Assembly (NCBI RefSeq): GCF_049243625.1
Contig: NZ_CP046975.1
DNA length: 32,000 bases
Reading direction: 5' to 3' (one strand)
Source of the DNA: Corynebacterium amycolatum
GTDB taxonomy: Bacteria; Actinomycetota; Actinomycetes; Mycobacteriales; Mycobacteriaceae
Shown here: positions 1-32,000 of the stretch, piece after piece
How positions within the stretch are numbered: the stretch's first letter is position 1
Layout of the letters: every line of letters starts with the position of its first letter
Made by a program: the position numbers and the translations under genes
The notes under the pieces: model-generated
The model's input: the letters and a program-made list of their open reading frames with translations, nothing else
Databases searched by the model: none
What the model was told of the DNA's origin: nothing

Positions 1-114
1 GCCGGTTACTTGCTGTTGGACTACTGCCGTACGCATCCAGATATTAGGCCTTCTCACGAAGAGATTTCCAAGCTCGCCGAAGTGGTTCAGGCAGCTAAGT
101 CCGAGGAATACTAG
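1..114 (+). CDS. 3' end of an upstream gene (partial, 37 codons plus stop); product unknown
   Basis: Frame 1 is open from the window edge to TAG at 112-114 (...LLLDYCRTHPDIRPSHEEISKLAEVVQAAKSEEY*). No start codon lies in the window and I recognise no motif. Confidence 0.35.
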   Translation, partial: AGYLLLDYCRTHPDIRPSHEEISKLAEVVQAAKSEEY

Positions 115-770
115 TCCTCCGGCAGCGGAGGCTCCTTGCGTAGGTCGCGGGCGGTTGCCCGGCGTACCTCGCGCGGTTCCTCCTCCGAGCCCCGCGAACG
201 GAACTTGGCCGCAATGTCCTTCAACGAAGACGACAGTGGCGGCAGCTTCTCCAGCGCGTCACGGCCCGCGTCCCACGCGTCGGTAGCAATGTTTTCCGCT
301 TTCCGACGGAACTTGCGGACCTTCTCCTCACGCTGACGCTTAGTCTCTGCCGCGTCATTTTGCCGCTCGCGCTCACGCTCAAAGGCGGCGACATCGCGGG
401 CCTCCGCGTCGGAAAGCCTCTTTGAAGCGTGTGCCGCGGCGTCCCACGATTCCTCCAGCGACTCCGCGAGGTGCAACATGGCATCGATGCGCTTTTCAAC
501 TTCGCGCAACTTCTCGCGGTAGCCCCGTTGAATGTCGTAGCGGCGCATGATGCGGCGGGCACGAGTGGCCTCATTGCGCCAGGTGATGATTGCGCCCTCA
601 GAAATCGACTCATCGACGACGAAACGCATCGTCCACGGGTCGACATCAGCGCTGGCCAGATTGTTGCGTACCCGCTCCTCGCGGTCGAGGACGTCCTGCA
701 CGAGACTGCGAGCACGCTCTTCGGCTTGATGGGCGCGGTTGGTACGGGAGTTATCTGGTCGGAAGCTCAC
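111..770 (-). CDS. Hypothetical highly charged coiled-coil protein (about 219 aa)
   Basis: This is the 111..977 ORF trimmed to the in-frame GTG at 770-768, because the upstream part overlaps the pnuC 3' end. An AGGA-like sequence lies about 8 nt upstream. The product is rich in E/R/K/A heptad-like sequence (ERERERQNDAAETKRQREEKVRKFRRKAE) and I recognise no family. Confidence 0.5.
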   Translation of the reverse strand: MSFRPDNSRTNRAHQAEERARSLVQDVLDREERVRNNLASADVDPWTMRFVVDESISEGAIITWRNEATRARRIMRRYDIQRGYREKLREVEKRIDAMLHLAESLEESWDAAAHASKRLSDAEARDVAAFERERERQNDAAETKRQREEKVRKFRRKAENIATDAWDAGRDALEKLPPLSSSLKDIAAKFRSRGSEEEPREVRRATARDLRKEPPLPED

Positions 771-780
771 CTGGACTATC

Positions 781-1500
781 CTACCGCTCGGCTGCTGCCA
801 AAGCCGGTACTTGGTCGGTCTCGGAGCTCTTCTGCTGGTTATTGTCGTGCTGGTGCTCGAGTCGAACCCAGGAGACAAAGCCCCAAATAACGAAGCATCC
901 GTAGAAGAGGTACAGCGCTGCTGACGGGTAGTAGCCACCCTTGAGCAGCAACGGCACTCCCACGGCGTCAACGGCAATCCAGATCAGCCAGAATTCGTTC
1001 CAGCCGCGGGCCATGCCCCAGGTCGCTAGCATCGAACCGACGAAAATCCAGGCATCGGCCCATGGCCCCCACGAGCCCAGCATCTCAAAGACATTGGCAC
1101 AGATCACTGTTGCGAAGATAGCCACGGCAATCATCCCAATGCGTTCCGTTACCGTCGCCCACCGCGGCTCAATTGCGACCTCATCACCGCTCTGATTGCG
1201 GCTCTTGACCCAGCTGAACCACCCGTAGAGACTGACGACGATAAACATGACCTGACGCCCAGCCTGGCCATAGAGATCAAGATTTTGCGGCGTGTGGAAA
1301 ACTCCGCCGAGGAAGACGGTAAACAGCAAGGCATTTCCGATAATGCCGACCGGCCAAGCCCATACCTTGCGTTTCATACCTAGGAAGGCACACGCGAGGC
1401 CAAAGAGGTTACCAACAATTTCTCGAATTAAGATTGGTGCTCCCGCCACACTGAGCTGTGCAGTGAGGAAACCCACCAAAAAATCCGACGCGTATTCCAC
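781..1500 (-). CDS. pnuC: PnuC-family nicotinamide riboside/NMN transporter
   Basis: The 239-aa polytopic membrane protein has the W-rich PnuC-like pattern (KRKVWAWPVGIIGNALLFTVF, SLYGWFSWVK, WNEFWLIWIAVD). Confidence 0.8.
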   Translation of the reverse strand: MEYASDFLVGFLTAQLSVAGAPILIREIVGNLFGLACAFLGMKRKVWAWPVGIIGNALLFTVFLGGVFHTPQNLDLYGQAGRQVMFIVVSLYGWFSWVKSRNQSGDEVAIEPRWATVTERIGMIAVAIFATVICANVFEMLGSWGPWADAWIFVGSMLATWGMARGWNEFWLIWIAVDAVGVPLLLKGGYYPSAALYLFYGCFVIWGFVSWVRLEHQHDNNQQKSSETDQVPALAAAER

Positions 1501-1763
1501 GAATTATTCAACTCCTTCTCTTTCATCCGGACTATGACCGTCGGTTTCGGATTCCAACCGAAATCTGCTTGTCCCCTACCTGATGACCCTTCTGGCCACA
1601 GGTAGGGCGCTCGTGGACTTGTCTGCGTCAGCCGCAGCTTCACCACCGGTGAGGAATTTCACCTCGCCCTGAGAATGCGATTTCAACGTTAGCACTGTCG
1701 CCTTGTGCGCATGTGCATTTTATTCAATGAGGATCTAATACAGTCCCGACATAATTACGAATC

Positions 1764-1769
1764 TATAAT
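1764..1769 (+). promoter_or_regulatory. Possible -10 box (TATAAT) for a leaderless transcript of the downstream membrane-protein gene
   Basis: A perfect TATAAT lies at 1764-1769 and an in-frame ATG lies at 1777, 7 nt after the hexamer. Leaderless mRNAs are common in corynebacteria. No clear -35 is visible. Confidence 0.3.
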
Positions 1770-2571
1770 GCGCAGTATGAGCCAAAAGCCCCGCCAGCCA
1801 CGTCCTTCCCGCCCCGCCCGCCGCTCCCACCACAAGCGCTCCGCTGGCTGGGTTCCGGACCAGCACGGCGCTTGGTTCATGGTCACCATTCCCCCGCTGA
1901 CTGCACTCGCGCTCAACCCCACATGGACAGGACTCTCGGTCACCGCGACCTGGCTGCTCGGCTACTTCGCGTTCTTCGCCGTCAGCGTCTGGCTCCGCTC
2001 TCGTCGCCAACGCCGCCATCTGGCACCCGCCGCCACATACACCGCGCTCACCGCCGTCGCTGGCTGCATCACTCTGCTTGCCGACGTTTCCCTTCTCACC
2101 TGGGTCGCCCTCATCGCCCCTCTTGCCGCTATCGCTATTTGGGAAACCTACCGCCGCCGACCGCGCTCACTTCTCTCTGGTATCTCCACTGTTCTAGCCG
2201 CCAGCCTCATGGTGCCCATTATCGCCGGGCCAACCCCGAAAGCCTGGGCAATTGCGGCTATCTACGCTGGATATTTCGTCGGCACCGTGCCCTATGTGAA
2301 AACAATGATTCGCAAACGCGGCAGCCGACAGTGGCTCATTGGCTCGGTCACCTACCACGCCCTCATTACCGCTGCGGCCATCATCGGGTGGATCCTGCTC
2401 CGCGACCGGAATCTCATCAGCATCGGTGTGCCCATTGTCGCCATTGGGCTTCTCATCAGGTCTTTTGCCATGCCAATCTCCGGTGCTCGCCGCGCTAAGC
2501 CGTGGACACCCAAACAGGTCGGAATTCTCGATGCTGTCTTTGGGCTCGCCGTGGTCCTGGCCGCATGGTAA
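1768..2571 (+). CDS. YwiC-like family integral membrane protein (start 1768 or 1777)
   Basis: The basic N-terminus is followed by GWVPDQHGAWFMVTIPPLTA and about 8 hydrophobic helices, which resembles the YwiC-like family N-terminal signature as I recall it. The 1705 start adds an implausible AT-rich extension. Confidence 0.55.
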   Translation: MRSMSQKPRQPRPSRPARRSHHKRSAGWVPDQHGAWFMVTIPPLTALALNPTWTGLSVTATWLLGYFAFFAVSVWLRSRRQRRHLAPAATYTALTAVAGCITLLADVSLLTWVALIAPLAAIAIWETYRRRPRSLLSGISTVLAASLMVPIIAGPTPKAWAIAAIYAGYFVGTVPYVKTMIRKRGSRQWLIGSVTYHALITAAAIIGWILLRDRNLISIGVPIVAIGLLIRSFAMPISGARRAKPWTPKQVGILDAVFGLAVVLAAW

Positions 2572-2622
2572 AAACAACGGCGGGGATAAACTTTGGGGAA
2601 TTTTGGGGAGGGGACGAAGTCT

Positions 2623-3579
2623 ATGACTTCCACCAAACACGCAGTCACTCACGCAGTTTCCGTCTCAGACTTGGCGGCTAGCCTGAACTCGCGGCAGGCA
2701 CCACAGTCGGGCTGGCGCAGCTGGGTTCATAAGGCTACCTGGGGCGCAATTTCGCCGCGGGAATCATCGTCGGCACGCAAGCAACGCGAGCTGATAGAGC
2801 GGGCGCGACAGCCTATCTACGGTGACTACAACATCGCTGTTGTCAGCGTGAAAGGTGGCGTCGGCAAAACGTCAACAACCATGTGCCTGGGCGCCACGCT
2901 TGCAAGCCTGCGCAGTGACCGAATCGTCGCAATCGACGCGAATCCGGACTTTGGCACCCTCGGTGCACGCGTCACCGCGGCCAATCCCGCATCAATTCGC
3001 GATCTGCTCCGAGCCCCGGATACGGACAAATATGCGCAGGTCCGCGCGTACACATCTCACACTCCATCGCGTCTGGAGGTTGTCGGCAGCGACCAAAACC
3101 CAACATCGACGATCTCGCTTTCCGACGGTGAATACTGCGCAGCCCTCGACATCCTTCGGCGTCATTACAATGTGAGCCTGACTGATTGCGGTACTGGCCT
3201 GACGCAGCCCATCGCCGCTTCGATTCTTTCTGCGGCCAATTGCCTGGTGCTGGTCACCACGCCCGCACTGGACGGCGTGAAAAGCGCCTGGACGACGTTG
3301 GATTGGCTTTCAGCGCACGGCTTCGAACGGCTGGTTTCTACCACTGTCGTGGTGGTCAACGAGCTAAATAAACAGGGGCTGTCCACAGAGACCGTGCACG
3401 AACTATTTGCCCAGCGCTGCCGCGCAGTGCAGGTCATCCCCTATGACCCGCACATTGCGAATGGTGCAAATATCGAGCTGGACAATCTCCAGCCCGCCAC
3501 TACCCAGAGCTATCTCGAATTGGCGGCCATGATTGCCGATGATTTCGCGCCGACGACTGGCCGCCACAGCTTTGTCTAG
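2623..3579 (+). CDS. MinD/ParA-family P-loop ATPase
   Basis: A deviant Walker A is present (VVSVKGGVGKTSTTMCLG), followed by IDANPDFG and a VTTP..DG Walker B-like region. The ATG at 2623 is preceded by GGGGAGGGGA (2605-2614). Confidence 0.8.
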   Translation: MTSTKHAVTHAVSVSDLAASLNSRQAPQSGWRSWVHKATWGAISPRESSSARKQRELIERARQPIYGDYNIAVVSVKGGVGKTSTTMCLGATLASLRSDRIVAIDANPDFGTLGARVTAANPASIRDLLRAPDTDKYAQVRAYTSHTPSRLEVVGSDQNPTSTISLSDGEYCAALDILRRHYNVSLTDCGTGLTQPIAASILSAANCLVLVTTPALDGVKSAWTTLDWLSAHGFERLVSTTVVVVNELNKQGLSTETVHELFAQRCRAVQVIPYDPHIANGANIELDNLQPATTQSYLELAAMIADDFAPTTGRHSFV

Positions 3580-3615
3580 CACTGGCCTATTTAGCCCTAT
3601 TGAGCGCAATCTTAT

Positions 3616-4743
3616 TTAGCTCAGGTGCTGACGAATCCCCTCGACATCGACCTCCTGAACGGAGGCGGGCTTGAAGGTGGCGTCGCGGTCCTTGTCCACC
3701 AAAACCGCCCGCACGCCTTCGGCAAAATTGGGGTGCTGACGCATGTAAGCGCCGAGCTTCATCTCCCGGTTCAGAGCCTCCTGCAGCGTAACCTCCGGAC
3801 CCGCGTTCGCTGCATAGAGCTCCACTGCCGCCACGAGACTCTCCGGGTTGGCGGGTGCCAGCAGATCGCGGAAGGTCTCCACTGTTGACGACGCACAGGA
3901 GCCAGCCTCTGCGACTTCGTTGAGAGCACGCTCAATCTCCAACCAGCTATCAGCGCCGAAGCAGGCCTCGATGCAATCGCTCCACTCGGCCAGCTGCGCC
4001 TCACCGAGCAGTTCACGAGCCTCAGCCGAGTCCACATCGAGCGCATACTCCGCAAGCGCCGAATCAATTCCATCTCGGTCCAGTGCCGCGACGAACTCGT
4101 CCAGTTGCGCGGATGGCACCGCATGCGTTGCCCATCCAGCCCACAGCATGTCCGCCGCAGTTAGGCGGTAACCGGTCAGTCCTGCAAACCGAGCAATCGC
4201 CGGCGAAGGCCCTCCCAACTGAGTGTTCACATGCTGCGAAAAATAGGTAATACCCACGTCAGGCACAAAGCCGATTGCCATTTCTGGCATGGAGGCGCTG
4301 GCTCGCTCAGTCACGATTCGGTGGGAGCCGTGCATGGAAACTCCCAGGCCACCGCCCATAGCGATGCCATCAATAATCGCGATATATGGTTTGGACTGCG
4401 CAAATTCCGCAATCATCGCGTTCATCTGGTACTCGTCCCGGAAGAACTTCTCCCCCTGCTCCGGAACACCATCGAGCACAGCCTGCCGAACTGCGCGCAC
4501 GTCACCACCGGCACAAAACGCCTTGGGGTGACCGGATGAAACAACAATGTGATCCACCGAGTCGTCGTCACGCCATGCGCGGAGCCCCTCGACGACCTCG
4601 GTGACCATATCCAAATCGAGCGAATTAAGCGCCTTCGGCCTGTTCAGCCGAAGGTGGCCTGATTGCCCGTGGACTTCTCGCAGCACCTTTGGCTCATTGA
4701 CCTCGGTGCGTGCAGTGCCAGAACCGTTATCAGTAGCAGTCAT
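3616..4743 (-). CDS. Enoyl-CoA hydratase/isomerase superfamily protein, 3-hydroxyisobutyryl-CoA hydrolase-like
   Basis: Crotonase-fold motifs are present (LNRPKALNSLDLDMV, AFCAGGDVRA, FFRDEYQMN, GIAMGGGLGVS), together with the long C-terminal ECH_2-type extension typical of HIBCH-like enzymes. Confidence 0.85.
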   Translation of the reverse strand: MTATDNGSGTARTEVNEPKVLREVHGQSGHLRLNRPKALNSLDLDMVTEVVEGLRAWRDDDSVDHIVVSSGHPKAFCAGGDVRAVRQAVLDGVPEQGEKFFRDEYQMNAMIAEFAQSKPYIAIIDGIAMGGGLGVSMHGSHRIVTERASASMPEMAIGFVPDVGITYFSQHVNTQLGGPSPAIARFAGLTGYRLTAADMLWAGWATHAVPSAQLDEFVAALDRDGIDSALAEYALDVDSAEARELLGEAQLAEWSDCIEACFGADSWLEIERALNEVAEAGSCASSTVETFRDLLAPANPESLVAAVELYAANAGPEVTLQEALNREMKLGAYMRQHPNFAEGVRAVLVDKDRDATFKPASVQEVDVEGIRQHLS

Positions 4744-4833
4744 GCCACCCAGTGTGACACAGATAACTATCTATGGAAAGGCTCTGGCTTGATGGAACGA
4801 CTGACGGCGGCGAGAAATGCCTAAACAAAGAAG

Positions 4834-5760
4834 CTACTTCTTCTTGCTCTTCTTGTCCTTCTTATGCTTCTTATGCTTCTTGCCCTTCTTATCGGACTTG
4901 CCTGCACCCTTCACACGGTCAGCTTCGAGCTTCGCGGCAACGTCCGGCACATAGCGGAATTCAGTACGCGGCGGACGCTCGTAGCTCCCCTCAGACTCCG
5001 GACGCTCCGGAATTTCCGGAACATCCCGCTGAATGTGCTCGTACGGAATGGTGGTCAGCAGGTGGTTGATGACATTGATACGCGAGCGCTTCTTGTCCTC
5101 GGACTCAACCGTGAACCACGGTGCGGACGGGATATCGGTGTGGATGAACATCTCATCCTTAGCGCGGGAGTAGTCCTCCCAGCGAGTGATGGACTCCAGG
5201 TCCATCGGCGAGAGCTTCCAGCGGCGCAGCGGATCTTCACGACGGGACTTGAAGCGAGCAACCTGCTCCTCGTCCGACACGGAGAACCAGTATTTGCGCA
5301 GGATAATGCCGTCTTCAACCAGCAGACGCTCGAAGATTGGAGCCTGGTGCAGGAAGCGACGGTACTCCTGCGAGGTACAGAAGCCCATGACGCGCTCAAC
5401 GCCGGCGCGGTTGTACCAGGAGCGGTCGAAAATCACGATCTCACCAGCAGTCGGCAACTTTTCGACATAACGCTGGAAGTACCACTGCCCCTGCTCACGG
5501 CTCGTCGGAGCCGGCAGAGCCTCAATGCGACAGGTACGGGGGTTCAGGTACTGCGTGATGCGCTTAATAGCCGACCCCTTGCCGGCAGCGTCACGCCCCT
5601 CCATCACGATGACAATTCGGGCACCGGTTTCTACCACCCACTGCTGCATTTCGACGAGCTCTGCCTGGAGCTTTTTGAGCTCGGCCTCATAAGCCTTCTT
5701 GTCGAGCTTCGGTGGGCGCTGGACGTCGTCATTATTCATAGTCCTCAGCTTACCTGGCAC
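4834..5760 (-). CDS. ppk2: Polyphosphate kinase 2 (PPK2) with a polylysine C-terminal tail
   Basis: PPK2 hallmarks are present: a Walker A-like GRDAAGKGS, YFQRYVEKLPTAGEIVIFDRSWYNRAGVERVMGF and the lid region. The C-terminus is KGAGKSDKKGKKHKKHKKDKKSKKK. The start could be GTG 5760 or ATG 5739. Confidence 0.9.
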   Translation of the reverse strand: MPGKLRTMNNDDVQRPPKLDKKAYEAELKKLQAELVEMQQWVVETGARIVIVMEGRDAAGKGSAIKRITQYLNPRTCRIEALPAPTSREQGQWYFQRYVEKLPTAGEIVIFDRSWYNRAGVERVMGFCTSQEYRRFLHQAPIFERLLVEDGIILRKYWFSVSDEEQVARFKSRREDPLRRWKLSPMDLESITRWEDYSRAKDEMFIHTDIPSAPWFTVESEDKKRSRINVINHLLTTIPYEHIQRDVPEIPERPESEGSYERPPRTEFRYVPDVAAKLEADRVKGAGKSDKKGKKHKKHKKDKKSKKK

Positions 5761-5822
5761 CCTGCCCTGACCCTATTCACCGGGTTTAACCGAGGGGTCT
5801 AATCGCAAACCTAATTGGAGCC

Positions 5823-6725
5823 CTAGTCACGCGAGTAAAAACGCAGCGTGACCTGCGCAACAAGCCCAGCAAAGACCATGCCGATAATGACCACGATTGG
5901 CGCCACCACACCAATATCGCCGTTGGTCAGCGGCGCCAGAAGCTGTGCCTTGTACAGGTTACTCAGCGCCGGATCGATGACCGTCGCCTTACCCAGGAAC
6001 AGCGCACCGATGGCCAGCAGACCACCAATCAGCGACGCAATCACCGCCTCGAGGACGAACGGCGCCTGTGTGAACCAGCGGCTGGCACCGACCATGCGCA
6101 TAATCTCAACTTCCTTACGACGCGAGAACGCCGCAATCTGGACCATGTTCGCAATCAGGAACACAGCGGCAACGGCCTGCACCGCCGCCAGCAGGAAGGT
6201 CGCATTTCGCACCGAGTCCAGGTTCTGAGCTGCAGTACCGATCTCTTCATGCTGGTCAGTAACGTGGTCGACCTGTGGCAGCTCCCGAATCGGATCCAGC
6301 GGGCTGACATCGGTCGGGTCGCTCAGACGCACCATCACGACAGCAGGCAGCGACTCCGGCGTCGCATTTTCTACGAGCACGGGGTCGCTATCCTTAAACA
6401 TCTCCACGAAGTGGTCAAAGTTTTGCTGACGATTTCGGAAGGTCACCGAATCAACGCCGTCAGTCTCTTCAAGCTTGCCGACGACCTCAGCACACTCCGG
6501 CGAGGAGCAAGTTTGGTCCTCGGCGGAGATTTGTTCATTCAGTTCGATCTGCACTTCTACGCGATCGAGATAGAGATCCTTCGTGCGGCTGGTCTGCTCA
6601 GTAACCAGGATGCCGGTCGCAAGCAGCGCCAACGACACCGCGGTCGTAATAATCATCGCGATGGTCATCGTGATGTTTCGGCCCAAGGAGGAGAAAGCCT
6701 CACCGAGGACAAAGCGAGTCTTCAT
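5823..6725 (-). CDS. ftsX: Cell-division ABC transporter permease FtsX
   Basis: The protein has the N-terminal FtsX signature (MKTRFVLGEAFSSLGRNITMTIAMIIT), a large extracellular domain and 3 C-terminal TM helices. It lies immediately downstream of ftsE. Confidence 0.9.
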   Translation of the reverse strand: MKTRFVLGEAFSSLGRNITMTIAMIITTAVSLALLATGILVTEQTSRTKDLYLDRVEVQIELNEQISAEDQTCSSPECAEVVGKLEETDGVDSVTFRNRQQNFDHFVEMFKDSDPVLVENATPESLPAVVMVRLSDPTDVSPLDPIRELPQVDHVTDQHEEIGTAAQNLDSVRNATFLLAAVQAVAAVFLIANMVQIAAFSRRKEVEIMRMVGASRWFTQAPFVLEAVIASLIGGLLAIGALFLGKATVIDPALSNLYKAQLLAPLTNGDIGVVAPIVVIIGMVFAGLVAQVTLRFYSRD

Positions 6726-6773
6726 AGGTCAGTAATACCTTTCGAATGAGTTCTTCTACCGATGGACTGTCTG

Positions 6774-7463
6774 TTAATTGTTCAGGCCGTAAACACCCGT
6801 GGCGTCGTCACGCACGAGACGCCCCAGCTCCAGCTCCAACACGCGGCGACGCATGGAGTCGACGGCATCGTTGTCGTGAGTCGACACGATAACGGTCGTC
6901 CCCATGCGATTGATGCGGTCAAGCAAGAGCATGATGTCACCGGAAGTGCTTGGGTCGAGGTTGCCGGTGGGCTCGTCGGCAAGCAAGATGAGCGGGCGGT
7001 TGACGAAGGCGCGAGCAATGGCAACGCGCTGCTGCTCACCACCCGACAACTCGTGCGGGTAGCGATTTTCCTTGCCCGAGAGCCCGACCATTTCAAGCGT
7101 TTCCGGAACAGCTTTGTCGATTTTCGCCTTCGGCTTGCCAATAACCTGCAATGCGAACGCGACATTTTCGTACACGGTCTTCTTTTGCAGCAGGCGGAAG
7201 TCCTGGAAGACGTACCCCACCTTTTGACGCAATTTCGGGATGTTGCGGCGAGAGATCTTAGTCAAATCCTGGTCTGCAACCGTCAGTTTTCCTGAATCCA
7301 CTTTCTCTTCACGCACCATAAGGCGCAGGAATGTCGACTTACCAGAGCCCGACGGTCCAATAAGAAAGACAAACTCACCTTTATCTATGTGGACTGAAAC
7401 ATCGTCGAGAGCTGGTCGGCTAGAAGTCGAGTAGGACTTGGTAACCCCGTCGAAAGTGATCAT
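6774..7463 (-). CDS. ftsE: Cell-division ATP-binding protein FtsE
   Basis: ABC ATPase motifs are present: Walker [10 protein letters not shown], signature [14 protein letters not shown] and Walker [14 protein letters not shown]. The 229-aa length and adjacency to ftsX fit FtsE. Confidence 0.95.
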
Positions 7464-7558
7464 AGATAGACACTCTAATCACTTAAGCCACTCAAGTCAC
7501 TCTGGAATGCGTGGAATTGGGCGCCGGAATAGCGAGGCTGCGGAGCTAGGTGACATTG

Positions 7559-7568
7559 CCCCCCCCCC
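7559..7568. repeat. Homopolymeric C10 (G10 on the minus strand) tract about 96-105 bp upstream of the ftsE start
   Basis: Direct count: ...gacattgCCCCCCCCCCagagc... in the ftsE / HNH-gene intergenic region. Confidence 0.9.
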
Positions 7569-7835
7569 AGAGCGCGCGACCACACAGAAGTGCACGCTAC
7601 GACAGTATTCGAAAGAATTTTCTCAAGAATCTCTACCCCCCTTTACTTCGCCTACATGTTCGATTAAAATGAGCGATGAAAGATTAAACGCGAGGATTAA
7701 AAACACCAAATAACGTCGCCGAGCTGCTTAAAGCTCGGAAAACTGACACTCAGAGTTAGTCGAAAATATTTTCCCTACCTCTTCCTTATTTCAACATTTC
7801 AACATCCAGGCCTTATCTTTCAGGGGGATTCAACA

Positions 7836-9257
7836 ATGGCCAGCGGGGAACATATACCACGGAAACGCACTTACGCTGCGGCGATGGAAGCAACAGCGCC
7901 ACGCTTTCACCATGAGATTTCTCAAACAGCACCAGCACGTCTTGGAATTGGCCGTAATCGAGCTGATCTGCAGCTTGCCCTTGCTTGTGTTCCGTCTTCT
8001 TCAACAAAAGATGTCGAAGATTACATCGCCAAAATCGCTCCAGCTCTTGGCATGTCGCGCGGGAGAACACTCCAGTACATCGATATCGGGATGCAGCTAG
8101 AGCGGCTCCCGCGGTTGAAAGAGCTTCTGCTCAAACGCGCACAGCTACCGCTTCCCCACATGCGGGTCATTGCCACAGCCCTCCTCCCCTTGGATGACGC
8201 CTCTACTGTGAAATATTTCGAAGACCATCTCCTCGAACTGATCACGCCGCGAGTCGATGGTGAAGTTCTTCGCGGGGTTCGGAGTCTTCAACAGAATATT
8301 CAGCGATTTATTAATGAAGTCAGCCCGCTATTGCGCCCTAAAAATGAGTACGACCCGCCGATTACTTCGTTTCAAAAAGGCATCGAGCAAAAAGCTGGCG
8401 AATCTATAAAGTTCGAGTTAAAGGACAACCTCACTGAAGTCACCATGGAACTGATGCCTGAGCGGGCAATTGAGTTTCAGAAGGTCTTGGAAGAAATTAC
8501 CGCTGATCAGGACTGCGACTTCGTCGAGGCTTTTTCACACCTTCTGCACGGGACTGCTCAGGTCACCGCCACGTTGAATCTGTACTGCCCACTTACTCAA
8601 GACAAGCCACAGGAGGCATGGATCGGCGGTCTGGGGTGGATCAACAAAATCGCCACTGAATCCTGGCTCGATCGAGTCACTAGCATCCGGCTACTAGCGG
8701 ACGAGAAAACGGAAAAGTACTCGCCAACAGAGCGACAGCGTACTTACGTCCAAGGTAGAGACGGCACCTGCCGCTTTCCCGGATGCGATGTCGATGCAAC
8801 GAAGTGCGACATCGACCACATTCAGCCGTATAACCACGAGAATCCCGAAGAAGGTGGCCAAACCGAAACGCCCAACCTCCATTGCCTATGCCGCCGGCAC
8901 CACAATCTAAAAACGGCCGGTCTTTGGAATGTCGTGCGCGATATCGACGGCGTGGAGTACTGGACCTCCGCCACTGATCAAAGCACCGAAAAAGCTGCGC
9001 TTATCAGTACAGAAACAGGACCGCTCTCCGGCCACGGTCGCTACTCTTTCGACCTGCGCAAGACAAAGAAAGCACAGACACTCAAGGAATACAACGAGCA
9101 GAGGTTGGAACACCTCCGCGAATCACAGGAGCTGACAAATCAGGCTCGCGAAGAACTGGGAATGAACAAAAACGAGAGAAACGGAGAAGCCGACGAGCCC
9201 ACCACACCGGAAACACCCAAGGCACCGGAAGCGCCCGAAGACGAACCGCCCTTCTAG
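7836..9257 (+). CDS. DUF222 / HNH endonuclease domain protein (REP13E12-like family)
   Basis: An HNH nuclease core is present (CRFPGCDVDATKCDIDHIQPYNHE...NLHCLCRRHHNLKTAGLW), preceded by a long helical DUF222-like N-terminal region. The gene and its upstream spacer are visibly AT-richer than the flanks. Confidence 0.85.
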   Translation: MASGEHIPRKRTYAAAMEATAPRFHHEISQTAPARLGIGRNRADLQLALACVPSSSTKDVEDYIAKIAPALGMSRGRTLQYIDIGMQLERLPRLKELLLKRAQLPLPHMRVIATALLPLDDASTVKYFEDHLLELITPRVDGEVLRGVRSLQQNIQRFINEVSPLLRPKNEYDPPITSFQKGIEQKAGESIKFELKDNLTEVTMELMPERAIEFQKVLEEITADQDCDFVEAFSHLLHGTAQVTATLNLYCPLTQDKPQEAWIGGLGWINKIATESWLDRVTSIRLLADEKTEKYSPTERQRTYVQGRDGTCRFPGCDVDATKCDIDHIQPYNHENPEEGGQTETPNLHCLCRRHHNLKTAGLWNVVRDIDGVEYWTSATDQSTEKAALISTETGPLSGHGRYSFDLRKTKKAQTLKEYNEQRLEHLRESQELTNQAREELGMNKNERNGEADEPTTPETPKAPEAPEDEPPF

Positions 9258-9259
9258 CA

Positions 9260-10372
9260 CTACTCCCCTTCGGACTGCTGGGCCATGCGCCAGCGAATAC
9301 CGGCCTCGATGAACCCGTCGAGGTCCCCGTCGAGGACCGACTGTGGGTTGTTGACTTCGTATTCGGTACGCAGATCCTTCACCATCTGGTACGGGTGCAG
9401 CACATAAGAGCGCATCTGGTTACCCCACGAGGCATTACCACCGGCGCCAAGGGCGTCCAGCTCCGCGCGCTCTTCCTGGCGCTTCTTCTCCAGCAACTTC
9501 GCTTGCAGAACGCGCATGGCAGATGCCTTGTTTTGGTGCTGCGACTTCTCGTTCTGACAGGTCACCACTATGCCGGTTGGGACGTGTGTAAGCCGGACCG
9601 CGGAGTCCGTGGTGTTCACCGACTGTCCGCCTGGGCCGGAGGAGCGGTAGACGTCGATACGCAAATCTGACTCGGGGATGTCGATGTGATCTGTTTCCTC
9701 GACGACCGGCAGCACCTCTACCTCGGCGAAGGAAGTCTGGCGGCGCCCCTGGTTATCAAAAGGACTGATGCGAACCAGACGGTGTGCGCCCTGCTCGACC
9801 GAGAGGGTGCCGTACATGTACTCGCCATGGACGACGAAAGTAGCGGACTTAATACCGGCCTCTTCAGCGTAGGACGTGTCGTAAACCTCGACCTTATGCC
9901 CGTGTTTGTCGGCCCAGCGCAGGTACATGCGCATGAGCATCTCGGCCCAGTCAGCGGCATCCACGCCACCGGCACCGGAGCGGATGTTGATGACCGCCTC
10001 GCGCTCGTCGTAAGGCCCCGAAAGCATCGTCGTGACCTCGAGGGATTCGATGTCGGCACGCAGCTCAGCGCGTTCGGCATCGGCCATCTCGACGGCGTCG
10101 GGGTCGCCCTCCTCTTCCGCGAGTTCGTACATCACGGAGAGATCGTCGAGGCGCCCGCGCAGCGAGTCAATCTTTTTCTTCTTCGCCTGCGCCTGCGACA
10201 GTGCACTGGTGACCTGCTGCGCGTGGTCGGGGTCATCCCACAGCGACGGGTCGGCGGCCTGGGCTTCCAACTCCCTGATCCGGTCGGAAAGCTCGTCGAC
10301 ATCGACCACCTTCTCAATGGTGGTCAGCGTCGCGTCGAGTTCTTTGAGGTCAGCATTCAGATCCGGGTTCAC
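9260..10372 (-). CDS. prfB: Peptide chain release factor 2
   Basis: The SPF tripeptide (ISPFDNQG) and GGQ motif ([17 protein letters not shown]) are present. The start is set to the GTG at 10372-10370 because [22 protein letters not shown] aligns with the N-termini of corynebacterial RF2. The ORF is uninterrupted, so there is no programmed +1 frameshift. Confidence 0.9.
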
Positions 10373-10419
10373 GGGTACTACCTTAGCTATACCTCCTGTT
10401 TCGGTGCACAATAGGACGT

Positions 10420-11280
10420 ATGTCTGAATCCACCGCCAGCCAAGATTCCAGCCAAGACCTAGAACTCTTTCTCTCCCAAGTTTCCGAGTCAATTGTGGCA
10501 TCGGATACCAGTGTTGCGGTTGCCATCGTGAAGCGTGCCGCTGCCATTGCTGCTCGCATGCGCGACGAAGGCCTGGTCACGGAGTACAAGACATCGATTT
10601 CCGACGTCGTCACCGCGGCCGACCGCGCAGCGGAGAAGTTCGTCGTCGAGGCCTTGGCCGCGCTCCGCCCGGAGGACGGCATTCTTGGCGAGGAAGGGTC
10701 GGCGAAGGAATCCCAATCGGGTCGCACGTGGGTGATTGACCCTGTCGATGGCACCTACAATTTCACCACTGGTTCGGACTACTGGTGCAGTGCGTTGGCG
10801 CTGGTTATGGGCGATGCGAGCAATCCGGATGAGGTCATCCTCGGTGCGGTGCATCGCCCGGCAACGGGCGAAAGCTGGATTGGCGGCCCCAATCTGCCGA
10901 CCAGTCGTATCAACATTGACGGCACTATTGACGACCTTCGAGTCACTGACCATCCGCTCTCGGAAGTCTGCGCAGCGACCTACCTCCACACCGCGGTGGT
11001 GAACTCGAGCGAGGAATCCGAGGTCACGGCCACAAAGTCCTGGCTGGATGCGGTGTCTCGCAGCGCTACCTGGCGCATGCTGGGCTCAGCGTCGGTGGAT
11101 ATGGCCGGCGTAGCCGATGGCCGCATCGGCGTATGGTTCCAGCGCGACGTCGCGGCCTGGGACTGGCTGCCGGGATACGCACTTATTAAGGGCGCAGGCG
11201 GCGAATGCACGTCGGTGGGGCGCTGGAAGCTCGCGGGCTCAAGCGGCCAGGTCGCAGAGTTACGTGAGGTTCTGCGCTAG
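10420..11280 (+). CDS. Inositol monophosphatase (IMPase/SuhB) family protein
   Basis: IMPase motifs are present: [18 protein letters not shown] and [15 protein letters not shown]. It is divergent from prfB. Confidence 0.85.
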
Positions 11281-11290
11281 AATTTCGGCC

Positions 11291-12091
11291 ATGACCACCT
11301 CTTACTCCGAAGATCTCGCCCTCGCACTCTCGCTTGCCGACGCAGCCGACGACCTCACAATGTCCCGCTTCGAGGCGGCCAACCTAGTCGTCGAGTCCAA
11401 GCCCGACCTCACACCGGTCTCCGATGCCGATATCGCGTGCGAAAAGCTGCTCCGCGAGATTCTGTCGGACAAGCGCCCGAGCGATGAGGTCCTCGGCGAA
11501 GAATTCGGTGGCGAAGCTGTGTTTGAGGGCCGTCAGTGGGTCATCGACCCCATCGACGGCACGAAGAACTTCGTGCGCAATGTCCCGGTCTGGGCCACCT
11601 TGATTGCCCTGTTGGAAGACGGCAAGCCGGTTGTCGGCGTGGTTTCCGCCCCTGCGCTGGGACGTCGCTGGTGGGCGTCCAAGGGCGACGGCGCATTCAA
11701 GCGCGTGCAGGTCGGCGGCCGGGAAGCCGCTGAGAGCCGCATTGAAGTCTCGAAGGTAGCAGATGTCGCGGACTGCTCAATCTCCAACTCTTCGCTCACA
11801 GGTTGGGCCGAGCGCGATTTGCGCGACAACTTCATCGGTCTCACCGATGACGCCTGGCGCCTGCGCGGCTATGGCGACTTCTTCTCCTACTGCCTGGTAG
11901 CGGAGGGTGCGGTCGATGTCGCCGCGGAGCCGGAGGTTTCCCTGTGGGACCTGGCAGCTCTTGCGATTCTGGTGGAGGAAGCTGGCGGCCGCTTCACTTC
12001 TCTAGCGGGTGTCAACGGGCCGCACGGCGGGGACGCGGTTGCGACGAATGGGTTGCTTCACGACGCCGTCGTCAAGCGCCTGAATAGGTAA
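11291..12091 (+). CDS. hisN: Histidinol-phosphatase of the IMPase family (HisN-like)
   Basis: The motifs [44 protein letters not shown] and [16 protein letters not shown] match the actinobacterial HisN type. The hisN-IMPase-prfB neighbourhood matches what I recall for C. glutamicum. The start is set at ATG 11291, not 11117, which would overlap the upstream gene. Confidence 0.7.
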
Positions 12092-12133
12092 CCAGAGTTT
12101 TCCAACCTATCGCAATTTGCGACGAGCGGCTCA

Positions 12134-12472
12134 CTACCTCCCGTCCGCGTGACCGATATCCAGGATACGTCGCAGCTCAGCAAATACCTCAGGGCGTACC
12201 TCATGGGTTACTACCCGTCCACTCTTAGATCTAGTTAGCAGCCCGGCATCCGCCATGGTCTTTAAATGATGCGACACCGTAGGCTGACTAAGCCCAGAAA
12301 CAGCGGCCAGCTCCCCCACGGTCATCGGGCTACAGCCAGCGGCAGCGAGCTGAGACAAAATTTGCAGGCGCGCCGGTTGCGCCAGCGCTTTGAAGAGCGT
12401 TGCCGCAGCCTGCGCTTCCGCCGCGTCGAGAGGCCGACCGCCAAGTGCACAGCATTCTGAGATTTCGTCCAT
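12134..12472 (-). CDS. arsR: ArsR/SmtB-family arsenic-responsive repressor
   Basis: A winged-HTH is present (ARLQILSQL...VGELAAVSGLSQPTVSHHLKTMADAGLL). An N-terminal Cys-Cys pair (SECCAL) plus an internal Cys (AAGCSP) resembles the C. glutamicum ArsR As(III) site. The gene is divergent from acr3. Confidence 0.9.
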   Translation of the reverse strand: MDEISECCALGGRPLDAAEAQAAATLFKALAQPARLQILSQLAAAGCSPMTVGELAAVSGLSQPTVSHHLKTMADAGLLTRSKSGRVVTHEVRPEVFAELRRILDIGHADGR

Positions 12473-12502
12473 ACCTGTTGAGGCTACACGGCCTCCCCTC
12501 TA

Positions 12503-12528
12503 AATATATTGACAATCATCGATATATT
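12503..12528. promoter_or_regulatory. Candidate ArsR operator: imperfect inverted repeat AATATATTGA-N6-TCGATATATT
   Basis: The arms match at 9/10 positions. The repeat is centred in the 72-bp arsR/acr3 divergent intergenic region and overlaps an AT-rich promoter-like sequence. Confidence 0.5.
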
Positions 12529-12544
12529 GGTTACACAGGAAACT

Positions 12545-13612
12545 ATGACACAGACTACAAAGTCACTCAGCTTCCTAGATCGCTTCTTGCCGCTATGGAT
12601 TGCAGCTGCAATGGCAATTGGCCTCATTCTGGGCAAAATTGCACCGTCACTTGTGAACTGGCTGGCAGAGGCAAAAATTGCGACAATTTCCGTACCAATC
12701 GCCATCGGCTTGCTGGTCATGATGTACCCACCGCTCGCAAAGGTTCGATACGACAAAACGGGCAAAATTTTGACATCCAGGAAGCTGATGGGCATCACAG
12801 TCTTCCTCAATTGGATTCTCGGCCCCGCACTGATGTTCGCCCTTGCCTGGATATTCCTCAGTGATAGTCCAGAACTGCGCACTGGCGTGATCATCGTCGG
12901 TCTCGCCCGCTGCATTGCAATGGTTTTGGTCTGGAACGACCTATCTTGCGGCGATACTGAAGTCGCTGCCGTACTGGTGGCCGTAAACTCGCTATTTCAA
13001 ATTCTCATGTTCGGCGCTCTAGGGTGGTTCTACCTGCAGATTCTGCCCTCCTGGTTGGGACTGGAAACCACTTCCGCCACCTTTTCTTTTTGGGCAATCG
13101 CACTATCCGTAGTGGTATTCCTCGGTATTCCGCTTCTAGCTGGCGCAGCATCACGCATAATTGGTGAACGCACCCGTGGTCGCGACTGGTATGAAAATGA
13201 GTACTTGCCCAAAATCTCGCCATTGGCGCTTGCCGGCCTTCTATACACAATCGTGTTGCTCTTTGCGCTTCAGTCACAGCAGATTCTTGAGAATCCCTGG
13301 ACCGTTGCGAAAGTGGCGCTACCACTAGTGATCTACTTCCTCGCCATGTTCGCAATCGCTCTCACTTCGGCCAAGGCCGCGGGCATGAACTACGCAACCT
13401 CCGCATCGATTGCCTTTACGGCTGCCGGGAATAACTTCGAGTTGGCAATTGCGGTTGCGATTGGCACCTTCGGCCCATTGTCCCAGCAAGCACTTGCGGG
13501 AACGATTGGACCACTTATTGAAGTACCCGTACTCGTTGCACTTGTCTACGTCACCCGCTGGCTCGGGCCGCGCCTTTTCCCCAATGACCTTTCCGTACCG
13601 GACAAACTATAG
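12545..13612 (+). CDS. acr3: ACR3-family arsenite efflux permease
   Basis: The N-terminal LSFLDRFLPLWIAAAMAIGLILG and about 10 TM helices are typical of ACR3/ArsB(Acr3). The ATG at 12545 is preceded by AGGAA. It lies between arsR and arsC. Confidence 0.9.
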   Translation: MTQTTKSLSFLDRFLPLWIAAAMAIGLILGKIAPSLVNWLAEAKIATISVPIAIGLLVMMYPPLAKVRYDKTGKILTSRKLMGITVFLNWILGPALMFALAWIFLSDSPELRTGVIIVGLARCIAMVLVWNDLSCGDTEVAAVLVAVNSLFQILMFGALGWFYLQILPSWLGLETTSATFSFWAIALSVVVFLGIPLLAGAASRIIGERTRGRDWYENEYLPKISPLALAGLLYTIVLLFALQSQQILENPWTVAKVALPLVIYFLAMFAIALTSAKAAGMNYATSASIAFTAAGNNFELAIAVAIGTFGPLSQQALAGTIGPLIEVPVLVALVYVTRWLGPRLFPNDLSVPDKL

Positions 13613-13627
13613 AAAAAGGGTTCTGAA

Positions 13628-14056
13628 ATGAAGGAAATCCCGAAGGTACTTTTCATCTGCGTGGCAAATGCCGGTAAATCCCAGATGGCCGAGGCCATTG
13701 CGCGTGCAAAATATGCCACGCAGTTCACCGCCCTTTCAGCAGGAACGAACCCCAAAACTACTACCAATGCGCTTGCAGCCAAATCAGTTGCAGAAATCGG
13801 CGCCTCTATGGACGGTGCATCACCAAAGCCCATTGACTCCACGATTCTCCGGACTGCAGATCGTGTTGTCATCATCGGCGATGCCGCTCATGTAGAGCTC
13901 CCCTCGGACGCTCAAGGCTCACTCGAGCATTGGCTTACTGACGAGCCTTCAAAACGAGGCATCGACGGAGAAGAACGCATGGACCTGATTCGCGATGACC
14001 TCGAGCGCCGTATCGACAAGTTAGCTGTCGAACTCCGTTCCACTAAGAATCCCTAA
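13628..14056 (+). CDS. arsC: Arsenate reductase, LMW-PTPase fold, single-cysteine (mycothiol/mycoredoxin-dependent type)
   Basis: The P-loop is VLFICVANAGKSQMAEAI, with one catalytic Cys and no downstream Cys pair. This is the pattern I recall for C. glutamicum ArsC1/ArsC2 rather than the thioredoxin-coupled CTGNSCRS type. Confidence 0.8.
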   Translation: MKEIPKVLFICVANAGKSQMAEAIARAKYATQFTALSAGTNPKTTTNALAAKSVAEIGASMDGASPKPIDSTILRTADRVVIIGDAAHVELPSDAQGSLEHWLTDEPSKRGIDGEERMDLIRDDLERRIDKLAVELRSTKNP

Positions 14057-14559
14057 GCGGCAGAATCCAACAAAAGCCTCCTTATCGCCAGCGTAAGCCA
14101 CACGACTGCGCCGACGCCTGCGATGAGACCGAGGAGCAGGAATATCAGACCGACTCCCCAAAGCCCGGTGATGTCGTCAGTGCCGGCGATGATGCTCCAG
14201 CACAGGGTATAGCCGGCGACCGCTGCCCACCAGGTGGGCAGCAGGTTCAGAGTTGGGGCGGGCACGCGCATCATGGCAGAGGCAGTGAGGATGACCATCG
14301 CGAAGCCACTGCAGAAAACCTGCCATGGCGAGTAGTTGTATTCACCCTCGGGCATCCACGCGAGCGTACAAAAGCAGATTAAGAATGCGGCGACAAAGAC
14401 GAAAACCGTGTGCCCATATGCGATGCGCTCGCCGGACTTTTTGGCCAGCCACGCGGTACCCACCCACGCGAGAGCGGTGGGGATGGCAATAATCAACAGG
14501 TACGCGAGGAAGACTCCTGGCACCTCAGCCCAGGTGAAACTCGTCAGCATCGATGTCAT
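14053..14559 (-). CDS. Hypothetical integral membrane protein (about 5 TM helices)
   Basis: The 168-aa ORF has hydrophobic helices throughout. It converges on arsC and the stop codons overlap. I recognise no family motif. Confidence 0.6.
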   Translation of the reverse strand: MTSMLTSFTWAEVPGVFLAYLLIIAIPTALAWVGTAWLAKKSGERIAYGHTVFVFVAAFLICFCTLAWMPEGEYNYSPWQVFCSGFAMVILTASAMMRVPAPTLNLLPTWWAAVAGYTLCWSIIAGTDDITGLWGVGLIFLLLGLIAGVGAVVWLTLAIRRLLLDSAA

Positions 14560-14769
14560 GCCACCAGGCTACGCCTGCCTCTTAGCTTTTGAGCGCGCTA
14601 GTTTCCCAGTAAAAACACAGACAAAACACTGCGTTTTACACATGCTCACTTAATGTATTGCCAGATTCAGCTACTACAATTAGAAAGTCGTTTTCAATAC
14701 GCCGTTTGTAGAGAGTGCTTTTTACCAAAGAGCACCTCCCTATAAGTTGTAGTAAAGGAGAAATCTGGG

Positions 14770-15726
14770 GTGAATAAACCTACCCGAATCGTGGGGCTTG
14801 ATATAGCGCGCTCACTCGCCATCATCGGCATGATTATTGTCCATATGGCCTCACTACTTTGGAGCACAAAGGTTGTGCTCTCTGGCCTACCCTCATCACT
14901 GTTCGCCATCATCGCCGGCGCCACAATGATGATCATCGGCCGTAATTACAGCAGCACTACCTTCTTGCGTCTAATCACCCGCGGTGCCCTTATCATTCTC
15001 ATCGGCCTGGCACTATTGCCGGTCGGTGGAGAAATTCAGGTGGTCCTCGTCATCATGGGCCTGGTAATGATGCTGGTTTCCTGGATGCCAGCGCTCGGAA
15101 CCTGGTGGCGAGTCGGCTTCTTCATCGCCGCAACCATCGCCGCCACAATCAAGTACGCGCCTATGACGCTGCCACAAATTTATCCGCTACTCGCGTGGAT
15201 TGCATATTTCATCGGCGGCATGCTGCTTTACGACGTCTACTTACGCGGTCGTCTGCAAAGCACTTCCACCTCTGAGACCAGCGCCAATACTCGGTTGAGC
15301 TGGATTGTTACCGCTGTCAGCGTTGTCATCACTGCCGTCGGCATGTACTTCCGATTTAATCCCGAGATTGCTGGCTGGCTCCGCTTTACCGGACACACTG
15401 GCGTCTTCGGCGAAATCATTCTCTCCGTCGCTGTTGCCGCTGTTGTGTTGCACTTGTGCCTGTTCGTAGGCGATCGTTTCCCAGCTGTGGTTTACCCATT
15501 CGCGGCTATGGGAACAATGTCACTGACTATCTACATCCTGCACGTTCTCACCGCGTTTTATTGGCAACAGAATGTGCTATTGCATTCCACGTTGTCCGCA
15601 GCAGGTTTCATCGTATTCTTCCTCGTCATTGCTAGCCTCTGGAAGAAATTTGTCGGACAGGGCCCTGCCGAAAAACTCGTTGCCACCGCAATCAAGGCCA
15701 TTGTTCCTTCTGGGAAAGGGAAATAA
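14770..15726 (+). CDS. Polytopic membrane protein, DUF1624/DUF418-like (heparan-alpha-glucosaminide N-acetyltransferase-like) candidate
   Basis: The GTG start is preceded by AAGGAG (14755-14760). The N-terminus RIVGLDIARSLAIIGMIIVHM resembles that family's signature, and there are about 9 TM helices. The functional call is tentative. Confidence 0.6.
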   Translation: MNKPTRIVGLDIARSLAIIGMIIVHMASLLWSTKVVLSGLPSSLFAIIAGATMMIIGRNYSSTTFLRLITRGALIILIGLALLPVGGEIQVVLVIMGLVMMLVSWMPALGTWWRVGFFIAATIAATIKYAPMTLPQIYPLLAWIAYFIGGMLLYDVYLRGRLQSTSTSETSANTRLSWIVTAVSVVITAVGMYFRFNPEIAGWLRFTGHTGVFGEIILSVAVAAVVLHLCLFVGDRFPAVVYPFAAMGTMSLTIYILHVLTAFYWQQNVLLHSTLSAAGFIVFFLVIASLWKKFVGQGPAEKLVATAIKAIVPSGKGK

Positions 15727-15728
15727 CC

Positions 15729-16802
15729 GTGAAGAAAACATCTTTTTCCATCGCAGCAATTGTTAGCAGCACCCTGCTTCTATCTGCAACCCCAGCTCTT
15801 GCATTGGAAAACGGCGAACCCGCACCCGCAAATGCTGAAAGCAGTTCTGTGGCCGCGCTGAAGATTGGCAAAATCGGCAATTTCGGCGACTGCACCGGAA
15901 CGCTGGTTGCCGACCAGTGGGTACTCACTGCACGCCACTGCCTGGAGTCTGTGAACAACGAAGGGACCCAGGCCCGCATCGGCGGGAAGGTCTACGATGC
16001 CGATTCTTGGGCGCTGTCTCCAATGTCTGATGCGGGGTTGCTTCACCTGACTCAAAAGGTCACTGACGCAACACCCGCGAAGGTTTCCCGCGATATCCCA
16101 ACACCTGGGCAGACGGGAACCCTCTACGGATGGAGCAGCAGCTCGTCCATGGCGCGATCAGGGCAGCTCCCGATGACCAAGATGGTCGTCAAGGAACTGC
16201 TGGGCGGAGCACCGGCTGATGGAACTCCAGGTGAGGCTGCTCCAGATGGGGCCACTCCAGGTGAGGCTGTTCCGGGCGAAGCTGTTCCGGGCGATGCCAT
16301 GGAATCAATGGAGATGCAGCCAGGCGGAGCAATGCCGGGTGCAGTTAAGCCGGATGCAGTAAAGCCAGATGACTCCAAAACCGAGTCGATCCCCGCAGGA
16401 ACGGAAAGCATCCCAGCCGACGCTGCCATGATGCCAATGATTCAAAGCGCCATCCTGGACGCACATTCCGTCTCTGGCGCGGGTATGCAGGGCGGTGACT
16501 CCGGCGGCCCGTTCTTCGTCGACGGCAAGCTCGCGGGCCTGGCTACTGCCGGAACCTCCAATGGCGATCCTGACCTACCCTCCCCCAGCGCAGCTATCAC
16601 CACCCTCGCTGGCACGGCTGACTGGATCGATGACATCACCTCTGGCCGAGACACAGAAAGCGTGCTGACCGCGGAGAACACTCCTGCTCCGCCAAAGACC
16701 ATTCAGACCAGCGCCGATCACATGTGGGGTTACCTCGCCATCGCGTGCGTTGGCCTGGTTGTCGCAGCAGCCTGGTCGCGCATTAGGAATGGCCGACAGT
16801 AG
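15729..16802 (+). CDS. Secreted, C-terminally membrane-anchored trypsin-like (S1) serine protease with an internal Pro/Gly/Ala/Glu-rich repeat insertion
   Basis: A signal peptide is present (MKKTSFSIAAIVSSTLLLSATPALALE). The catalytic His lies in WVLTARHC, the Asp region in SDAGLLHL and the catalytic Ser in GGDSGGPFF. A C-terminal TM helix (WGYLAIACVGLVVAAAW) is followed by RIRNGRQ. Confidence 0.85.
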   Translation: MKKTSFSIAAIVSSTLLLSATPALALENGEPAPANAESSSVAALKIGKIGNFGDCTGTLVADQWVLTARHCLESVNNEGTQARIGGKVYDADSWALSPMSDAGLLHLTQKVTDATPAKVSRDIPTPGQTGTLYGWSSSSSMARSGQLPMTKMVVKELLGGAPADGTPGEAAPDGATPGEAVPGEAVPGDAMESMEMQPGGAMPGAVKPDAVKPDDSKTESIPAGTESIPADAAMMPMIQSAILDAHSVSGAGMQGGDSGGPFFVDGKLAGLATAGTSNGDPDLPSPSAAITTLAGTADWIDDITSGRDTESVLTAENTPAPPKTIQTSADHMWGYLAIACVGLVVAAAWSRIRNGRQ

Positions 16803-16824
16803 AACCGTCTAACCACAACCACAA

Positions 16825-16861
16825 GCCGCCTCCCCGGAAAGTACTGGGTAGGCGGCTTTTA
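16825..16861 (+). terminator. Rho-independent terminator of the protease gene
   Basis: The stem GCCGCCT(16825-16831)/AGGCGGC(16850-16856) has additional inner CCC/GGG pairs and is followed by TTTTAT. Confidence 0.7.
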
Positions 16862-17141
16862 TCGTGCATGCGAGGAACTTAATAGTGACCGAAGCCACAA
16901 AATCTCTCGGTAACTGACGTACAATCGTGAGATAATCCTATGGTTTTATTCCAATTTTTCTAAGAATCGACGATTCGGTGAGGTCACACTTATCGGTGGC
17001 CTGGCTCTGTTGATTCCGCCAATGATCTGGCTGAAGAAATCGAAAGCCAAGACTTCGTAGAATTCTTTATGAAGGGGCGAAAAAAAGGAACGAGTCACTC
17101 CACATCCGCCCACATTTCGAGCCCACCGTGGGAGTCCAAGC

Positions 17142-17170
17142 CTGTCTGGCAGCTGTCTGTCAGCTGTCTG
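17142..17170. repeat. Three CTGTCTG motifs at 11-bp spacing (tandem CAGCTGTCTG units)
   Basis: The sequence is cCTGTCTGgcagCTGTCTGtcagCTGTCTGccc. It lies in an ORF-free region on the chromosomal side of the attachment site. Confidence 0.6.
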
Positions 17171-17479
17171 CCCACCGTTTTGCCAGTATTGCGCTCACTT
17201 ATCGATGCATGATTCACCCATCGATGCGCTCCAGCGTATCCATAAGTGAATAACTCATCGATATGTGAAACCGAAAGCTAGCAGCGCGTACATGAGCTGA
17301 GGCAAATCGGCCAGAATCAACCCAGCAACTCCTCAAGCTAAGTACCTTCAGGCCGACTAATCGAGCAGCGCCTCACGCTGCATTTTGACGACCGTCCTTC
17401 AATGCCCGGTTGTGAAGTGCGCGAGTTCGTCAGACCCAACGACTGCCCAACGGCTTAAGCCCCAAGCGGTGATTTGACC

Positions 17480-17524
17480 CCCGAATAACGAAGACCCCTA
17501 CCAGCGTTTACACCGGTAGGGGTC
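17480..17524 (-). terminator. Hairpin terminator following the displaced tRNA 3' fragment
   Basis: A 10-bp stem GACCCCTACC(17493-17502)/GGTAGGGGTC(17515-17524) is followed on the minus strand by TTCGTTATTCGG. It is homologous to the terminator at 29284-29328. Confidence 0.6.
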
Positions 17525-17530
17525 TCTTCT

Positions 17531-17570
17531 TAGTGGCGGGGGCTGGATTCGAACCAACGACCTCTGGGTT
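17531..17570 (-). repeat. Attachment-site direct repeat: displaced 3' half of tRNA-fMet (T-arm plus acceptor 3' strand, no 5' half)
   Basis: It aligns with 29337-29376 at an offset of 11,806 bp. The 14-bp block ACGACCTCTGGGTT is identical (17557-17570 and 29363-29376). The two internal mismatches (17544 and 17556) are compensatory in the T-stem, and the sequences diverge immediately at 17571. Confidence 0.85.
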
Positions 17571-17676
17571 CTCACCCTCATGTTCGAGCCACCTGCAGTT
17601 ATTGCCCTTTTACCTGCTGTTTAGAGAGGTATCAGTATACTGGCGCCTACTGGTCTTTACCGCAGATTACCGACTC

Positions 17677-18918
17677 TTAAGTCCCGTTTTGAGTCCCACT
17701 TTCTTCACCGAGATTCAAGGCGCCCCGCATAGCGTCTACATCAGTCCAATCCGTGTAGTTGCGCGCGTTCACGTCGACGTCATGCCCGAAATAGGCTGCA
17801 CGCACCTGGGCGGGTACCCCTCGCGCGATGGCCCGGTTATTGAGCACCGTGCGCCAGTCATGGGATCTCATTAAAGCGATGTGGTTGTCCTGGAGCTGCG
17901 CGCCAACATCTTTAAACAGAGCCGCTGACGCTTTCACGGCGTTGTCGGTGCGCCAGTGCGCCTTCTTGTCTCCTGGCGAAGGGATCAGTGGATCGGTCGT
18001 TTCTAGTCCGTCGAGCCGGTTTAACCAGAACTTTTCGACACGCTTGTCCAGGAACGGGATAGAACGGTCTCTGTGCGTTTTAGATTGCTCAGATGTAATG
18101 CTGATAGCGATCTGCCCATTAGCGACTTTTACAGAATACCTCGTCACTGCCAGTGCCTCGGAGATGCGAAGTCCCGTCCCCGCTTGCAGTAGTGCCAGCG
18201 CGACCACGTTGTCATGTTTTGCGATGGAGCTTGCTCGTCTGTCCGTGCCCGGTGGTAACGGTCTGGCGGTATCGCGTGCAATGAGATGGTCTACAACGGC
18301 GTCGTATTGGGCGTTCGTCAGGGCGTGACCACCTTGTGGTTTATTGCCCTTCTTGACCTCGCCGAGGTCGATGCTGATTCCGCGTAACGGGTTGTGGTCG
18401 ATAACACCCTCGCGGATGAGCTGATCCAGAATGTACTTGCTCACGACGGTGCGGGCCTGCCGTGCAGATTCCGACCCGTTTGCGGTGGCGATGGCCTGCA
18501 ATGCGTGTTCGAGAGTTCGGAATTTCACAGCTTCGCCAATGGCGTGTTTTCCTAGCTGTGCTTCGGCCTGCTTTAATGCGAGCTCATACCGGGCGCGCGT
18601 GTTCGGTCGCAGACGTGCCGCCCGGATGGCCGGCTTAGAGACGTCGGTAATGAACGCCGAGAAGTTCTTGCTCTTATCCCAATTGGTCGACGTCGAGTTG
18701 AGCTTGCTATCCCGCTTCTCGACGGCAATTCGCCGGAATTCCCCCTTTGTCCTTGCCCGGATTGTCGGGCGGTAAGTCGTTCCGTCCCATAGTCGGACCG
18801 TGATTTTCGCTTCGTATGGACCTCGCGGCGGTAAAGCATCAACGACGCGGTCGATGGAATCTTCCCCAAGGCTTAGTTTCGTTCTGGCGGCACGTATTTG
18901 CTTGGACATACACACCAC
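17677..18918 (-). CDS. int: Tyrosine-type site-specific recombinase (integrase)
   Basis: The C-terminal catalytic domain has R (GLRISEAL), H-x-x-R (SHDWRTV), FGHD and the nucleophile Tyr (NARNYTD). The N-terminal SAM-like domain has ARYELALKQAE. The start could be GTG 18918 or ATG 18909. It lies next to the att repeat. Confidence 0.9.
   Translation of the reverse strand: MVCMSKQIRAARTKLSLGEDSIDRVVDALPPRGPYEAKITVRLWDGTTYRPTIRARTKGEFRRIAVEKRDSKLNSTSTNWDKSKNFSAFITDVSKPAIRAARLRPNTRARYELALKQAEAQLGKHAIGEAVKFRTLEHALQAIATANGSESARQARTVVSKYILDQLIREGVIDHNPLRGISIDLGEVKKGNKPQGGHALTNAQYDAVVDHLIARDTARPLPPGTDRRASSIAKHDNVVALALLQAGTGLRISEALAVTRYSVKVANGQIAISITSEQSKTHRDRSIPFLDKRVEKFWLNRLDGLETTDPLIPSPGDKKAHWRTDNAVKASAALFKDVGAQLQDNHIALMRSHDWRTVLNNRAIARGVPAQVRAAYFGHDVDVNARNYTDWTDVDAMRGALNLGEESGTQNGT
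17680..17698. repeat. 19-nt repeat AGTCCCGTTTTGAGTCCCA (copy 1, overlaps the last int codons); candidate arm-type recombinase site
   Basis: It matches 29251-29269 at 18/19 positions. Each copy contains two AGTCCC half-sites 12 bp apart. The copies lie about 110 bp and about 94 bp from the two core copies, so they would flank the core in a circular attP. Confidence 0.6.
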
Positions 18919-18931
18919 TATAGACCCACTT

Positions 18932-18958
18932 TTGCAATAGGTTCGAATTTGTTATCAT
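18932..18958 (+). promoter_or_regulatory. Possible promoter (TTGCAA-N15-TATCAT) giving a leaderless transcript of the 161-aa ORF; divergent from int
   Basis: The -35-like hexamer is at 18932-18937 and the -10-like hexamer at 18953-18958. The ATG at 18966 is 7 nt downstream of the -10. The spacer is shorter than optimal. Confidence 0.3.
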
Positions 18959-18965
18959 TGCTGGT

Positions 18966-19451
18966 ATGGATCCTTCAGAACGTCTTCCAATTTGGTCTAC
19001 CGATGACGTCGCGCGCAGACGCCAGGAAGTGTTGTGCACGTTGGTTGACGATAATCACCCGCTTTATGTTGACGCTCGCGAATTGTTCACTCCCCCACTT
19101 TCCCGCGAGGAGGTCACACAGCTCTTGCTTACCGCCCTTGAAACCTACTGTGAAATCCGCGCGGTAGCTCGTGAACTAAGGTATCTGGACCCCATTGTGA
19201 AAAATGATACGAAAGGTCGTCAGAAGCGACACCCGCGTCTGCACGCTGTCCGCAAACACCTCCAGGCACGACTCGAGTTTCTGGAGAACGAAGCTGATCG
19301 AACGTTGCCGTTCACCTTTTATCGGCCTAACGCAGGACGACGCTTCGCCGCAGGTGAAGGACTGACGATGGATCTTATCGACCCTGTACCGGACAGTGTC
19401 GTGGCTACGATGTTTCCGCCGGTCTTTGATTTTCCCTCACAAGTAGGCTAA
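18966..19451 (+). CDS. Hypothetical protein (161 aa), element-encoded
   Basis: A clean ORF divergent from int. I recognise no motif. Confidence 0.55.
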   Translation: MDPSERLPIWSTDDVARRRQEVLCTLVDDNHPLYVDARELFTPPLSREEVTQLLLTALETYCEIRAVARELRYLDPIVKNDTKGRQKRHPRLHAVRKHLQARLEFLENEADRTLPFTFYRPNAGRRFAAGEGLTMDLIDPVPDSVVATMFPPVFDFPSQVG

Positions 19452-19534
19452 AATATAACCAGCCGTACCTGCGACGGTTGGCCACCGAGGCACCGGGTAC
19501 AATAAGAACCCAAGGTTTGCAACTCGGATATGCA

Positions 19535-19568
19535 GGCCCCCAAAGCGGATAACCGCTAGGCCGGGGCC
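19535..19568 (+). other. Nested GC-rich hairpin (GGCCCC..GCGG-ATAA-CCGC..GGGGCC) between the 161-aa ORF and xis
   Basis: The complementary arms were read directly. The following T-run is weak (CTTTC), so a terminator function is uncertain. Confidence 0.3.
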
Positions 19569-19592
19569 CTTTCAGCATGTCTGGAGCAAACC

Positions 19593-19820
19593 TTGAAAGG
19601 TGTTTCTAATTTAAAACTGGTCGATCATGCCGAGCCTATTGCGGTTAAAAGTTCGGTAGCGGCATCCCTGATCGGAATTGCCCCTCAAACTCTCAACAAC
19701 TGGCGTGTTCAGGGCAAAGGGCCCAGATACGCCAGCGTGGGTACCAACCTCGTCGTCTACAGAATCGCTGATATTGAGGCGTGGCTAGATGAGCATGTTG
19801 TCGGTGGTGAGAAGCCATGA
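19593..19820 (+). CDS. xis: Excisionase / AlpA-type helix-turn-helix DNA-binding protein
   Basis: The 75-aa protein carries AASLIGIAPQTLNNWRVQGKGPRYASVGTNLVVYRIADIEAWL, an HTH_17/MerR-like excisionase pattern. The TTG start is preceded by GGAG. Its stop overlaps the PolB start (ATGA at 19817-19820). Confidence 0.75.
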   Translation: MKGVSNLKLVDHAEPIAVKSSVAASLIGIAPQTLNNWRVQGKGPRYASVGTNLVVYRIADIEAWLDEHVVGGEKP

Positions 19821-22800
19821 CGACAGCGAACGAGGCGTGGAGCATAGAGATCTCCCCCAAGGACGCGCCCGACACGGTGCGTCATGAGCATGAACTCATC
19901 GAGCTTGACGTGAATGGCACCGAGTGGCAATCACGCCTCGTCGACACTGCCGTCGACGTTCCTGGGCGTTCTGACCCGTCGTACTTCACCGTTTTGGTAC
20001 GTCGTAAACCTCGATCTGTGGCTAAGGTCTCGGAGACCTTGGCCACGATTTCAGGCAGTTCTACGGACGTTCCTGCTGGTCAAGACCCTAAAGTCGTTTC
20101 AGGCCAAAATCCCCTAGGGGAGAGGCAGAATGGCCGGACCGGAGAGTCCGGCCATCGTGACTCCGGCCACCGTGACTCCGCAGCAGCAGCAGCGGTGGAA
20201 GCCGCTGCGGTTGCAGGGGTTGATGCCGGTGTCGATGTTAAGAGTTTCGGCCAGCTACCAACTGTGAGGTCGATGGGTAGTGGCGGTCGCCGGGCTCAAG
20301 TGATCGGGTTTGATACTGAGTTCACCTACCGCGAAGATGACCCCGCTAAGCGCGTCATCGATAGCTATCAGTTCGCCTGTACTGATGCTCTCGATGATGG
20401 TGTTCTCGTACAGGTGGTTGTGTTGCCTCTGGCGGGTGATCGCATCTACCTTGAGGATGCTCTCTACATCGTCAGTCTTGCAGGCGGTCTGCATGTCCTG
20501 TCACCCTCTCGGGAGCCTATCGATCCTCGTGGCGTGCTCGTCCGCGATGTAAGGAAACTCAACCCTCGGGGAAAATTTGACTACTCCGCCACGCGAGATG
20601 CGGCGTTCAAGGCTCGCATTGCCGTCGTCCTGGCGTGTCATTTCGGCAACGCCGATCTGACCGCTTTTCGGCGCCCTCCCGAGCAGCGCAATGGTGGGGA
20701 AAAACATTATGACATCCTCCGCCGCGTGACCTCTGCTTCGGGGGGCTTAGTTTCGCTGCAACCTGCCCGCTTCATGCGCAAGTCTGGCAAAGGCTCCAAC
20801 AGCTATCGCTGGTTGCCGTTCTCTGTGACCGTTCGTGACACGATGTGTCAGGCTGCACCCGGTCATAAGAGTCTCGCTGCTCTTGGCGATGTTTGCGGTG
20901 TTCCTAAGCTTGATGTTGGTTCCTCAATCGAGAATATGACCTCAATGCGTCGTGACGATCTGACGTCGTTCCTCGAATATGGGGTGAATGACGCGGTCAT
21001 CGTTGTTGAGTATCTGGCGATGCTGTGGGGTCTCAACATCGTTCCGCCTGTCACCCTTTCGGGTGCGGGTGCCAGTGCTGTCCGCGACGGAATCATGCGC
21101 TACATGGGCGACAAGGTGGTGAAGGACTTCCTCATCAACTTTCGCGGTCTCGTGCGGTTGACGGACCCTGAACCGTTTTTAGACCATGACCAACTTTCGT
21201 ATTACACCACACGAGAGTTGGTACCCGTGGACGGCGATGCCAATCAATCCCACACTGCGTGGAAAATGGCGTTTCACGGAGGCTGGAACAGTTGTCTGTC
21301 TCCTGGTCACCACCCTTACCCGACCTTCGATCACGATATCCAATCTGCGTACCCATCTGCGATGGCATCGGTGATTGATGTGGATTATGTGGGCGGTTGT
21401 ATCGAGGAGGTTGTGAAGGACCGGGTACTTACACTGGACGACTTTCCGTTAGGTCCCATCACCCCGTTAGTTGCCTATGTGAGTTGGAATTTCCCGGATG
21501 ATGTTGTTGCGCCTTGCTTGCCGGTGGTCGTCGGTGACTGCGTGTTATATCCACGAACGTCTGACGGTGCTGGAGCCGCGCAAGGTGACGATGTTGGGGG
21601 GTATGACGGGTTTCATGGTGCTTGGTGCGCTGGACCTGAGTTGTACCTTGCGTTGAAGCTGGGGGCGACGGTGCGTGTTCAGATTGGCTACCGCATGAGG
21701 TTGCGCATGCAGTCTGATAGTACTCCGTCCCGATCACTGCGCTTCGCCCTCCGACAGATGGTTGAAGACCGTGCGACTGCGAAGAAGATCTTCGGCAAGG
21801 GGTCGCTGGAAGAGCAGACCGTCAAGGTTGCGACAAACTCGGTCTACGGGAAGCTGGCCCAGGACGTCTCCGAGCGTAACGGGTGGGGTGCATGGGCTGA
21901 GGAGATGGAGTCTATTGGTGGGTCGTCCGTAACCTCTCCCTATCACGCGTCGATGACAACGTCGCTTGTTCGCGCTCTTCTTCTGGCGATGGCCAATACG
22001 ATTCCGATTCTGTCTGTCACGACTGACGGCTTCATCACGCCTGTTGAAGAGATTGAGCACTTTGATTGCTTTGGCATCGCGAATGTGTTCCGTGCCGCTC
22101 GTCGTGCGTTGGTAGGTGATCCGACGGTCTGGGAGATCAAGCACTACCAGGACGATCTAGTGAATTTCTCGACGCGTGGCAATGTGTCCTTGCTGGAACA
22201 CGGTGTGCTCGCTAAGGCTGGGTTGAAAGTTCCTGAGGAGGTTGAACGTGGGACCGTCGCGGAGCGTCGCTGGTTTCGCGATACCGCTCTTTCACGCCGG
22301 GGAAAGATACCTAACCCCTACACGTCTTTCCCAACATTTCGGGAGTTGTCGCGGTCCGTAAACCGGTTGGACTTCCACCCGGTGGATCGCACGCCTGAGG
22401 TCTCAACGGTGGACTTTGACCTAAAACGGCAGCCTCTACGTGGCACGCTCCGGGTTGATGTGATTGACGGCAACGAAATGGCGGGGTTCGACACTTGCGC
22501 GTGGGACTCAGTCGACGACTATAAGCATGCACGTGGGATCGCTGGTCACATGCAGTTGGTTCGGTATGGGACCACAGGTGTTGACCGTCCTACTGGGTGT
22601 CTGCGCACGGGTCATGATTGGGAGACCTGGTTTAAGCGTTTTGAGTCTGCTCGGGGTCGTCGTATCCGTACGGCTGACAGTGCCCTACTCACCGAACTCG
22701 TTGCCGCGCATAAGGCTGGTCTTGTCGTCGTTGACCGTTTGGCTGTTCGCGTTTCCGTGGCTCAGAAGGTGGGTTGGTTGTCCTCTTTGGGGATGGGTGA

Positions 22801-22927
22801 ATTCACCCGGGCGCAGTGGGATCACATGAGCAAGAAGGTTCGGCGTTCGACGGTGCTACGCGATGCCGATATGGATGCTGTTCGTGCCTTTGCCGATGAG
22901 CTGAATCGCGGTGATGGCTATGTCTAG
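19817..22927 (+). CDS. Family-B DNA polymerase with 3'-5' exonuclease domain, piPolB-like (primer-independent PolB candidate)
   Basis: ExoI is IGFDTEF (aa 163-169), ExoII is HFGNADLTAF (275-284) and ExoIII is EYGVNDAVIV (387-396). Motif A is DIQSAYPSAM (507-516), motif B is KVATNSVYGK (670-679) and motif C is the variant TTDG (735-738). These are followed by KHY (775-777) and STRG (785-788). Confidence 0.85.
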   Translation: MTTANEAWSIEISPKDAPDTVRHEHELIELDVNGTEWQSRLVDTAVDVPGRSDPSYFTVLVRRKPRSVAKVSETLATISGSSTDVPAGQDPKVVSGQNPLGERQNGRTGESGHRDSGHRDSAAAAAVEAAAVAGVDAGVDVKSFGQLPTVRSMGSGGRRAQVIGFDTEFTYREDDPAKRVIDSYQFACTDALDDGVLVQVVVLPLAGDRIYLEDALYIVSLAGGLHVLSPSREPIDPRGVLVRDVRKLNPRGKFDYSATRDAAFKARIAVVLACHFGNADLTAFRRPPEQRNGGEKHYDILRRVTSASGGLVSLQPARFMRKSGKGSNSYRWLPFSVTVRDTMCQAAPGHKSLAALGDVCGVPKLDVGSSIENMTSMRRDDLTSFLEYGVNDAVIVVEYLAMLWGLNIVPPVTLSGAGASAVRDGIMRYMGDKVVKDFLINFRGLVRLTDPEPFLDHDQLSYYTTRELVPVDGDANQSHTAWKMAFHGGWNSCLSPGHHPYPTFDHDIQSAYPSAMASVIDVDYVGGCIEEVVKDRVLTLDDFPLGPITPLVAYVSWNFPDDVVAPCLPVVVGDCVLYPRTSDGAGAAQGDDVGGYDGFHGAWCAGPELYLALKLGATVRVQIGYRMRLRMQSDSTPSRSLRFALRQMVEDRATAKKIFGKGSLEEQTVKVATNSVYGKLAQDVSERNGWGAWAEEMESIGGSSVTSPYHASMTTSLVRALLLAMANTIPILSVTTDGFITPVEEIEHFDCFGIANVFRAARRALVGDPTVWEIKHYQDDLVNFSTRGNVSLLEHGVLAKAGLKVPEEVERGTVAERRWFRDTALSRRGKIPNPYTSFPTFRELSRSVNRLDFHPVDRTPEVSTVDFDLKRQPLRGTLRVDVIDGNEMAGFDTCAWDSVDDYKHARGIAGHMQLVRYGTTGVDRPTGCLRTGHDWETWFKRFESARGRRIRTADSALLTELVAAHKAGLVVVDRLAVRVSVAQKVGWLSSLGMGEFTRAQWDHMSKKVRRSTVLRDADMDAVRAFADELNRGDGYV
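20147..20193 (+). repeat. Tandem 15-bp repeat (TCCGGCCAYCGTGAC x2) followed by (GCA)4 inside the PolB N-terminal extension
   Basis: Read directly. It encodes SGHRD-SGHRD-SAAAA in a low-complexity linker. Confidence 0.8.
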
Positions 22928-23042
22928 CACCCCTCCCCCTGGTCGGTTTGGTATGAAGCTTTCTCGCGGCCCTCCTATAGGCACTTTTATCGTCACAGAG
23001 ACGCTAACCATGCAAGCAACAGCACCCCAGCTAAGTCTTGAA

Positions 23043-23073
23043 CCATCGGGTGCTTAGACCGAGTTCCCGATGG
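23043..23073 (+). other. Hairpin CCATCGGG-N15-CCCGATGG downstream of the PolB gene
   Basis: An 8-bp perfect inverted repeat with no T-run. Function is unknown. Confidence 0.3.
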
Positions 23074-23109
23074 CACCAATACACCGCAACCCAAGATAAG
23101 GAGGAACAT

Positions 23110-23583
23110 ATGGAGCCACAATCGCCCCGAGCACCACGGATGCCGAGCGCCCCACGAGCGCCGCGCAGTGGAGCTAAAACAGGCGCGGAAATGGAGGAGA
23201 GCAGGTACGCCGCGGAGGAGTCTGCGAAGGGGCTTATCGCCGGTTTGGTTGGTCTAGACCGCGCCGATATTATCCGTCGTTCCAACCGAGTCCAGGAGAT
23301 TCTGGACGATTTTGCCCAGCACGCCCCAAAAGAAGAAGTGTCTTTGGAGCAGCTTAAAGCGGAGGGAGAAAAGGTTGACGCTGAGCTTGATCAGCTAGAG
23401 CAAACCCTCGATGAGCGCGCTCAGTCGCGGCGGAAAAAGCAGAATCAAGGTGGCTACCCACCGCAGCCGCCGCGGGAAAAGAAGCCTCGTGTCCCTCGGG
23501 TCAAAAACCCGCGATTCACCCCACTTTTCCAGAATGAACCAGAAGAAAAAGACACCAGTAAAGGATGGGAACCAGAACTATGA
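23110..23583 (+). CDS. Hypothetical protein (157 aa), Pro/Arg-rich N-terminus and coiled-coil centre
   Basis: The ATG at 23110 lies 5 nt after AGGAGG (23099-23104). The product contains LEQLKAEGEKVDAELDQLEQTLDERAQ. I recognise no family. Confidence 0.6.
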   Translation: MEPQSPRAPRMPSAPRAPRSGAKTGAEMEESRYAAEESAKGLIAGLVGLDRADIIRRSNRVQEILDDFAQHAPKEEVSLEQLKAEGEKVDAELDQLEQTLDERAQSRRKKQNQGGYPPQPPREKKPRVPRVKNPRFTPLFQNEPEEKDTSKGWEPEL

Positions 23584-23957
23584 TTACGAAGTCTCAGACC
23601 GCTTCGTCGGTAAAAAAGATTGAAGCTCTCCGCCAGGAGCGGGAGCAAAAAGAAGCCGAAGAAGCCAAGAAGGTTGAGGAGTTTAAGCGTCAATTAGGCG
23701 AAGTTCTCTACGCCTGCGCTTATGAGCCTTCAAGCAAGTGGTCCAAATTTCGCGGCGGTTCCGTAAGGGAACTGTTCGCAGAAATCGGTATACGGGAGGA
23801 AACCTCCTGTGAAGCGTCCGAGGAACACGAGAGCGCACATCGCGGGGCGGACGAAGGAGCCGATAAAGGCTTCGAAGTCGATTCCGAGGACTCTACAGAG
23901 TCAGAGGAATCCCCCGCAGGCCCGGAGCACGCAGACCCTTATGGTCTGCAAGCGTAG
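23580..23957 (+). CDS. Hypothetical acidic protein (125 aa)
   Basis: The ATG at 23580 overlaps the upstream stop (ATGA), which suggests translational coupling. The N-terminus is a charged helix and the C-terminus is acidic and disordered. Confidence 0.55.
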   Translation: MITKSQTASSVKKIEALRQEREQKEAEEAKKVEEFKRQLGEVLYACAYEPSSKWSKFRGGSVRELFAEIGIREETSCEASEEHESAHRGADEGADKGFEVDSEDSTESEESPAGPEHADPYGLQA

Positions 23958-23968
23958 GGCCAGAGGGT

Positions 23969-23989
23969 CGAGGGAGAGAATCTCCCTCG
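23969..23989 (+). other. Perfect 9-bp stem / 3-nt loop hairpin (CGAGGGAGA-GAA-TCTCCCTCG)
   Basis: Read directly, 12 nt after the stop of the 125-aa ORF. There is no T-run. It could be a terminator or part of a structured oriT/origin region. Confidence 0.4.
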
Positions 23990-24030
23990 CCAGCGCCACG
24001 AGGCACCGGAGGTGCCCGAGTGGCTTGCTG

Positions 24031-24070
24031 GCCGCCTGTTTGCCGCCTGCCGCCTGTTTGCCGCCTGTTT
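24031..24070. repeat. Tandem 11-nt repeats GCCGCCTGTTT (3 full copies plus one 7-nt partial), iteron-like
   Basis: The full copies are at 24031-24041, 24049-24059 and 24060-24070, and the partial GCCGCCT is at 24042-24048. Confidence 0.85.
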
Positions 24071-24101
24071 GTGAGGGCCGTCTTTGACGGTGGCGAGTAC
24101 G

Positions 24102-24126
24102 CCTGAATCTGCCCCGCAGATTCAGG
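24102..24126. other. Perfect 11-bp inverted repeat CCTGAATCTGC-CCC-GCAGATTCAGG; candidate oriT hairpin
   Basis: Read directly. It lies about 105 bp upstream of mobC and the relaxase, the usual position of an oriT recognition hairpin. Confidence 0.5.
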
Positions 24127-24232
24127 GGGCCGACACCGGAGAAGCGTGACCCTTACAAACAGACTGTGGCCCTGGCTGCATCAGCAGTCGGGGCCACCCT
24201 GCCACAGTAAGCACGATAAGTAGGAGGTGGAT

Positions 24233-24595
24233 ATGCGAGACAAGTTCTCGACATATTCGCGTACAACCGTGCGCCTCGATAAGGATTTAGACCGATTTGT
24301 CGAGGAGGTCGCACGGGTCGTAGGGGTGCAAAAGGCCGTCGTGTTCCGGGAAGCTCTCTATGTCCTCGCGGAGGAGGAGAGCGTGCTGACGCAAAAGCGT
24401 TTGGCCCCGGACACGCTGCGCCGCCTGGACGAGATGAACGACCAACTGCGGCGGATTGGCGTCAATCTAAACCAGTTGGCTCGCCGCGCGAATATCGACG
24501 GCGTGGCCCCCGTGTCTGAGGCTGTAGAAAGCATTGGCTCCGAGGTTTCTTCTCTTCGCAAAGAGGTGAAGGACTTTGTCCACAATCAAGATTAA
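24233..24595 (+). CDS. mobC: MobC-family relaxosome accessory protein
   Basis: The C-terminal motif LRRIGVNLNQLARRAN is the MobC-family signature. The N-terminal region looks like an RHH fold. The ATG at 24233 lies 5 nt after AGGAGG (24222-24227). Confidence 0.8.
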   Translation: MRDKFSTYSRTTVRLDKDLDRFVEEVARVVGVQKAVVFREALYVLAEEESVLTQKRLAPDTLRRLDEMNDQLRRIGVNLNQLARRANIDGVAPVSEAVESIGSEVSSLRKEVKDFVHNQD

Positions 24596-26186
24596 CTACA
24601 GCCAGAATATCCGCGCGGCAACGGTCTACGCCGTCTATGGAACGGCAGACAATGCCCGCAAGGGTGAGGTGCGAGCCGATGCTTTATGCACGGTTCAACC
24701 TAACGCTGAATCGTTTTCTCCGGAGGCTACGGCTGGCCGTTGGTCGGGTGTGGACTTCATGGAAGCCAGTGTGGAAGAAATGGAGCGATATGCTCCGGCT
24801 CAGCGCACTGACGAAGCAATTATTTATATCCAATCGTGGGCTAAAGACGAGCTGGATAAGGATAACCCGGCCGATGTAGCTCGGGCTAATGCGGCTGGCT
24901 CAGAGCTGGCGATGCGGCTGACGCAGGGCACGGGAGTTCCGTTTACCGTGGCTACGCACACCGACAGTAAAAGCGGCTGTGTCCACAACCATATCGTCTT
25001 TGCCAACCACGATACGCAGACAAAGAAGGCTGCACCTCGGGATATGCGCAACTGGTACAAGCTGCGCAATATCAACGACGAGCTGATGCGCGATTTGGGG
25101 ATGCGTGTCCTGGAGCGAGAGCCGGAAATATCGCTGCTTCCTGCTGAGCGCAGGGCACGCAAGGAGGGCAAGTCCACAGACTCGACGGGCCTGGGCGTGG
25201 ATGAGCTGACCGCAGCCACGTGGGCTGATTTTGCCCGCAAGCGCATGGATGAGCTGTGCGCGGATAAACAGGTGGCAGATGCTGACGACCCACTGGCGAA
25301 GGCAGTAGAGATTGCTGGCAAATACAACCTGTCTCTAAAAGTGCAGCCCAACTCAAAAACCGAGGGTGAGTCGCTAACCGTGGCCCTGGTCGACGACGAC
25401 GGCGAGGATGCCTACTTCACGAACACCACGAAGGCCGGACGTACTCGAAAGCGTAAAGCAGCTAAAGCTGGCTCAAAATTGGGCCGCAGCTACTCGCTAG
25501 AGGGTGTGACCGAACGCGTTAACGAGGCCCAATCAGCCCTTCTTGCGCGGCAGCTTGCAGCACTTCAAGCCAATTCAACCGATGACGACCTGGAGGCGAA
25601 ATACGGCTCCAGCCTTCTCGATGACGAGGAGGAAGAAAACTATAACAACCAGGAGGTATTCAATCATGGTGTCAGTGACCGAGATGACGAAGCTAGCCCA
25701 AGCAGCGGCGAAAGGCAAGATGGACAGCGTCTTGAAGGTTCTCAGCCCACGCCTGGACAAGGCGGAGAAGGCTATCAAGACGCTGCAGGAGAAACTGAAG
25801 AGTCTGCCGGAGAATACAGGGGACATTCTCAGTTCTCTGCCCAGCGACTTCTCGACGAGGTTGACGCAAGCGGAAAGCGAATTAAGGAACGTAAAAAGCA
25901 ATCTCGCCGCAAACAAGAACTACGTGAGCAGCAGTCACTTCCAAGTAACGATGATGGAAGTGCAGCAGATGATCACCGGGCTGATAAGGAACATCGAGGA
26001 TCTGCCCAACGGCCTGGAGGGGGTAAAAGGGTACCTAATCGAGATAAGCGAGCAGATGTCGCGTCTGACAAGGATGCAACAGCTGGTACTCAAAGCAGCC
26101 GAAAGCCCCATCCATCTCGACAAGGATTCCAGCCAAGCAGTAGCCCAGAGCCTGAACGCTCAGATGACTTCGAGCCTGACTTCTAG
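24576..26186 (+). CDS. Relaxase/mobilisation nuclease (MobA/VirD2-type) with a long disordered C-terminal tail
   Basis: The His-triad motif is HTDSKSGCVHNHIVFANHD. N-terminal Tyr candidates lie in AATVYAVYG. The TTG start overlaps the mobC 3' end by 20 nt. The last 521 nt or so overlap the next gene in another frame. Confidence 0.8.
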   Translation: MSTIKINYSQNIRAATVYAVYGTADNARKGEVRADALCTVQPNAESFSPEATAGRWSGVDFMEASVEEMERYAPAQRTDEAIIYIQSWAKDELDKDNPADVARANAAGSELAMRLTQGTGVPFTVATHTDSKSGCVHNHIVFANHDTQTKKAAPRDMRNWYKLRNINDELMRDLGMRVLEREPEISLLPAERRARKEGKSTDSTGLGVDELTAATWADFARKRMDELCADKQVADADDPLAKAVEIAGKYNLSLKVQPNSKTEGESLTVALVDDDGEDAYFTNTTKAGRTRKRKAAKAGSKLGRSYSLEGVTERVNEAQSALLARQLAALQANSTDDDLEAKYGSSLLDDEEEENYNNQEVFNHGVSDRDDEASPSSGERQDGQRLEGSQPTPGQGGEGYQDAAGETEESAGEYRGHSQFSAQRLLDEVDASGKRIKERKKQSRRKQELREQQSLPSNDDGSAADDHRADKEHRGSAQRPGGGKRVPNRDKRADVASDKDATAGTQSSRKPHPSRQGFQPSSSPEPERSDDFEPDF

Positions 26187-26700
26187 CCTGGAACCGCTGG
26201 TAGAAGTAGCTGTATCTGAGGCAATGTCGAAAGAGTCCGAAAGCCTGCACAAGGCAGCAGAAGCATCTAAGAAGGCTCGCAGCGCCCTGCTCCAGGAGAA
26301 GGAGTCCAACGAAAAGCTGCTGGAGAAGATACGTGCAGAGCGCAAAAAGTACAACGACGACATGGAAAAGTCGAACACGAACTTTATTAAGGCCTGCATG
26401 TCTGCCTCGTGGATTGCAGCCAGTGTTCTCTTCGTTGCTATCGCACTCGTTGCTGTCGGAGCCTTGGGGAACGGGCTGCTAAGTATGCTCGGCATACCCG
26501 ACGGCGTGTCTGCCTTGTGGGGTCACGTCCAGGAGGCCAACGGCATCGGCCCAACACTGGGCTGGTTGGCGTTAACACTTATCGTCATAGGGGTTCTTAT
26601 AGCGCTTATGACCTGGATGTTGTCCCAGGCTGCGCCGGGTATTGCTCACTTAGTCGAGGAATACCGTCGCAATCACCCGAGGAAAGAAACGAACCACTAA
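25666..26700 (+). CDS. Coiled-coil protein with C-terminal transmembrane helices (344 aa), out-of-frame overlap with the relaxase 3' region
   Basis: The ATG at 25666 lies 9 nt after AGGAGG (25651-25656). A long heptad-like N-terminal region is followed by two hydrophobic helices (WIAASVLFVAIALVAVGALG and LGWLALTLIVIGVLIALMTWML). Confidence 0.7.
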   Translation: MVSVTEMTKLAQAAAKGKMDSVLKVLSPRLDKAEKAIKTLQEKLKSLPENTGDILSSLPSDFSTRLTQAESELRNVKSNLAANKNYVSSSHFQVTMMEVQQMITGLIRNIEDLPNGLEGVKGYLIEISEQMSRLTRMQQLVLKAAESPIHLDKDSSQAVAQSLNAQMTSSLTSSLEPLVEVAVSEAMSKESESLHKAAEASKKARSALLQEKESNEKLLEKIRAERKKYNDDMEKSNTNFIKACMSASWIAASVLFVAIALVAVGALGNGLLSMLGIPDGVSALWGHVQEANGIGPTLGWLALTLIVIGVLIALMTWMLSQAAPGIAHLVEEYRRNHPRKETNH

Positions 26701-26742
26701 CTAGAACACGTGCACCGTAAAAAGTAAAAATCCCCACAACAC

Positions 26743-26772
26743 AGCGTAGCGGTTAACCGCTACGCTTCTTTT
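26743..26772 (+). terminator. Rho-independent terminator after the mobilisation module
   Basis: A perfect 10-bp stem AGCGTAGCGG/CCGCTACGCT with loop TTAA is followed by TCTTTTA. Confidence 0.8.
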
Positions 26773-26805
26773 ATGCTCTTCCTATGCCCCAACTTTGCAA
26801 CAGCA

Positions 26806-26842
26806 CCAATAAACTGGCGCCCCGGTTATAAGTTGGGGCGCC
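26806..26842 (-). terminator. Candidate terminator of the SulP gene
   Basis: An 8-bp GC stem GGCGCCCC(26816-26823)/GGGGCGCC(26835-26842) is followed on the minus strand by AGTTTATT. Confidence 0.45.
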
Positions 26843-26869
26843 AAGTCGATGTGCTCGAGTCGGGGGATG

Positions 26870-28429
26870 TTAGTGGCCGGTGCCAAGCCGGCCAGACAGG
26901 CGGTTCAGCCGGTCCTGACTGGGACCGTCGAGCCCGATAATGGACACGGTTTTGCCTCTGTCCTGGAACTTCTGCGTAATCGCGTCAAAGGTCGCGACCG
27001 TGGAGGCATCCCAGATCTCCGCCTCAGTGAGATCAATAGTGATATGACGGGCAGAATCGGTGTAATCAAAGCGATAAACCAGGTCATTGCTTGATGCCCA
27101 AAACAACTGGCCATGCACCCGGTAGGTACGAGTATCAATCTCGCCATCGCCGTCGCCGTCGATCTCGGAGACCTTTTCAATGGAAGCGATATGTGCCATC
27201 CGACGGGCGAACATGATCATCGCGGTGACCACACCCAACACCACACCAATGGCCAGGTTGCTGGTGGCTAGGGTGGCAATAATCGTCACGGCCATAACAA
27301 TGGTCTCAGAGACCGGCATGAGTTTAAGGGTGCGTGGATGCACCGAGTGCCAGTCGATGGTGCCGACCGAGACCATGATCATGATTGCCACCAGCGCAGC
27401 CATCGGGATCATGCCAACGATGTCGCCCAGTGCCAGGACCAGGACCAGCAGGAACACACCGGCTAACAGGGTGGATAGGCGGGTACGTGCCCCGGATTCG
27501 CGGACGTTGATCATGGTTTGACCGATCATCGCGCAGCCACCCATGCCGCCGAAGAAACCGGAGGCAATATTAGCCACCCCCTGTCCCCAGGATTCACGAG
27601 TTTTATCGGAATGAGTGTCGGTGATGTCATCGACGAGCTTGGCGGTCATCAACGATTCCATGAGACCGACCACGGCCATGGCCAGGGCATAAGGCGCGAT
27701 GATCTGCAGGGTCTCCAACGTCCACGGCACGTTCGGAATAAACAGGGACGGTAAGGTCTCCGGCATCTTGCCCATGTCCGAGACCGTCGGGACAGTCAAA
27801 CCGGCGGCAATGACCAAACCGGTGAGCACGATAATCGTGACCAGCGGGGCGGGGATCACACTGGTGAGCTTGGGGAAGAAAATCATGATCACCACACCCA
27901 AGCCGACGAGTGGGTAGACTATCCAAGGCACATCAATGAGGTGTTCGAGTTGGGCGGTGAAAATCATAATGCCCAGTGCATTGACGAAACCCAGCATCAC
28001 CGATCGGGGGATAAAACGCTGAAGTTTCGCCACACCGAGGGCGCCGAGCACGATTTGTAGGACACCGCCCAACAGGACGGTGGCGATGAAATAATCCATC
28101 CCGTAACCACGCGCCACAGGAGCAATGACTAGGGCAATAGCCCCGGTGGCGCCGGTGATCATTGCCGAGCGGCCACCGGTAAAGGCGATCGCAATGGCCA
28201 TGACTACCGAGGAAAACAGACCCATGGCTGGGTCAACACCGGCAAGGATGGAAAAGGCAATGGCCTCAGGGATCAGCGCCAGGGATACCGCCAGTCCGGC
28301 CAGAATCTCTATACGGATACGGGCGGGGGAAGAAAATGCGTAACGGAAGGATGCGATGATCCCGGTAGGGGCATCAGCGCCGTCTGGACTCAGGAGGGGG
28401 CGGGGGGCCGCCGTGCTAGTTTCAGTCAT
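26870..28429 (-). CDS. SulP-family inorganic anion transporter with C-terminal STAS domain
   Basis: The 519-aa protein has a polytopic N-terminal domain (AFSILAGVDPAMGLFSS, GQGVANIASGFFGGMGGCAMIGQTMIN) and a STAS-like tail (YRVHGQLFWASSNDL...IDLTEAEIWDASTVATFDAI). Confidence 0.9.
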   Translation of the reverse strand: MTETSTAAPRPLLSPDGADAPTGIIASFRYAFSSPARIRIEILAGLAVSLALIPEAIAFSILAGVDPAMGLFSSVVMAIAIAFTGGRSAMITGATGAIALVIAPVARGYGMDYFIATVLLGGVLQIVLGALGVAKLQRFIPRSVMLGFVNALGIMIFTAQLEHLIDVPWIVYPLVGLGVVIMIFFPKLTSVIPAPLVTIIVLTGLVIAAGLTVPTVSDMGKMPETLPSLFIPNVPWTLETLQIIAPYALAMAVVGLMESLMTAKLVDDITDTHSDKTRESWGQGVANIASGFFGGMGGCAMIGQTMINVRESGARTRLSTLLAGVFLLVLVLALGDIVGMIPMAALVAIMIMVSVGTIDWHSVHPRTLKLMPVSETIVMAVTIIATLATSNLAIGVVLGVVTAMIMFARRMAHIASIEKVSEIDGDGDGEIDTRTYRVHGQLFWASSNDLVYRFDYTDSARHITIDLTEAEIWDASTVATFDAITQKFQDRGKTVSIIGLDGPSQDRLNRLSGRLGTGH

Positions 28430-28481
28430 AGATGTCCAATCTTTGAGGGGATAGGTAACTGGGCGAACGCCCGAAAGGAAT

Positions 28482-28508
28482 CCAACCCTCTAGTAACTTT
28501 AGGTTTGG
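28482..28508. promoter_or_regulatory. Candidate MerR-type operator: 27-bp imperfect dyad CCAACCCTCTAGT-A-ACTTTAGGTTTGG
   Basis: 10 of 13 positions are complementary. It lies in the SulP/MerR divergent intergenic region. A second 12-bp perfect palindrome, GGGCGAACGCCC, is at 28461-28472. Confidence 0.4.
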
Positions 28509-28598
28509 TGATGGTGGTCATGGTAGCGGGAGTTTTACTCAACCGCCAACCCAGGCACAGGAACCCGTGGGCAACATCACCGTGAAGGAGAACAGGCA

Positions 28599-29003
28599 AT
28601 GCAAAACAGTAATTTCAAGATCGGCGAGGTCGTTGACCAGACGGGGTTGTCGATTCCCACCTTGCGTTATTATGACAACGTCGGCCTGATTACCCCATCG
28701 GGGCGTAGCCCTGGTGGGTTCAGGCTTTATAGTGAGGCTGATGTACGTCGTGTTTTGCTGGTGCGACGGATGAAACCGCTGGGGTTTACTCTGGATCAGA
28801 TGCGGGAATTCCTGGAAGCTGCGGAGATTCTTCATAGTTCAGATGGCGGGCAGGACAGTGATACCGCACAGCAGGCACGGAGTAATGCCAAGGCCACCCT
28901 TGCCGACATTCGTGAGGAGACGCGCACCCGCTACGAAAAGCTACGCAAGCAAATTGCCTACGCTGAGGAATTCCTCGATCTGGTCAACACCCTGGCACCC
29001 TAA
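28599..29003 (+). CDS. MerR-family transcriptional regulator
   Basis: The N-terminal HTH is FKIGEVVDQTGLSIPTLRYYDNVGLITPSGRSPGGFRLY, followed by a dimerisation helix. The gene is divergent from the SulP gene. Confidence 0.85.
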   Translation: MQNSNFKIGEVVDQTGLSIPTLRYYDNVGLITPSGRSPGGFRLYSEADVRRVLLVRRMKPLGFTLDQMREFLEAAEILHSSDGGQDSDTAQQARSNAKATLADIREETRTRYEKLRKQIAYAEEFLDLVNTLAP

Positions 29004-29193
29004 ACTGCCCCCATCCTTCGCAGGGAGAAAAAGACCATCGTATTGAATGCGCTCTGTCGAATCGCGTTCCAGATGAAGTGGACGAACGCCCGCGGCCTCT
29101 CCGGAGTGGATGGCGATAGTACAGAGGACTTCTGAAATCCGTGCAGACGACTCCTCAAAACGACACAGTCATCCAAGGTCACAAAATCGAAAA

Positions 29194-29236
29194 TTGTCAC
29201 TTAACCCCATCACTTCCAAACCGGCTTAAGTGACAA
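29194..29236. repeat. Perfect 11-bp inverted repeat TTGTCACTTAA-N21-TTAAGTGACAA near the right end of the element
   Basis: Read directly. An extra GTCAC word lies at 29178. The repeat sits in the non-coding arm between merR and the att core. Confidence 0.7.
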
Positions 29237-29250
29237 AATGCCATCGCTAA

Positions 29251-29269
29251 AGTCCCGATTTGAGTCCCA
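29251..29269. repeat. 19-nt repeat AGTCCCGATTTGAGTCCCA (copy 2); candidate arm-type recombinase site
   Basis: It matches 17680-17698 at 18/19 positions. Confidence 0.6.
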
Positions 29270-29283
29270 GGACGTGCGCCTTA

Positions 29284-29328
29284 AGAGAAATAACTAAAGC
29301 CCCTACCAGTGTTTCTCCTGGTAGGGGC
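29284..29328 (-). terminator. Rho-independent terminator of tRNA-fMet (element-supplied)
   Basis: An 11-bp stem GCCCCTACCAG(29299-29309)/CTGGTAGGGGC(29318-29328) is followed on the minus strand by TTTAGTTATTTCTCTT. Confidence 0.75.
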
Positions 29329-29336
29329 TTGGAAGT

Positions 29337-29413
29337 TGGTAGCGGGGGCAGGATTCGAACCTACGACCTCTGGGTTATGAGCCCAGCGAGCTACCGAGCT
29401 GCTCCACCCCGCG
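29337..29413 (-). tRNA. Initiator tRNA-fMet (anticodon CAU), chimeric: its 3' part is supplied by the integrated element
   Basis: The minus strand reads CGCGGGGTGGAGCAGCTCGGTAGCTCGCTGGGCTCATAACCCAGAGGTCGTAGGTTCGAATCCTGCCCCCGCTACCA (77 nt). It has a 1:72 C-U mismatch, three consecutive G:C pairs closing the anticodon stem, a CAU anticodon (plus-strand ATG at 29377-29379) and an encoded CCA. Confidence 0.9.
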
Positions 29414-29509
29414 TCAACTGTCCTGGCTTTTACAAGCACTCACAGCGGGTGCTGACCTCTCCGGCCAACGAGATGTAACTGTAGCACGGCACCCCCAACA
29501 AAGACCAAT

Positions 29510-29544
29510 CCCCAGGTCATAGCCAGTTTCGCTACAACCTGGGG
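29510..29544 (-). terminator. Candidate terminator of the UPF0182 gene
   Basis: An 8-bp stem CCCCAGGT/ACCTGGGG with a 19-nt loop is followed on the minus strand by a modest T-rich run (TCTTTGTT). Confidence 0.3.
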
Positions 29545-29613
29545 ACTCTGCGAACCATAAGAACCTATGATTCTCGGCTAATCTCCCGTTGCAAGCCTTA
29601 CTCTCTGTAAACC

Positions 29614-32000
29614 TTACTGGCCGTTGGCCTTCTGGTAGTCAGCGGCAGCGCGGTCGAGCTCGGCAAGTGCCTGGCCCTGGGCTGCGTAGTCACCGTTCTT
29701 CTGGGCGTCGTTAAGCTTCTTTAGCGCGTCGGAGATACGGCGAGCGGCGTCGTCACGCGCGGCGACATCAACCTTGCGCTCTTCCTTCGGTGCCTCGTCG
29801 TCGGACTCAGCGTCGGCGGCGTCCTTGTCCTTATCCGACGGCTGCTCCTCAGCCTCTTCCTCACCGCGGACCTTGGTCACGGCGGAAGCATCGATACCAA
29901 CCTGGCTCAGAGCCTCAGTGACCGTAGCGCCGTAGCCCACCTGACCGCGGTAAGCGACGAGAATACGCAACAGCTTCGGGAATGCGGTCTCCTGCCCCTT
30001 GCGTTGGGTGTAGACCGGTTCGACATAGAGAATCTCGCCATCGCCGACCGGCAGCGTCAGCAGGTTACCGTTGGTGACCACGTTCGTACCCTCGAGCAGG
30101 GTACGGTCCTGGGCGACCTCATCTGCGGACATCATCGTGTCCTGCGCCTGACGCGGACCCATGGTCTGGGTGTTGGTCGGCAGAGCACGAATAGTGATTT
30201 GGCCGTAGGTCTCCGGCTCGGAGGAAGCACTCATCTGAGCGGAGAGGAACTCACGCTCCAGTCCACGGAATGCAGAGATCAGCTGGAAGCTCGGCTTGCC
30301 GCTCTCCGGATCGGAAGCGACAACATAGTACGGCGGCTGAGAGAGGTTCTTGTCTTCCGGTGCGGTCGGGTCGGACGGGACAGACCAGAAGGAGTCATTG
30401 GCGAAGAACACGCCCGGATCGCTGACGTGGTACTTGGCCATCAGCTCGCGCTGAACCTTAAACAAGTCCTCCGGGTAACGCAGGTGCTCCTGCAGTTCCT
30501 CGGAAATCTCCGACTTCGGCTTCACCACACCTGGGAAGACGCCTTCCCAGGCCTTGAGCACCGGATCCTTCTCATCGAACTCGTAGAGCTCAACGGTGCC
30601 ATCGTAGGCGTCAACGGTTGCCTTGACCGAGTTGCGGATGTAGCTGACCTCGCTGTTCGGCAGCGGGCGTGGAGTGCCATCCGGGTTAATGGAGTCCTGC
30701 GTGGTTTCCTGGAGGCTCATGCGCTGGGAGTACGGCATCTTGGCCAGCGTGGTGTAGCCGTCGACGATCCACTTCATACGGCCATCGACTACAGCCGGGT
30801 ACGTCTTGGTGTCGGTAGTCAGCCATGGGGCGACCTTCTGAACACGGTCACGCGGATCGCGGTTGTAGATAATCTTGGAGTCCGACCCAATGCGGTCGGA
30901 CAGCAGGATGTTGAGTTCCTGGTAACGGGTGGCGAAAATCATGCGGCTGGCAAGTCCGCCAACGCCAACACCGCCCTCACCGTCGTAGGTGAAGTTTCGG
31001 CCGTCAGCATCGTACTCGTAGTCCTTGCCGTCACCATTGCCACCGACAATCGCGTAGTCGGCATCGCTGTTGGCGATAACCGGACCGTAGTAGATACGCG
31101 GCTGCTTCAGGTTCAGGTTCATGCCGTTCGGGTCCTCGGACTCGAACAGGTCAGCCACGGTGTACAGCGGGTAACCACCGCGGGCGGAACCGGACTCGGA
31201 GGCAACCTCGTCAACCTTATTAGCCGGCGCAGCAACGAAACCATTGCCGTGAGTGTAGACCGTGTGACGGTTAATCCAGTCAGTCTGGTTGCCCTGCAGA
31301 GTCTGCGGGTTCAGCTCACGAGCAGCGACAATGAAGTCACGGGACTCCCCATCAATCTGGTAGCGGTCAATGGCAAGCGGATCGGAGAAACCGTAGAAGT
31401 TCTTCAGCTGACGTTGCTGAGTGAAAGTACGCGGCAGGACCTCCGGATCCAGGATTCGGATATTGGCCAATGTCGCGGCATCGCGCGAAATCGAATCCGC
31501 ACCTTCCTTTGCTGCCTCCTTATCGCCTTCCTTTTCAGCCGGAACGCCCCAGTCGCGCTCGACCTTCACCTTGTCGTCGGTAAGCCCGTAGTGGTAGCGC
31601 GTCGATTCAATGTTGCGCGCAATGTATTCACGTTCCTTGGAAGCGCGGTTCGGGTTAACCGAGAACTGCTCAACTGCCATCGGCCAGGCCACGCCGATCA
31701 GCCCCGCGGAGACCAGCATCAGCACTGTGGCAAACGCCGGAATGGAGAGGTTGCGCAGGAAGATAGAAGCGAAGAATGCAGCGGCCACGACAATTGCGAT
31801 GACCAGCAGCGTAATCTTTGCCGGCAGCAGCGCATTGATATCGGTGTAGGAACCACCGGTGAAGGTTTTCTGCTTGTTATTCAGCAGCTCATAGCGGTCC
31901 AGCCAGTAAGACACAGCCTTGAGCAGCATGAAAACACCGGCCCAGCACGCCAACTGCGCACGAGCCGCATTGGAAACGCGGGTCTTCTCCCCTGTAGTCG
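29614..32000 (-). CDS. UPF0182-family large membrane protein (partial; N-terminus beyond the window)
   Basis: The frame stays open to the window edge upstream of the tracked start. N-terminal TM helices are followed by a large soluble region with UPF0182-like blocks (YELLNNKQKTFTGGSYTDINALLPAK, RELNPQ...WINRHTVYTHGNGFVAAPAN, LRYPEDLFKVQRELMAKYHV). Confidence 0.8.
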   Translation of the reverse strand, partial: TTGEKTRVSNAARAQLACWAGVFMLLKAVSYWLDRYELLNNKQKTFTGGSYTDINALLPAKITLLVIAIVVAAAFFASIFLRNLSIPAFATVLMLVSAGLIGVAWPMAVEQFSVNPNRASKEREYIARNIESTRYHYGLTDDKVKVERDWGVPAEKEGDKEAAKEGADSISRDAATLANIRILDPEVLPRTFTQQRQLKNFYGFSDPLAIDRYQIDGESRDFIVAARELNPQTLQGNQTDWINRHTVYTHGNGFVAAPANKVDEVASESGSARGGYPLYTVADLFESEDPNGMNLNLKQPRIYYGPVIANSDADYAIVGGNGDGKDYEYDADGRNFTYDGEGGVGVGGLASRMIFATRYQELNILLSDRIGSDSKIIYNRDPRDRVQKVAPWLTTDTKTYPAVVDGRMKWIVDGYTTLAKMPYSQRMSLQETTQDSINPDGTPRPLPNSEVSYIRNSVKATVDAYDGTVELYEFDEKDPVLKAWEGVFPGVVKPKSEISEELQEHLRYPEDLFKVQRELMAKYHVSDPGVFFANDSFWSVPSDPTAPEDKNLSQPPYYVVASDPESGKPSFQLISAFRGLEREFLSAQMSASSEPETYGQITIRALPTNTQTMGPRQAQDTMMSADEVAQDRTLLEGTNVVTNGNLLTLPVGDGEILYVEPVYTQRKGQETAFPKLLRILVAYRGQVGYGATVTEALSQVGIDASAVTKVRGEEEAEEQPSDKDKDAADAESDDEAPKEERKVDVAARDDAARRISDALKKLNDAQKNGDYAAQGQALAELDRAAADYQKANGQ

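Follow-up and report, generated by a model that had tools for sequence, protein, structure and literature searches.

Within the window, the 32,000-nt stretch of Corynebacterium amycolatum contig NZ_CP046975.1 that was analysed, a single tRNA-Met(CAT) gene was located by ARAGORN and Rfam at 29337-29413 on the minus strand. It has features of an initiator tRNA: a mismatch between C1 and position 72, and three G:C pairs that form the base of the anticodon stem. A partial 3′ copy of this gene is present at 17530-17570, offset by 11,806 bp, and the intervening DNA contains the genes and sites collected in Table 1. The gene content proposed from the sequence alone (an integrase, an excisionase, a family-B DNA polymerase (PolB), MobC, a relaxase and a cargo pair) was borne out by family searches.

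Table 1. Genes, attachment sites and other features of the element and its borders (window positions).
Feature	Position	Strand	Observations
Native host tRNA-fMet terminator hairpin	17492..17525	-	Inverted repeat; identical in empty-site genomes
attL, displaced native tRNA-fMet 3′ part	17530..17570	-	Direct repeat; crossover core 17557-17570
Tyrosine integrase, 413 aa	17677..18918	-	PF00589 3e-08; PHROG_1 integrase 1e-17
Candidate arm-type integrase site, P′ arm, AAGTCCCGTTTTGAGTCCCA	17679..17698	+	Starts 109 nt from core; overlaps int stop codon
orf161, no assigned function	18966..19451	+	Opens long plus-strand array; promoter-like site 18931-18958 before it
Excisionase / HTH_17 protein, 75 aa	19593..19820	+	PF12728 2.9e-05; PHROG_66 excisionase 5.8e-07
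piPolB-type family-B DNA polymerase, 1036 aa	19817..22927	+	Fold, family profiles, motifs
orf157, charged, low-complexity	23110..23583	+	Called as gene in public assemblies; no family match
orf125	23580..23957	+	Gene calls; 4-nt overlap with orf157; no family match
Candidate oriT region	23960..24215	+	Several hairpins; directly upstream of mobC
MobC-type relaxosome accessory protein, 120 aa	24233..24595	+	PF05713 1e-08
Relaxase, 536 aa, MobA/VirD2-type nuclease domain	24576..26186	+	PF03432 9.4e-13
Predicted membrane protein, 178 aa	26164..26700	+	Gene calls; last core gene
SulP-MerR cargo cassette	26777..29033	.	98% identical to C. glutamicum and C. stationis plasmid cassettes
SulP-family anion transporter with STAS domain	26870-28429	-	PF00916 8.5e-49
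MerR-family regulator, divergent from SulP	28599-29003	+	MerR_1 2e-15
Candidate arm-type integrase site, P arm, AAGTCCCGATTTGAGTCCCA	29250..29269	+	Ends 93 nt before core
Element-borne terminator hairpin, now ends hybrid tRNA gene	29297..29330	-	Best terminator-like site of the region: 13 pairs, then T run
attR	29337..29376	-	Element-supplied tRNA 3′ part 29337-29362 plus 14-nt core 29363-29376
Host-derived tRNA-fMet 5′ part, outside element	29377..29413	-	Identical to, and contiguous with, native 3′ half in empty sites

Gene layout and cargo

The plus-strand core array is arranged orf161-xis-piPolB-orf157-orf125-oriT region-mobC-relaxase-membrane protein and ends at a strong terminator (26743-26766). 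The stop codon of the excisionase gene overlaps the start of the polymerase gene (ATGA at 19817-19820). The integrase, named tyrosine-type recombinase/integrase in NCBI records, is started by gene callers at an alternative position, 18909, giving 410 aa; the 120-aa MobC corresponds to the start used in public assemblies, and the longest open reading frame begins at 24227. Family-profile, PHROG and PADLOC searches returned no family match for the orf161 product, which is 100% conserved in two sister elements (L013 and L014).

The element consists of a conserved core, including int, and exchangeable cargo. Homology to the two sister elements stops at 26779, and the cargo differs by copy, with SulP-MerR in the window and ABC/ECF transporters in the sister copies. 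Apart from the MerR helix-turn-helix, the cargo had no PADLOC defence match.

A precise, polymorphic insertion in tRNA-fMet

The insertion measures 11,806 bp, is precise and is polymorphic within C. amycolatum. In genomes of this species with flanking proteins 100% identical to those of the window (L003, CP068168.1; L004-L007; L010), the site is empty, and its tRNA gene matches window 17530-17570 fused directly to 29377-29413 exactly, the junction that had been predicted from the occupied site. In L003, the tRNA gene lies at 11803-11879 with the native 3′ part contiguous with the 5′ half. Because such empty sites exist in C. amycolatum genomes, a chance repeat is ruled out. Approximately 7 occupied and 10 empty contexts were found in the species.

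The sequence-only reading had described a 40-nt repeat of the tRNA-fMet 3′ half, offset by 11,806 bp. The offset holds, but the repeat is not exact: identity is 36/40 (85% over a 48-nt extension), and the exact block is only 14 nt, ACGACCTCTGGGTT (17557-17570 = 29363-29376). Similarity reaches the terminator hairpin 3′ of the tRNA (79% between 17484-17522 and 29289-29327). The crossover took place within this 14-nt core, which belongs to the anticodon-stem/variable-loop part of tRNA-fMet. The element had initially been extended to 29413; since it ends at the core, the tRNA 5′ half at 29377-29413 is host DNA.

Relative to the native gene, attR carries a compensatory T-stem swap, a C72 to U72 change and an encoded CCA, and the segment is identical (45/45) to the attL copy of the element in Corynebacterium sp. 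HMSC04H06 (L013). The heterology of the att repeat reflects the foreign tRNA 3′ arm carried in by the element. The tRNA-fMet gene remains intact as a hybrid, since both a tRNA 3′ end and a terminator come with the element. The native terminator hairpin lies outside the element and is now split from the tRNA-fMet gene. The candidate arm-type repeat occurs twice in the window, compared with 0 copies expected by chance, and the two copies are placed near-symmetrically about the core.

The 1036-aa protein is a piPolB relative

As judged from its sequence and a structural model, the 1036-aa protein is a PolB and specifically a relative of piPolB, in line with the sequence-only reading. Sequence searches of Pfam, NCBIfam and PDB gave no match for the protein itself, and its assignment thus draws on structure prediction, on motifs and on matches at the family level. 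Foldseek comparison of its AlphaFold model gave phi29 DNA polymerase as the best match (E 4e-10), followed by about 140 other PolB entries, with archaeal, eukaryotic and viral PolBs among the matches. PF03175 matched 8 of 22 homologues, and the polymerase matched PHROG 11768 'DNA polymerase' at 6e-7. A BLASTP comparison with the pSE-12228-03 polymerase (E 4e-40; 27% identity across 651 columns) brought all of the catalytic motifs into register. The motifs are ExoI (D166/E168), ExoII (N391/D392), PolA (D505-P513), PolB (K670-G678), PolC (S733-G738, SVTTDG), KH (775-776) and STRG (785-788), and the protein contains the PolB motif strings FDTEF, DIQSAYPS, KvatNSvYG and SVTTDG. The model also contains a ∼140-residue N-terminal domain followed by a disordered linker, and a ∼130-residue C-terminal helical domain.

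SxTTDG and KH-X8-xTRG have been defined as piPolB-specific (Redrejo-Rodriguez et al., Cell Reports 2017). Both are present in the polymerase, with S replacing K in the second; SxTTDG is invariant, and KH-X8-xTRG is conserved in all 22 homologues of the alignment and at some 70 related loci. The family ranges over Actinomycetota and Clostridia, in agreement with the published Clostridia-Actinobacteria piPolB subgroup. The KTRG lysine is Ser here and Thr/Ser clade-wide. Since mutation of this lysine in the E. coli enzyme impaired primer extension (Redrejo-Rodriguez et al., Cell Reports 2017), primer-independent activity is not to be taken for granted.

Mobilisation module

The candidate oriT contains a perfect 11-bp inverted repeat (24102-24127) and GCCGCCTGTTT repeats (24031-24070), and its predicted single-stranded fold has an energy of -74.8 kcal/mol (z = -6.8 relative to shuffles). 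The relaxase has the histidine triad HTDSKSGCVHNH, a low-complexity C-terminal half and 26% identity to the pSE-12228-03 relaxase, which is typed MOBP. No conjugative-pore genes were found in the element, as the sequence-only reading had stated.

Relatives and spread

In distantly related species of Corynebacterium, near-identical copies of the element are present at this same site. One copy is 99.2% identical over 11,886 bp in another species, where the adjacent UPF0182 gene is only 68% identical; the disparity between element and flank indicates recent interspecies transfer. The arrangement [tRNA 3′ copy]-int-xis-piPolB-...-[intact tRNA] was also seen at tRNA-Arg in Trueperella, at tRNA-Lys in Gordonia and at tRNA-His in C. 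nasicanis, in these cases with exact repeats of 36-44 nt. The int-xis-piPolB trio is kept across distant relatives, whereas the relaxase is sporadic, a pattern that favours a central role of the polymerase in the element over a cargo role. At two loci (L094 and L097), the same tRNA-fMet site holds derivatives that have lost orf161-xis-piPolB-orf157-orf125; their persistence indicates that the polymerase is dispensable for maintenance of the integrated state.

Interpretation and alternatives

The empty site, the PolB fold, profiles and motifs, the piPolB signatures and the homology to pSE-12228-03 uphold the pipolin reading. We conclude that the element is very probably an integrative, mobilisable pipolin ('IME-pipolin') of 11,806 bp that entered C. 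amycolatum tRNA-fMet by site-specific tyrosine recombination. Int and Xis would excise the element as a circle and restore the native tRNA, and the translational coupling of xis and piPolB suggests that the polymerase would be made together with the excisionase. Once excised, the circle may be replicated by this polymerase through strand-displacing synthesis that needs no primer, an activity for which biochemical evidence comes from the E. coli enzyme alone. MobC and the relaxase would nick at an oriT within the structured 23960-24215 region and, as the element encodes no conjugative apparatus, transfer would make use of one belonging to a co-resident element. In the recipient, Int would reintegrate the element at tRNA-fMet, guided by the arm-type sites flanking attP.

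A less probable reading is that of an ordinary integrative mobilisable element that never replicates autonomously and whose PolB serves as an accessory protein in damage tolerance, repair or anti-phage activity. The piPolB-less derivatives that stay at the site are consistent with it, as are the missing KTRG lysine and a literature that calls the role of piPolB unclear, cites damage tolerance and frames pipolins as defence islands. There is also no sign of an episomal form, since JGI metagenome contigs contained no circular attP junction, IMG/VR viral contigs no relative of the polymerase and Corynebacterium plasmids no copy of it. Conservation of the int-xis-piPolB core in distant relatives argues against an accessory role, and the ATGA overlap ties polymerase expression to excision. 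In the piPolB-less derivatives, moreover, xis is gone and int has no start codon, so that they look like dead remnants.

That the window itself holds such a fixed, immobile island, with the repeats as relics, is improbable. The imperfect att repeat (36/40), the decayed derivatives in other genomes and the failure to observe an excision product in JGI metagenome contigs would fit, but the core genes are all intact, the 14-nt core is exact and the heterologous tRNA arm explains the imperfection. Both the polymorphism of the site and the 99.2% identical copy beside 68% identical flanks further disfavour immobility. Least probable is an assignment to prophages, phage satellites or a different self-synthesising class (casposon, polinton-like or protein-primed linear element). 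Among solved structures, the nearest is indeed that of a protein-primed phage polymerase, phi29 DNAP; however, capsid, terminase, portal and lysis genes are absent, and PHROG matches were limited to the integrase, excisionase, DNA polymerase and, marginally, the membrane protein (tape-measure family, E 0.0057). Neither Cas1 nor terminal inverted repeats were found in the element, again as first read, and its insertion into a tRNA gene, made by a tyrosine recombinase and accompanied by direct repeats, also counts against this assignment.

Relation to described systems

The union of polymerase, integrase and relaxase, singled out by the sequence-only reading, belongs to an already described class and is not a new kind of element, since relaxase-bearing 'IME-pipolins' of Gram-positive bacteria and tRNA-integrated Actinomycetota pipolins that encode a tyrosine recombinase (Figure 4, 'pipolin 4') were described in 2024 (Mateo-Caceres and Redrejo-Rodriguez, NAR 2024; PMC11551731). 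Like them, the present element is small, has the piPolB hallmark, a tyrosine integrase and direct repeats overlapping a tRNA gene, combines a minimal core with cargo that can be exchanged, encodes a relaxase but no T4SS, and shows gene exchange with plasmids. It differs in its initiator tRNA-fMet target, its SulP-MerR transporter/regulator cassette and its heterologous att repeat.

The pipolin of E. coli 3-373-03_S1_C2 (Cell Reports 2017) likewise has SxTTDG replacing YxDTDS, the extended KH-X8-xTRG, a tRNA site, att-like direct repeats, and a tyrosine recombinase and excisionase. Its polymerase belongs to the Proteobacteria major group and has KTRG, whereas the polymerase here falls in the Clostridia-Actinobacteria group, has STRG and carries the extra N-terminal domain with linker and the C-terminal helical domain. 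E. coli pipolins are without relaxases and have mostly defence cargo, in contrast to the relaxase and SulP-MerR cargo here. The 8-kb pSE-12228-03 of Staphylococcus epidermidis ATCC 12228, named a plasmid pipolin in the NAR 2024 paper (PMC11551731), is similarly small and encodes a homologous polymerase and relaxase, but it exists as a free circular plasmid, encodes a serine resolvase, has KTRG, and lacks both a tyrosine integrase and att sites. Classical IMEs and actinomycete tRNA-targeting integrative elements resemble the present element in their int-xis module, a tRNA 3′ end rebuilt from element DNA, a MobC-relaxase-oriT module (the oriT being a candidate here) and use of a helper conjugative system; unlike it, they have no DNA polymerase, and any replication proceeds via Rep proteins and host polymerases.

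An empty site within the species delimits the element

Contigs encoding the exact product of the gene on the left flank, a trypsin-like protease (15729-16802), include both empty and occupied sites; by the tool's counts, about 7 contexts are occupied and about 10 are empty. Occupied C. amycolatum contigs (L002, from strain JCM 7447, GCA_054653755.1; L001, L008 and L009) have the gene order of the window, and in the empty contigs (L003, CP068168.1; L004-L007; L010) the UPF0182 gene follows the protease gene after about 1 kb. The empty-site sequence, ...ttagtggcgggggctggattcgaaccaacgacctctgggtt|atgagcccagcgagc..., corresponds exactly to window positions 17530-17570 joined to 29377 onward, with flanking DNA 100% identical to that of the window, and ARAGORN calls a tRNA-Met at the empty site. 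Because this junction is exact, the element is an insertion of 11,806 bp with the crossover inside the 14-nt core. The empty site that a sequence-only reading of this DNA had predicted, in which the tRNA core joins leftward sequence, is therefore present in conspecific genomes; the insertion is site-specific at the core, and C. amycolatum is polymorphic for it.

The flanking UPF0182 gene was considered as possibly truncated in the window strain, a reading that was rejected since the gene merely leaves the window edge. At another locus (L092, GCA_900461385.1, 1684-2529) the flanks and element are about 95% identical to those of the window, the protease gene is separated from attL by an extra Glt_symporter gene fragment, and the piPolB variant is 1041 aa long; this locus shows a variable left junction region.

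The occupied initiator tRNA gene is a hybrid

The window contains only one tRNA gene, tRNA-Met(CAT), with the sequence 5'-CGCGGGG...GGGCTCATAACCC...CCCCGCTACCA. It is identified as the initiator tRNA because position 1:72 is unpaired and three G:C pairs adjoin the anticodon loop. The repeat finder returned a 48-nt direct repeat with copies at 17530-17577 and 29336-29383, which are 85% identical and offset by 11,806 bp. A 40-nt repeat of the tRNA-fMet 3' half had been proposed from the sequence; the repeat and its offset stand, and its exactness does not, with 36 of the 40 positions matching and the exact part limited to the 14 nt of the core, ACGACCTCTGGGTT. Similarity runs on into the hairpin 3' of the tRNA (17484-17522 and 29289-29327, 79%).

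At 17.5 kb, the native 3' end of the tRNA, displaced together with its terminator, occupies the left side of the core; on the left of the 29.3-kb core copy, the sequence and the terminator by attR are element DNA. The tRNA of the occupied state is thus a hybrid, its 3' part and terminator having come from the element, and the tRNA gene has been reconstituted by element DNA. Relative to the native tRNA, one T-stem pair is swapped from T:A to A:T, a compensatory change; C72 has become U72, which is still unpaired with C1; and CCA is encoded where the native gene has CTA. Part of an essential initiator tRNA gene can be replaced by an element with a heterologous but compensated version. The element-borne tRNA arm is identical to the attL copy of Corynebacterium sp. 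HMSC04H06 (45/45) and 96% identical to that of C. tuberculostearicum. These identities suggest that the element evolved in the HMSC04H06/C. tuberculostearicum species group and entered C. amycolatum later.

A distant pipolin in Collinsella stercoris (L061, CP085935.1), with an integrase 35% identical to that of the window, adjoins a tRNA-Met(CAT) gene about 91% identical to the window tRNA-fMet over 77 nt. The gene and partial copies lie at 926-989, 3468-3544 and 3649-3701; the two extra partial copies, one of them inverted, suggest repeated or tandem integrations at this target.

Integration, mobilization and cargo genes

The integrase gene diverges from a plus-strand array. Within it, the stop codon of xis and the start codon of piPolB share the sequence ATGA, which makes translational coupling of the two genes probable. 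The window has two copies of the 20-nt sequence AAGTCCCGnTTTGAGTCCCA, where 0 would be expected; the P-side copy is 93 nt away from the core and the P'-side copy 109 nt, and both are candidate arm-type Int sites. Direct repeats overlapping tRNA-fMet (17530-17570 and 29337-29376), the element's own PF00589 integrase and a conspecific empty site together constitute the mode of integration that is typical, though not universal, among pipolins.

Features of the element, with window positions unless residues of piPolB are stated
Feature	Position	Strand	Description
P' arm, candidate	17679-17698		
Integrase	17677-18918	minus	PF00589, PHROG_1
Promoter-like site	18931-18958		ahead of plus-strand array, divergent from int
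Gene array		plus	orf161, xis, piPolB, orf157, orf125, MobC, relaxase, 178-aa membrane protein
HTH_17/excisionase, 75 aa		plus	PF12728; PHROG_66 at 5.8e-7
piPolB, 1036 aa	19817-22927	plus	
ExoI FDTEF	residues D166/E168		invariant alignment columns
ExoII NDA	residues N391/D392		invariant alignment columns
PolA DxDxQxAYP (DIQSAYPS here)	residues 505-513		invariant alignment columns
PolB KxxxNSxYGK	residues 670-679		invariant alignment columns
PolC SVTTDG	residues 733-738		S733, T735, T736, D737 and G738 invariant in 22/22 homologues
MobC		plus	PF05713
Relaxase, 536 aa		plus	PF03432; histidine triad HTDSKSGCVHNH
Terminator, strong	26743-26766		end of array
P arm, candidate	29250-29269		
Element-borne terminator by attR	29297-29330		terminator prediction
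tRNA-Met(CAT)	29337-29413	minus	ARAGORN; Rfam agrees
Core, exact copies	17557-17570; 29363-29376		14 nt

The relaxase is 26% identical to the MOBP-typed relaxase of plasmid pSE-12228-03. Several hairpins, a perfect 11-bp inverted repeat among them, and GCCGCCTGTTT repeats occupy the 256 nt located 5' of mobC (23960-24215), and as single-stranded DNA this region folds far better than shuffled sequences (z = -6.8); it is a candidate oriT. No T4SS, T4CP (coupling protein) or FtsK-like domain was detected in any element ORF. The element therefore has the composition of an IME, namely a relaxase with MobC and a candidate oriT, without T4SS or coupling protein, in agreement with the earlier proposal that it is mobilizable and not self-transmissible, lacking genes for a conjugative pore.

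The cargo (26777-29033) consists of a SulP/STAS anion transporter gene and a divergent gene for a cysteine-free MerR regulator, a cassette that plasmids of C. glutamicum and C. stationis carry at 98% identity. PADLOC detected no defence system in the cargo, only a generic match to the MerR HTH. Cargo of Corynebacterium pipolins can thus be plasmid-shared transporter/regulator cassettes rather than defence genes.

The 1036-aa protein is a family-B polymerase of the piPolB type

Searched by itself, the 1036-aa product matched nothing in Pfam, even at E 10, in NCBIfam or among PDB sequences, and a 22-sequence profile gave only a spurious haemagglutinin match against PDB sequences. Since these direct searches were empty, the assignment was made from structure prediction, family-level Pfam matches, PHROGs and a published pipolin. 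An AlphaFold model built from the 22-homologue alignment (pLDDT 79, pTM 0.76) matched phi29 DNA polymerase best among PDB structures by Foldseek (2py5_B, E 4e-10, target TM 0.56); PolBs dominated the 141 structural matches at E <= 1e-3, with archaeal, eukaryotic and viral enzymes following phi29. The spacings between motifs A and B (163 aa) and between B and C (67 aa) are close to those of phi29. piPolBs share TPR1 and TPR2 insertions with protein-primed PolBs; the best structural match here is the protein-primed phi29 DNAP, but the segment where TPR2 would lie (678-704) was modelled at pLDDT below 50. Most of the 145 database homologues are annotated 'hypothetical', and nearly all come from Actinomycetota; a few have PF03175 or are named DNA-directed DNA polymerase in UniRef. 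PF03175 (DNA_pol_B_2) matched 8 of the 22 aligned homologues, and PHROG 11768 'DNA polymerase' matched residues 647-743 (6e-7).

The 2017 Cell Reports paper on the E. coli enzyme described piPolBs as having SxTTDG instead of YxDTDS, with the first Asp changed to Thr, and an extended KH-X8-KTRG instead of KxY. The window piPolB reads KH-YQDDLVNF-STRG, in which the KH (775-776), the 8-residue spacer and the TRG are kept and the lysine is replaced by Ser. Throughout about 70 Actinomycetota and Clostridia loci (L013-L091) this position is Thr or Ser, rarely Val, Ile, Asn or Cys; the STRG variant, as against KTRG in the published motif, is common to the whole clade. The substituted residue is piPolB 785 (window 22169-22171), and the motif is better written KH-X8-xTRG. 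When piPolB was compared by tblastn with PLSDB plasmids, only Staphylococcus, Pseudosulfitobacter and Fusobacterium plasmids matched, the best being pSE-12228-03, a named plasmid pipolin (PMC11551731). Its 1109-aa polymerase aligned by BLASTP at E 4e-40 with all motifs in register and has KTRG. Staphylococcus and Pseudosulfitobacter are listed as pipolin host genera in the 2024 NAR survey, which also defined a Clostridia-Actinobacteria piPolB subgroup (PMC11551731), and the taxonomic spread of the homologues agrees with this subgroup. We conclude that the 1036-aa protein is a piPolB of the Clostridia-Actinobacteria subgroup. The family-B polymerase recognized in the sequence-only reading is thereby confirmed by the fold, by PF03175 in 8/22 homologues, by PHROG 11768 and by the motifs, and the profile search that it had called for leads to PolB through PF03175 in the homologues.

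De novo DNA synthesis by piPolB has been demonstrated biochemically for the E. coli enzyme only, in which the motif lysine is K623 and K623A impaired primer extension (2017 paper). We infer that the window piPolB may carry out primer-independent synthesis, with caution because the KTRG lysine is replaced by Ser/Thr.

Outside the PolB core, piPolB has a small, confidently folded N-terminal domain (1-65), a disordered linker of about 70 residues (69-141) and an all-helical C-terminal domain of about 130 residues (900-1036); these extra regions correspond to window 19817-20239 and 22514-22927. Matches to piPolB in C. falsenii (L033, 10001-14304) and C. pacaense (L043, 10001-14002) span 4.0-4.3 kb against the usual ~3 kb, and an insertion may have disrupted the polymerase gene at both loci.

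Sister copies and deletion derivatives

The whole element is present in L095 (GCA_000156615.2) at 99.2% identity over 11,886 bp, whereas the adjoining UPF0182 gene is only 68% identical: the element has spread between species, and recently. Over window 17530-26779, the sister elements of Corynebacterium sp. HMSC04H06 (L013) and C. tuberculostearicum (L014) are 96% identical to the window element; beyond this point they diverge, the divergent region of L013 containing an IS fragment and ABC/ECF transporter genes; the cargo is modular. In L014 (CP175770.1) the 3' end of the integrase gene contains 1.3 kb of inserted sequence (6712-8015, relative to window 17837), and the NCBI product is 376 aa; this is probably an IS that inactivated int. 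The arrangement of tRNA 3' copy, int, xis, piPolB and tRNA, with exact repeats, recurs in distant relatives: Trueperella pyogenes (tRNA-Arg, 44-nt repeat, ~8 kb), Gordonia amarae (tRNA-Lys, 36-nt repeat, ~11 kb) and C. nasicanis (tRNA-His, 41-nt repeat, ~13 kb). Because relaxase homologues are found in few relatives only, int-xis-piPolB is the core of the family and the mobilization module an add-on.

At two further loci (L094, GCA_054053265.1, 2300-9500; L097, GCA_001815175.1, 8000-9500) int is joined directly to mobC-relaxase-SulP-MerR, and 18905-24054 is missing. Such loci could represent a plain IME into which the piPolB block was inserted later, as they lack that block. This order of events was rejected because xis and the int start codon are missing along with the block, the TTTG microhomology at the junction is typical of deletion, and the int-xis-piPolB trio is conserved among distant relatives. 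We read both loci as decayed deletion derivatives, given the loss of xis and of the int start codon. The L094 derivative adjoins genes for an erm leader peptide, an rRNA adenine methylase (erm-type resistance), a resolvase, TetR and SMR efflux.

Relation to known pipolins and a proposed cycle

According to the 2024 survey, Actinomycetota pipolins with tyrosine recombinases integrate in tRNA genes with detectable direct repeats, complete pipolins occur in Corynebacterium, MOBP or MOBV relaxases occur without a T4SS in part of the Gram-positive pipolins ('IME-pipolins'), and pipolins consist of a minimal core with cargo exchanged with plasmids (PMC11551731). The window element fits this description on every point compared. 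The first observation and its interpretation as a pipolin were correct in substance; the novelty attributed to the combination of functions does not hold, such elements having already been reported in the survey. What distinguishes the element is its target, the initiator tRNA, together with the heterologous but compensated arm that it brings, as well as the non-defence cargo, the clade-wide STRG form of the motif and the natural variants in public genomes.

Other classes of element fit less well. Casposon features were absent, with no Cas1 domain in any element ORF and no terminal inverted repeats at the element ends, as had been noted from the sequence, and no PHROG match to phage structural genes was obtained in the element. 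Protein-primed linear plasmids, phages and polintons have linear genomes with terminal inverted repeats, a terminal protein and, in viruses and polintons, capsid genes; the window element, with direct repeats at a tRNA gene and no terminal inverted repeats, does not have this design, though a terminal protein might go unrecognized in sequence.

In the proposed cycle, Int and Xis would excise the element as a circle, restoring the native tRNA; the polymerase would be made together with Xis, and the circle would be replicated by piPolB. The relaxase and MobC would then nick the oriT region for transfer through a helper conjugative system, with reintegration at tRNA-fMet. No JGI metagenome contig matched a pattern joining the P arm to the attP junction, IMG/VR yielded no relative of the polymerase, and contigs encoding the exact integrase represented only chromosomal C. 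amycolatum contexts; a circular or episomal form was not directly evident in these data or in PLSDB. The JGI, IMG/VR and integrase-contig negatives are weak evidence on this point. We regard as doubtful, though conceivable, the full reading of the element as a 'replicative IME', in which ATGA coupling of xis and piPolB would link excision to primer-independent amplification of the circle despite the lost lysine, and in which the initiator tRNA is rewritten in its T-stem, U72 and CCA. If this were so, many relaxase substrates would be produced and the element could persist as a plasmid between hosts, and translation or fitness in each new host could be affected by the foreign 3' arm of its initiator tRNA.

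The element leaves the current picture of pipolins unchanged. It is a compact, fully delimited pipolin of 11.8 kb, evidently mobile recently, in a clinically relevant genus of skin bacteria and opportunists, and it is a good system for studying the in vivo role of piPolB and its cooperation with excision and mobilization because empty sites, sister copies and deletion derivatives are public.

Other features of the window

An FMN riboswitch (RF00050, 91.8 bits, E 4.7e-20) lies at 1511-1680 on the minus strand, 5' of a minus-strand gene; it is an ordinary chromosomal feature unrelated to the element. A 473-aa ORF without Pfam match (7836-9257, plus strand) is called at 473 (L003), 457 (L002), 401 (L010) and 365 aa (L004) in other C. 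amycolatum contigs and may encode a variable or repeat-containing protein.

Follow-up and report, generated by a model that had tools for sequence, protein, structure and literature searches.

Primer-independent DNA polymerases (piPolBs) form a third branch of the family-B DNA polymerases, related to the protein-primed enzymes (pPolBs). No other family-B polymerase is known to begin DNA synthesis unprimed, and piPolBs are already in use for primer-free whole-genome amplification. Unprimed, template-dependent DNA synthesis, with DNA chains started de novo, has been demonstrated for the Escherichia coli enzyme only, and a search of the piPolB literature found no biochemically tested actinobacterial piPolB. 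The group was defined by the motifs SxTTDG and KH-X8-KTRG (PMC5695915). In the E. coli enzyme the KH...TRG strand is required for priming and for stabilisation of the primer end; loss of K613, to which translesion activity has also been linked, specifically reduces priming, and the K623A mutant is impaired in primer extension and primer elongation. The piPolB-bearing elements, or pipolins, of Actinomycetota have been described with tyrosine recombinases, tRNA integration and relaxases (PMC11551731). The window analysed here, a stretch of 32,000 nucleotides from Corynebacterium amycolatum (NCBI RefSeq assembly GCF_049243625.1, contig NZ_CP046975.1), contains a locus of this kind; its polymerase gene is very probably the replication gene of an integrative, mobilisable pipolin of 11.8 kb at a tRNA-Met gene, operating by the four-step working model set out below.

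The polymerase gene and its relatives

The gene (WP_235191266.1) is labelled "hypothetical protein" or "DNA-directed DNA polymerase" in public records, and its ATG overlaps the stop codon of an upstream helix-turn-helix gene (ATGA, 19817-19820). Its landmarks, all on the forward strand, are as follows:

19817-22927, forward: piPolB gene, 1036 aa, ATG start (open reading frame call)
20309-20323, forward: ExoI, FDTEF, with D166 and E168 (translation of the reading frame, 40-sequence alignment)
20639-20668, forward: ExoII, HFGNADLTAF, with H275, A279 and D280 (40-sequence alignment)
20978-20992, forward: ExoIII, YGVND, with Y388 and D392 (alignment, hhalign against phi29, BLASTP against E. coli)
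21329-21355, forward: motif A, DHDIQSAYP, with D505 and D507, the latter at nt 21335 and equivalent to E. coli D368 (alignment)
21824-21853, forward: motif B, KVATNSVYGK, with K670 and Y677 (alignment, E. coli BLASTP, PHROG)
22013-22030, forward: motif C, SVTTDG, residues 733-738, with TTDG at 22019-22030
22139-22180, forward: KH-X8-STRG, with KH at 22139 and STRG at 22169-22180

Searches of the whole protein against Pfam, NCBIfam and PDB sequences returned nothing usable, and a profile search of the PDB gave no match; a PHROG "DNA polymerase" family at motifs B-C was the single family-model match (E=6e-7). Since the Pfam, NCBIfam and PDB searches were empty, the family assignment was made from homologues and the literature, and these place the gene among the family-B DNA polymerases of the described piPolB group. 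BLASTP aligned the protein with the E. coli piPolB WP_053266087.1 (E=2e-33, 26% identity) over about 590 residues (347-938), and with the piPolB of Staphylococcus epidermidis pSE-12228-03 (E=4e-40, 27% identity) over residues 335-908; in the matching comparison with phi29, which the sequence-only reading had proposed alongside that with known piPolBs, hhalign, run with the 40-sequence profile on the phi29 DNA polymerase, matched ExoIII alone, with a probability of 6%. Of the 1892 cluster representatives recovered by the profile search, 694 had E<=1e-30, and the majority of the top 150 matches continue to about position 985 of 996; tblastn found relatives in Vibrio, Photobacterium, Bradyrhizobium and Lachnospiraceae. 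The E. coli enzyme itself was located via a published PCR primer; it was not reached by blastn with a Vibrio piPolB gene, and no E. coli protein was among the best 120 of the 141 matches in a Vibrio-seeded protein search. The E. coli piPolB (3-373-03_S1_C2 type; RM14721 WP_053266087.1, 866 aa) shows ExoI-III, motifs A and B, SVTTDG and KH-X8-xTRG in identical order, and its likeness to the C. amycolatum protein reaches some 150 residues past the TRG strand; the latter is 170 residues longer, mostly through an extra N-terminal domain and a disordered linker.

The motifs reported by the sequence-only reading, from ExoI to motif B, TTDG, KHY and STRG, are at their reported places in a 1036-aa reading frame and are conserved in 40 homologues, with two small corrections: ExoI had been started at 20303, which takes in two extra codons, and the exonuclease pair had been numbered D165/E167 instead of D166/E168, whereas D737 was right. 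Throughout the 40-sequence alignment, D166, E168, D280, Y388 and D392 are invariant in the exonuclease domain, D505, D507, K670, Y677, G678, K679, S733, T735, T736, D737 and G738 in the polymerase domain, and K775, H776, T786 and R787 in the TRG strand region; the stretches D507-IQSAYP of motif A (a Dx2SxYP-like pattern) and K670-VATNSVYGK of motif B (Kx3NSxYG) are invariant or nearly so. In motif C, T735 aligns where DTDS has its first Asp, and D737 is the catalytic residue. SxTTDG is present in 230 of 265 relatives, and the spacer between KH and xTRG measures eight residues in 208 of 211. This agreement across homologues is conservation, not chance, and the catalytic Asp residues are neither absent nor misaligned. 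A pseudogene or decayed polymerase was ruled out, because the catalytic residues are all invariant.

The integrated element

The polymerase gene lies within an element of about 11.8 kb (window positions about 17530-29383) that is bounded by 48-nt repeats and has the 3' end of a tRNA-Met gene as its insertion site:

17530-17577, no strand: left direct repeat (att), an 85% copy of the tRNA-Met 3' half
17677-18918, reverse: tyrosine recombinase (integrase), 413 aa (Pfam PF00589, E=3e-8)
18966-19451, forward: ORF161, conserved with the element, no family match
19593-19820, forward: HTH_17 or excisionase-like small DNA-binding protein (PF12728, E=2.9e-5; PHROG 66 excisionase, E=5.8e-7)
23110-23957, forward: two small ORFs of 157 and 125 aa, overlapping at 23580-23583, no family match
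24031-24071, no strand: tandem repeat GCCGCCTGTTT/TGCCGCC in a hairpin-rich intergenic region upstream of mobC
24233-24595, forward: MobC-type relaxosome accessory protein (Pfam PF05713, E=1e-8)
24576-26186, forward: MobA/VirD2-type relaxase, 536 aa (Pfam PF03432, E=9e-13)
26164-26700, forward: ORF178, possible membrane protein (weak DUF2207_C-like match below the Pfam cut-off)
26870-28429, reverse: SulP sulfate permease, putative variable cargo between core and tRNA
28599-29003, forward: MerR regulator, putative variable cargo between core and tRNA (cargo region 26870-29003)
29337-29413, reverse: tRNA-Met (CAT) gene, its 3' half being the right direct repeat (29336-29383)

The content of the element, with a piPolB, a recombinase, direct repeats overlapping a tRNA gene and a relaxase, and without virus structural genes, is that of a pipolin. 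Its PHROG matches are limited to DNA polymerase, excisionase or DNA-binding families and one marginal tail tape-measure match in ORF178 (E=0.0057), which was treated as noise. At the left repeat the similarity also takes in a terminator-like hairpin, from about 17484; as the left att site is only 85% identical to the tRNA, this copy may excise poorly. Homology with the element of C. sp. HMSC04H06 begins exactly at 17530, and the core common to C. tuberculostearicum ends at 26779, with ORF178 as its last gene; C. tuberculostearicum and C. sp. HMSC04H06 carry this 9.25-kb core at 96% identity in a different flank, and a related remnant occupies the same tRNA-Met/UPF0182 site in C. kroppenstedtii. 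The SulP and MerR genes, which were also considered as chromosomal genes, are provisionally called variable cargo because they are enclosed by the repeats yet fall beyond the core shared with C. tuberculostearicum. Copy number of the GCCGCCTGTTT/TGCCGCC repeat varies between strains, and this region is a candidate oriT or origin region; ORF161, ORF157 and ORF125 may be accessory replication factors.

The closest described elements are the IntTn916-class, tRNA-integrating pipolins of Actinomycetota and the IME-pipolins, which share with the window element a tyrosine recombinase, tRNA direct repeats, a relaxase, small size and a core with a variable cargo module; their cargo consists of defence systems, in contrast to the sulfate permease and MerR regulator found here (PMC11551731). 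The Corynebacterium element is of this IME-pipolin type, and since actinobacterial and Corynebacterium pipolins are already published, it is a fresh example only; the main text of that study mentions neither C. amycolatum nor C. tuberculostearicum. The E. coli pipolin has the same gene order of integrase, HTH gene and piPolB, but E. coli pipolins usually lack relaxases. In S. epidermidis pSE-12228-03, a plasmid-pipolin with a piPolB of 1109 aa, a relaxase follows the polymerase as in C. amycolatum; this element is plasmid-borne, with a serine recombinase and without a tyrosine integrase or tRNA site, and its polymerase has KTRG with a nine-residue spacer, unlike the STRG with eight residues in the window protein.

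The TRG strand, the predicted fold and the terminal regions

In the BLASTP alignment with the E. coli piPolB, K775, H776, S785 and R787 correspond to K613, H614, K623 and R625. The sequence-only reading had named a TTD-type motif C and a K/H...KTRG region as a signature of primer-independent polymerases; this agrees with the published definition (PMC5695915) and SVTTDG is present, but the Lys that opens KTRG is Ser785 here. Thr or Ser stands here in 216 of the 234 motif-bearing proteins in an Actinobacteria/Clostridia-centred search set seeded from this protein, whereas the Vibrio-seeded set has Lys in 102 of 107 and Arg in the remaining five. Because the published piPolB family takes in the Actinobacteria/Firmicutes group, the Thr/Ser residue is treated, on comparative grounds, as a branch-specific trait that does not define the family; its prevalence at the K623 position nevertheless means that behaviour could differ from that of the E. 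coli enzyme.

It is unlikely, but the most durable of the alternatives, that the Actinobacteria/Clostridia [T/S]TRG branch is a true piPolB clade whose members are weakly primer-independent or not at all, and that a host primase, a relaxase nick or transcripts start synthesis. The impairment of the E. coli K623A mutant in primer extension and elongation, the split between Thr/Ser and Lys in the two search sets, and a relaxase that could give a 3'-OH by nicking and is encoded downstream of piPolB in 27 actinobacterial loci would fit such a scheme; yet K775, the counterpart of the specific priming residue K613, is invariant together with H776 and R787, no primase was found among the element's genes with Pfam and PHROG, and the conservation of Thr/Ser suggests a functional alternative and not decay. 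A polymerase that primes its own synthesis remains the preferred reading.

The AlphaFold model of the protein (pLDDT 82, pTM 0.79) has the phi29 DNA polymerase as its best PDB match (2pzs_B, E=4e-11, target TM 0.58). Almost all of the best viral structure matches were polymerases of protein-priming viruses, namely His1, tectiviruses, adenoviruses and bidnaviruses, whose target TM was mostly 0.5-0.58, with lower values for adenoviruses; the herpesvirus, poxvirus and giant-virus polymerases among the matches listed reached about 0.2-0.3. Over the PDB and viral comparisons together, the nearest structures, TPR-bearing pPolBs, had a target TM of 0.55-0.58 against 0.2-0.35 for RNA-primed family-B polymerases. 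In the predicted model, and judged by position of insertion, a stretch of about 121 residues that separates motif A from the finger helices is a candidate TPR1, and a beta-hairpin at residues 687-700 after motif B a candidate TPR2.

That the gene encodes the pPolB of a linear element resembling a plasmid or virus, with a terminal protein among its small ORFs, is nonetheless very improbable. Its nearest structures are indeed those of phi29 and other protein-primed viral polymerases, and ORF161, ORF157 and ORF125 are without family match; however, as no PDB match was named as a piPolB structure, pPolBs would have come out as the closest solved structures anyway. The canonical pPolB motifs YxDTDS and KxY are absent and replaced by the piPolB-specific SVTTDG and KH...STRG, and the protein is directly similar to the E. 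coli and S. epidermidis piPolBs, with no similarity detectable in sequence to phi29 DNA polymerase, its nearest fold, or to any PDB chain. Phi29-type enzymes work with a terminal protein and a linear genome, and neither was found for the Corynebacterium element: Pfam and PHROG gave no family match pointing to a terminal protein (the small ORFs matched no family), and a linear element bounded by terminal inverted repeats was rejected, no inverted repeats of at least 20 nt being found within 17400-29500. The direct tRNA repeats, the integrase and chromosomal integration in several genomes likewise argue against a pPolB, in agreement with the sequence-only reading, which had named clustering with protein-primed enzymes and a terminal-protein gene as grounds for abandoning its proposal.

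Three further segments flank the catalytic core:

19829-20017, forward: small folded N-terminal domain, residues 5-67, pLDDT about 90 (alignment, AlphaFold)
20021-20239, forward: disordered low-complexity linker, residues 69-141, pLDDT <30 (alignment, AlphaFold)
22184-22924, forward: C-terminal region, residues 790-1036, predicted as a beta-rich part followed by a helical bundle

The N-terminal domain was found in part of the family only, and N-terminal variability of piPolBs was recorded in the 2017 piPolB paper; within the linker, the doubled SGHRD is a 15-nt tandem repeat (20147-20180). Both termini had been described as matching nothing recognisable. For residues 790-1036 this holds in that no PDB, Pfam or NCBIfam counterpart was found, but the C-terminal region is not special to this protein, since it is homologous, as the alignments indicate, across piPolBs including that of E. 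coli, and thus is not an add-on. It is aligned by BLASTP to residue 938 (E. coli) and 908 (S. epidermidis), profile matches of distant relatives extend to its end, and among the piPolBs examined it is conserved in Actinobacteria, Staphylococcus and Proteobacteria (in the latter to about residue 940-1010). Modelled alone (pLDDT 84), the C-terminal 247 residues gave no Foldseek match in the PDB (best E=1.5), so that labelling them an HTH, a terminal-protein-like bundle or another known domain is unsupported.

Phi29 has about 75 residues after the palm strand, compared with 250 here. The C-terminal module may conceivably be what enables a phi29-like polymerase to initiate de novo, for instance if it grips template and initiating nucleotide in cis, a role that could be likened to that of a terminal protein or primase accessory domain acting in trans; if so, Thr/Ser for Lys would mark a second way, used by the Gram-positive branch, of stabilising the first dinucleotide. 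This joint proposal is speculative and unlikely. A main role in translesion synthesis or repair, or in complementary-strand fill-in after conjugative ssDNA transfer, in place of episome replication, is scarcely likely: the translesion activity linked to K613 in E. coli and the tight linkage of piPolB and relaxase in Actinobacteria and Staphylococcus would suit it, but nothing in the window bears on it directly, and such roles are compatible with replication of the element.

Working model and significance

In the favoured scheme of a self-priming replication gene on a mobilisable pipolin, the tyrosine integrase and the HTH/excisionase-like protein would excise the element as a circle via the tRNA-derived repeats. 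The circle would then be copied by piPolB without a separate primase, as the element encodes none; synthesis would proceed at the polymerase site (D507, K670/Y677, D737) and proofreading at the 3'-5' site (D166/E168, D280, Y388/D392), and the KH...TRG strand (K775, H776, R787) would be used as in E. coli priming. With MobC and the relaxase, the element would be open to transfer by a co-resident conjugative system and would reintegrate afterwards. The enzyme is presumably catalytically active and primer-independent, and the element presumably excised, replicated as an episome and transferred.

As a genome finding, this locus adds nothing categorically new; the element is clearly moving between human skin corynebacteria. 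The interest of the locus lies in the enzyme: the E. coli piPolB is the only one characterised, and the Corynebacterium piPolB represents the family's other main branch, with a natural Ser at the site whose mutation (K623A) impairs the E. coli enzyme; it lends itself to testing which residues and domains de novo initiation requires. Given its position in that other branch, its natural Ser, a well-predicted structure and a compact mobile element, it would be a reasonable second model enzyme for the piPolB family.

The polymerase and its motifs

The polymerase gene is a single long open reading frame (19817-22927, plus strand, ATG start) encoding 1036 amino acids; its start codon overlaps the stop codon of a 75-aa gene upstream (ATGA). 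Start/stop overlaps of this kind are a frequent mark of co-translation. The predicted protein carries the following motifs.

Sequence motifs of the piPolB
20309-20323, plus strand, FDTEF, exonuclease motif
20639-20668, plus strand, HFGNADLTAF, exonuclease motif
20978-20992, plus strand, YGVND, exonuclease motif
21329-21355, plus strand, DHDIQSAYP, polymerase motif A
21824-21853, plus strand, KVATNSVYGK, polymerase motif B
22013-22030, plus strand, SVTTDG, motif C
22139-22180, plus strand, KH...STRG, extended motif

All landmarks that a sequence-only reading had placed along this frame were recovered in the translation, at the positions given, and in an alignment of 40 homologues (43-85% identity), on which motif conservation was scored; the sole slip concerned the exonuclease residues numbered D165/E167, which are D166/E168. 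Invariant in 40/40 aligned proteins were D166, E168, D280, Y388, D392, D505 and D507, the motif B and C residues K670, Y677, G678, K679, S733, T735, T736, D737 and G738, and, further downstream, K775, H776, T786 and R787. Since the catalytic and motif residues are invariant across these homologues, the motif set is, on the evidence of the alignment, real and under selection. The piPolBs have been defined by SxTTDG replacing YxDTDS, by KH-X8-KTRG replacing KxY, and by TPR1/TPR2 insertions, with the Actinobacteria placed within one of two main groups (PMC5695915); the signature of primer-independent polymerases that the earlier reading had named matches the SxTTDG and KH-X8-KTRG parts of this definition and was correct.

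An E. coli piPolB was retrieved by the published screening primer, and the 866-aa protein of strain RM14721 served as reference (locus NZ_CP027105.1, 2747607-2755630); its residues D59/E61, D368, K613/H614 and K623/R625 are numbered exactly as in PMC5695915. Alignment with a characterised piPolB, which had been proposed as a check, gave a BLASTP match to this protein (E=2e-33, 26% identity; window protein 347-938 vs E. coli 208-758), in which D368 corresponds to D507, K613 to K775, H614 to H776 and R625 to R787, SVTTDG is identical in both proteins, and K623 is replaced by S785. The best plasmid match was the 1109-aa polymerase of Staphylococcus epidermidis pSE-12228-03, named in the literature as the piPolB of a plasmid-pipolin (BLASTP E=4e-40, 27% identity, residues 335-908 of the window protein). 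A match to the screening primer occurs in 294 of 5426 complete E. coli genomes (5.4%), on the chromosome in every case, and several of these genomes annotate the piPolB gene merely as 'hypothetical protein'.

Pfam and NCBIfam gave no usable match for the window protein, and phmmer and hmmsearch against all PDB sequences gave zero matches; the PHROG 'DNA polymerase' model matched at motifs B-C only (E=6e-7). The public record (WP_235191266.1) reads 'hypothetical protein [Corynebacterium]', and the UniRef entry is named 'DNA-directed DNA polymerase, Corynebacterium amycolatum'. Housekeeping proteins encoded in the flanks are identical to C. amycolatum entries. A word-seeded protein search returned 145 relatives, all organism-named ones being actinobacterial; searching 1.84 billion cluster representatives exhaustively with a profile gave 1892 matches at E<=1e-3 and 694 at E<=1e-30. 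By tblastn against species-representative genomes, relatives were found in many Actinomycetota and, at 24-35% identity, in Lachnospiraceae and other Clostridia, Vibrio, Photobacterium, Psychromonas, Bradyrhizobium, Rhizobiales, Polaromonas and Verrucomicrobia.

The element and its chromosomal site

The polymerase gene lies among the following genes.

Genes of the element and its right flank
17677-18918, minus strand, tyrosine recombinase
18966-19451, plus strand, ORF161
19593-19820, plus strand, HTH_17/excisionase-like protein
19817-22927, plus strand, piPolB
23110-23957, plus strand, two small ORFs
24233-24595, plus strand, MobC
24576-26186, plus strand, MobA/VirD2 relaxase
26164-26700, plus strand, ORF178, weak DUF2207_C-like match
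26870-28429, minus strand, SulP permease
28599-29003, plus strand, MerR regulator
29337-29413, minus strand, tRNA-Met(CAT)
29614-31953, minus strand, UPF0182

The element is bounded by a 48-nt direct repeat (17530-17577 and 29336-29383, 85% identity) that copies the tRNA-Met from its 3' end as far as the anticodon loop; a weaker likeness of the two repeats extends across the downstream terminator hairpin. In a comparison of 17484-17577 with 29290-29383, the left copy departs from the true tRNA-Met 3' half in 7 of its 48 positions. Among these are a compensatory exchange of A-T for T-A in the T-stem, GAG in place of CAT in the anticodon-loop region, and a 3' end reading CTA where the tRNA has CCA; the terminator hairpin is duplicated as well, with changes that preserve stem pairing. 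The left copy of Corynebacterium sp. HMSC04H06 is 100% identical to the true tRNA half of the window. A second direct repeat of 36 nt (78% identical, core AAGTCCCGnTTTGAGTCCCA; 17663-17698 and 29234-29269) sits just inside both element ends, out of register with the tRNA repeat, and may represent putative arm-type binding sites of the integrase. The tRNA-Met has a C1-U72 mismatch atop the acceptor stem and an anticodon stem closed by three G-C pairs, both of which are marks of bacterial initiator tRNAs; the element may therefore occupy an initiator tRNA-fMet gene, the ARAGORN call being Met/CAT only. The chromosomal flank contains an arsenic-resistance cluster at 12134-14056.

Arsenic-resistance cluster
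12134-12472, minus strand, ArsR-type HTH protein
12509-13612, ACR3/SBF-family transporter
13628-14056, ArsC arsenate-mycothiol transferase

The segment 17530-26779 is 96% identical to elements of Corynebacterium sp. HMSC04H06 and C. tuberculostearicum, which have flanks unlike those of the window and, past ORF178, carry fragments of IS elements together with an RNase T-like exonuclease, not SulP/MerR. Because the core is nearly identical while the flanks and the region past ORF178 differ, these comparisons indicate a conserved core with a variable cargo module, and show recent movement between species. In the cargo regions compared (window 26780-29336; the second locus, L008, 16932-23108), the C. 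amycolatum copy has a SulP sulfate permease and MerR, with no recognisable defence system seen in this copy of the element, and the C. tuberculostearicum IS fragments are of the IS240-type DDE, IstB and rve types. A C. kroppenstedtii genome contains a related truncated piPolB with integrase and relaxase, adjoining the same tRNA-Met/UPF0182 pair. In 27 of the actinobacterial loci a relaxase gene lies 3' of piPolB, usually starting ~0.5-1.5 kb beyond its end; the staphylococcal plasmid pSE-12228-03 likewise has a relaxase downstream of the polymerase. Published Actinomycetota pipolins encode a tyrosine recombinase, occupy tRNA sites bearing direct repeats and divide into two modules, core and cargo, those with relaxases being termed 'IME-pipolins' (PMC11551731); the window element matches this description throughout. 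The window protein is a piPolB carried by a Corynebacterium IME-type pipolin, an already described type.

A candidate for an oriT or a replication origin is the hairpin-rich intergenic region upstream of mobC (23960-24230), at which the assembly of a JGI metagenome has a gap. Its GCCGCCTGTTT/TGCCGCC tandem repeat (24031-24071) has ~4 units in the window, 1 in SRR2889779 and 2 in HMSC04H06, in elements that are otherwise near-identical.

Predicted structure and terminal regions

The AlphaFold2 model (40-sequence alignment input; mean pLDDT 82, pTM 0.79) shows, at the N-terminus, a small folded domain (residues 5-67), then a disordered linker (69-141) containing the SGHRD repeat, exonuclease and polymerase domains, and a C-terminal part folded with confidence. 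Foldseek against the PDB ranked phi29 DNA polymerase first (2pzs_B, E=4e-11, target TM 0.58), with archaeal, eukaryotic and herpesvirus PolBs lower (target TM 0.20-0.34). Among predicted viral structures, almost all of the top matches were polymerases of protein-primed viruses, namely His1, two actinophage tectiviruses, ABV2, adenoviruses, Clostridium podophages and bidnaviruses. The secondary-structure map places 121 inserted residues between motif A and the two finger helices; directly after motif B comes a beta-hairpin (687-700). In the model, both lie where phi29 has TPR1 and TPR2, which is consistent with these insertions without proving them.

Both the N-terminal domain and the linker vary, and many relatives match only from profile position ~100-115; 'non-conserved N-terminal domains' have already been depicted in piPolBs (PMC5695915). 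A 15-nt tandem repeat (TCCGGCCACCGTGAC x2.3, 20147-20180) encodes SGHRD-SGHRD in the linker; the closest homologue, P0002 (82% overall), is without it, and linker length therefore differs among strains.

The C-terminal region had been read as an extension matching nothing recognisable. As an add-on this did not hold: the region aligns to residue 908 with S. epidermidis and, ~150 residues beyond the TRG strand, to 938 with E. coli (VDFDLKRQPLR/LEFDFKRQPVR and CLRTGHDWETW/TLKTLADWDDW), tblastn extends it to ~1000-1014 in Vibrio, Bradyrhizobium and Clostridia, and distant profile matches also cover it; among the best 150 of 1892 profile matches, most extend to ~position 985 of 996. On these alignments it is a family-wide, structurally uncharacterised piPolB module. 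The lack of a structural relative was borne out, as a separate model of the C-terminal 247 residues (pLDDT 84) found no PDB match by Foldseek (best E=1.5).

Priming, replication and transfer

In the best-supported model, the integrase and the excisionase-like protein would cut the element out as a circle, the piPolB would copy this circle without using a primase, a helper conjugative system would mobilise the element by way of MobC and the relaxase, and the element would go back into tRNA-Met. The parts of the element and the homology to piPolBs are observed directly; biochemical work on the E. coli enzyme, together with what is generally known of integrative mobilisable elements, leads us to infer that the polymerase would be active and primer-independent, and that the element would excise and transfer.

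The foremost alternative is that this branch of piPolBs requires a primer or a relaxase-made nick. The main reason against taking primer independence for granted is the serine (S785) at the first KTRG position. Among 265 proteins gathered around the window protein, TTRG occurs in 182, STRG in 22, STRA and CTRG in 9 each, TTRA in 3, and KTRG in one; the S. epidermidis piPolB has KTRG, unlike the window protein, and a set seeded with a Vibrio piPolB contains, among the 120 proteins listed of 141, KTRA (66), KTRG (36) and RTRG (5). K775, H776 and R787 are invariant, and the same chemistry as in the tested E. coli enzyme is therefore to be expected from the sequence. Protein priming, a second alternative, would have the phi29-like structural ranking on its side; the searches of the element genes gave neither a primase nor a terminal-protein-like family, and within the element there were no inverted repeats of at least 20 nt. 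A role chiefly in repair, translesion synthesis or post-transfer fill-in stands behind the preferred model of primase-free copying of an excised circle.

Two features deserve to be retained: the presence of Thr/Ser rather than Lys in the TRG strand of the Gram-positive-centred set, a difference of which we found no mention in the piPolB texts consulted, and the family-wide C-terminal module without known structural relative. Both are open to test with this well-predicted enzyme.

What the first reader, a model, noticed from the sequence alone, without database searches (positions are those of the whole stretch)
23958..24226. Repeat- and hairpin-dense 269-bp non-coding region upstream of mobC/relaxase: candidate oriT and/or PolB replication origin
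In order, this region contains a perfect 9-bp/3-nt-loop hairpin (23969-23989) and a GGCACC-GGA-GGTGCC hairpin (24002-24016). Next come 3.6 tandem copies of GCCGCCTGTTT (24031-24070) and a perfect 11-bp inverted repeat CCTGAATCTGC-CCC-GCAGATTCAGG (24102-24126). Last are nested inverted repeats, ACTGTGGC...GCCACAGT (24163-24208) enclosing CTGC-ATCA-GCAG. An inverted repeat next to a nic site just upstream of the relaxase operon is the canonical oriT layout. Iteron-like tandem repeats are more typical of replication origins. No replication origin has been defined for piPolB elements as far as I know, so this region could be either or both.
Basis: partly seen in the sequence, partly recalled or inferred. 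Interest (0 to 1): 0.62.

Follow-up and report, generated by a model that had tools for sequence, protein, structure and literature searches.

The report
Folded-DNA transfer origin of a pipolin
The repeat-rich gap upstream of the mobC and relaxase genes is a conserved set of single-strand DNA hairpins that travels with the relaxase, not the polymerase, so it is most likely the element's transfer origin; the "iterons" are a strain-specific slippage.

Summary
The region folds far better than shuffled sequence (DNA z -7.0).

The hairpins are tips of a larger array, about 23931-24208: H0, H1, H2, a 98-nt hairpin D3, and H4. This array recurs upstream of mobC-relaxase in about 20 Corynebacterium species, with different sequences but the same pairing. 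In D3, 26 of 33 pairs show compensatory changes.

The + strand is the folding strand. It is more stable in 17 of 17 relatives, and its loops are mostly C(GNA)G triloops.

The array tracks the relaxase:
- It persists where piPolB is absent or replaced by a PolA-type polymerase.
- It is missing beside piPolB genes that have no relaxase nearby.

The only sequence shared by all relatives is TGCTGGCC at the 3' base of H2 (24027-24034). Two independent natural deletions end there. I read this as an oriT with its nick there, at confidence 0.6.

GCCGCCTGTTT is single-copy in all but one related genome (1.6 copies) and in all ten metagenome contigs, so it is not a conserved iteron array. A separate PolB origin is not supported. 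The scan holds no note of this on other DNA.

The parts
23931..23949 (+). H0: hairpin GCAGACC-CTTAT-GGTCTGC inside the last codons of the upstream ORF (23565-23957)
   Evidence: Stem variants are all complementary: GCAGACC/GGTCTGC, GCGGGCC/GGCCCGC and ACTGACC/GGTCAGT in close relatives and metagenome contigs. An equivalent hairpin is seen at this place in most of the 17 relatives.
23969..23989 (+). H1: GC-rich hairpin, 9 bp with a GAA loop, just after the stop codon
   Evidence: A GC-rich hairpin of different sequence sits at this position in nearly all of the 17 relatives.
23989..24032 (+). H2: bulged hairpin. Base helix GCCAGC/GCTGGC, 2-nt 3' bulge (TT), second helix GCCAC/GTGGC, tip GGCACC-GGA-GGTGCC. 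Proposed relaxase recognition hairpin.
   Evidence: The base helix is the same in 14 of 17 relatives. It co-varies in L037 (GGCAAGC/GCTTGCC). The second helix co-varies in at least 7 versions. It ranks 3rd of 133 descriptor hits in the whole genome by energy per nt. It is also present in the distant subfamily G028/G357/G017.
24023..24035 (+). GCTTGCTGGCCGC: the most conserved sequence of the family (TGCTGGCC). Proposed nick region, with the nick within T24029-C24032.
   Evidence: Present in all relatives as GATGCTGGCC, TTTGCTGGCC, CTTGCTGGCC or CCCTGCTGGCC. It is the right end of two independent deletions, in G174 and G349. It matches the MOBP nick core ATCCTG (PMC3772185) at 4-5 of 6 bases.
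24031..24070 (+). Tandem repeat GCCGCCTGTTT, 3.6 copies: a strain-specific expansion of the 5' arm of D3
   Evidence: It has 1 copy in G001, G234, G337, G225, G174, G349 and in 10 metagenome contigs, and 1.6 copies in G238.
24065..24162 (+). D3: 98-nt irregular hairpin. Outer stem 24065-24077/24150-24162, middle stem, inner inverted repeat.
   Evidence: Alignment A2: 33 pairs, 87.7% of cells paired against 38-44% when slid, 26 pairs with compensatory change, 0 of 500 shuffles as good. Model R1 also finds it in L047, which was not used for training (32 bits). It is absent in G017.
24102..24126 (+). Inner perfect 11-bp inverted repeat, CCTGAATCTGC-CCC-GCAGATTCAGG (tip of D3)
   Evidence: Relatives carry a different inverted repeat here, mostly with a C(GCA)G or C(GAA)G triloop.
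24141..24148 (+). GAAGCGTG: conserved motif on the 3' arm of D3 (G[A/G]AGCGTG). Second-best nick candidate.
   Evidence: Paired with the conserved GCCGTCT..GA on the 5' arm. No equivalent was found in G017, which lacks D3. L039, L043, L044 and L045 carry a different domain at this place that model R1 does not match.
24163..24208 (+). H4: hairpin just upstream of the mobC ribosome-binding site. Main stem 24166-24197, 14 bp, two G.T pairs.
   Evidence: A hairpin of unrelated sequence sits at this place in 15 of 17 relatives.
24227..24595 (+). mobC: ribbon-helix-helix relaxosome accessory protein (probable ATG at 24233)
   Evidence: Pfam MobC PF05713, E 1e-08, with weak NikA-like and RHH_1 hits. 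The best solved relative is PcfF of pCF10, E 0.048.
24576..26186 (+). Relaxase (HUH type): invariant Y18 and H128-x-D130...H137-x-H139
   Evidence: Pfam Relaxase PF03432, E 9e-13. Invariant columns. The nearest plasmid homologue (27% identity, beside a mobC) lies on a plasmid typed MOBP.
19817..22927 (+). piPolB-type family-B DNA polymerase of the element
   Evidence: Motifs DIQSAYPS, NSVYGK and TTDG are read in the translation. PHROG DNA polymerase, E 6e-07. An earlier follow-up note agrees.
17677..18918 (-). Tyrosine integrase. It contains the two nick-like partner sites of the natural deletions: 18229-18237 GCTTGCTCG and 18897-18905 TTTGCTTGG.
   Evidence: Pfam Phage_integrase. Junctions.
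17530..17577 (.). Left att repeat, a copy of the tRNA-Met 3' half. Its partner is 29336-29383 in the intact tRNA-Met (29337-29413, - strand).

Best explanation
The 269-bp gap is the core of a roughly 280-nt locus (23931-24208) that acts in cis and folds on one strand only. It belongs to the MobC/relaxase module of an 11.8-kb integrative mobilizable pipolin. In other words, it is the element's origin of transfer.

Proposed mechanism (inferred):
1. MobC, a ribbon-helix-helix protein, and the relaxase assemble on hairpin H2 (23989-24032).
2. The relaxase cuts the + strand in the invariant TGCTGGCC at the 3' base of H2. The cut falls within T24029-C24032, most simply after CTG, so the 5' end is G24031.
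3. The + strand leaves 5' to 3', with D3, H4, mobC and the relaxase gene leading.
4. The re-formed H2 hairpin marks the site for the closing cut and rejoining.

D3 and H4 are accessory hairpins on the same strand. They could be auxiliary protein sites, or start sites for complementary-strand synthesis.

The GCCGCCTGTTT array is a recent slippage expansion with no conserved role.

Shown here: conservation, covariation, strand asymmetry, linkage to the relaxase and the deletion end-points. Inferred: the nick position, the transferred strand and the roles of D3 and H4.
For: 1. Constraint. Against the 96%-identical element of G001, 23948-24214 has no substitution. The flanks carry 19 substitutions in 23831-24130, all left of 23948, and 16 in 24131-24430, all right of 24214.
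2. Same architecture, different sequence, upstream of mobC in 17 non-redundant relatives whose relaxases are 36-100% identical. For D3, 26 of 33 pairs have compensatory changes, 87.7% of cells are paired against about 40% when slid, and 0 of 500 shuffles do as well.
3. Strand. The + strand folds better in 17 of 17 relatives, with 106 G.U pairs against 66. Its loops include 23 GNA triloops and 7 GNRA tetraloops among 84 hairpins, against 2 and 0 among 74 on the - strand. C(GNA)G triloops are the classic very stable DNA mini-hairpins (my own knowledge), which favours DNA over RNA.
4. Linkage to the relaxase.
   - The structures occur with mobC-relaxase in genomes with no piPolB: G103, G205, G237 and G017.
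   - They also occur in G218 and G139, where a 1374-1422-aa protein with a PolA domain sits in piPolB's place.
   - Five piPolB loci with no relaxase nearby lack H2 and D3.
5. TGCTGGCC next to H2 is the only sequence shared by all subfamilies, including the 31-34%-identical one. In G017, mobC starts about 40 nt after it, with no D3 or H4.
6. Two independent deletions, in G174 and G349, have their right ends at GCTTGCT|G|G. Their left ends fall at look-alike sites in int, GCTTGCTCG and TTTGCTTGG. Other deletions in the family show only 2-3 nt of microhomology.
7. General precedent: an inverted repeat 5' of a conserved nick sequence, with an RHH accessory factor that recruits the relaxase (PMC3772185; PMC6514445).
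Against: - Nothing was tested biochemically.
- The match to the MOBP nick core ATCCTG is only 4 of 6 here and 5 of 6 in relatives.
- The two deletion junctions cannot both be explained by one fixed cut position. They differ by at least 1 nt and also fit plain microhomology slippage at the foot of a strong hairpin.
- Only 2 of 4 mapped deletion junctions end at this site.
- Covariation and G.T/G.U asymmetry fit a + strand RNA equally well. No promoter was found between the upstream genes and mobC, so the region may be transcribed.
- With the + strand transferred, the relaxase genes would enter first. That is the reverse of RP4, though the same as ICEBs1 (my own knowledge).
- The host genome has no VirD4-type coupling protein and no VirB4-like ATPase, so transfer would need an incoming helper.
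- D3 also has an inverted repeat followed by a conserved 3' motif, and could hold the nick instead.
Confidence: 0.6

Rival explanations
1. The hairpins act as RNA. They form a structured leader or intercistronic segment of the mRNA that runs from the polymerase operon into mobC-relaxase, and they control stability, termination or translation of the mob genes.
For: - Covariation, the better folding of the + strand and the G.U pairs are just what a + strand RNA would show.
- The RNA fold has z -9.0.
- Some loops are GNRA tetraloops, such as GTAA and GAAA.
- H4 lies just upstream of the mobC ribosome-binding site.
- No promoter was found inside the gap, so read-through from upstream is plausible.
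Against: - No Rfam family matches.
- The commonest loops are C(GNA)G triloops, typical of DNA hairpins rather than RNA.
- No hairpin is followed by a T-run.
- The one invariant sequence sits in a helix with a bulge, as a protein or nick site would.
- Deletion end-points point to a DNA-level hot spot.
- An element that carries a relaxase must have an oriT somewhere. I examined only one other non-coding stretch in it (19452-19816), and it is less structured (z -3.7).
Confidence: 0.2
2. The region is the replication origin used by the element's own polymerase (piPolB), independently of the relaxase, with the tandem repeats acting as iterons.
For: - It lies downstream of the piPolB operon in every piPolB-plus-relaxase element.
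- No origin has been defined for pipolins. PMC11551731 reports no replication origin, and known oriTs in only very few pipolins.
Against: - The repeat has 1 copy in all but one relative and in all metagenome contigs, 1.6 copies in G238, and is absent in distant relatives.
- There is no AT-rich unwinding stretch. GC content stays near 0.56-0.58.
- The structures persist without piPolB and beside a PolA-type polymerase.
- They are absent beside five piPolB genes that have no relaxase nearby.
Confidence: 0.07
3. The nick site lies in D3: the inner inverted repeat 24102-24126, followed by GAAGCGTG at 24141-24148. H2 would then be an accessory or single-strand-origin element. This is still an oriT, but laid out.
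For: - An inverted repeat with a GNA triloop is followed 13-14 nt later by the conserved G(A/G)AGCGTG in most relatives.
- By eye, it loosely resembles ...GGAGCGTAGCGCCCACTCTTAC upstream of mobC in the nearest Lactiplantibacillus plasmid homologue, and the MOBQ nick region AAGTGCG|CCCT (my own knowledge).
Against: - D3 is missing in G017. It is replaced by a different domain in L039, L043, L044 and L045, while the relaxase is conserved.
- The motif is base-paired inside a long stem.
- D3 is duplicated in L044 and L047, whereas H2 is always single.
- No deletion ends there.
Confidence: 0.12

Closest known systems
oriT of MOBP/MOBQ plasmids (RP4 TraJ-TraI, R64 NikA-NikB, pCF10 PcfF-PcfG)
   Same: - It sits directly upstream of an operon encoding an RHH accessory protein and a relaxase.
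- An inverted repeat lies 5' of a short, highly conserved sequence.
- The repeat varies in sequence among relatives while the putative nick sequence is conserved (PMC3772185; PMC6514445).
- MobC's best solved relative is PcfF.
   Different: - No sequence similarity to any plasmid in PLSDB.
- The nick core matches ATCCTG at only 4-5 of 6 bases.
- The candidate nick lies in a bulged helix rather than in a free 3' tail.
- The locus has five conserved hairpins over about 280 nt.
- The folded, presumably transferred, strand is the coding strand of the relaxase operon. In RP4 it is the opposite strand.
ICEBs1/Tn916-type oriT plus single-strand origin (relaxase-initiated rolling-circle replication of integrative elements)
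   Same: - It is an integrative element with its oriT upstream of the relaxase gene.
- The nick is on the coding strand, so synthesis or transfer runs into the relaxase gene.
- It has strand-specific, highly folded ssDNA regions.
This comparison rests on my own knowledge and was not tested here.
   Different: - Those relaxases are MOBT (Rep_trans), whereas this one is a MobA/VirD2-type HUH relaxase.
- Those elements use host polymerase and the PcrA helicase, whereas this family carries its own polymerase (piPolB or a PolA type).
- No sso homology was found. The ssoA marks RSB and CS-6 were not recognised.
Iteron-type plasmid replication origins
   Same: Short direct repeats of 11 nt, head to tail, in a non-coding region.
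   Different: - Copy number is 3.6 only in this genome, 1.6 in one relative (G238) and 1 elsewhere.
- There is no Rep initiator gene and no AT-rich unwinding element.
- The repeats are not conserved in relatives.
Pipolins (piPolB elements), as described in PMC11551731
   Same: It is integrated at a tRNA, flanked by direct repeats, and carries a tyrosine recombinase and a piPolB. The paper already classes the Gram-positive members that encode a MOBP relaxase as IME-pipolins.
   Different: That survey found known oriTs in very few pipolins and defines none for the Corynebacterium group. This report gives a concrete candidate.

Membership tests
Origin of transfer (oriT) of an HUH-relaxase module | Lies next to the cognate relaxase/accessory operon and is inherited with it | tested here: met
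   It lies directly upstream of mobC-relaxase in all 17 non-redundant relatives. It is kept when piPolB is absent or replaced, and it is absent beside piPolB genes with no relaxase nearby.
Origin of transfer (oriT) of an HUH-relaxase module | Inverted repeat 5' of a short nick sequence that is conserved across the relaxase family | tested here: met
   H2 has covarying stems and is followed by or contains the invariant TGCTGGCC in all subfamilies. That the conserved sequence is the nick site is an inference.
Origin of transfer (oriT) of an HUH-relaxase module | Nick sequence matches the consensus of the relaxase's MOB class (MOBP: YATCCTG|Y) | tested here: inconclusive
   TTGCTG here matches 4 of 6 bases. 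ATGCTG and CCCTG(C) in relatives match 5 of 6. The MOB class itself is only inferred, from one 27%-identical homologue on a plasmid typed MOBP.
Origin of transfer (oriT) of an HUH-relaxase module | Site- and strand-specific cleavage by the relaxase, and cis-acting mobilisation | not testable with these tools
   This needs nicking and mating assays. The only indirect hint is two natural deletions that end at the motif.
Iteron-containing replication origin | Three or more direct repeats conserved in number and sequence among related replicons | tested here: not met
   The repeat has 1 copy in 8 related genomes and 10 metagenome contigs, and 1.6 copies in one genome. More distant relatives have none.
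Iteron-containing replication origin | Adjacent AT-rich unwinding element and a cognate Rep initiator | tested here: not met
   GC content is 0.56-0.58 across the region. No Rep-family protein turned up among the element's ORFs.
Known structured RNA family (Rfam) | Match to a covariance model at its gathering score | tested here: not met
   The window has only an FMN riboswitch and a tRNA, both elsewhere. In 23800-24300 every match is far below its gathering score.
Single-strand origin of ssoA type | Long imperfect palindrome with RSB in the stem and CS-6 (TAGCGT) in the terminal loop | tested here: inconclusive
   D3 is a long, imperfect, strand-specific palindrome. However, AGCGT lies in the 3' arm rather than the loop, and no RSB was recognised. 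The ssoA marks are from my own knowledge, and no model was available.

The most novel reading that the evidence does not exclude
The same locus is both oriT and the long-missing replication origin of this pipolin family. After excision, the relaxase nick at the foot of H2 would give the 3'-OH from which the element's own strand-displacing polymerase runs rolling-circle synthesis. That polymerase is piPolB here and a PolA-type enzyme in sister elements. The conserved + strand hairpins (H0-H2, D3, H4) on the displaced strand would then act as the single-strand origin where complementary-strand synthesis starts. The host lacks any VirD4- or VirB4-type transfer genes, so replication would be the relaxase's everyday job there.
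Probability: 0.2. Interest if true: 0.8.

Novelty: new member of a known kind. Interest (0 to 1): 0.45.

Why it matters
Pipolins are widespread, but how they replicate and move is unknown. The main survey found known oriTs in very few of them (PMC11551731). This report gives a concrete, testable cis site for the Corynebacterium mobilizable pipolins, with a strand, a hairpin and a 3-nt window for the nick.

It also shows that the site belongs to the relaxase module rather than to the polymerase. The same backbone can carry either a piPolB or a PolA-type polymerase.

Finally, it is a clear example of base-pair covariation in DNA hairpins. That kind of evidence could be used to find oriTs that similarity searches miss.

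Tried and rejected
- **RP4 resemblance.** H2 plus its flank looked like the RP4 sequence GCACCTGGCGGTGCTCAACGGGAATCCTGCT. That sequence is real in IncP plasmids. By my recollection of the RP4 map, it lies on the strand opposite the true nick (CTTCACCTATCCTG|C, 8 nt from the 19-bp repeat). I therefore dropped it as evidence.
- **Covariance model for H1-H2.** MAFFT misaligned the 5' arm because some relatives carry an extra branch. I used a hand-written descriptor with a genome-wide background instead.
- **Relatives outside the genus.** The alignment of 9 relaxases had no conserved stretch to search with. The 4-sequence alignment found only Corynebacterium.
- **Promoter and terminator scan.** Nothing was found in the gap. 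The scan uses E. coli-type consensus sequences, so this is weak.
- **Solved structures.** None for the relaxase.
- **More deletion junctions in metagenomes.** Only the G174 junction turned up again.
- **The 19452-19816 gap as an alternative origin.** It is mostly an Xis-like small ORF plus one hairpin, with z -3.7.

Full report
**1. Observation**

It is the gap between a 130-aa ORF (stop at 23955-23957) and mobC (ribosome-binding site AGGAGG, ATG at 24233).

The + strand folds far better than shuffled sequence:
- As DNA: -76.7 kcal/mol against -50.7 +/- 3.7, z -7.0.
- As RNA: z -9.0.
- The - strand: z -5.4.

The folds show that the listed repeats are tips of larger units:
- H1, 23969-23989.
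- H2, 23989-24032: base helix GCCAGC/GCTGGC, a TT bulge, second helix GCCAC/GTGGC, tip GGCACC-GGA-GGTGCC.
- D3, 24065-24162: a 98-nt hairpin whose tip is the perfect 11-bp inverted repeat.
- H4, 24166-24197.
- H0, 23931-23949: a fifth hairpin inside the end of the upstream ORF.

**2. Context**

The window lies in a complete 2.47-Mb genome.

A 48-nt copy of the tRNA-Met 3' half (17530-17577) repeats 29336-29383 in the intact tRNA. These repeats bracket an 11.8-kb element that carries:
- a tyrosine integrase, 17677-18918, - strand
- a 1036-aa family-B polymerase with the motifs DIQSAYPS, NSVYGK and TTDG (PHROG DNA polymerase)
- two small ORFs
- the gap studied here
- mobC (PF05713) and a relaxase (PF03432)
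- a SulP transporter as cargo

This matches the "IME-pipolins" of Gram-positive bacteria described in PMC11551731. That paper reports known oriTs in very few pipolins.

**3. Conservation**

G001 (C. tuberculostearicum) carries the same element at 96% identity. Divergence is mosaic: about 1% left of 23800 and about 8% to the right.

The stretch 23948-24214 has no substitution. The flanks carry 19 substitutions in 23831-24130, all left of 23948, and 16 in 24131-24430, all right of 24214. The only other difference is a 29-nt indel that leaves one copy of GCCGCCTGTTT.

**4. Family-wide architecture**

A search of 320 genomes of the genus with the relaxase N-terminus found 45 with a match. In 17 non-redundant loci, with relaxases 36-100% identical, a mobC-like gene precedes the relaxase. 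Upstream of it lies a gap of 220-350 nt with the same order of elements but mostly different sequence.

- D3: on alignment A2, 33 pairs are 87.7% paired, against 38-44% when the partner is slid. Compensatory changes occur in 26 pairs, and 0 of 500 shuffles reach the observed values.
- H2: the second helix exists in at least seven complementary versions. In L037 even the base helix changes on both sides (GGCAAGC/GCTTGCC).
- H4: present in 15 of 17, with unrelated sequences.
- H0: shows three complementary stem versions among close relatives, although it is coding.

**5. Which strand, and DNA or RNA?**

The + strand is more stable than the - strand in 17 of 17 loci, with 106 G.U pairs against 66.

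Hairpin loops on the + strand include 23 GNA triloops, mostly closed by C-G, and 7 GNRA tetraloops among 84 hairpins. The - strand has 2 and 0 among 74. C(GNA)G triloops are the well-known, unusually stable DNA mini-hairpins (my own knowledge). That tilts the reading towards folded single-stranded DNA, but it does not exclude RNA.

No Rfam family matches. The promoter and terminator scan found nothing in the gap.

**6. Relaxase or polymerase?**

piPolB was found in 27 of 320 genomes.

The structured region with mobC-relaxase occurs in genomes that have no piPolB:
- G103, G205 and G237.
- G017, which has H2 only. There, mobC begins about 40 nt after it.
- G218 and G139, where the place of piPolB is taken by a 1374-1422-aa protein with a family-A polymerase domain (PF00476), between the same integrase and mob genes.

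Conversely, five piPolB loci with no relaxase nearby (G210, G216, G244, G044 and G256 contig 5) have neither H2 nor D3. H2 was sought with a descriptor whose genome-wide background puts the real H2 3rd of 133 hits. D3 was sought with model R1.

The locus therefore belongs to the relaxase module.

**7. Where is the nick?**

The only sequence shared by all subfamilies is TGCTGGCC at the 3' base of H2. It appears as CTTGCTGGCC here, GATGCTGGCC in most relatives, and CCCTGCTGGCC in the 31-34%-identical subfamily.

Two natural deletion derivatives keep D3, H4, mobC and the relaxase, but join them to the integrase region. These are G174, also seen in a metagenome contig, and G349. Counted against the single-copy state of the repeat, both right ends fall at GCTTGCT|G|G (24023-24031). 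The left ends lie at look-alike sites, 18229-18237 (GCTTGCTCG) and 18897-18905 (TTTGCTTGG). Two other deletions in the family end elsewhere, with only 2-3 nt of microhomology.

This is the pattern expected if a strand started at the nick is closed early at nick-like sequences. The retained segment is the one 3' of the site on the + strand.

There are caveats:
- The two junctions differ by at least one base in cross-over position.
- They also fit slippage at the foot of a strong hairpin.
- The resemblance to the MOBP nick core ATCCTG (PMC3772185) is only 4-5 of 6 bases.
- D3 (inner repeat plus G[A/G]AGCGTG) is the second candidate. It is missing or replaced in some lineages and duplicated in others.

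**8. The tandem repeat**

GCCGCCTGTTT is present 3.6 times only in this genome, 1.6 times in G238, and once in the other close relatives and in all ten metagenome contigs. It overlaps the 5' arm of D3 and starts at the proposed nick. It is a recent slippage product, not a set of conserved iterons.

**9. Verdict**

The region is best read as the oriT of the element, with confidence 0.6. It is a new member of a known kind, with an unusually rich, strand-specific hairpin architecture.

- The RNA-leader reading keeps about 0.2.
- A relaxase-independent piPolB origin keeps about 0.07.
- The most novel reading still open is that the nick also primes rolling-circle replication by the element's own polymerase. 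This is made more plausible by the absence of any VirD4- or VirB4-type gene in the host.

Noticed in passing
L065:9345-13613 (-) and L066:9644-13768 (-): In C. phoceense (G218) and in G139, a 1374-1422-aa protein with a C-terminal family-A DNA polymerase domain (PF00476) sits where piPolB sits here. The rest of the backbone is the same: integrase, small ORFs, structured region, mobC-relaxase. This looks like a polymerase swap within one element family.
   Followed up: partly
window 18229-18237, 18897-18905, 24023-24031; L050, L052, L025, L029: Decayed derivatives of the element are common in the genus. G174, G349, G113 and G224 have lost everything between the integrase region and the mob module, including piPolB. 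G239 has an insertion-sequence-like end abutting D3 at 24076.
   Followed up: yes
window 17663-17698 and 29234-29269: A 36-nt direct repeat (78% identity) lies 66-85 nt from the att core on both arms. In the circular form the two copies would flank the core, so they may be arm-type integrase sites.
   Followed up: no
L044 (G256:C3), upstream of mobC: The D3-like domain and H4 (about 100 nt) are duplicated exactly in tandem. In L047 (G205) the inner part of D3 (CCAGTGC-hairpin-GACGGC) occurs twice.
   Followed up: no
L060 (G028) and L059 (G017), upstream of mobC: In the distant subfamily an open frame runs through H2 into mobC. Even so, the H2 stem changes on both sides between genomes (GGTTCTTG/CAAGAACC against GGTACTTG/CAAGTACC). 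The hairpin therefore seems to be selected even inside a possible coding sequence.
   Followed up: partly
window 25543-26700: An ORF that overlaps the relaxase 3' end out of frame is conserved next to the relaxase in distant relatives (tblastn 23-29% identity in L017 and L064-L067). It is therefore a real gene of the mob module, of unknown function.
   Followed up: partly
window 1511-1680 (-): FMN riboswitch (RF00050, 91.8 bits), outside the element.
   Followed up: no
whole genome G000: The complete host genome has no VirD4/TraG-type coupling protein (PF02534) and no VirB4-like ATPase (PF12846). The element has no resident helper for conjugation by these two markers.
   Followed up: partly
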